Part shown: piece after piece, positions 1 through 25,492 of the stretch
Numbering within the stretch: the first letter of the stretch is position 1
How the letters are laid out: every line of letters begins with the position of its first letter
Assembly (NCBI GenBank): GCA_964494745.1
Contig: CAZBSU010000002.1
Location: 1-25,492, forward strand
Reading direction: 5' to 3'
DNA length: 25,492 bases
Source: an uncultured Planctomycetales bacterium
Lineage (GTDB): Bacteria; Omnitrophota; Gorgyraeia; Zapsychrales; JANLHA01
Notes under the pieces: generated by a model
Database searches by the model: none
Told to the model about the DNA's origin: nothing
Seen by the model: the letters and a program-made list of their open reading frames with translations, nothing else
Position numbers and translations under genes: made by a program

Positions 1-2
1 AG

Positions 3-1325
3 ATTCGATACAAAGGCCCGTTGCGGTCTTGGCGTGCCGGAGATCTAGATGTCACGGCCCGACTCAAAGAGATCACCCTGACCGGTTTGCCGATGCCGGG
101 CAATCTGCCGTCCGAGACAAAAAAAATAACAGGGACATTAACCTTAAATCCGGACAGCGCCGGATGGGAAGACATCAGCACCGTTTATGCCGGGGAGATC
201 TATCGCACGACCGGGCGATTAGACCATTTCGCCCAACCTGCCATCACCGCGCAGCTGTCCTCCTCCCGAGGCGAGGCCTCAATCCAAATAACGATCCGTG
301 ACCGGTTGCTCGATATCGCCTCTCTGAAAGGAAAGACGGGCCGGTCTTCCTGGGACATCAGCGGTGAAATCGAACGGGAACCCGCCGGGACATATATGGA
401 CATGAAAGGCGGGATCATGCTGGACCTGGAAGATCTGCCGGAAAGACTGCCCAAGTACAAGCAGCAACTCGATTCACTGGCATTAAAAGGATTGGTGGAT
501 ATCAAGGCTCACCTTAAGGGCCGCATGGATCAGCTCGCCAATATGATGCTGACCCTCTCGGCCCAAAGTCCGTCGCTGATGATCGCAAAATACCCCATTA
601 AGAATGTCTATCTGGACGTCGAGCATGGATATCAAAGGCTGACCCATCTGGTCGGCCGGGGGGCCTTTTTCGGCGGGAACTTCTCTCTGACATCGTCACT
701 CGACCTGAAACAGGACAACCGGCCTTTCCAGGTCTCCGCGCAACTCCGGGACACGGATCTTGTGCAATTGCGTCAGGGCATGAAACTGAAAGGCCGCGAT
801 CTGGCCGGGATGCTGTCCATCAACCTGGAGGCATCCGGGTCGCTGAACAATCCCTCCGGCCTTTCGGGGCAGGGGGATCTCGCCGTCACGGACGGGCTGA
901 TCTGGAGGACAAAAATCCTGGACGGGATTTGGAAGCTTTTGTTCATCCCGGAATTCGAGGGCGTGGCCTTCACCGATGCCTCGGCCACCTTTACGGTCCG
1001 TGACCGCAAGGTCAGCACCGAGGACCTCTTGCTGAAAGGCATGGCGGCCGACATGGCCGGAAAAGGCTGGGTCGATTTTGACCGGAATCTGAACTTCTCG
1101 GTCTCCCCGACCTTCAAAGAGACCGAGATCATCCGTTCCCAATCCATTAAAAAAGGCCTTTCGACCCTGCTGGCGCGCACCGAGGGGTACATCGCCGTTG
1201 ACATCACCGGGACCCTCGCCAAACCTCGCTACAGCGTCAATACCTTCCCGACCAAAATCATCGAAAAGGCCACCGACGCCCTGCTGGAAGGCGTCGGGGA
1301 TGTCCTGCAGGGGATATTCGAATAA
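3..1325 (+). CDS. AsmA-like C-terminal region protein (5'-partial; gene begins upstream of the window)
   Basis: Frame is open from position 3 (no stop before the TTG at 21). Beta-rich amphipathic repeats and the typical AsmA-family C-terminal pattern 'L.G.G.VDFD..L.F.V.P ... I.V.ITGTL.KP.Y'. Confidence 0.7.
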   Translation: MRYKGPLRSWRAGDLDVTARLKEITLTGLPMPGNLPSETKKITGTLTLNPDSAGWEDISTVYAGEIYRTTGRLDHFAQPAITAQLSSSRGEASIQITIRDRLLDIASLKGKTGRSSWDISGEIEREPAGTYMDMKGGIMLDLEDLPERLPKYKQQLDSLALKGLVDIKAHLKGRMDQLANMMLTLSAQSPSLMIAKYPIKNVYLDVEHGYQRLTHLVGRGAFFGGNFSLTSSLDLKQDNRPFQVSAQLRDTDLVQLRQGMKLKGRDLAGMLSINLEASGSLNNPSGLSGQGDLAVTDGLIWRTKILDGIWKLLFIPEFEGVAFTDASATFTVRDRKVSTEDLLLKGMAADMAGKGWVDFDRNLNFSVSPTFKETEIIRSQSIKKGLSTLLARTEGYIAVDITGTLAKPRYSVNTFPTKIIEKATDALLEGVGDVLQGIFE

Positions 1326-1339
1326 CAATGGGATAAAAT

Positions 1340-1945
1340 TCAGACCTGGGGGGAAAGATATTGCTCGAGGAGCCGGCGGACCTTGCGCATGGCCTTGCCG
1401 CGATGGCTCATGCGATCTTTCATCTCCGGCGGCAACTGCCCGAACGTCTTTTGATATTGGGGGATCCAAAAAAGCGGATCATAGCCGAACCCGTTTTTGC
1501 CGCGCGACCGGGCGGCGATCACGCCCCGGCAGCTTCCCGAGACCACACCGACGACACCGGACTTGTCCGTCAAAACCACATAACACCGGTAACGCGCCTG
1601 CCGTTCGGCCGGCGGGACACCGCGCAATTCCCTTAACAGTTTGGCATTGTTCTTTTTGTCTGTCGCCTTTTCCCCGGCGAAACGGGAAGAAAAAATGCCG
1701 GGCCGGTTCTTCAGGGCCTTGACCTCAAGCCCGGAATCCTCGCCCAAAGCCAATTTCCCGGTCCAAAGCGTGATCGTGGCGGCCTTTTTGGCGGCATTGG
1801 CCTTAAAAGTCCTGCCGTCCTCGACGATACGCGGGGCATCGGGATAATCAGCCAAAGAGGTGATGTTAAAATCAAGGCCGGATAACAACTCGCGGATCTC
1901 TTTGAGCTTCCCCTTATTTTTGGTGGCAACGACAAGTTCGGTCAT
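1340..1945 (-). CDS. rdgB: RdgB/HAM1 family non-canonical purine NTP pyrophosphatase (dITP/XTPase)
   Basis: Motifs ATKNKGK, EDGRTF..NA..KA, EDSGL, PGIFSSRF, GFGYDPLF, SHRGKA; lies directly downstream of rph. Confidence 0.96.
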   Translation of the reverse strand: MTELVVATKNKGKLKEIRELLSGLDFNITSLADYPDAPRIVEDGRTFKANAAKKAATITLWTGKLALGEDSGLEVKALKNRPGIFSSRFAGEKATDKKNNAKLLRELRGVPPAERQARYRCYVVLTDKSGVVGVVSGSCRGVIAARSRGKNGFGYDPLFWIPQYQKTFGQLPPEMKDRMSHRGKAMRKVRRLLEQYLSPQV

Positions 1946-1997
1946 GATATCTATCCTATGATGTGGAAATTAATAAGTGGATTGACAAAGGAATAAA

Positions 1998-2717
1998 TTA
2001 AAGGAGGGCCATCCCGCCTACGGTCTTTTTTTGAATCCGGATCAATTCACGGATGCCTTTCTGGGCCAGCTTGACCAAATGATCGCATTGCAGCCGCGTA
2101 AAGGTCTCTCCTTCGGCCGTGCCCTGGACCTCGACGAGACGGCCCGACCCGCACATCACAACGTTCATGTCCATATCCGCGCGCGCGTCCTCCTCATAAT
2201 TCAGGTCCAAAAACATCTTCTTTTCAAGGAGGCCCACGCTGACCGCCGCTACATAATCCCGCAGCGGGATTCTCTTCAGCACCTTTTTGCTCTTCAATTC
2301 CCGCAGGGCCAAGGCCAGGGCCACAAATCCGCCCGTGACCGCCGCCGTGCGTGTCCCCCCGTCGGCATCAATCACATCGCAGTCTATCCGGACCGTGCGT
2401 TCCCCCAAAACGGACCGATCCACGGCCGCGCGCAAAGAACGCCCGATCAAACGCTGGATCTCATAAATCCGGCCCGATGTGCTGTTGCGCCGGATCCGAT
2501 CGGAACAGGAGGCGGGCAACATCCCGTACTCGGCCGTGACCCAGCCCGTGCCGGAATTCCTTAAAAAAGGCGGCACCGATTCTTCGATGACCGCGGTGCA
2601 ACAAACCCGGGTCTTGCCGAAAGAGATCAAACACGAACCCGGCGCGTGCCGGACGTAATTCTTTTTGATACTCACCCGGCGCAGTTGATTTGTTTTTCTT
2701 CCGTCGGATCGTGACAT
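1998..2717 (-). CDS. rph: Ribonuclease PH
   Basis: N-terminal R.DGR...QLR, GWVTAEYGMLP, EIQRLIGRSLRA, DCDVIDADGGTRTAAVTG, DLNYEED, VEVQGTAEG. Confidence 0.97.
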   Translation of the reverse strand: MSRSDGRKTNQLRRVSIKKNYVRHAPGSCLISFGKTRVCCTAVIEESVPPFLRNSGTGWVTAEYGMLPASCSDRIRRNSTSGRIYEIQRLIGRSLRAAVDRSVLGERTVRIDCDVIDADGGTRTAAVTGGFVALALALRELKSKKVLKRIPLRDYVAAVSVGLLEKKMFLDLNYEEDARADMDMNVVMCGSGRLVEVQGTAEGETFTRLQCDHLVKLAQKGIRELIRIQKKTVGGMALL

Positions 2718-2725
2718 ATCTCAAC

Positions 2726-3166
2726 TCAATTTTTGTATTCCGCCTCAACCATCGTCGTGATGCCGCCGCGCGGATTGACGATCGCACGAACCCGGGCCCA
2801 TCGCGGCCGGCAGGCCCGGACGATATCGTCCAGGATCTTATTCACGAAATGTTCGTGAAAGATGCCGACATCCCGGTAAAAGAGCGTGTACATCTTGAAA
2901 GATTTCAGCTCCAGGCACCATTGGTCCGGGCCGTAGATTATCTTCAGGACGGCAAAATCAGGCAGGCCGGTCTTGGGGCAGATGCAGGTAAATTCCGGGA
3001 CATCCAGCTCGATCGTGTACTCCCGGTCGGAGTACTGATTTTTCCATACCTCAATGGCCGGGGTCTTGAGCTGCCGGACCCCTTTTTGCAATCCTTCGTA
3101 GGAACTTTTCTTTGTCTTCATGCGCGTTCGTTGATGGGGTTGCGTCTTTCCCTTTTTTGGTATCAT
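2726..3166 (-). CDS. queF: NADPH-dependent preQ0 reductase (type I QueF)
   Basis: PEFTCICPKTGLPDFA (catalytic Cys/Asp), QueF motif ELKSFKMY, FHE, RGGI. Start placed at ATG 3166, which overlaps the queE stop as ATGA; 3181 and 3121 are alternatives. Confidence 0.94.
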   Translation of the reverse strand: MIPKKGKTQPHQRTRMKTKKSSYEGLQKGVRQLKTPAIEVWKNQYSDREYTIELDVPEFTCICPKTGLPDFAVLKIIYGPDQWCLELKSFKMYTLFYRDVGIFHEHFVNKILDDIVRACRPRWARVRAIVNPRGGITTMVEAEYKN

Positions 3167-3852
3167 CTGATTCCAAGCCATTTATGCATTTGAGGGACTA
3201 TTCTAACATCCTTCAGGGATTCCAGGCAAATTTTTTGAAAAGAAAGGCATTGCTCAAGCAAGGCCCGGTTGCACGAGCCGGACTCCGGCTGAAGAAAGAC
3301 GGGGATGTCGGCGTCAATCCCGCTAATCAGCCTGGCCGCCTGCCGCAGATCCTCAACCGCGGTGCCGGGGGTTATCACGGCCTTCACGAACAGGTCTTTA
3401 TCCCGGGCCGCACTCAAGAAAGCCGCATGCCTGTCCCAAAGGGCCGGCCCGCGCGTGGAGCTGGGCAGTTTAATATCCGCCGCGATAATGTCGATACCGT
3501 CCATAATCTTAAGCAGTTGGGCGTGTTCGACCGCGTTGGTGTCGAGATAGACCGCCAGCCGGGCCTTCTTAAAACGCGGCAATAATTCCTGAATAAAATC
3601 GGCCTGCAACAACGGCTCGCCGCCGGTTAGGCTGACCGAGTGACAGCCGTGCCACATCTTTTCGGCCTGCGCGATGACATCATCACTCGCCATCTCCTCA
3701 AAACGGCCTTTGGAAGGATCTCGGGCATAAGACGTGTCACACCAGGTGCAATCAAGCTGGCAGCCGAAGAAACGGATAAAGACCTGGCGGACCCCTACAT
3801 ATTTGCCCTCGCCCTGAACGCTCTGAAATATCTCGGAAATCTTACCCGTCAT
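3163..3852 (-). CDS. queE: 7-carboxy-7-deazaguanine synthase (radical SAM)
   Basis: EIFQSVQGEG, FIRFFGC, CxxxCxxC (CQLDCTWCD), TGGEPLLQ, PQMHK; ATGA overlap with the queC stop. Confidence 0.94.
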   Translation of the reverse strand: MTGKISEIFQSVQGEGKYVGVRQVFIRFFGCQLDCTWCDTSYARDPSKGRFEEMASDDVIAQAEKMWHGCHSVSLTGGEPLLQADFIQELLPRFKKARLAVYLDTNAVEHAQLLKIMDGIDIIAADIKLPSSTRGPALWDRHAAFLSAARDKDLFVKAVITPGTAVEDLRQAARLISGIDADIPVFLQPESGSCNRALLEQCLSFQKICLESLKDVRIVPQMHKWLGIR

Positions 3853-4574
3853 GCCTTTTGCCTGCTCTTCTTCGCTTTCGCCTTTTCCTTCTCCCTTTTT
3901 CTTCCTTCCTTTCTCCTTAATAAGGGGTCCTCCATCCCGGCCTCATCAAAGCCCTTCTTGCGAAGCAGGCAGCTGTCACATTTTCCGCACGGCCGGCGGC
4001 CGCCGCGGTAACAGGACCAGGTCAGATGATACGGGACTTTAAGCCGCAGCCCCATCCGGATAATCTGGGCCTTGGTCTTACGGATCAACGGCGTGATGAT
4101 CCTGATCGAGCGTCCCTGTGTCCCGGTCTTTAATCCCGTCCGGAATGTCCTCTGCAGGGCACGAAAGAATTCAGGCCGGCAATCAGGGTAACCCGAATAA
4201 TCGATCGCATTAGCTCCGATAAAGACGGCCTCGGCCCCCGTTATCTCGGCGTGGGCAGCGGCAAAACTCAAAAAAATCAAATTCCGGGCCGGCACATAGG
4301 TTGACGGTATGCGGGCCGAAAAGTTATGCCTGTTTTGGGGCAGTCTCCGGGTCTTGTCCAACAGGGCCGAACCTGTTCGCGGCAGGGCCATCGGGATAAG
4401 CCGGTAAGGAAACCGGCCGTGCCGGGCGATACGGACCGCCTGGCGGATCTCCTTTCTATGACGCTGGCCGTAATCGAAGATCAGGCACAAAGGACGGTAG
4501 CCACGCCGGCGGGCCTCATACAGGACCGTAGCGGAATCCAGTCCGCCGGATAATAAAACGATCGCTTTTTTCAT
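3849..4574 (-). CDS. queC: 7-cyano-7-deazaguanine synthase
   Basis: SGGLDS PP-loop, FDYGQRH, TYVPARN, DYSGYPDCRPEF, TWSCY, CGKCDSC zinc site. ATG 4574 preferred over GTG 4580. Confidence 0.97.
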   Translation of the reverse strand: MKKAIVLLSGGLDSATVLYEARRRGYRPLCLIFDYGQRHRKEIRQAVRIARHGRFPYRLIPMALPRTGSALLDKTRRLPQNRHNFSARIPSTYVPARNLIFLSFAAAHAEITGAEAVFIGANAIDYSGYPDCRPEFFRALQRTFRTGLKTGTQGRSIRIITPLIRKTKAQIIRMGLRLKVPYHLTWSCYRGGRRPCGKCDSCLLRKKGFDEAGMEDPLLRRKEGRKREKEKAKAKKSRQKA

Positions 4575-4599
4575 AACCACGGGACGGTTGAATGATGAT

Positions 4600-4968
4600 T
4601 TAAGAATCAGGCGAATAGGTCACGCTGCAGCTATCGGATTCCCAGACCCGCACTTGCTTCACCCGGTAAGGGCCGTCCGGCCCGAGGAAGGCTTCATAAA
4701 TATAACGGGCCAAATTTTCGGTCGAGGGATTGTTCTCCTTGAAATAAGGCAGATCATTGAGGCAGACATGATCCAACGTGTTGAGAAAGGCGTGAAACTT
4801 TTCTTTGACCTCGCGGAAGTCCACCACCAGGCCGATCTCATTCAGCGTTGGAGAGGAAATCACGATCTCGACTTTCCAGGTGTGTCCGTGCAGATTCTCG
4901 CAGGGGCCGTTGTAATTCCTCAGGAAATGGGCCGAAGAGAAATCGGCCGCGACAGACAGGTCAAACAT
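4600..4968 (-). CDS. queD: 6-carboxy-5,6,7,8-tetrahydropterin synthase
   Basis: FSSAH, C-x3-HGH (CENLHGH), LDH..LND, PSTENLA, ES; ATG directly follows the murI stop (TAG-ATG). Confidence 0.94.
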   Translation of the reverse strand: MFDLSVAADFSSAHFLRNYNGPCENLHGHTWKVEIVISSPTLNEIGLVVDFREVKEKFHAFLNTLDHVCLNDLPYFKENNPSTENLARYIYEAFLGPDGPYRVKQVRVWESDSCSVTYSPDS

Positions 4969-5775
4969 CTAGGCTATCCTTTTAACATTCTTTATCTTGT
5001 AACCCAAAAACCGTTCGGCCGTGCGGCTGAAATGCGAGGGCATATCGCTGACCCAAAAGGTGGTCCGGCCGGGGGATCGGGTCAATTTATTTTTATCTAT
5101 TCTACTCAAAAAATCCCGGACTTCAAGGGCAACCTCTTCAGCGGAATCGATCAGATTGACACGCCGGCCTAATATCTTTTTAAACACCGGTTTCAGCAAA
5201 GGATAGTGGGTGCAGCCGAGGATCAAGGTATCGGCCCTTGAACGCTTGATCATGGCCAGATACTCCCTGGCAATAAGCCGCGTGGCCTTGCCGCGAAACT
5301 TGCCTTCCTCGGCCAGGGGAACAAATAAAGGGCAGGCCTGGCCGATAACCCTGATCGAAGGGTTCAGAGATTTGATCTTGCGTTGATACGCCCGGCTGGC
5401 AATGGTCGCGGGCGTGGCAATGATGCCCACCACTTTATTCCGGGTGCTGGACACGGCCCGCCGGACACCGGCCTCGATAACTCCGGTGATCGGCAATTTA
5501 AAGCCCCGTTTGAGCGCGGTTAAGGCATAACTCGACGAGGAATTGCACGCCACGACCACCATTTTGACATGATGCCGAAGCAGAACGCGCACGTTCTCTT
5601 TGGAAAAACGGATAATCGCTTCCCGGGATTTGGTCCCGTAAGGAACACGGGCCGTATCCCCGAAGTAAACGATATGCTCGTGGGGCAGATGCCGGCGCAG
5701 GGCCTTGACCACGGTCAGACCGCCGAGCCCGGAGTCAAACACCCCGATCGGATGATTTCTTTTCTGAGTTGTCAT
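4969..5775 (-). CDS. murI: Glutamate racemase
   Basis: IGVFDSGLGGLTV, DTARVPYGTKS, VVACNS and LGCTHYP (both catalytic Cys). Confidence 0.97.
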   Translation of the reverse strand: MTTQKRNHPIGVFDSGLGGLTVVKALRRHLPHEHIVYFGDTARVPYGTKSREAIIRFSKENVRVLLRHHVKMVVVACNSSSSYALTALKRGFKLPITGVIEAGVRRAVSSTRNKVVGIIATPATIASRAYQRKIKSLNPSIRVIGQACPLFVPLAEEGKFRGKATRLIAREYLAMIKRSRADTLILGCTHYPLLKPVFKKILGRRVNLIDSAEEVALEVRDFLSRIDKNKLTRSPGRTTFWVSDMPSHFSRTAERFLGYKIKNVKRIA

Positions 5776-5820
5776 AGGTGTCCTGTGATAATCAATGCCT
5801 GAACCCGGCTGAAAAAGACC

Positions 5821-6885
5821 TCAACTGCCGTAGTGGGCCGTGTAATCATAGATACTGTCGGCCAGCCCCTCGGCAATGGCCTGCCGGTATGAATTTTTCC
5901 GCAACAATCCCTCTTCATGTGCATTCGAAAGGAAGCCCACCTCCACCAGGATAGCCGGCACGAGGGTATTACGCAAGACAAAATAATCCGCCTGCTTGGC
6001 GCCGCGATTCTCGGCGCTGGTCACCCGGGATAAATCCTTGGCAACCGTTTCGGCGAAAACACGCGAGGCCTCTTTCTTGTTTTCATACAGCAGGTCCTGA
6101 ACGATCTTCTCGACCTGAGGATGCCCTTTTTCCATGGCGAGCTTATCGAAAAAAATGGCATGGTTTATCTGGCGTTGCGGCTCACGCTGTTCCTCCCAGG
6201 TCAGATCGCGCAGATAATAAACCTCTATCCCGTCGGGATATCGCGACGGGCAAGAGTTCGCATGGATGCTGACGAATAGATCTACGGACCCGGCAGCCGC
6301 GATCTCAGTCCTCTTTTCCAGGGTGATAAACTCATCCCCGGAACGGGTCATGGTCACCTCGAATCCCTTCTGACGCAGACTCGCGCCCAGCCGCCGGGCG
6401 ATATCCATGACAACGTCCTTCTCATAAAGCCCGTTGCATCCGATCGCCCCCGGATCACGACCGCCGTGCCCGGCATCGATCACGATCCGGCGCATCTGCG
6501 GAGGCTGGCTATCCGGGATCTCCAGCAGGGCCGTGATCACCCGGGATTCGAAGTCCGGCGGGACGACGATAGCCTGATTCTGCCGCGTCAACGGCCCGTT
6601 CAAACGGATCTCCCGCCCGTCCAGGACAACCAGGTCGCTGCCGATCATGCCGCGGGCTTCAATACCTGAAAATCGCAGTCGGACAGTCTGCGTGACCGTA
6701 TCCCAATGCATCTCAAGTAAATGCCGCGCGCACAAATCCTCTAGATTCAAAGGCGTAAGCTCGGCTCGCTGGGACGGCCGGGGGGCTGTGGCACAACCCG
6801 TTGCGACAAACAGCAATCCCGCGGTCAGATAACACAAAATATTTCTCTTCATCATAGCAGTCATCCGAGCTGACATCAGGCTCAA
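5821..6885 (-). CDS. N-acetylmuramoyl-L-alanine amidase (Amidase_3), probable lipoprotein
   Basis: VIDAGHGG.DPGA, EK, VSIHAN, VEVGFLSN zinc/catalytic motifs. N-terminus MKRNILCYLTAGLLFVATG-C resembles a lipoprotein signal. True start is uncertain (TTG 6885 or ATG 6876/6864/6855/6852). Confidence 0.9.
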   Translation of the reverse strand: MSLMSARMTAMMKRNILCYLTAGLLFVATGCATAPRPSQRAELTPLNLEDLCARHLLEMHWDTVTQTVRLRFSGIEARGMIGSDLVVLDGREIRLNGPLTRQNQAIVVPPDFESRVITALLEIPDSQPPQMRRIVIDAGHGGRDPGAIGCNGLYEKDVVMDIARRLGASLRQKGFEVTMTRSGDEFITLEKRTEIAAAGSVDLFVSIHANSCPSRYPDGIEVYYLRDLTWEEQREPQRQINHAIFFDKLAMEKGHPQVEKIVQDLLYENKKEASRVFAETVAKDLSRVTSAENRGAKQADYFVLRNTLVPAILVEVGFLSNAHEEGLLRKNSYRQAIAEGLADSIYDYTAHYGS

Positions 6886-8696
6886 TACAGGGGAGAGGGT
6901 ATATCGCCGGTAATGATCTTGGGCGTGAGAAAAATGACAATCTCCGTTTTACGCAGCAGTTTATCTTTATTGCGAAAGGCGTTCCCCAAAAGCGGGATAT
7001 CGCCTAAAAGGGGCACTTTGTTGACGCTGTCGATCTCCTCCTCCTTGATCAACCCACCGATCACGATCGTCACGCCGTCCTTGACCAAAACCGTGGTCTC
7101 CGCCTCGGAGGTGTCGACCACCGGAACGGTATTGTTGTTCCCGGTGGTGATCGTGCTGGTCACCGAGCTGACCTCGGGACGGATCTTGAGCGTGACAAAG
7201 TCATCTTTGTGAATAGTCGGCGTGACGTATAATTTAACGCCCACTTCGATAAAATTGACGCTCTCGGAGGTTGTCGTGGGCCCGGAAGCGGTCGTGGTCG
7301 TGGTCGTGGTCACATAGGGCTCACTCGAGCCGATCAGGATCTTGGCCTCCTGATTGTTGATAGCCGTGATACTGGGGCTGGAAAGGATATTGCTGATGCC
7401 TTCGGTCTGCAGAGCCTCGACGAGAAATGTATATTCGTCAGAGGAGACCGTCCCGATACTCAGCGATCCGCGTTTACTGGTGGCAGACAGGATATCGAAA
7501 TCAGATTTCAGGCCCAGGTTATGGTAATCCTTGACAATGCCTTCCCAATCGATGCCGAACTTGTGCTGCTTGCTGAGGACGACCTGAAGGATCTTGGCCT
7601 CGATAAGGACCTGTTTTTCTTTTATATCAAAGGCCCGGATCACCTGCTTGATCTTTTCCATGTTGGACAGGGCATCGGTCACGACCAGACGATTGGAACG
7701 CTCGTCATATCTGACCTGACCGATATCGGGCGTCAGGATTTCCTGAATCTTATCCGCCACGTCCTGGGCCTGGGAATAGTTCAAATCAAACATCTCGGTA
7801 TGAACCGCAACGTCAATGCGCCTGATCAGGTCCGCCATCACGCGCAATTTTTCAGGCGTATCCATCAGGACCAGCGTGCGGGACTTGGAATCGGAGATGA
7901 TCTTCCCGGCCGGGCTTTTGAGTTCGGTAAGCAGGGTCTTGGTGTCCTCTGTGTCGGCGTGGACCAAGTGCTGAATCTGGGTTTGGATATCACCGCCGAA
8001 CTTGATCCCGTAACGCGCCTCGTATTCCGCGGCGGACATGACCTGGATAATGCCGTCTTCCATGCGATAAGCCAAACCATTGGAATCCAGGATAATGCGC
8101 AGGGCGTCTCGGACCCTGACGTCTTTCAGATAAATCGAGACCTGACCGCCGATGTCCCGCCCGGCGATAATATTCAGATTGCTTTTCTCCGAAATAAGTT
8201 TCAGGACATCAACGATATCCATATTCTTCAAGTTCAGGACATCGATCACGATGTCATCCGGAAGTTGTTCCTGCGTCGGCGATGGCTGGGCTTGTTGCCC
8301 CAACGCTTGGTCCGGGGGCTCCGCCGCCCGCGGCATCAGGGTCTCCCGGCGCGACCTATCGGCGGCAGAATCAAAAGACCGGTCGGAAAACCCGGTCGCC
8401 CGCCGGCCAACGCGCGGGATATCGGAAGACTCACCTGGCTGGAAAAGAAGATCGTCATCCGGGCCGGGGCCGGGCCAAAAAAGCTCAGGATCGGCGCGTC
8501 CGGGACCCGGACGCAGATAAGGGCTGCGGCCCGTTTCGGGCCAAGAGGGAACGTCAAAAACCTTCTCATAGGCATCCAGGGCCTCTTCGACATCCTGAGA
8601 TGCCGGCTGAGCGGCCGGGGGCCGCTGCCACCCTACCTCGCAGACAAACCACAGGCCTAATAAAAATATTGCGGTTAATTTTTTGTAATTCAGCAT
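6882..8696 (-). CDS. gspD: Type II secretion system outer-membrane secretin
   Basis: Signal peptide, Pro-rich linker, STN/N0-like domain, two N domains, then secretin domain with QVLIEAKI, GVKLYVTP, IVIGGL and KVPLLGDIPLLGNAF...E.VIFLTP. Last gene of the gsp run. Confidence 0.92.
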   Translation of the reverse strand: MLNYKKLTAIFLLGLWFVCEVGWQRPPAAQPASQDVEEALDAYEKVFDVPSWPETGRSPYLRPGPGRADPELFWPGPGPDDDLLFQPGESSDIPRVGRRATGFSDRSFDSAADRSRRETLMPRAAEPPDQALGQQAQPSPTQEQLPDDIVIDVLNLKNMDIVDVLKLISEKSNLNIIAGRDIGGQVSIYLKDVRVRDALRIILDSNGLAYRMEDGIIQVMSAAEYEARYGIKFGGDIQTQIQHLVHADTEDTKTLLTELKSPAGKIISDSKSRTLVLMDTPEKLRVMADLIRRIDVAVHTEMFDLNYSQAQDVADKIQEILTPDIGQVRYDERSNRLVVTDALSNMEKIKQVIRAFDIKEKQVLIEAKILQVVLSKQHKFGIDWEGIVKDYHNLGLKSDFDILSATSKRGSLSIGTVSSDEYTFLVEALQTEGISNILSSPSITAINNQEAKILIGSSEPYVTTTTTTTASGPTTTSESVNFIEVGVKLYVTPTIHKDDFVTLKIRPEVSSVTSTITTGNNNTVPVVDTSEAETTVLVKDGVTIVIGGLIKEEEIDSVNKVPLLGDIPLLGNAFRNKDKLLRKTEIVIFLTPKIITGDIPSPLY

Positions 8697-8719
8697 GTAC
8701 TCGGATTTATCCCGGTGTC

Positions 8720-9241
8720 CTAATTTCTCGGAACGAGCTTGATCTCATTGCCCCCGGATCGGAATATGATCCGGTCCGGCAATATTTCCTTCAAGGTCGC
8801 CTCGCCTAATTTGTCTCCCACCGTTAAAAAGATCGTTTCCCTATCCTGAATGCGTTCCACAACGGCCTGAGGCCTATCCGCGTCAATGACAATCCCGACC
8901 AGGTTAAATTCCTGGCTCAGGTCAAACTCGGGGGTCTTGCTCGGTTCGGGCGTCGGCATCGTCTGGACCGGGGTGATGATCTTTTTTTCATGAGGGACCG
9001 CAAAGATATCCCGGCTTTCAAAAAGGGCCCGGTCAGCCTCGAAATCCCCCGGCACCGGCACGGCCGGTTTCACGTCCGGGAGGTCTTCCTCGAGGGCATC
9101 GTCCGTATTCACGGCGATCAGGGCCGTTTCCTGCGGGACAAAAAAACTATAAACGATCATCAGAACAAGCCCGGCGGCAAGAAGAACCAATAGCTGCGTG
9201 GCTTTATTCAGGACAGAAAGTAACGGACTTTGTTTTTGCAT
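8720..9241 (-). CDS. GspC/PilP-like inner-membrane protein
   Basis: Single N-terminal TM helix, RDIF motif, C-terminal 'L.GIV......AVV.......FL.VGD.....L.EI..D.I' HR-type domain; lies immediately upstream of the secretin. Confidence 0.75.
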   Translation of the reverse strand: MQKQSPLLSVLNKATQLLVLLAAGLVLMIVYSFFVPQETALIAVNTDDALEEDLPDVKPAVPVPGDFEADRALFESRDIFAVPHEKKIITPVQTMPTPEPSKTPEFDLSQEFNLVGIVIDADRPQAVVERIQDRETIFLTVGDKLGEATLKEILPDRIIFRSGGNEIKLVPRN

Positions 9242-9293
9242 ACCTGCGAAATATTCCTGACCCGAGACGGGACCTCAGCCAACATCATCAGTA

Positions 9294-9322
9294 ATTATAC
9301 TTTGCCATATTGGCCCAGTCGA
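9294..9322 (-). promoter_or_regulatory. Putative sigma70-type internal promoter upstream of gspC-gspD
   Basis: On the minus strand TCGACT (9317-9322), 17-nt spacer, TATAAT (9294-9299); a second TTGACT at 9322-9327; AT-rich 150-bp spacer. Confidence 0.55.
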
Positions 9323-9337
9323 GTCAAGTTGTGTTTG

Positions 9338-9373
9338 TGTTATTATAGGATTATTGTTATTTATAGGGTTATT
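9338..9373. repeat. Imperfect tandem direct repeat TGTTATT(T)ATAGG(A/G)TTAT, two copies
   Basis: 9338-9354 tgttattataggattat and 9355-9372 tgttatttatagggttat. Confidence 0.6.
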
Positions 9374-9392
9374 AAAACGCCAAAAGCGGGCT

Positions 9393-9929
9393 TCAGGGGA
9401 TAAGGATTTGTTTGAAGACAAGCTGACAGCGCAGTTTTTCGGCCTTAAAATACTCCCTGCGCAAAGTGAGTTCATCGAGAAAATACTGATAGGGCGGCCC
9501 CTGCATGATGTGGATGAAATGGAGAATATCGGTCAGCCTTCCTTCCAGTGACATGCTGACCGAAAAATGGTTGAATGAATCCACCGTCCTGAGCCGGTCG
9601 GGTTTCATGTCCGTGATCGGCACGCTGATGCGGGCGGAGACGGCCTGGATGTCGGACAACATCTTCGACATAATCTCTTCCGGCGAGTCTTTCTGTTTAT
9701 ACTGAGCCCAAAGCGGCTGATATTCCCGCCGGGCCTCTCTGGCATCCTGGACAAACCGGCGGTGACGCTCCATCTTCTCCTGCGCTATCTCGATCTGATC
9801 CTTGACCGACTCGACATCTCCGCTCAGCCACGGCAAACCGAATTGGAGAAACAGGGCCGCCAGCGCCACCACCACCAGCACATAAGCGATCTTTTGCTCC
9901 CGGCCTGTCCATTTATGTCGTGGCGCCAT
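9393..9929 (-). CDS. GspM/PilO-like inner-membrane platform protein
   Basis: W..RE..I N-terminus, one TM helix, coiled coil, C-terminal ferredoxin-like segment (F.VSMSLEG.L.DILHFI); follows the GspL/PilM-like gene. Confidence 0.8.
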   Translation of the reverse strand: MAPRHKWTGREQKIAYVLVVVALAALFLQFGLPWLSGDVESVKDQIEIAQEKMERHRRFVQDAREARREYQPLWAQYKQKDSPEEIMSKMLSDIQAVSARISVPITDMKPDRLRTVDSFNHFSVSMSLEGRLTDILHFIHIMQGPPYQYFLDELTLRREYFKAEKLRCQLVFKQILIP

Positions 9930-9932
9930 GAT

Positions 9933-11372
9933 CTATCCCCCTGCCTCCCCGGCTTTCAATTGACAGATAATCTTAAACTCCGTGTATTCCTGGCGAAACC
10001 GGACTCTTTGCGTCGCGTATTGCAGGGTGACATCCTGAAAAACCGGCGATTCCACCAGGCGGTTTTGAAAAAGATTGACCTCCCTGCCCGATGCCGCATT
10101 GCCCTGGATCGACAGCATCCCCTGGTTGTCGAGGTTCAGGGTTTGAAAATTGATCTCCCCCGGAGTCAGCTGATACAGCTCGCGGAATATTTCGACGAAA
10201 CGTATCCGTTGCCCCTGCAGGTCGGCAAAAGCGCGCAGGACATCCACCTCCTGTTTAGCGTTATCCGTCAAAGACCGTGCCTGTTTTAACTGTTCCTCCA
10301 CCGCCTGCAAACGCTGTTTGTCCCGGTAAACCTTCGTCCCGAACAAACCGAGGCCCAGCAAACCGGTTATCAGCAACGCAAGAACAAAACGCAGGACAAC
10401 CCGGCGACGGATGCGGGAGGCCTGATTATAGACGACCTCCTGAGGCATCAGGTTGACAAACGCATGCCCTTTCTCGAGCAGGAACCCGATGCTGCGGGTC
10501 AACGACAGCCCTTCCGCCTTCCGCTGGGGAGGCATGCCTAAGGCCTTGTCATAACCCAGATGATCAAACGAGGTCAGGACATCGACCGGGACACGGTAAT
10601 ATTCCTCCAGCTTCTGCGCCATCTGCACCCGCGCCTCCGTGTTGGCGACCACCACGATACGGGTGATATCCGGGCCCATATTTTCCTTGATATAAGCACC
10701 CAAGGTCAACCCGATCTGCTCCAGAAACGCCTCCATCTTATCCTCTACTAGATCACGGGACCCGAAACGAATATTACGGGAAAAAAATAATTTGTCCCGA
10801 TGACAAAAACAAACCTCGGTATTGTCATCATCTACATCCACAAGCATCAAACAGGCGGCGTCCGTCAATTTGGCCACCCTTTTTTGAAAAAGATACCAGT
10901 GCAGGATTCCCTGAGAGCCCAAAAAAAGATGCCGCGGGGTCAGGTTCTGCCTCTGCAGGACTTTTAAAAAATAAAGGACATTCTCCTTCTGAACGACGGC
11001 GATCAAAACACGTGAATATCCCTGCAGATCCTTATCAAGAATAAAATGGCCGAACACGATCTCCTCACGCGGGAAGGGCCCGAGTTGATTGATCTGAAGG
11101 CTAACCATATTTTCGATCTCTTCATCGCTGTGGGAAGGAAGCGTGATCTGTTTCAGGATAGCGTAGCGCCCGGGAATCAAGGCGGCCAAAGAGGAAATAT
11201 TCTTCCCCCGAATCAACTGCGCCAAGGCTCGGTCGAAATCCTGGGGCTGCTGCCCGGCCAACGGCACATGTTCGCAGAGCGTGACCACATGCTGTCCGCG
11301 GGCCCAGCGCAATTCCAGGAGCTTAACATGACTGTCGGTGAATTCAATACAGGTTGTCAGATCTTTTTTCAT
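9933..11372 (-). CDS. GspL-like protein (PilM-like cytoplasmic actin-fold domain, TM helix, PilN-like periplasmic domain)
   Basis: CIEFTDSHVKLLE, LPSHSDEEI..MV.LQ...PF, VNLMP before the TM, coiled coil and PilN-like C-terminus. ATG 11372 (MKKDL) preferred over 11393. Confidence 0.8.
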   Translation of the reverse strand: MKKDLTTCIEFTDSHVKLLELRWARGQHVVTLCEHVPLAGQQPQDFDRALAQLIRGKNISSLAALIPGRYAILKQITLPSHSDEEIENMVSLQINQLGPFPREEIVFGHFILDKDLQGYSRVLIAVVQKENVLYFLKVLQRQNLTPRHLFLGSQGILHWYLFQKRVAKLTDAACLMLVDVDDDNTEVCFCHRDKLFFSRNIRFGSRDLVEDKMEAFLEQIGLTLGAYIKENMGPDITRIVVVANTEARVQMAQKLEEYYRVPVDVLTSFDHLGYDKALGMPPQRKAEGLSLTRSIGFLLEKGHAFVNLMPQEVVYNQASRIRRRVVLRFVLALLITGLLGLGLFGTKVYRDKQRLQAVEEQLKQARSLTDNAKQEVDVLRAFADLQGQRIRFVEIFRELYQLTPGEINFQTLNLDNQGMLSIQGNAASGREVNLFQNRLVESPVFQDVTLQYATQRVRFRQEYTEFKIICQLKAGEAGG

Positions 11373-11414
11373 ACAAATGTCCCAACAAAACAACTTGATC
11401 CGCTGTCTGCCGCC

Positions 11415-12500
11415 TCAGCGTCTGCGCCAGGACAGGATCGTCAAATCATTACGGTCAACCACGGCCTCGATGACCGTCGTGATGCCGCTTTGCGGTTCCT
11501 CGCCGCGAACCCGGATGCGCAGATAACGCGCCGACCTGGCCTGATGCCTTTGCATGCTTAAGGCGATCACCCGTTCTTTCGCATTCAGCGGCATGCTGGC
11601 CAGCTTGACCGGGCGGTCATCGGCAGTAGCGGCCTGGCCGTCATCCCCGCGCCGGTGCATGAGCACCTTTTCCACCAGGCTGTCTGCATCCATAACCTCG
11701 GCATTGGTATAACTTCCGGAGTAATGCCGGGCCACGGCCTGCAGGATCTCATGCGGGGCCGTATCGAAATTAATCCGCAGGGCCCCTCCTTCCGGAATCA
11801 CGGTCAGAAAAGGCCGGACCTGTTCAAATATCTCCGGGGTCACACCCCTGACCGCCGTCAGTTCCTCAACACTGTCAAACGCCCCGTTCTTGCAGGTATA
11901 GGGCCGTTCCAGCGAAAGATAATAATCATTTTCGGCACCATACGCCGGGTTCAGCGGGGCATCATCAATATCCCGCCAGTCCACGACCGCCGTGGCAATC
12001 TCCTCGGCGACATCCTGCTCCTGCCCCAGCAGCATCAACAGGTTGATCAATATCCCGTCATTCTGCGGACCGACCGCATTAAGGTTCAACCGGCTCTGTT
12101 CATCGCCGAACCCGAATACTGCCGTCTTGAGCGCACTTCCACGGCCGATGGGCCGTTCGATACTGAACCGGTTGTCTCCGACCGGGATATCCTCAAATAA
12201 ATCCGCCGGGGTCTTGTCTTGATCAAGAATAAAACCGCAGCGATAAAGGGTATCGCCCTCGGCGCCCCCGGCCAAGCCGTTATCCCGCGCGATCCGGGCC
12301 ATCGCATAGGCCAGGCCCGACAGGGCGGCTGCCCGCGACTGCGTCTTGGCCAAGGCATACCGGGTCAGCTGTATCTCCACGCCGATCTGCCGGCTCAGAC
12401 CGATCGCCATGATCGACAAAATCATCAGAAGCCATAAAACAACAATCAATATTATACCAGAATTATTATTGTGTCTTAGAGAGAAGCGAAAAAAAATCAT
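11415..12500 (-). CDS. gspK: Type II secretion minor pseudopilin K
   Basis: SG-IILIIVLW prepilin helix lacking Glu+5 (typical of GspK), DEQSRLNLN, IATAVVDWRD.DD, FDSVEEL..VRGVT, INFDTAP. Confidence 0.9.
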   Translation of the reverse strand: MIFFRFSLRHNNNSGIILIVVLWLLMILSIMAIGLSRQIGVEIQLTRYALAKTQSRAAALSGLAYAMARIARDNGLAGGAEGDTLYRCGFILDQDKTPADLFEDIPVGDNRFSIERPIGRGSALKTAVFGFGDEQSRLNLNAVGPQNDGILINLLMLLGQEQDVAEEIATAVVDWRDIDDAPLNPAYGAENDYYLSLERPYTCKNGAFDSVEELTAVRGVTPEIFEQVRPFLTVIPEGGALRINFDTAPHEILQAVARHYSGSYTNAEVMDADSLVEKVLMHRRGDDGQAATADDRPVKLASMPLNAKERVIALSMQRHQARSARYLRIRVRGEEPQSGITTVIEAVVDRNDLTILSWRRR

Positions 12501-12527
12501 TTTTTCCCCAACAACGCGCTCTTGATA

Positions 12528-13373
12528 TTATTTGCTTTGAATCACCAACCCGTCTGTCCCTTTTGCGGCTGTGACGCCGGGAATAAAAAACTCCTTATGC
12601 ACGGCCAACCGCCGGCCGTCCTGAGGGAAGACAAATGTCATTTCAAAACGAATCGCGGCCGGTTGACCGAGCCCGATCCATTCATTCTCCCATTCCGGGT
12701 CTTCCTTCGCATCGATAGATTCCCGGCCGGCATATGAAAAAAGCAAACTGTTTTTAAGGATATGCGTCCCGAGAATCTGCTTTTGAACGTCCTGGGCTGT
12801 ATCCAAATCCTGGTAAGGGAAAGGCCGCTCTTCCCGGACTATGAAAACCCAGTCTTCGGCCTGTTGGTCAGACCAGCTTGTCCCGGCGGCAGAGGCCCGC
12901 TGGGCGCGGTTGACCATGACCTGATAGATACGGTTCTGCTCGGGGGGCTCCAGGTAATAGGCGATCTCCCGCAGCCCATTATCACCGGCAACGACCAGGG
13001 AAAGGCTTTGTTCCTGGCCGATAAAGGAACGGTCCAGTTGATCATCCTCGGTCAATCCGAAGATATCCCTCTGGGTGACGGTCACATTCTTTTGCGTCGC
13101 CTCACGAACGATCACCTCCTGCCGGAAAGAGGAACCGAGCTGAGTTTTGTAGCTAACCATATTTTCAAGATCCAGGCTTAGGGTATCGATAATCCCGTGG
13201 GCATCCCGGAACAGGCTTTCCAGGTTTTGCGCCTGGCGATTCAACCGGACAGCATTCGCGAACACGCCATAGACCGTCGTAGACAAAATCCCGAAGATCA
13301 TGATCCCCATCAGGACCTCAACTAAGGTAAAACCTCTGGTCTTGAAAAGGCGTTCTGACACCGGGGTCTTCAT
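12528..13373 (-). CDS. gspJ: Minor pseudopilin, GspJ-like
   Basis: RG-FTLVE prepilin cleavage/methylation motif; position between I and K; C-terminal W...W....P.AIRF. Confidence 0.75.
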   Translation of the reverse strand: MKTPVSERLFKTRGFTLVEVLMGIMIFGILSTTVYGVFANAVRLNRQAQNLESLFRDAHGIIDTLSLDLENMVSYKTQLGSSFRQEVIVREATQKNVTVTQRDIFGLTEDDQLDRSFIGQEQSLSLVVAGDNGLREIAYYLEPPEQNRIYQVMVNRAQRASAAGTSWSDQQAEDWVFIVREERPFPYQDLDTAQDVQKQILGTHILKNSLLFSYAGRESIDAKEDPEWENEWIGLGQPAAIRFEMTFVFPQDGRRLAVHKEFFIPGVTAAKGTDGLVIQSK

Positions 13374-13418
13374 GGCCGCCTCGTCATGTCCTGTTTGATG
13401 TTCATGGTCAGCCCCCGA

Positions 13419-13811
13419 TTAAGGTTCCGTCACCCAGAGTTCGGAGAGGACCTTCTTCTCTTTCCCTCCGGCCGTCCAGCCGATTTCGACGGTCACGGCC
13501 TTCAGCTTATCCAATTCCCGGGCCTGGTCGGCGAGCGGATCCCTCTCCTTAAGGGCATATCGAAAATGCTCATAGGGCTCTTCAAACGGCCCTTGATCAT
13601 CATCGGCCCCCTCGGAGAAGGTCATGAGCTGGGCTATTTTATTATCCAACAACCAGGCCGCCTGAGTATAATCGCGTATATAGCTCACCCCGCGCAGGCA
13701 CGTCATCATTGATGAAATAATGACCGTCAAACTGACAGACAGGATGACCACGACCAGCAAAACCTCGATCAGTAAAAAACCGTACCTGGTTGTCCTTTGT
13801 CTGCGTCTCAT
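13419..13811 (-). CDS. gspI: Minor pseudopilin, GspI-like
   Basis: YG-FLLIE prepilin motif; AA.LLDNKI and V.V.IGW patterns. Start moved to ATG 13811, so the gene no longer overlaps gspH. Confidence 0.75.
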   Translation of the reverse strand: MRRRQRTTRYGFLLIEVLLVVVILSVSLTVIISSMMTCLRGVSYIRDYTQAAWLLDNKIAQLMTFSEGADDDQGPFEEPYEHFRYALKERDPLADQARELDKLKAVTVEIGWTAGGKEKKVLSELWVTEP

Positions 13812-13822
13812 CGAAAACCCCT

Positions 13823-14347
13823 TTATTCCACACGACCGTGGAGAACCAGGACCCGGGCATGCTGATCCTGGGTCGAAAGTGTCAGGCATTGATCCCGGCG
13901 GCATAAAAACAACCGCCCCCCTTCTATGCGGCCGTCCGGATAGAATTCAAACGTTCGCTGAGTCGCTTCCAGTTCAAGCTCGGAAGGGATCATAAATGTG
14001 CGTCCCCAGCGTCCCGGCAGCGGCCTGGTCTCCGCTGCCTGCGTCGAGCCGGAGGCCTGCCCGGAATAAGACCGCAAACGGTAGGATCGCATGTCTTCGC
14101 TGAGGATGAATCGAAGACCTTGCTGATACGCAACCGCGCGCCCCTGGGCATAACGCATCAAGGAGGCTATTTGATTGGTGGTTGATGTCAGGATGATGTT
14201 TCTGAACGAACCGCTGAAGTTCGGGACCGCCATCGCGGCCAGCACACTCAAAATAATCACGACTAGCACAATCTCGATAAAAGTAAATCCCCGGCTCGTT
14301 TGTCGATTAAACGGCAACATCAATCCTGGCGTTTTGGTAGGAATCAC
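13823..14347 (-). CDS. gspH: Minor pseudopilin, GspH/FimT-like
   Basis: RG-FTFIE motif, AVPNF, R.AQ..AV, F.F.PDG; alternative start at ATG 14320. Confidence 0.78.
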   Translation of the reverse strand: MIPTKTPGLMLPFNRQTSRGFTFIEIVLVVIILSVLAAMAVPNFSGSFRNIILTSTTNQIASLMRYAQGRAVAYQQGLRFILSEDMRSYRLRSYSGQASGSTQAAETRPLPGRWGRTFMIPSELELEATQRTFEFYPDGRIEGGRLFLCRRDQCLTLSTQDQHARVLVLHGRVE

Positions 14348-14374
14348 AAAATTTCTTTCGGGATCGGGACGGGA

Positions 14375-14830
14375 TTAAAACGACGCCTCTTCCCCCGTCT
14401 GCCAATTTCTGATATCATCCCCGTTGTCCTGCTCGTCAGGACCCGAAGAATACAGATCATAACTCTCGGGATTGTGTTCTCCTGGAGATTGATATATGTA
14501 GGCGTGCCCCCAGGGATCTTTGGGGATGACCCGTTTTTTGAGATACGGCCCGCTCCAATTTTCCGGGACCGGCGATGAATTGGGTTTTGTCAGCAGGGCC
14601 CGCAGTCCCTGCTCCGAGGTGGGATAGCGGCCATTATCCAGTTCGTACATATCCAGGGCCATTGCCAGATTGGCTTCGATATCGGCCTTGGCCGCGGCGA
14701 TACGGGCCTGCTTCCCCCGGCCGGCGATGTTCGGGATCACCATCCCGACCAGAATGCCGATGATAATCACCACCAGCAGGATCTCCGTCAGGGTAAACCC
14801 GGCCGCCATCAAATATCTTTTTCTAACCAT
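14375..14830 (-). CDS. gspG: Type II secretion major pseudopilin
   Basis: AG-FTLTE motif, LDMYELDNGRYPTSEQGL.AL, W.GPYL, PKDPWGH.Y.Y.SPG, YDLYS.GPD; strong SD GAGGAGG. Confidence 0.96.
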   Translation of the reverse strand: MVRKRYLMAAGFTLTEILLVVIIIGILVGMVIPNIAGRGKQARIAAAKADIEANLAMALDMYELDNGRYPTSEQGLRALLTKPNSSPVPENWSGPYLKKRVIPKDPWGHAYIYQSPGEHNPESYDLYSSGPDEQDNGDDIRNWQTGEEASF

Positions 14831-14917
14831 CGAATCCTCCTCGCTTTTATCCTCATCTTAAATCTTTCCCTTTTATATACCCGCCACCCCTTTTCTTTTA
14901 CCGCTGTGAATGAAGAC

Positions 14918-15035
14918 CAAGCAGAACCAGGAAGTGCCTTGAGGCGAGTTCCGGAACCTCTCGCCTTCATCAAATTCAGGAAAGGCGAGAGGCGTGAGGA
15001 CTGTTTGAGCCTCAAGGCACTTCCTGGTTCTGTTG
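14918..15035. repeat. Nested inverted-repeat (hairpin) element in the gspF-gspG spacer
   Basis: Perfect 24-bp IR 14922-14945 / 15009-15032 (cagaaccaggaagtgccttgaggc), extendable by 3 bp past a bulge. Inner perfect 11-bp IR 14957-14967 / 14982-14992; 10-bp palindrome gttccggaac at 14948-14957. Confidence 0.9.
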
Positions 15036-15074
15036 ACGATTAAATTTGCTCATAGCGTTAATCTTCCATCCTTT

Positions 15075-16304
15075 TTACTGAATAATTAAATTCATCCGGA
15101 AGATCGGCATCAACATGGCCATAACCACAAAACCGACAATCACACCCATAACCAAAATCAGCATCGGCTCCATCAATGACAACATCCTTTTGATAAAACG
15201 CTGCGAACGCCGCTCATAATAATCCGCCAATTTATACAGGCCTTTTTCCGTATGGCCGGACTCGGCGCCCACCGCCACCATGCTGACCACGGTTTCCGGA
15301 AAATATTCATTGCCGGCCAGCGCCGCGGCCAGACTCTTGCCGTCCTGGACATCAGCGGCGACGTTCCGGACCTGGCGTCGCAGGACCTCGTTCTCCAGCA
15401 CCCGTCCGACCGAATCCAAAGCAGCCAGGATCTCGACTCCGCTTTCCAGCAGCGTGCCCAGCGTCCGGGCAAAACGACCCAGCTGGATATCCCGCAAAAA
15501 ATCGCCGACTAAAGGCACCCTTAATTTCAGACGGTCGAGCATGAGTTTGCCTTTCGGGGTCGCATACGCCTTTTTCAAATACAACAAACCGGCGGCTAAC
15601 AACACCAGAAAAAGCCACCAAAATTTGGCAAAAAAACCGCTGATGGCAATAAGCACCACGGTCGGCAGAGGCAGGGCCTGATTCAAATCCTCGAAGATCA
15701 ACGTAATGCGCGGGATGACCCAGGTCAACAGCACAAAAACGGTGATCCCGCCGACAATAACGATCAGGGCCGGATACAACAGGGCCGTCGTGACCTGATT
15801 CCTGACATCCTGATCCCGTTCGTTGAATTCCGCCAAACGGTCCATCACCAAATCCAGATTGCCGGCCATTTCTCCGGAACGGGCCATGTTCACATACAAT
15901 AACGGAAAGATATCCGGAAATTGGCTCAAGGCCCGCGAAAAGGATCCGCCGTCGCGCACAACCGTTATCATCTGCCGAACATCCTCTTTGAAACCGGGAT
16001 GACGCATCTGGCGCTGGACGATGATAAGGGTTTGCAAAAGAGAAACACCCGCGCCCAAAAGATCACTCACTTGCCGGGTGAACATCAGGACGTCGCCCGC
16101 CGGGACGCCGCGTCCCGGGAAAAAAGTCCCGCCGCTGGGTGTCTTCTGGGCCTTGCGGCTGTCGCGTTGGGGTTTTTGCTTGATGTGAATCGGGGAAAGG
16201 CCCCGCTCCAGGAGCTTGGCAACCGCGCCGTCGGAGCTTTCGGCCTCGACCAGACCTTCGACGATCTTTTGGGGGCCCTGTTTGGCTTTATAAACGAATT
16301 GCAT
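15075..16304 (-). CDS. gspF: Type II secretion inner-membrane platform protein (GspF/PilC family)
   Basis: F.YKA N-terminus, FTRQ.S.LL.AG, GGSFS.AL, E.AGNL, ALLYP, RF.RTLGTLL.SGV, GAESG, EP.LILVMG..VGFVV.AML.PIF. Confidence 0.94.
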   Translation of the reverse strand: MQFVYKAKQGPQKIVEGLVEAESSDGAVAKLLERGLSPIHIKQKPQRDSRKAQKTPSGGTFFPGRGVPAGDVLMFTRQVSDLLGAGVSLLQTLIIVQRQMRHPGFKEDVRQMITVVRDGGSFSRALSQFPDIFPLLYVNMARSGEMAGNLDLVMDRLAEFNERDQDVRNQVTTALLYPALIVIVGGITVFVLLTWVIPRITLIFEDLNQALPLPTVVLIAISGFFAKFWWLFLVLLAAGLLYLKKAYATPKGKLMLDRLKLRVPLVGDFLRDIQLGRFARTLGTLLESGVEILAALDSVGRVLENEVLRRQVRNVAADVQDGKSLAAALAGNEYFPETVVSMVAVGAESGHTEKGLYKLADYYERRSQRFIKRMLSLMEPMLILVMGVIVGFVVMAMLMPIFRMNLIIQ

Positions 16305-16382
16305 AAGTGTCTTTTAACGCCGCATGACACACGCCGAGGCGACCTAAAATATTTCTATGCCCCCGGCGCATCTCGGACAACG

Positions 16383-18083
16383 TTAATTTTCTTCCTTGGT
16401 AACACGGACAACTTCTTCGGGCGTCGTCAACCCCTGCCGCACCTTTTCCCAACCGTGGCGCAAAAGGATTTTCATGCCCTGCTCCCGGGCCTTCTTCCTT
16501 ATCTGTCCCGACGAGGCCCGGCTGTTGATCAGCTCCCGGATATCCTCGGACATCGGTAAAAATTCGTAAATGCCTTCGCGGCCGTAATACCCGGTATTAT
16601 TGCAGTAATTGCAGCCCTTGCCTTCGTAGATGGTGACGCCCTCGACATCCGCCGGCGACAGCCCAAAATCATGAATAATGTCCGGCGTCAGATTCCGTTC
16701 GGTCTTGCAGCGCGGGCAGATCAACCGGATCAGGCGCTGGGCGATGAAACACTCGACCGCGCTTGAGATCAGATACGGCTCAACGCCCATATCGATCAAA
16801 CGGGTGATGCCGCTGACCGCGTCGTTGGTATGCAGGGTGGAAAAGACCAAGTGACCGGTCAGGGCGATCTGGATCGCGATCTCAGCCGTTTCCAGATCGC
16901 GGACCTCCCCGACCATCATGATATCCGGGTCGTGACGAAGCATCGAGCGCAGGCCGCGGGCAAAGGTCAGGCCGATCGTCGGATAGATCTGAACCTGGGT
17001 GATCCCTTTAAGCTGATATTCGATGGGGTCTTCGATCGTGATAATCTTGCGGTCGGCCTTGTTGATCCGCGACAAACAGGCATACAGGGTTGTGGTCTTG
17101 CCGCTTCCGGTCGGCCCGGTGACATAAATGATCCCATGCGGCTTATGGACCAGCCGGTCCAGCTTGGTCTGATCCTCCGCCGAAAGCCCGAGCTCGCTCA
17201 TATTATATAATTTGGCCGACGACAAGATGCGGATCACGGTGCTTTCCCCGAACTGGGTCGGCAGGAAAGAAACCCTCAAATCCAGATCGGTATTGCCGAT
17301 ACGCACCTGAAACCGGCCGTCCTGGGGCAAACGTTTCTCGGCGATATTCAGCCGTGACATGATCTTGATACGGGAATTAATGGAATCCTTGAAATGAAAA
17401 AGGTTGCCCGGGACCTGGGCGTCACGCAGGATCCCGTCAACCCGGTAACGGATCATGAGCTCGTTTTCAAACGGCTCGATATGGATATCCGTGGCCCGCT
17501 GGCGGTAAGCCTCCATCAGGATCTGATTGATGAACTTCCCGATCGAGGCCTCGGAATCGATCTCGGATATATCGGTTATTTTTGTCTCGACCGCCTCGGG
17601 CGGCTGGACGGCATCCATCATACGGGCGATGGTCTCGGCCCCCACGCCGTAATATTTCCGGACCGCCTCAGCGATATCCTTCTCGCTGGCCAGCACCGTC
17701 CTGATCTTGAACGGCACGATCAGGCTGATACCGTCGATCACATTGATATCCAAGGGATGCGAGGTCGCCACGGTCAGGAGATCGGACTCAAACCGCACCG
17801 GAACGACTTTGTAATAAACCGCGAACTTGGCCGGGATGCGGGCGATCACGTCACGGGGGATATTGATATTGCGGAGATTGACGAATTCGACCCCCAGCTG
17901 ACCGGCCAAAAGGGGCATAAAGACCGATTCCTCGTCCACAAAACCGAGGGTCATCAGGGTGACACCAAGCAGCTCCCCGGTCTCACGCTGTTTTTTAAGG
18001 GCGATATCCAGCTGGTCGGTATTGATCAGACCGTTCTCAACCAGGATCTCGCCAAGGCGCTTTTTGGGGTTGTTTTGGGACAT
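16383..18083 (-). CDS. gspE: Type II secretion ATPase (GspE/PilB family) with MshEN-like N-terminus
   Basis: RLGEILVENGLI...QL..AL..Q N-terminus, ATDIHIEP, EKRLPQDG, Walker A GPTGSGKTT, TIEDPIE, RHDPDIMMVGEVRD, TGHLVFSTLH, CxxC...CxxC. Confidence 0.95.
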   Translation of the reverse strand: MSQNNPKKRLGEILVENGLINTDQLDIALKKQRETGELLGVTLMTLGFVDEESVFMPLLAGQLGVEFVNLRNINIPRDVIARIPAKFAVYYKVVPVRFESDLLTVATSHPLDINVIDGISLIVPFKIRTVLASEKDIAEAVRKYYGVGAETIARMMDAVQPPEAVETKITDISEIDSEASIGKFINQILMEAYRQRATDIHIEPFENELMIRYRVDGILRDAQVPGNLFHFKDSINSRIKIMSRLNIAEKRLPQDGRFQVRIGNTDLDLRVSFLPTQFGESTVIRILSSAKLYNMSELGLSAEDQTKLDRLVHKPHGIIYVTGPTGSGKTTTLYACLSRINKADRKIITIEDPIEYQLKGITQVQIYPTIGLTFARGLRSMLRHDPDIMMVGEVRDLETAEIAIQIALTGHLVFSTLHTNDAVSGITRLIDMGVEPYLISSAVECFIAQRLIRLICPRCKTERNLTPDIIHDFGLSPADVEGVTIYEGKGCNYCNNTGYYGREGIYEFLPMSEDIRELINSRASSGQIRKKAREQGMKILLRHGWEKVRQGLTTPEEVVRVTKEEN

Positions 18084-18106
18084 GCAGCCTTCCTCATTTT
18101 TATATT

Positions 18107-18135
18107 AGTATATTATAACAATCCGCCGGTTTCAA
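18107..18135 (-). promoter_or_regulatory. Putative sigma70 promoter of the gspE operon
   Basis: Minus strand TTGAAA (18130-18135), 17 nt, TATACT (18107-18112); overlapping extended -10 TGTTATAAT; SD GAGGAAGG before the gspE ATG. Confidence 0.65.
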
Positions 18136-18222
18136 CAGAGAAGGCCCTTTTAGCGAACCGGAACATCGGGATGAAACTTCGTTAAGGATAATAATATCAA
18201 GGGGGACTGTTTGAAAGGCATT

Positions 18223-18471
18223 TTATGCGGAAGGCGGGGCGGTATTCCCCATCTCGTCCCTCTCTGTTATGAGGACCTTGGCAATACGGTGGGAACTCTT
18301 GACCATGCCGTAGCCGGTGACAAAGACATAAATCCCGACCTGGACATGCAAATAATTCTGCTCCAGAAGATCGATAACAATAATGATAAATCCGATCAAA
18401 ACGGAAAAGAATCCGCAGATATCACAAATCGTGCTGAGCCTTTCCAATGACACCCGGTTTTCAGCCCGCAT
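18223..18471 (-). CDS. Small hypothetical membrane protein (two predicted TM helices)
   Basis: AAGGAG SD about 10 nt upstream of the ATG; two hydrophobic stretches; fills an otherwise non-coding gap. Confidence 0.7.
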   Translation of the reverse strand: MRAENRVSLERLSTICDICGFFSVLIGFIIIVIDLLEQNYLHVQVGIYVFVTGYGMVKSSHRIAKVLITERDEMGNTAPPSA

Positions 18472-18614
18472 GTACTCTAACTCCTTGTAACAAAACAGAT
18501 TTTAAGGAACGCGCCATTTAGAAACCGTTAATATTAGTTTACCATAGTCCCGAAGGGCCTGACCATACCGGTCAAATCAAGATCGCATGAGATGAAACAG
18601 AAAAACATATTTTG

Positions 18615-18642
18615 TTGATTCCGGCCCGACTCCATGTAGAAT
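18615..18642 (+). promoter_or_regulatory. Possible promoter for the HD-domain gene
   Basis: TTGATT (18615-18620), 16 nt, TAGAAT (18637-18642). The short spacer makes this a weak call. Confidence 0.35.
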
Positions 18643-18684
18643 GGTTACATTCCCTTTAAGATCTTGACACTCTTTAAATATCCC

Positions 18685-19473
18685 ATGATCGCCGAACATC
18701 TTGAATTATACAAAAAGTGGTTTAAGGATTACGCCCGCAGCTTTCTCGGCGGAAGCGAAACCGATGACAATAATATCCAGATCAAGATCGACCACACCCG
18801 GCGCGTCTGTGACGAGATCACCTTCCTGAGCCGGAGCCTTGGCCTGGACAAAGACGATATCGCTCAGGCCCAGATCTGCGCACTTTTTCACGATGTCGGC
18901 CGTTTCGAACAATACAAACGCCACGGCACCTATGCCGACCATCAATCCGAAGACCATGCCCAGTTGGGCGTGACGATCCTCCGTCAGCAAAAAGTCTTAG
19001 CCAACCTGCCCGCGGCACAACGGGAACTGATCATCCGTGTGATTGCCTGCCATAACCTCGCCCGCCTACCTGACGATCTGGACGAGCGCACCTGTTTTTT
19101 TGCGCGCCTCCTGAGGGACGCGGACAAACTCGATATCTGGCGGGTCGTCGTCGCCTATTATCGTGAACGCGAACACAAGCCCAACACGGTCATCGAGCTG
19201 AATCTGCCCGATACCCCCGGTCTATCTGCCGGCGTCCTGAACGATCTGCGCGCCGGGCGGTTCGTGGACCGCAGGCATATCCGCAATCTCAACGATTTCA
19301 AACTGCTCCAGGTCGGATGGATTTATGACCTCAACTTTCCCGCGACTTACCGTCTTGTCAAAGAAAGGAATTATCTGGGCAGTATCCTGGGCCACATAAC
19401 CGACGGCCCCGAGCTGGCCAAGGTGCGCGCCCTGATCACGGCTTTCCTGGAGGAAAAAACAAGGCATCAATAG
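18685..19473 (+). CDS. HD-domain metal-dependent phosphohydrolase, substrate unknown
   Basis: H (KIDHT), HD (FHDVGR), H (EDHA), H (CHN), D (RDADKLD). ATG 18685 preferred over TTG 18664. Confidence 0.88.
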   Translation: MIAEHLELYKKWFKDYARSFLGGSETDDNNIQIKIDHTRRVCDEITFLSRSLGLDKDDIAQAQICALFHDVGRFEQYKRHGTYADHQSEDHAQLGVTILRQQKVLANLPAAQRELIIRVIACHNLARLPDDLDERTCFFARLLRDADKLDIWRVVVAYYREREHKPNTVIELNLPDTPGLSAGVLNDLRAGRFVDRRHIRNLNDFKLLQVGWIYDLNFPATYRLVKERNYLGSILGHITDGPELAKVRALITAFLEEKTRHQ

Positions 19474-21092
19474 TCCAAAACCCGGGCGCGGATAAAGACC
19501 ACATGCTCAATCCGCCGGCTCTTTGTGCGTTGTCTTTGGAAAACCCGGCCGAGAAAAGGGACATCCCCCAGCAGGGGGACCTTACGGGTCATCTGAATCT
19601 GTTCCTCTTCGAACATCCCGCCGATCACGGCCACCTTATCGTCGCCCACAGCCAAGTCAATCTTTGCCTGCCCCCCTTTTTCTTTTCGAAGCGGACGCGA
19701 CGGGATTACCGTTAACGTAAGGGACTGGTCCAGATGCACGACCGGCACAAATTCAAAATCCATTCCCTCCGGCAGGGAGCTGTCTTGAGAAACGTCGGCC
19801 TGGGGCCCCGCGCCCGTCTTCGCACGGCTTCCGGCATCCTTTAGCTCAAGCGTCATCTCTTTATTGGCAAACCCGACCCCCAAAGTGATTTTGTCCCGGG
19901 CCAGAGCCATGACGCCCGGGCCCGGGGCAAACGACATCTGCCCCACGGTATCCATCGCCTCCATCAGGACATCATAATCCTCCTGACTGATACTCCCGAC
20001 GCTGACATCCTTGTCATACGGTGTGCAGGATGACTCATCCTCGGTCAGGCAGCGGTAATCAGACACGATCGCCTCCCAGTCGATTCCGCTCTGGTATTCC
20101 TCGGATAAAATAACCCGCACGCTCTCGGTCTCGATCATGACGCGATGGGGCACGTCCCAGGCCTGGACCGATTCGGTGATCCGGGCCAGGGCCGGGACCG
20201 TATCCGTGACGATCACCTTGCGCTCTGTCTCATCATAACGGGCATAACCGCGGTCATCGGTCAACAACTCCCGCACCTTTCCCAGGACTTCCTGACCAGG
20301 GGCATACGCCAGCAGAAAGATCTCCGTCCGGACCTCAACATCCTTCTTCGCCATCAAGGCCGTCATGTCCTTTAAATTGGCCGGGGTGTCGACCAGGACC
20401 ACGGTCTTGTGATCGCCCGATAAGGTGATTCGGCCACGGGAACCCTTCAACTCTTCCAGCTGGGGAAGGATGACCTGCGGATCGATGTATTTGAGACGGA
20501 CAACCCGGGATGAAAAATTTTGATCAAACCGGTAGCTGTATTCGCTCTCAAATGTCTCCGCGGTCATAATCCGCACACCGCTGTCTTTCACGACCATGGC
20601 CAGACCGTGGCGGTCAACCAACACCTTTAAAATATCCCGCACCTCAACGTCGGCAAGGGTCAACGTCACCGAGCCAACCACCCCCGCGTCCACCTGGATC
20701 GGCAGGCCGCTTTGACGCCCGATCGACCGCAAGGCGAGAAAAAGGTCTTCCTCTTGGAACTCCACCCGTATCCGTTCGCTCAAAAGGGCCTCGGGGTCGA
20801 TCAGCTCCAGCGCAGGCCTTTCGGGCGCGGGGGTCGCCGGCACCGGCGATGAAGTCACGGCCCCCGATTCAGACGGCCCCTGCCTTTCTTCCTGCAAAAG
20901 CGCCTCGGTCTGATCCAGGGCATCCAGGGCGTTCCTGATGACCGCGTCTTTGTCTTCGGCTTTCGGTTCTGTCAAAAGAAAAAGACTGAATAACAGCGCT
21001 AAAACACATGCAGCCATCCGCTGCCAGGACAGTAAAGTCCGACTCATAAAAGCCCTGCGTGGATTATTCACGTAACGACGTTTATTCTTCAA
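19467..21092 (-). CDS. Second, divergent secretin (GspD/PilQ family paralog)
   Basis: Signal peptide, STN/N0-like and two N domains, GIDWEAIVSDY, VIGGM, KVPLLGDVPFLGRVF; collinear with 6882-8696. Start may be ATG 21047. Confidence 0.85.
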   Translation of the reverse strand: MKNKRRYVNNPRRAFMSRTLLSWQRMAACVLALLFSLFLLTEPKAEDKDAVIRNALDALDQTEALLQEERQGPSESGAVTSSPVPATPAPERPALELIDPEALLSERIRVEFQEEDLFLALRSIGRQSGLPIQVDAGVVGSVTLTLADVEVRDILKVLVDRHGLAMVVKDSGVRIMTAETFESEYSYRFDQNFSSRVVRLKYIDPQVILPQLEELKGSRGRITLSGDHKTVVLVDTPANLKDMTALMAKKDVEVRTEIFLLAYAPGQEVLGKVRELLTDDRGYARYDETERKVIVTDTVPALARITESVQAWDVPHRVMIETESVRVILSEEYQSGIDWEAIVSDYRCLTEDESSCTPYDKDVSVGSISQEDYDVLMEAMDTVGQMSFAPGPGVMALARDKITLGVGFANKEMTLELKDAGSRAKTGAGPQADVSQDSSLPEGMDFEFVPVVHLDQSLTLTVIPSRPLRKEKGGQAKIDLAVGDDKVAVIGGMFEEEQIQMTRKVPLLGDVPFLGRVFQRQRTKSRRIEHVVFIRARVLDY

Positions 21093-22431
21093 AATACATG
21101 GCCTTCTTGATTTTATCCATCTGCGTCTGCCGGCGCGGGTCGTTCGGATAGCGTTTGAGCAACTTCCGCTCGATCTCGAATGCTTCGTGCAAACGGCCTA
21201 TCTGTTTAAGGATCTCGGCCTTGGTATCAAGATAAGCATAATTATCGGGATCATCGTCCAGCGCGCGGTTCACCAGTTCCAGCCCGCGGTCAAGATGTTC
21301 ACCCCGCTGCGCGTAAAGCCAGGCCAAATCGTTATGCGCGGGCACATGATCGGGCTGCTCGCGGATACTCTGCTGCAGCAGCTCTTCTTTTTGCTGATCT
21401 GTCAACTGAAAATAGCGCACCTGATATTCGAAATACGCCGGATTGGCCAACAGCACCATGACAAGCGGGATCACCGTCATGCCGAAATTGAAAGCATAAT
21501 GAGCCATAATTGAAGGAATACTTGATCCGGTCCAGGCCCGCAAGACCGTAAGCACAAAACCTAAAACCGTAACCGCGGCGATGGCCGCCCAGTCGCCCCA
21601 ATACTGATCATAATGCAGCAACGCGAATACCAAGCCGATGACCGCCACGGCGAAAAGGTTTCCTTTTAAACGGGCGAGCACCTGAAAAAAATAACCACGA
21701 AAAATAACCTCCTCAAAAAACGGGGCCAGAAGCACGGCCACGACAAGGAAGGAAAACAGCAAACCGAAGGACTCCGTGGAGGCCAGCATGTTATGAAAAG
21801 GCGTCGACGGCTGGTGGGCGCGTGACATCATGACCAAGGCCGACACCCACGCGCAGAAAAAACCGATCAGGACCGGAAGGACCCACAACCGCCATCCGGA
21901 CTGGGCCTTCACCTGAAGCCCGAGCAAGACCCGATAGCGGCAGCCGGGATAATTCCGGCTGATACGATAAACCAGCCCCAACATCAACACCGAGGAAAAT
22001 AAGGCGACAATAACCGTCCGCCCCAGAGGGGCGTCGCCGAACGGCATGATCGGGGCCAGGACCTCGACCAGAACGGCAAAAACGATCATGCCCGCGATCC
22101 AAAAAAGGACCAACCCAAAGGTATCGGAAAGCATGGTCAGGCGGGAATCCATAAAATTCTTGCTGCTATCTTTCAAAAACAAATTATGTTTAAAATGAAC
22201 CCGGCAGCTCAGGTAAACCGTCAGGAGAAAAACCATAAGCAAGACGGGCAGGCGTTCGACCTGACCGGCCAGGCGCGACAATACGGCCAAAAAAAGCAGG
22301 GCCAGACAAAGCCCGCCGGCCTGAAGCAGGGTCAGGGAAAAACTCCGGCGGAACGTTTCCCGATCTTGCCTTTTCAACAGGTAAATATCCAACACGATGA
22401 TGGACCAAAAGATAACCACGCCGAAAAACAT
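21082..22431 (-). CDS. CPBP (Abi/CAAX-family) intramembrane glutamic endopeptidase with extra N-terminal TMs and C-terminal TPRs
   Basis: PFFEEVIFRG, FALLH and AH..FN catalytic motifs; multiple TM helices; C-terminal TPR-like helices (AHNDLAW.YA...LDRGLELVNRAL...P.N..YLDT.A). Confidence 0.85.
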   Translation of the reverse strand: MFFGVVIFWSIIVLDIYLLKRQDRETFRRSFSLTLLQAGGLCLALLFLAVLSRLAGQVERLPVLLMVFLLTVYLSCRVHFKHNLFLKDSSKNFMDSRLTMLSDTFGLVLFWIAGMIVFAVLVEVLAPIMPFGDAPLGRTVIVALFSSVLMLGLVYRISRNYPGCRYRVLLGLQVKAQSGWRLWVLPVLIGFFCAWVSALVMMSRAHQPSTPFHNMLASTESFGLLFSFLVVAVLLAPFFEEVIFRGYFFQVLARLKGNLFAVAVIGLVFALLHYDQYWGDWAAIAAVTVLGFVLTVLRAWTGSSIPSIMAHYAFNFGMTVIPLVMVLLANPAYFEYQVRYFQLTDQQKEELLQQSIREQPDHVPAHNDLAWLYAQRGEHLDRGLELVNRALDDDPDNYAYLDTKAEILKQIGRLHEAFEIERKLLKRYPNDPRRQTQMDKIKKAMYFEE

Positions 22432-22501
22432 AATATTCCTTAAGCTAGCGGTTAGCGAGATCTGCCCTCAAGGGCTTAATATACACAAGCCCGCCTTACC
22501 T

Positions 22502-23434
22502 TTACCTGCCTTTCCTAAACCCGGCGATAAAAAAACCTTCCATCTCTTCCGTCGGCAGGACTCGAAGACAGCGTGACACGCGCGGATCGTATGCCCGCCC
22601 TTCCCAAGCCGTCACGGCCGGATAAGTTTCGATTCCCGCCAAGGTCAAATCCAACATCTCCATCTGCCCCGCGGTCTTGCGCAGGAGCCAATCGGCCACG
22701 GCCTCATTTTCCTCCGGCGCGAAGGTACAAGTCGAGTATATCAGAATCCCGCCTTTTTTCAATAACCGCGACGCATTCAGCACCAGGCCCTTCTGTTTGC
22801 GCGCCATCTCCTTGATCTTGCGCGGGCTCCAGAAAAGACGGGTCTTGGGGTCATCTATCTTGAACCGGGCCTCACAGCTGCAGGGAGCATCAACCAAAAT
22901 CCGGTCAAACAGCTCCCGGTCGCGAAACCTACGGCCGTCCGCGCAAATCAAACGGGCATTAGCAACACCAAGCCGGCTCAAGACAGACTTCAATTTGTAA
23001 TACCTTTTACGGATTGGCTCAACACAGACCAGCTCGCCCTGATTGCCCATGCGGGCCGCGATCTGGGAGGCCTTGCTGCCCGGCGCGGCGCATAAATCCA
23101 GCACCCGTTCTTCGGGCTGCGGATCAAGAAGCGCAACCGGAAGCATGCTCGCCAAAGACTGGATATAAATCCGGCCGTCGGCCAACAAACCTGTCGTCTC
23201 CAATTCCCGGGAAGATAACAATGGAAAGACCAGGGCCTGTGCTGACCAGGGGATAGTTTTAAATGGGACCTTGAGCCCACGCAGGATTTCTTTCAACTCA
23301 TCCGGACCTGTCTTAAGCGCATTAATCCTGGCACTGACGGGCGCACGCATGGAAAAAGTCGCTTTAACCCTTTCCAAATAAGAATTTGCGAGAATTTTCG
23401 CGAGCCGGTCAATAAATTCTTGTTTTAGTTCCAT
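22502..23434 (-). CDS. RsmB/NOP/RsmF family RNA m5C methyltransferase (short form, catalytic domain only)
   Basis: IYIQSLASM, DLCAAPGSK, LVDAPCS, YSTCT..PEENE, GFFIA; no NusB-like or C-terminal PUA extension visible. Confidence 0.9.
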   Translation of the reverse strand: MELKQEFIDRLAKILANSYLERVKATFSMRAPVSARINALKTGPDELKEILRGLKVPFKTIPWSAQALVFPLLSSRELETTGLLADGRIYIQSLASMLPVALLDPQPEERVLDLCAAPGSKASQIAARMGNQGELVCVEPIRKRYYKLKSVLSRLGVANARLICADGRRFRDRELFDRILVDAPCSCEARFKIDDPKTRLFWSPRKIKEMARKQKGLVLNASRLLKKGGILIYSTCTFAPEENEAVADWLLRKTAGQMEMLDLTLAGIETYPAVTAWEGRAYDPRVSRCLRVLPTEEMEGFFIAGFRKGR

Positions 23435-23498
23435 ATAAATTCAATACTAAAAAATTTGTTTCTTATTAATATTTATACTATACTTTATTTGAGGTATT
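23435..23498. promoter_or_regulatory. AT-rich divergent promoter region
   Basis: 64 bp with 9 G/C by hand count (about 14%). Plus strand TTGTTT (23456-23461), 17 nt, TATACT (23479-23484); SD GAGGT at 23491-23495. Confidence 0.55.
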
Positions 23499-24899
23499 AT
23501 GAAACACTTTTCTTCCCAAAAAGCCCAAAGCCCGATTGAAAGCACCACCCTGGGCGTGCTGTCCATTATCGCGCTTTTGGTCATGAGCACCTATGTGACG
23601 CGCTCGATCAACGCCTATTTCAAGACCACCGAGGACACGCTCAAGGATTCCATCGCCGAAGATCTGCTGCAGTCCGAACGCGCCGAAAGCCCGGAATGCG
23701 ATTGCAGCAACGAGATCGTCGGGGAATGCGGGGGAGGAGACTGCGACGACAGCCAGGAGCTGGTCAGCTATACATGCACTCCAGAAGGCTGTGGCCATCG
23801 CCCGCCCTGGTGCCGGACCAACCGCCCCCGCTGCTGTTATGAGGAAGGGGATTGCATGGAAAACGGCTGCCCTAACGGCACCAAATACATCCGCACTTCC
23901 TGCGAAAACGAACCGCTGACGTATATTTGCGACAAGGACGAAGAATGCAAGATCTGCTGCAATCCGCAGGAGCCCATGGGGCCCTGGTGCCCCATGGACG
24001 GCGAAACCAATCCGGCCTGCCCCTCCAGCCTAACCGCTGTCAAGGATGTGCGCTATGTCGGGAACGACATCACCGATTGCGGGGCCTACGTGCCCCAGGA
24101 GGTCTGCGACGCGGTCTGCACGCCGCCTCTGATTCCGGCCGTCGCAGAAGGCTCGGAATTGACCTATGCCTATGGCTGCGCCTGCCCGCCGGGATATCAC
24201 CAGACCACCAATGATGACGGCGAGATTGTCTGCGAATTTATTTACGATTGTCAACTCAGGGGGATTTCCTATTACAGCAGTGATCAAAATAGCACCTGTT
24301 TGACGAATTATGGCACCCAATATGCCATGAATAATTACGGCTGTGTCTGGGACAACCATTATTGCCGCTACAACAACATGGAATGCTGCACCCTTCCACC
24401 TGAAGTGGAGATCGATACCTCCGTCTGCACCTATACGCCATGGCTAACGGTAAGCACCAGCTCGGCAGGTATCTTTAGTTCTCTTTTGGGAATTAATCTT
24501 CACGTTGACGGCGTGGAAGGCGAGGATGCCCTGTTGGCGGCAGGAACGGACCCCCTCGGCATAACCAGCTGTCCGGCCAATTATGTTGCCGTTGGTATCG
24601 ATTACGGGCACGGCGCCACACATGGCCAGGTGGCCGACACAACAAACATGATTTACCGGCTGGAATGCTGCCCGCTGCGTGCTACACGGTCCGGGGCCGG
24701 ACAAAATGTTCAGGTTTCCGATTGCTCTTGGACGTCCGATTATCATGGCGGCTTAATTGCCGATCAGGGCTGCGCAGAGTTTAACGACGATCACACTTAT
24801 TTCGCGGTGGCCCTGGATATGTGGGGATATATGGACGGCTGGCTTGGTTATCAAGGCGCCGCGCATAAGACCAAGTGCTGCCGCGTATCAGTTGAGTAA
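23499..24899 (+). CDS. Cysteine-rich exported protein with Flp/TadE-like prepilin N-terminus (putative pilus-tip adhesin)
   Basis: SD GAGGT; N-terminus KA-QSPIE (Ala at -1, Glu at +5) followed by a hydrophobic helix; 38 Cys, all from residue 67 onward; EGF-like C-x-CPPGY motif; C-terminal repeats ending in CC. Confidence 0.75.
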   Translation: MKHFSSQKAQSPIESTTLGVLSIIALLVMSTYVTRSINAYFKTTEDTLKDSIAEDLLQSERAESPECDCSNEIVGECGGGDCDDSQELVSYTCTPEGCGHRPPWCRTNRPRCCYEEGDCMENGCPNGTKYIRTSCENEPLTYICDKDEECKICCNPQEPMGPWCPMDGETNPACPSSLTAVKDVRYVGNDITDCGAYVPQEVCDAVCTPPLIPAVAEGSELTYAYGCACPPGYHQTTNDDGEIVCEFIYDCQLRGISYYSSDQNSTCLTNYGTQYAMNNYGCVWDNHYCRYNNMECCTLPPEVEIDTSVCTYTPWLTVSTSSAGIFSSLLGINLHVDGVEGEDALLAAGTDPLGITSCPANYVAVGIDYGHGATHGQVADTTNMIYRLECCPLRATRSGAGQNVQVSDCSWTSDYHGGLIADQGCAEFNDDHTYFAVALDMWGYMDGWLGYQGAAHKTKCCRVSVE

Positions 24900-24906
24900 T
24901 AGAACG

Positions 24907-25027
24907 CAGATCGCGTAGATCGGGACAGTCCCTGAAAGGGACATAGCAAAATATAAAAAGGGACAGACGTTATTGATATAAAAATAACATCTGTCCCTTT
25001 TCTATTAAATTTATGAAACGCGATCTG
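24907..25027. repeat. Nested inverted-repeat element with GGGACAG/CTGTCCC units
   Basis: Outer perfect 10-bp IR cagatcgcgt 24907-24916 / acgcgatctg 25018-25027; gggac-a-gtccc 24922-24932; gtccct-gaa-agggac 24928-24942; inner 19-bp IR. Confidence 0.7.
24956..25001. terminator. Probable bidirectional intrinsic terminator
   Basis: 19-bp IR aaaagggacagacgttatt 24956-24974 / aataacatctgtccctttt 24983-25001 (one mismatch, G-U on the minus strand); T-runs on both sides; lies between convergent genes. Confidence 0.75.
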
Positions 25028-25045
25028 GCCCGCGTCCTTTATCTC

Positions 25046-25372
25046 TCAGAAATCGTAATCCGCGCTGTTATCGACTGAAACGTCGCTTTTATAATCCCCG
25101 CCCTCGGCCGCCGCCTCTTCCCTCTCCCATTCATCCAATTCAACGGCATGCGAAAGAAGGAATTCAACCTCTCTTCTGACATCTTCATCCTCGTTCTCCA
25201 TCAGGATATTGACCAATTTCTCCCGGATCGGGGAATGATGGGTGCCGTCCAGGATAACACGGTAATCCTGATAATCCTCGCGGTAAACCACCTGGGAGAC
25301 CTGGCGCTTGAGCCCCATCTCCTCAAGGATCTTCTGGATCATCCGGCTGACTTTTTCTTCATCATACGCCAT
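25046..25372 (-). CDS. Acidic hypothetical protein
   Basis: Purine-rich SD (AGGGAAGGGAG), upstream promoter, GC3-rich codons; 29 of 108 residues are Asp/Glu. Confidence 0.75.
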   Translation of the reverse strand: MAYDEEKVSRMIQKILEEMGLKRQVSQVVYREDYQDYRVILDGTHHSPIREKLVNILMENEDEDVRREVEFLLSHAVELDEWEREEAAAEGGDYKSDVSVDNSADYDF

Positions 25373-25437
25373 ACAAACTCCCTTCCCTAGAACATCAAAG
25401 ATAATATCCTTATTCGGCGATCAGTCAAGTCTCTTTA

Positions 25438-25466
25438 AACTTATACCATGTCCGCGAAGTTGTCAA
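25438..25466 (-). promoter_or_regulatory. Putative sigma70 promoter for the acidic hypothetical gene
   Basis: Perfect TTGACA (25461-25466), 17 nt, TAAGTT (25438-25443); an overlapping TGGTATAAG is also present. Confidence 0.55.
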
Positions 25467-25492
25467 CATCCGCCCGGAATTAATTCGATCCG

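What the first reader, a model, noticed from the sequence alone, without database searches (positions are those of the whole stretch)
19467..21092. Secretin paralog with a remodelled gate: 13-residue deletion and a new Cys pair
Seen: it is collinear with GspD (DTPEKL/DTPANL, GIDWEGIVKDY/GIDWEAIVSDY, KVPLLGDIP/KVPLLGDVP). Between 'TL.(I/V).P' and 'IGG' it has 25 residues versus 38 in GspD, losing EVSS...PVV. The 'SPSIT...A.I.IG..EPY' segment is replaced by unrelated sequence, and RCLTEDESSCT adds a potential disulfide. Known: these segments form the inner-barrel gate hairpins of secretins. Inference: an altered or leakier channel, a hetero-oligomeric partner of GspD, or a portal for a different substrate or filament such as the nearby Cys-rich pilin-like protein.
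Basis: partly seen in the sequence, partly recalled or inferred. Interest (0 to 1): 0.7.

Follow-up and report, generated by a model that had tools for sequence, protein, structure and literature searches.

The report
Fast-evolving second secretin with reduced gate
The gene is an intact second outer-membrane secretin, one member of an old Omnitrophota-wide paralog class that keeps the barrel and membrane-insertion parts under selection, while the periplasmic gate and the N0 docking domain vary freely and the gate is often shortened.

Summary
ORF 19467-21047(-) (526 aa; start probably ATG 21047, not TTG 21092) is collinear with the window's GspD (6882-8696, 30% identity, E 4e-66). The Gate-2 segment is 13 residues shorter (25 vs 38). 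Gate 1 is unrecognisable by sequence and 6 residues longer. The mature protein has only two cysteines (C333, C341).

This is not a recent local remodelling. Omnitrophota carry two secretin classes separated by one tree bipartition.
- Class C (GspD-like) has a gate region of fixed length, 117 aa in 31 of 33 sequences, with 69% of positions at least 80% conserved.
- Class D (this gene) has a gate region of 76-163 aa with 1% of positions conserved.

Class D nearly always follows a CPBP/TPR membrane-protein gene and often directly precedes gspE. At least 13 genomes carry both classes. Orthologs are intact (dN/dS about 0.2).

AlphaFold keeps the N0-N1-N3 domains and the barrel elements. The descending Gate-1 arm becomes a 24-residue disordered loop, and the Gate-2 hairpin shrinks to a short loop. 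The cysteine pair lies at the beta-lip tip, not in the gate, and is confined to the close subclade.

Function is inferred. The most likely role is a separate, weakly gated outer-membrane channel linked to the adjacent type II secretion (T2SS)/type IV pilus (T4P)-like machine. A hetero-oligomer with GspD is not excluded.

The parts
19467..21047 (-). Class D secretin paralog CDS (526 aa plus stop). The likely start is ATG 21047; the listed TTG 21092 ORF adds 15 codons that overlap the upstream gene.
   Evidence: P0001 is 526 aa; AGGG before the ATG; upstream stop at 21082
20958..21047 (-). Signal peptide region. It has a hydrophobic core at residues 11-25 and no convincing lipobox.
   Evidence: hydropathy; N-terminal helix
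20157..20774 (-). Periplasmic N0-like (92-170), N1-like (179-235) and N3-like (239-297) domains. N0 is almost unconserved across class D.
   Evidence: pLDDT above 93; Secretin_N 195-247 in 541-aa ORF numbering, i.e. 180-232 in the 526-aa numbering used here; N0 positions at least 80% conserved: 2% in class D, 42% in class C
19941..20144 (-). Outer-barrel strand 1, short beta-lip and following helix (residues 302-369). It contains the Omnitrophota signature GIDWEAIVSDY ... EDYxVLxxAxDTVG, which both secretin classes share.
   Evidence: dN/dS 0.03-0.04 where measurable
20025..20051 (-). C333-x7-C341 pair (CLTEDESSC) at the tip of the beta-lip. These are the only cysteines of the mature protein, so they are a candidate disulfide.
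   Evidence: Present in the window, P0002, P0034 and P0021; second Cys lost in P0003. Absent from the other class D loci.
19764..19874 (-). Gate-1 equivalent, G392-G428. It is 37 aa against 31 in GspD. The ascending strand is kept and residues 405-428 are predicted disordered. The first hinge Gly is not conserved in orthologs.
19662..19700 (-). Gate-2 remnant (SRPLRKEKGGQAK, residues 450-462). This 13-residue loop stands where GspD has a 26-residue hairpin (E508-E533).
19476..19670 (-). The only part recognised by secretin sequence profiles. It covers the last inner/outer barrel strands and the KVPLLGDVPFLGRVF loop (19539-19583).
21082..22431 (-). CPBP (Rce1-like) intramembrane protease fused to C-terminal TPR repeats. 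It has 10 predicted TM segments and the TPR is predicted periplasmic. It lies 35 nt upstream on the same strand and is the conserved upstream neighbour of class D across the phylum.
6882..8696 (-). Class C canonical GspD, the comparator paralog. Gate 1 is G456-G486 (7239-7331) and the Gate 2 segment is E508-E533 (7098-7175).
8720..18083 (-). T2SS/T4P-like operon lying between the two secretin genes: GspE, GspF, GspG, minor pseudopilins, GspK, a PilM-PilN fusion, a PilO-like protein and a GspC-like protein.

Best explanation
The ORF encodes a functional outer-membrane secretin of an Omnitrophota-specific divergent class, called class D here. This class arose by an ancient duplication of the phylum's canonical GspD-like secretin (class C).

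Selection keeps the parts that build and insert the multimeric barrel: outer strands, the lip-flanking GIDWEAIVSDY/ALDTVG signature, the KxPxLGDxPxxGxxF loop and the N1/N3 ring domains. [quoted passage not shown]

In this gene Gate 2 is cut to a 13-residue loop. The descending arm of Gate 1 is a 24-residue polar, probably disordered loop.

Inferred mechanism: it assembles into its own 12-15-mer channel whose periplasmic constriction is a soft or weak plug rather than a hinged, hydrogen-bonded double gate. It is produced with the upstream CPBP-TPR membrane protein, a possible assembly or anchoring partner through its periplasmic TPR. It provides a second, differently gated outer-membrane exit or entry for the adjacent type-IV-filament (T2SS/T4P-like) machine.

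Shown: paralogy, class membership, the conservation pattern, synteny and intactness. Modelled: the fold and the gate shortening. Inferred: oligomer state, leakiness, partner and substrate.
For: - Paralogy and partial profile match.
- Two classes by sequence: class C core is 117 aa in 31 of 33 sequences; class D core is 76-163 aa with median 103.
- A single NJ bipartition, built only on columns outside the gate region, separates 32 class C from 45 class D sequences.
- Conservation map: gate region positions at least 80% conserved are 69% in class C and 1% in class D; N0 positions are 42% and 2%. The lip/helix and C-terminal motifs are shared by both classes.
- Both classes occur together in the window, in both sister contigs and in at least 10 GTDB MAGs. 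On the sister contigs class C orthologs P0123 and P0124 are 79% and 78% identical, while class D orthologs on the same 33,307 and 35,814 bp contigs are 54% and 53% identical.
- Class D lies directly downstream of CPBP/TPR in about 30 loci. It lies 35-330 nt upstream of gspE, co-directional, in L047, L049, L060, L065 and L070.
- ORFs are intact and whole-gene dN/dS is 0.20-0.24; the gate region gives 0.3-0.6 among the three close orthologs (0.82 against the more distant L005).
- AF2 paralog model: pLDDT 87.9. Outer-barrel elements have the same lengths as in the GspD model. Residues 405-428 have pLDDT below 50-65, and the Gate-2 strands are 7 and 5 residues against 18 and 9.
- Foldseek matches secretins over the full length, E 6e-19.
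- A secretin-TPR fusion (P0044) exists in the phylum.
- The TPR of the neighbouring protein is predicted periplasmic.
Against: - No multimer model, expression data or biochemistry is available.
- AF2 was run on a monomer with an alignment that includes class C sequences. Low pLDDT in Gate 1 may reflect poor alignment signal rather than real disorder.
- The window protein itself keeps both hinge glycines (G392, G428), so a working Gate 1 cannot be excluded.
- The RsmF-CPBP-secretin-...-amidase-MurI-Que block is a phylum-wide syntenic backbone that includes unrelated housekeeping genes. Adjacency to CPBP-TPR alone is therefore weak evidence of a functional link. In L022 a class C gene occupies that slot.
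- Unconserved N0 argues against a conserved contact with the inner-membrane platform. That weakens the 'serves the adjacent machine' step.
- The near-identical lip signature in both classes could instead point to mixed rings.
Confidence: 0.55

Rival explanations
1. Class D is an obligate hetero-oligomeric or stacked partner of the canonical class C GspD. Mixed rings, or a D ring associated with the C ring, would thin out or widen the periplasmic gate of a single outer-membrane complex belonging to the operon that the two genes flank.
For: - The likely ancestral layout is D - gspE...gspC - C (window, L049, L065, L070).
- Both classes co-occur in at least 13 genomes.
- Both classes keep the same phylum-specific lip and helix motifs, and their outer-barrel elements have identical lengths in the models. 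Subunits would therefore fit sterically into one barrel.
- Class D has lost constraint on exactly the elements (gate, N0) that a minority or accessory subunit would not need.
- There is a precedent for co-occurring GspD plus a divergent GspDL in mitochondrial T2SS-derived systems (PMC8134430).
Against: - In most MAGs the two genes lie at separate loci and often on different contigs. This is not what is expected for stoichiometric partners.
- No bacterial secretin is known to me to form hetero-oligomers (own knowledge).
- No co-variation or interaction was tested.
Confidence: 0.2
2. Class D has left the secretion machine. It would be a secretin-derived, constitutively open or loosely plugged outer-membrane pore or scaffold that works with the CPBP-TPR protein, for example in uptake or release of large solutes or envelope material in these very small, possibly host-dependent cells. 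It would be independent of GspE-GspC.
For: - The CPBP(/TPR)-class D pair stays together when the downstream neighbour changes between amidase and gspE.
- In many genomes class D is far from any T2SS genes (L006, L052, L055, L056, L059, L079).
- N0, the platform-docking domain, is unconstrained.
- Some class D members have cores of only 76 aa, which is too short for two gate hairpins.
Against: - Full N0-N1-N3 periplasmic domains are retained with high model confidence. A simple pore would be expected to shed them.
- In several lineages class D directly abuts gspE.
- RsmF, which is clearly unrelated, is just as syntenic as the CPBP gene.
Confidence: 0.2
3. The gene is a decaying or non-functional duplicate.
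For: The gate region and N0 evolve almost freely. Class D diverges more than twice as fast as class C on the same genomes: 46% against 21% amino-acid differences.
Against: - Reading frames are intact in every class D locus examined across a whole phylum.
- dN/dS is about 0.2 overall and 0.03 in the lip/helix segment.
- Motifs are strongly conserved.
- The AF2 model is confident.
Confidence: 0.03

Closest known systems
Canonical T2SS/T4P secretins (GspD, PilQ; e.g. PDB 5WQ8, 5ZDH, 6VE2, 6W6M)
   Same: - Signal peptide, N0-N1-N3 periplasmic domains and a C-terminal secretin domain ending in the KVPLLGDxPxLG loop.
- Foldseek matches over the full length, E 1e-16 to 1e-19.
- The gene sits beside a gspE-F-G...C operon.
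   Different: - Only the last ~65 residues match sequence profiles.
- NCBIfam scores of 91-102 bits are far below the GspD and PilQ cut-offs of 351 and 284.
- The Gate-1 sequence is unconserved and partly disordered in the model.
- Gate 2 is 13 residues shorter.
- The beta-lip is very short and there is no S-domain.
- TM-scores to solved secretin cores are 0.27-0.33, against 0.44-0.61 for the window's own GspD model.
Mitochondrial T2SS-derived GspD plus divergent GspDL pair (PMC8134430)
   Same: A canonical secretin C-domain protein co-occurs with a markedly more divergent paralog in the same system. The authors suggest this reflects an elaboration of the pore.
   Different: The eukaryotic proteins lack the N domains, which are split into separate GspDN proteins. 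Class D here keeps N0-N1-N3. The two cases have independent evolutionary origins.
Leaky or open gate mutants of secretins: the f1 pIV 10-residue Gate-2 deletion and hinge-Gly mutants (PMC8563730), and V. cholerae GspD G453A (PDB 5WQ9)
   Same: The natural changes here hit the same elements. There is a 13-residue loss in Gate 2. In the orthologs the first hinge Gly is replaced by A, T, R or S. The window protein keeps G392.
   Different: Those are laboratory mutants of otherwise conserved gates. Here the state has been evolutionarily stable across a phylum. Leakiness has not been measured.
TPR pilotins and assembly factors of T4P secretins (PilF/PilW, Tgl)
   Same: A TPR domain predicted to be periplasmic is encoded immediately upstream. 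An Omnitrophota secretin with a C-terminal TPR weakly similar to PilW and Tgl exists (P0044).
   Different: The TPR here is fused to a 10-TM CPBP intramembrane protease rather than being an outer-membrane lipoprotein. TPR similarity is generic and below every family cut-off. No interaction has been shown.

Membership tests
Secretin superfamily (Pfam PF00263 / PF03958) | C-terminal secretin domain scoring above the Pfam gathering score | tested here: met
   55.1 bits against a cut-off of 27.5, but only profile positions 104-168 of 169 are matched
Secretin superfamily (Pfam PF00263 / PF03958) | Secretin_N (N1/N3-type) periplasmic ring domain | tested here: met
   35.6 bits against a cut-off of 28.2. 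AF2 shows three beta-alpha-beta-beta-alpha modules with pLDDT above 93.
Secretin superfamily (Pfam PF00263 / PF03958) | Secretin protomer fold (outer and inner barrel strands, lip, C-terminal helical loop) | tested here: met
   Foldseek probability 1.00 and E 6e-19 to 1e-14 against InvG, PilQ, PulD and GspD over 460-590 columns. TM-scores are low (0.2-0.3), as they partly are for the control GspD model. This rests on a monomer model only.
Secretin superfamily (Pfam PF00263 / PF03958) | Conserved Gate 1 with two hinge glycines, and a Gate 2 hairpin | tested here: inconclusive
   The window protein has Gly at both hinge positions (G392, G428). The first is A, T, R or S in the orthologs. No Gate-1 residues are conserved within class D. 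Gate 2 is reduced to a 13-residue loop.
Secretin superfamily (Pfam PF00263 / PF03958) | SDS-resistant 12-15-mer in the outer membrane | not testable with these tools
   No multimer prediction or biochemistry was available
T2SS secretin GspD (NCBIfam TIGR02517 equivalog) | Whole-protein score above the curated cut-off | tested here: not met
   91.3 bits against a cut-off of 351.35. The window's class C protein is also below it, at 257.8 bits.
T4P secretin PilQ (NCBIfam TIGR02515 subfamily) | Whole-protein score above the curated cut-off | tested here: not met
   101.7 bits against a cut-off of 284.35. Class C scores 269.7 bits, just below.
Omnitrophota class D secretin (defined here) | Falls on the class D side of the bipartition built from non-gate columns | tested here: met
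   One NJ split separates 32 class C from 45 class D sequences. There are no bootstrap values.
Omnitrophota class D secretin (defined here) | GIDWEAIVSDY and ALDTVG signatures, followed by a hypervariable core that lacks SxPxIT..EAxIxVG..EPY | tested here: met
Omnitrophota class D secretin (defined here) | Encoded directly downstream of a CPBP (Rce1-like) +/- TPR gene | tested here: met
   The gap is 35 nt in the window. The same arrangement is seen in L001-L005 and in about 30 GTDB loci.

The most novel reading that the evidence does not exclude
Omnitrophota type-IV-filament machines would use a two-secretin outer-membrane module. A conserved, tightly gated class C secretin would work together with a gate-poor class D secretin, either in one mixed or stacked complex or as a dedicated second portal assembled through a CPBP-TPR inner-membrane partner. 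That would be the first natural bacterial secretin with a dispensable periplasmic gate, or the first natural hetero-oligomeric bacterial secretin.
Probability: 0.2. Interest if true: 0.8.

Novelty: new variant of a known kind. Interest (0 to 1): 0.55.

Why it matters
In every solved secretin the double gate is the most conserved part, because an ungated channel roughly 6-9 nm wide would breach the outer-membrane barrier. A whole phylum here has kept, for a very long time, a second secretin in which that part is free to vary and often too short to form two hairpins.

If class D forms a channel, one of three things must be true. It is sealed in a new way, it is tolerated open, or it only works inside a mixed complex. 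Each outcome would add to what is known about secretin gating and assembly. It would also bear on the envelope biology of Omnitrophota, ultra-small bacteria reported to include predatory forms (bioRxiv 10.1101/2023.11.21.568195) that rely heavily on type-IV-filament systems.

The class C/class D contrast also provides a natural comparison that separates residues needed for barrel formation from residues needed for gating.

Tried and rejected
- Pseudogene or relaxed duplicate: rejected.
- Recent lineage-specific deletion: rejected. The class is phylum-wide and tree-separated.
- 'Unrelated replacement' of the SPSIT block: rejected in favour of collinear, unconstrained divergence.
- Cysteine pair as a gate feature: rejected. 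It is in the beta-lip and is subclade-specific.
- Lipoprotein secretin: no h-region precedes Cys14, so this is unlikely.
- Close orthologs among GTDB species representatives: none above 33% identity. The closest relatives are metagenome contigs only.
- RNA evidence: only five metagenome DNA runs hold the sequence (three hydrothermal vent, one marine, one sediment), so expression is untested.
- Literature: no paper on Omnitrophota secretin paralogs was found. The giant-gene preprint describes a different, RcpC-containing locus.
- Global TM-scores were uninformative because monomer models splay the domains. The class C control also scores only about 0.3.
- dS is saturated (above 1.2), so dN/dS values are only rough upper-bound-like estimates.
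- Strict co-occurrence of the two classes could not be tested. Only the best 80 of 111 loci, each with 10 kb flanks, were retrievable.
Full report
**Context.** The 25.5-kb window carries a long run of genes on the minus strand. In order they are:
- RsmF-like methyltransferase (22502-23434)
- CPBP/Rce1-like protease fused to TPR repeats (21082-22431)
- the secretin paralog under study (19467-21047)
- an HD-domain gene on the opposite strand
- a conserved 82-aa ORF
- a T2SS/T4P-like operon: GspE 16383-18083, GspF, GspG, three minor pseudopilins, GspK, a PilM-PilN fusion, a PilO-like protein and a GspC-like protein at 8720-9241
- a canonical GspD (6882-8696)
- an Amidase_3 protein, MurI, queuosine genes, RNase PH and Ham1 (the genes after MurI are assigned by ORF size and order matched to loci L006/L007)

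Named database relatives are all Candidatus Omnitrophota. The DNA itself is found in hydrothermal-vent metagenomes.

**Observation check.** The paralog and GspD align collinearly with 30% identity and E 4e-66. The quoted motif pairs are present.
- The stretch between TLxxxP and IGG is 25 residues in the paralog and 38 in GspD.
- Pfam's Secretin model matches GspD end to end (positions 1-168 of 169, 175 bits). It matches the paralog only over positions 104-168 (55 bits).
- Solved secretins match only the last ~60 residues of the paralog.
- The two cysteines in CLTEDESSC (20025-20051) are the only ones in the mature protein.
- The start is more likely ATG 21047 than TTG 21092. The database protein has 526 aa, an AGGG sits 5-8 nt upstream of the ATG, and the upstream gene's stop is at 21082.

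**Mapping to the gate.**
- The HMMER alignment of window GspD to ETEC GspD (5ZDH) puts chain residue G453 on window G456 (..AKILIG). G453 is the residue mutated in the V. cholerae G453A entry 5WQ9.
- The second Gate-1 boundary glycine falls on G486 (..FIEVG).
- The f1 pIV paper describes two conserved glycines bounding Gate 1 as hinges. It also reports that 90% of leaky mutations lie in the gates or inner barrel, and that a 10-residue Gate-2 deletion gives leaky multimers (PMC8563730).
- Through the BLAST alignment, the paralog's Gate-1 equivalent is G392-G428. That is 37 residues against 31.
- Where GspD has the 26-residue segment EVSS...SEAE, the paralog has the 13-residue loop SRPLRKEKGGQAK.

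**Structure models.**
- AF2 of the paralog gives pLDDT 87.9 and pTM 0.73. AF2 of GspD gives pLDDT 81.7, with its low values confined to the N-terminal linker.
- Both models have N0-N1-N3 modules and barrel elements of the same length in the paralog and GspD:
  - outer strand 1: 13 and 12 residues
  - helix after the lip: 14 and 14 residues
  - penultimate long strand: 19 and 18 residues
  - short helix in the KVPLLGD loop: 4 and 4 residues
  - last strand: 21 and 21 residues
- GspD shows two long, confident hairpins: 451-468/474-495 and 500-517/523-531.
- The paralog shows strands 387-394 and 397-404, then a loop at 405-428 with pLDDT below 50-65, then strand 429-437. After that come only 443-449, a loop at 450-462 and 463-467.
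- The cysteine pair sits between the two lip strands (329-334 and 348-354).
- Foldseek places both models among secretins, with E 6e-19 for the paralog and 7e-24 for GspD. The paralog is less similar to solved secretin cores, with TM 0.27-0.33 against 0.44-0.61.
- These are monomer models built from an alignment that also contains class C sequences.

**It is a phylum-wide class, not a local event.**
- Profile searches and a scan of GTDB genomes recover dozens of Omnitrophota secretins that share GIDWEAIVSDY and ALDTVG.
- These split into two groups.
  - Class C has a core between ALDTVG and VIGGL of 117 aa in 31 of 33 sequences. Its sequence is nearly invariant (SSPRITAVNNKEAKILVGSTEPYVTTTT...).
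  - Class D has cores of 76-163 aa (median 103) with no shared sequence.
- An NJ tree that uses only columns outside that core separates 32 class C from 45 class D sequences with one bipartition.
- The share of positions at least 80% conserved differs sharply by region:
  - gate region: 69% in class C, 1% in class D
  - N0: 42% in class C, 2% in class D
  - lip and helix: 57% in class C, 36% in class D
  - C-terminus: 50% in class C, 27% in class D
- Both classes keep the same lip/helix and C-terminal motifs.
- The first hinge glycine is invariant in class C. In the paralog's orthologs it is A, T, R or S.
- The cysteine pair occurs only in the window, P0002, P0034 and P0021. It is half lost in P0003.

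**Selection.**
- Orthologs P0002 and P0003 are 54% and 53% identical, and their synteny from RsmF to PilO is identical.
- The same contigs carry class C orthologs that are 79% and 78% identical. Class D therefore diverges more than twice as fast.
- Nei-Gojobori dN/dS is 0.20-0.24 for the whole gene.
  - The GIDWE-to-MDTVG segment gives 0.03-0.04.
  - The C-terminus gives 0.16-0.23.
  - The gate region gives 0.3-0.6.
- dS is saturated.
- The gene is maintained by purifying selection. The gate region is close to unconstrained.

**Synteny.**
- Class D follows a CPBP(/TPR) gene in about 30 loci. RsmF usually lies further upstream.
- Class C follows a GspC-like gene at the end of the gspE...gspC operon.
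- The full layout CPBP-TPR, D, gspE...gspC, C, amidase, MurI is seen in the window and L049. L065 and L070 show the same from D onward (D cut at the locus edge, CPBP-TPR outside it), and it is seen partly in L047, L060, L072, L074, L075 and L008.
- Elsewhere either block has moved, which leaves D-amidase-MurI or C-amidase-MurI.
- The most economical reading is that the two secretin genes ancestrally flanked one operon. This is an inference.
- In L047, L049, L060, L065 and L070, class D ends 35-330 nt before a co-directional gspE.
- At least 13 genomes hold both classes.

**The upstream partner.**
- The CPBP-TPR protein has ten hydrophobic segments.
- Its Lys/Arg-rich loops follow segments 1, 3, 5 and 7. 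This places the C-terminal TPR in the periplasm by the positive-inside rule (inference).
- P0044 is an Omnitrophota secretin with a C-terminal TPR weakly similar to PilW and Tgl.
- This makes a pilotin-like or anchoring role conceivable.
- The TPR matches are generic, and the whole neighbourhood, including the unrelated RsmF, is syntenic.

**Interpretation.**
- What class D conserves is what builds and inserts a secretin barrel.
- What it does not conserve is what closes the channel and what docks to the inner-membrane platform.
- I rate an independent class D channel with a weak or soft gate, linked to the adjacent machine, as most likely (about 0.45-0.55).
- A mixed or stacked complex with class C comes next (about 0.2). 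It is favoured by the shared lip signature and the flanking gene order. It is disfavoured by the frequent separation of the two loci.
- A machine-independent pore or scaffold working with CPBP-TPR is also about 0.2.
- Decay is about 0.03.
- The closest described parallel is the GspD/GspDL pair of mitochondrial T2SS-derived systems (PMC8134430).
- I found no description of this class in the searchable literature.

**Limits.**
- No multimer modelling, expression data or complete-genome census was possible.
- The class assignment used motif rules.
- The NJ tree has no support values.

Noticed in passing
window 7098-7331 (-), and class C proteins P0004, P0022, P0024-28, P0032: The canonical Omnitrophota GspD has an almost invariant gate region across the phylum, 117 aa in 31 of 33 sequences. 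The Gate-1 tip is a poly-threonine run, TTTTTTTASGPTTT. This unusual tip composition is strongly conserved.
   Followed up: partly
window 19941-20144 (-) and 7401-7610 (-): Both secretin classes have a very short beta-lip. GIDWE to ALDTVG spans 43-47 aa including a 14-residue helix. The pIV paper (PMC8563730) quotes 36 aa for phage secretin lips and 51-60 aa for T2SS secretin lips.
   Followed up: no
window 21082-22431 (-): This is a CPBP/Rce1-like intramembrane protease (EExxxR, FxxxH and HxxxN motifs visible) fused to C-terminal TPR repeats. It is conserved upstream of class D secretins phylum-wide. Some lineages have the CPBP part only (246 aa in L006).
   Followed up: partly
P0044 (935 aa, Omnitrophica MAG): A secretin (residues ~260-567) is fused to a C-terminal TPR region (784-889). 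The TPR has weak similarity to the T4P pilotin-like proteins PilW and Tgl.
   Followed up: partly
window 23499-24899 (+): A 466-aa protein with 38 cysteines, one N-terminal hydrophobic anchor (13-31) and no Pfam or NCBIfam hit. Divergent relatives sit at the same position in L001, L003 and L005. It lacks the GFTLxE prepilin motif seen in the window's GspG.
   Followed up: partly
window 16383-18083 (-): The GspE/PilB-type ATPase carries an N-terminal MshEN-type c-di-GMP-binding motif (NF053729, E 2.4e-16). This suggests c-di-GMP control of the machine.
   Followed up: no
window 9933-11393 (-): PilM-like and PilN-like parts are fused in one 486-aa protein, and the fusion is conserved in all related loci. 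The cluster mixes T2SS-type parts (GspC, GspK, pseudopilins) with T4P-type parts (PilM/N/O).
   Followed up: no
window 18664-19473 (+) and 18223-18471 (-): An HD-domain gene converges on the secretin gene with a 7-nt overlap of their 3' ends. A conserved 82-aa ORF of unknown function lies upstream of gspE. Both are present in L001 and L003 but absent from most other Omnitrophota loci.
   Followed up: no
window 5821-6885 (-); loci L006-L087: An Amidase_3 (AmiC-like) gene followed by murI lies directly downstream of whichever secretin class ends the block. This holds in most Omnitrophota genomes. It may indicate peptidoglycan remodelling coupled to secretin assembly.
   Followed up: no
P0045-P0054, P0058 (256-283 aa): A set of stand-alone proteins about 260 aa long consists of the secretin domain only, with no N domains. 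They were recovered by the class D profile at E 1e-40 to 1e-48. Their origin and context were not examined.
   Followed up: no

Follow-up and report, generated by a model that had tools for sequence, protein, structure and literature searches.

The window, i.e., the whole stretch of 25,492 nucleotides analysed here, carries at 23499..24899 (+ strand) an ORF for a cysteine-rich, modular pilin-like protein. The ORF is complete (466 aa plus stop, ATG start, TAA stop), has homologues, and is preceded by a ribosome-binding site read from the sequence (GAGG, 23491-23494; 4 nt upstream). An AT-rich intergenic region of 64 bp (23435..23498) separates it from the divergently oriented rsmB/F gene on the - strand. 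A search of this region for sigma-70-like promoters returned a single weak match (23472-23500) that is no better than those in shuffled sequence. Between the gene and the convergent ORF 25046-25372, we find a perfect hairpin with a 20-bp stem (24955..25002). Given its 20 pairs and a T-run on the - strand, it is likely a bidirectional terminator. The X1 DNA contigs are identical to the window across 22997-25171, i.e., most of the cysteine-rich gene, and, of the words sampled between 22500 and 25492, they contain 89%; this DNA confirms the sequence at ~5x depth. A search for RNA runs returned none. Given this match and the homologue clusters described below, the gene is real. Its product is strongly acidic (65 Asp+Glu vs. 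24 Lys+Arg).

Searching the whole query against Pfam, NCBIfam and PDB sequences gave no family match. An exhaustive phmmer search, on the other hand, collected about 100 clusters of relatives, to which a word-indexed homologue search is nearly blind (1 relative with the protein query, 2 with a profile). All genome matches are to Candidatus Omnitrophota MAGs, some of which are labelled "uncultured Planctomycetales". Full-length relatives measure about 250-875 aa, and tandem paralogues are found in three of the family loci (L007, L017 and L029). For eleven relatives the annotation was looked up and reads 'hypothetical protein' only. Together with the missing Pfam, NCBIfam and PDB matches, this agrees with the initial annotation, which had proposed an undescribed family.

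The query starts with MKHFSSQKA/QSPIES (the slash marks the predicted cleavage site) and continues into a hydrophobic stretch. As first described, the residue at -1 of KA/QSPIE is thus small, +5 is Glu, and +6 is Ser. The predicted class III leader peptide M1-A9 (23499..23525, + strand) has a net charge of +2, and the cut after Ala9 is deduced from the family logo. The predicted mature N-terminus Q10-R35 (23526..23603, + strand) would form the hydrophobic alpha1-N helix. This assignment is based on Gln+1, Glu+5 (E14, codon 23538-23540), hydropathy (mean Kyte-Doolittle value of 1.7-1.8 for residues 11-34) and AlphaFold, which models a helix of 44 residues (10-53; pLDDT 84-95 for 11-50). Conservation further delimits a putative alpha1-C equivalent, i.e., an amphipathic continuation of the helix in residues 36-59 (SINAYFK..ED..DS..E; 23604..23675, + strand).

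Across relatives, Q10 and E14 are near-invariant: Gln occupies +1 in 105/105 N-termini and Glu +5 in 100/105 (95%; Gln in the remaining 5). The -1 residue is Ala (52/105) or Gly (49/105), -2 is K/R, and +6 is Tyr in 84/105 (80%). The leaders are mostly 4-10 aa long and basic (mean net charge +1.9). Within the helix, R35 and D50 are near-invariant, and N29, A30, F32, K33, D41 and S42 are conserved (mature numbering). The query departs from this picture by Pro at +3 and by lacking both Tyr+6 and the Gly21-Pro22 found in most relatives; its Ser at +6 is a subclade peculiarity. Class III signals are defined by a hydrophilic leader whose last residue is Gly or Ala, followed by 20-25 hydrophobic residues, often with Glu5 (Pelicic 2023, PMC10191384). 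By this definition (PMC10191384), the query qualifies with its leader ending in Ala9, its helical hydrophobic stretch and Glu+5. Because the N-terminus fits the published definition family-wide (PMC10191384), we read it as a class III signal, such that the respective initial claim is borne out, and more strongly by the 105 relatives than by the single query sequence.

Profile searches of the N-terminus are less telling. Residues 1-64 alone have no Pfam match even at E <= 10. The N_methyl profile (PF07963) matches neither the query nor its residues 1-64 nor any of 100 relatives, while the window's own pseudopilins do match PF07963 N_methyl / IPR012902. Likewise, TadE (PF07811) has 0 matches in the query and 100 relatives. 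Flp_Fap (PF04964) does not match the query and yields sub-threshold matches in 8/100 relatives (best E = 7.7e-4, profile positions 9-44 of 46), two of which score 12.8 and 13.7 bits vs. a cut-off of 32.2 bits. One relative matches PF04021 (Class_IIIsignal) and one TIGR04205, both marginally (E about 0.01). The G/F-T-L-x-E motif is absent from the query and is found in the window scan only in GspG and the gene at 12528-13373.

That no pilin model of Pfam, NCBIfam or InterPro type exceeds its threshold for the query speaks against a pilin. It favours an uncleaved signal anchor instead, i.e., a type II inner-membrane protein with a periplasmic cysteine-rich domain that never enters a filament and serves as accessory or assembly-platform component or as periplasmic sensor/binder. 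The loss of Tyr+6 and Pro22 in the query points in the same direction, and bitopic membrane proteins are known from filament machineries (TadG, PilN/PilO types). In a plain signal anchor, however, neither an invariant charged residue within the membrane helix nor a fixed small -1 residue is expected. The short basic leader with its strict Gly/Ala at -1, the invariant Gln+1 and the 95% Glu+5 of 105 members would thus be left unexplained, as would the Flp_Fap-like matches. We consider a signal anchor unlikely, also in view of the gene neighbourhoods and C-terminal modules discussed below.

The 466 aa contain 38 Cys, all within residues 67-461 (0 before 67), and five CC doublets (at 112, 153, 296, 390 and 460); both initial counts were exact on re-reading. 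The Cys content of 8.2% compares with 0-3% in the window's 25 other proteins and 0-0.6% in its exported T2SS proteins. The family-defining core (residues 65-250; 23691..24248, + strand) holds 24 Cys in the query, and ~21 core Cys are conserved in >=88% of relatives. From the single sequence, AlphaFold gives a mean pLDDT of 40, and the 100-sequence alignment rescues residues 10-250 only. Within these limits the model is of high confidence up to residue 250 (core pLDDT ~90) and beta-rich after the N-terminal helix. A structural neighbour search with this confident core model found none. The modelling and fold search suggested at the outset thus yield a confident model for residues 10-250 that has no structural neighbour.

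The description of this region as EGF-like and eukaryote-style reduces to pattern resemblance. The query does contain C227-A-C229-P-P-G-Y...C245, but it has no Pfam EGF match, and the fold search returned no EGF-containing structure. A PROSITE-like EGF_2-type pattern, C-x-C-x(2)-[GP]-[FYW]-x(4,8)-C, is satisfied by 14/101 relatives, mostly at the C-x-C-P-P-G-[YFW] site closing the core. The query fails it because its last spacer comprises 11 residues. We also reject the even Cys number, pointed out initially, as disulfide evidence: 49 relatives have an even and 45 an odd count. A different type of evidence is provided by the extra pair C153/C174, which was acquired jointly in four relatives (Fisher p = 3e-6, probably one evolutionary event).

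The Cys might alternatively coordinate metal in knuckles of Zn or Fe-S type, which would make the domain a metal-binding or redox module in a vent anaerobe and would be compatible with any localisation of the protein. Odd Cys counts being as frequent as even ones would fit, as would the origin of the window from a hydrothermal-vent metagenome and the description of many Omnitrophota as anaerobes (Seymour 2023, PMC10066038). The window's other exported proteins are nearly Cys-free, as if periplasmic disulfides were little used. Furthermore, the first motif, C-x-C-x(5-7)-C-G-x(3)-C...C-x-P-x-x-C, bears a weak similarity to the AWS/pre-SET region with which NSD methyltransferases bind Zn (E = 0.03-0.3). 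Even at E = 0.03, however, this match is not significant and is a common result with Cys-rich profiles, so we reject the assignment and keep it as a caveat on Cys chemistry. Moreover, conservation does not extend to His or other usual co-ligands, C153/C174 were gained together like disulfide partners, and the core is predicted to be extracytoplasmic, where disulfides are the usual fate of Cys. We thus rate metal ligation as rather unlikely.

After the core, residues 251-466 (24249..24896, + strand; 14 Cys) make up a C-terminal module that is lineage-specific. According to repeat alignment A3, it consists of three degenerate repeats (about 251-299, 310-393 and 409-463), each of the form C-x-W ... 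C ... Y-V-x-V-G ... with a closing CC-x-[LVM]. AlphaFold assigns it a pLDDT below 50, and sequences related to it are limited to P0020 and the C-terminus of P0018. Given a C-P-x-x-Y-V-x-G...C pattern, a VMO-I-like beta-prism was considered for the repeats; it is unsupported, as an 8-repeat profile has no PDB match (E <= 10) and Pfam returns nothing. Compared with syntenic orthologues, residues 1-62 are 60-71% identical, the core 32-35% and the flanking genes 53-92%, while the C-terminal module shows no homology to theirs. The C-terminal modules of other members match Laminin_G_3, PA14, phage adhesin GP38 and Gly_rich_2; Laminin_G_3, PA14 and GP38 are lectin or adhesin type families. Such wholesale module replacement is more in keeping with an exposed protein of the cell surface than with part of a periplasmic platform and is thus a further argument against the signal anchor.

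Gene neighbourhoods were studied with a locus scan based on 13 close sequences; the 100-sequence alignment is without a conserved stretch. The loci encode BamA, LpxD and secretins, i.e., the hosts are diderm. Type IV filament genes occur in 4-5 of ~11 independent contexts, because of the following loci. In L012 and L027, the family gene is followed by genes for a PPIase, RcpC, an RcpA-type secretin and a TadZ-TadA fusion, in this order; in L027, a small Flp gene lies separately, about 10 kb downstream. In L028 and L029, family genes lie between PilM/PilN(/secretin) and PilC/PilB genes and are the only pilin-like ORFs found there by an ORF motif scan. In L011, the family gene closes a pseudopilin-GspK-PilMN (T2SS-like) operon, and in L026 an orphan secretin gene and a cluster of N_methyl genes are close by. 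Filament genes are missing within 8-10 kb from about half of the family loci, which speaks against the pilin reading and for the signal anchor. That some family genes lead Tad operons in the manner of flp, in contrast, is left unexplained by a signal anchor.

No prepilin peptidase or Tad genes are found within the window. Its filament-type neighbours are a T2SS and an orphan secretin, which are linked to the cysteine-rich gene by proximity only. The gene lies 5.4 kb from gspE, an arrangement that the close relatives L016 and L023 share, and the T2SS comprises a full G-H-I-J-K pseudopilin set (I-like, J-like) with canonical G/FTLxE signals. At the same locus, L009, L013 and L026 lack the T2SS but keep the family gene. 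We therefore reject that a functional link to the adjacent T2SS is conserved; the two are probably neighbours in the window by coincidence.

These observations bear on two further explanations. The protein could be an ordinary Sec-dependent exoprotein that is secreted by the adjacent T2SS, as suggested by the distance to gspE shared with L016 and L023. Yet, the hydrophobic stretch extends over ~20+ residues and is followed by a highly conserved helix instead of an evident A-x-A site, four genes in other orientations lie between, and the family gene persists in the three loci that lack a T2SS. We consider this explanation very improbable.

The second is a bindosome-like or pseudopilus display, i.e., the class III signal would serve, as in the sugar-binding proteins of Sulfolobus, to mount functional globular domains on a short structure across the envelope. 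Their role would be to capture a ligand (substrate or metal) instead of attaching the cell via a long pilus. It draws on the same class III evidence as the pilin reading and has an archaeal precedent, since class III signals are also found on non-pilin binding proteins there (Makarova 2016, PMC4858521). In addition, T2SS-like rather than pilus genes adjoin the family gene in the window, L016, L023 and L011, and the query is very acidic. On the other hand, the T2SS link at the query locus is not conserved and no substrate-binding-protein domain was detected. The C-terminal modules of relatives (Laminin_G_3, PA14, GP38) also belong to lectin/adhesin, not solute-binding, families. Taken together, such a display appears quite improbable.

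Given a pilin-type N-terminus, a Cys-packed core and a swappable outer module, the protein is therefore probably a pilus-borne attachment protein. That is, we favour, with some reservation, a type IV pilin-like protein of modular build as the gene product, whose family is so far found only in Omnitrophota-type bacteria. The best reading of the query is a modular Flp-like pilin with a variable binding head. The sequence features and their family-wide conservation, the neighbourhoods of relatives, the confident core model without match and the replacement of modules are shown, whereas cleavage, filament entry, disulfides and adhesion are inferred. Pilus display and a role as adhesin or receptor-binding protein, as initially proposed, we infer from gene context and the C-terminal module replacement between orthologues.

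Under the modular pilin reading, leader M1-A9 and the hydrophobic helix would direct Sec insertion into the inner membrane and leave the C-terminal part periplasmic. A TadV- or PilD-type prepilin peptidase would then cut after Ala9 and expose Gln10, which may cyclise to pyroglutamate. Via Glu14 (+5) and the alpha1 helix, the subunit would be extracted from the membrane and assembled into a type IV filament; candidates are a Tad/Flp-type pilus and, for some of the lineages, a T4aP-/T2SS-like fibre. In this filament, the family protein would most likely be a minor, tip or interspersed subunit. The core (residues 65-250) would provide a rigid, protease-resistant stalk with probably ~11 disulfides, and the C-terminal module (251-466) would be exposed as the binding head by which the cell attaches to a host, to prey or to a surface.

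Omnitrophota are widespread, uncultured and mostly ultra-small bacteria that are thought to be parasites or predators (Seymour 2023, PMC10066038). Tad pili are common among them, and when the predatory V. archaeovorus is co-cultured with its host Methanosaeta, it expresses its Tad complex (Seymour 2023, PMC10066038). Their main suspected attachment devices are Tad and type IV pili, with no adhesin or host-recognition protein known (Seymour 2023, PMC10066038). The family offers concrete attachment candidates that would combine a conserved pilin-type anchor and a Cys-rich stalk with heads that differ even between syntenic orthologues. More tentatively, and with more doubt than confidence on our side, the family could form a phylum-specific new class of pilus-displayed receptor-binding proteins, in which a Flp-like helix and a new disulfide-knotted stalk carry interchangeable heads that set which host or prey can be attached. 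If true, the head repertoire (several paralogues per genome, swapped between close relatives) would decide on the host or prey of putatively parasitic or predatory Omnitrophota. It is puzzling how an apparently anaerobic vent organism folds a protein with 8-13% Cys outside the cytoplasm while its other exported proteins are nearly Cys-free.

Among known systems, the Flp pilins and TadE/TadF minor pilins of Tad (type IVc) pili share with the family a short leader, a small -1 residue, Glu+5 and Tyr+6 (80% of the family), i.e., a G/XXXXEY-type signal. Furthermore, the family has no Phe/Met at +1, shows weak PF04964 matches over the motif, and some members hold the flp position ahead of rcpC-rcpA-tadZ/tadA. 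In contrast to Flp, no PF04964 match is above threshold, and TadE matches are absent from the family. Flp pilins usually have 50-90 aa and TadE/F about 150-200 aa, whereas family proteins have 250-875 aa, such that the 466-aa query would be an unusual subunit and the known range of Flp-like pilins would be extended from tiny helices to proteins of this size. Family proteins also differ by the invariant Gln+1 and by adding a conserved helix after the membrane segment (YVxRSxNAxFK) as well as a Cys-rich domain of 185 aa; the query copy differs further by Ser at +6 and by the lack of Tad genes nearby.

Archaeal class III signals (PF04021, Q-x-S-x-E-x-x-x-L) resemble the family in Gln+1, Glu+5, Leu/Ile+9, Lys/Arg at -2 and Gly/Ala at -1. 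The comparison set comprises Epd-type pilins, Sulfolobus bindosome proteins and Cys-containing Thermoproteales T4P components; some archaeal T4P components have multiple conserved cysteines, and class III signals also occur on non-pilin proteins (Makarova 2016, PMC4858521). The family differs by its bacterial, diderm host and the non-conserved Ser+3, and homology is limited to the signal. With EGF-like and other eukaryotic disulfide-rich modules it shares Cys density and the C-x-C-P-P-G-[YFW] hairpin at motif level only. From T2SS pseudopilins (GspG-K) the query differs by lacking G/F-T-L-x-E, and the cluster in the window already has its G-K set.

By analogy, the nearest known match for the mode of action is given by those modular type IV pilins onto which adhesive modules are grafted, e.g., PilB/PilC of Streptococcus sanguinis and the tip pilins CofB/TcpB (PMC10191384). 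Like the proposed family proteins, they join a pilin N-terminus to globular binding modules and act as low-abundance or tip subunits (PMC10191384). They differ by canonical N_methyl-type signals, a recognisable pilin fold and known modules such as vWA or lectin domains, while the signal of the family is Flp- or archaeal-like, its core is extremely Cys-rich and without known fold, and its outer module varies among orthologues.

The forward-strand ORF at 23499-24899 is the sole long ORF with homologues on the studied stretch. It starts with an ATG 4 nt past a GAGG (23491-23494), ends with a TAA stop and encodes a strongly acidic product of 466 aa (65 Asp+Glu vs. 24 Lys+Arg). Its Cys residues number exactly 38 and are confined to residues 67-461. 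CC doublets are located at residues 112, 153, 296, 390 and 460, and a stretch C227-A-C229-PPGY...C245 is present. The initial annotation was correct in describing the ORF and these cysteine features, as read from the sequence and as matched by contigs of a hydrothermal-vent metagenome (X1). X1 contigs contain 89% of the words drawn from 22500-25492 and are identical to the window over 22997-25171, i.e., most of the studied gene. Further contigs of X1 and of a second set (X2), from the vent and marine samples, agree with the window in the conserved N-terminal helix region alone and diverge beyond it (loose ends at 23607-23644). What these loose ends encode, ...LIMGSYVVKA and ...DSFHETMLQS, is also seen in the relatives P0008 and P0003/P0004. 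The samples thus contain several paralogues or strain variants of the family.

Neither the whole protein (against Pfam, NCBIfam and PDB sequences) nor its first 64 aa (against Pfam) gave a match. A word-indexed protein search returned a single relative, while an exhaustive phmmer run over 1.84 billion cluster representatives yielded 101 (E <= 1e-3; 14 with E <= 1e-10), most of which cover query residues 1-115 or 1-250. All 10 relatives checked are without a name (9 single-member clusters, 1 two-member cluster), and 'hypothetical protein' is the sole source name seen among relatives. The 12 family loci found in species-representative genomes are from Candidatus Omnitrophota (5), 'uncultured Planctomycetales' (6; TPA bins) and a 'bacterium' (1). 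Such proteins are absent from the papers searched on Omnitrophota and type IV filaments. Judged by its sequences, the family is without a name but real.

Its most conserved part was studied by aligning 105 relatives on the N-terminal motif, with positions counted from the predicted cut A9|Q10. Here, Lys or Arg occupies -2, Ala (52/105) or Gly (49/105) -1, Gln +1 without exception (105/105), Glu (100/105) or Gln (5/105) +5, and Tyr +6 (84/105). A hydrophobic stretch follows with conserved Gly16 and Gly21-Pro22-Tyr23, and after it R26-S-I-N-A-x-F-K33 and D41-S42. The leaders are mostly 4-10 aa long with a net charge of about +2. Type IV prepilin signals are described as a hydrophilic leader with terminal Gly/Ala, followed by 20-25 hydrophobic residues, often with Glu5 (Pelicic 2023, PMC10191384). 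By this published descriptive definition the family's N-terminus is a predicted class III (prepilin) signal, and the class III reading proposed for the studied protein in the initial annotation holds in this sense. Its own N-terminus, MKHFSSQKA|QSPIES, has the family's residues at -1 (Ala), +1 (Gln) and +5 (Glu), but departs from the family in Ser +6, Pro +3 and the Ser-Thr replacing Gly21-Pro22; the nearest relatives have KAQVTIET or KAQFSIEY. In the AlphaFold model built with the family alignment, residues 10-53 are predicted to form a single helix (block-mean pLDDT 84-95 over 11-50). A rival explanation is that the N-terminus remains uncleaved as a membrane anchor. An invariant polar residue at +1, together with an acidic one at +5 and a small one at -1, would be retained neither by such an anchor nor by a signal peptidase I substrate.

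Weak independent support for a prepilin-type signal comes from model matches of other members: 8/100 match PF04964 (Flp_Fap) over profile positions 9-44 of 46 with scores far under threshold (best E = 7.7e-4), and PF04021 and TIGR04205 are matched by one member each. The studied protein itself matches none of the curated models N_methyl, Flp_Fap (at threshold), TadE and Class_IIIsignal. Since it agrees with the descriptive definition while every curated model failed, we rejected filing it as a Flp or TadE family member. It is pilin-like in its proposed way of working and belongs to an unnamed family.

Comparison with the syntenic orthologues at loci L016, L015 and L018 reveals three tiers, i.e., 60-71% identity for residues 1-62, 32-35% for residues 63-250 and no detectable homology for residues 251-466. 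For the flanking genes, identity is 53-92% in L016 and L023, the closest relatives, and 42-60% in L018. Orthologues are 383, 466, 500, 537, 579, 635 and 875 aa long. The C-terminal part of the studied protein, for which the AlphaFold model is not confident, consists of three degenerate repeats (C-x-W...C...Y-V-x-V-G...CC-x-[LVM]) common only to P0020 and the tail of P0018. The tails of other members match Laminin_G_3, PA14, Gly_rich_2, choice-of-anchor C, the phage tail-fibre adhesin GP38 (E = 7e-8) and even a Hint/intein domain; the latter is in the C-terminal part of P0074 (L029, 7894-9453; Hom_end_hint E = 8e-7, NCBIfam intein model E = 1.8e-4). Tandem paralogues are found at L007, L017 and L029, and two contigs of one MAG (L008, L010) also carry paralogues.

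With 8.2% Cys, compared to 0-3% in the 25 other window proteins, the protein is an outlier within its own envelope proteome, since the exported ones (GspD, GspC, GspG, GspF, GspK, an AsmA-like protein and a second secretin) have 0-0.6%; cytoplasmic enzymes have 1-3%. For the core (residues 65-250) we favour disulfides, given the predicted extracytoplasmic location and the co-gain of C153 and C174 (neither in 76 members, both in 4, one in 1; p = 3e-6). The latter is weak evidence, because the gain is probably a single evolutionary event. A metal-binding core is the rival explanation. The near absence of Cys from other exported window proteins speaks against treating disulfides as settled, as do the family's Cys counts (odd in 45, even in 49 members) and a weak, non-significant similarity (E = 0.03) of the first Cys motif to the AWS region of NSD enzymes, which binds zinc. 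The even number noted in the initial annotation does not hold across the family. The suggested EGF-likeness is a motif resemblance only.

Within the window, the studied gene is divergent from an rsmB/F-like methyltransferase gene (22502-23434), and an HD-domain gene (+) lies upstream. On its 3' side, a hairpin with a perfect 20-bp stem and 8-nt loop (24955-25002), much longer than intrinsic terminators usually are, separates it from a convergent ORF for a very acidic 108-aa protein (25046-25372, -; weak DUF3050 similarity, E = 2.8e-4), a conserved downstream neighbour (77% identical in L015, 42% in L018). A second, divergent secretin (541 aa) and a CAAX/Rce1-type intramembrane protease/TPR fusion are encoded at 19467-22431 (-), the start of the former overlapping the end of the latter; the order secretin, CAAX-TPR, rsmB/F, family gene is kept in L016, L018 and L023. 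The order Ham1, RNase PH, QueF, QueE, QueC, PTPS, racemase, amidase is common to the window and family-bearing MAGs (41-64% protein identity), and by this housekeeping synteny the window probably stems from a member or near relative of Candidatus Omnitrophota. The window's queuosine precursor cluster (2726-4968, -; transcribed as PTPS-like, QueC, QueE, QueF) is kept in order in L009, L013 and L026. The PTPS-like (6-pyruvoyl-tetrahydropterin synthase) ORF at 4600-4968 (-) was called from the L026 orthologue.

A complete T2SS is encoded at 6882-18083 (-; gspE, F, G, H, I-like, J-like, K, a PilM/PilN-type gspL fusion, M-like, C and D), and that the studied protein is a T2SS substrate is a further rival explanation. 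The order from T2SS to family gene is kept in L016 and L023 (GspE 92% identical). In L009, L013 and L026, the family gene still adjoins rsmB/F and a short secretin gene but the T2SS block is absent; only this short gene (~270 aa) lies between amidase and rsmB/F. This difference suggests that a T2SS block of 11 kb was either inserted or lost. Given this absence and the system's own full set of canonical pseudopilins, we rejected the T2SS as partner and treat it as a neighbour.

Filament machinery is found in about 4-5/11 independent family contexts, which by rough estimate, not computation, is far above the few percent at which a random gene would have such neighbours. In two genomes (L012, L027), the family gene comes first, followed in order by genes for a PpiC-type PPIase, RcpC/CpaB, an RcpA-type secretin with TonB_C fused to it and an ATPase that is a TadZ-TadA fusion. 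These Omnitrophota Tad components (L012 11100-15725; L027 13275-17533) are unusual: the secretin carries one or two TonB C-terminal domains, TadZ (ParA-like) and TadA (T2SSE ATPase) form one 720-aa protein, and the PPIase gene sits between the pilin-like gene and rcpC. In L028 and L029 (the latter with two in tandem), family genes lie between PilM/PilN(/secretin) and PilC/PilB genes and are the only pilin-like ORFs found by a motif scan there. A 687-aa member with Laminin_G_3 (L011) is the last gene of an operon of pseudopilin, GspK-like, PilM/N, unknown and TPR genes, and L026 has an N_methyl-containing gene cluster 2-4 kb away. Only housekeeping neighbours are seen at L002, the L003-L006/L020/L022 group, L007, L019, L030, L032 and L034. 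Bindosome-like display is a rival to filament assembly.

On balance, we lean towards the studied protein being a modular, Flp-like type IV pilin with a Cys-rich stalk and a replaceable binding head. It would be inserted via Sec and cut after Ala9 by a prepilin peptidase, and its Glu5-bearing helix would mediate assembly into a type IV filament, of the Tad kind or another. Given that a small Flp is encoded separately in L027, ~10 kb downstream of the family gene, the protein would most likely serve as a minor or tip subunit. The Cys-rich core would act as rigid stalk and the replaceable C-terminal module (residues 251-466) as binding head.

With regard to known systems, the family's Glu-Tyr pair and the lack of Phe/Met at +1 resemble Flp/Tad signals, and the Gln present at +1 without exception is reminiscent of class III signals in archaea. 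Within the tad loci of L012 and L027, the family gene holds the flp position. Tad systems are common in Omnitrophota, and the predator V. archaeovorus expresses its Tad complex during co-culture (Seymour 2023, PMC10066038), which fits the modular-pilin reading. Our working analogy for the studied protein is the 'modular pilins' with grafted adhesive modules (PMC10191384).
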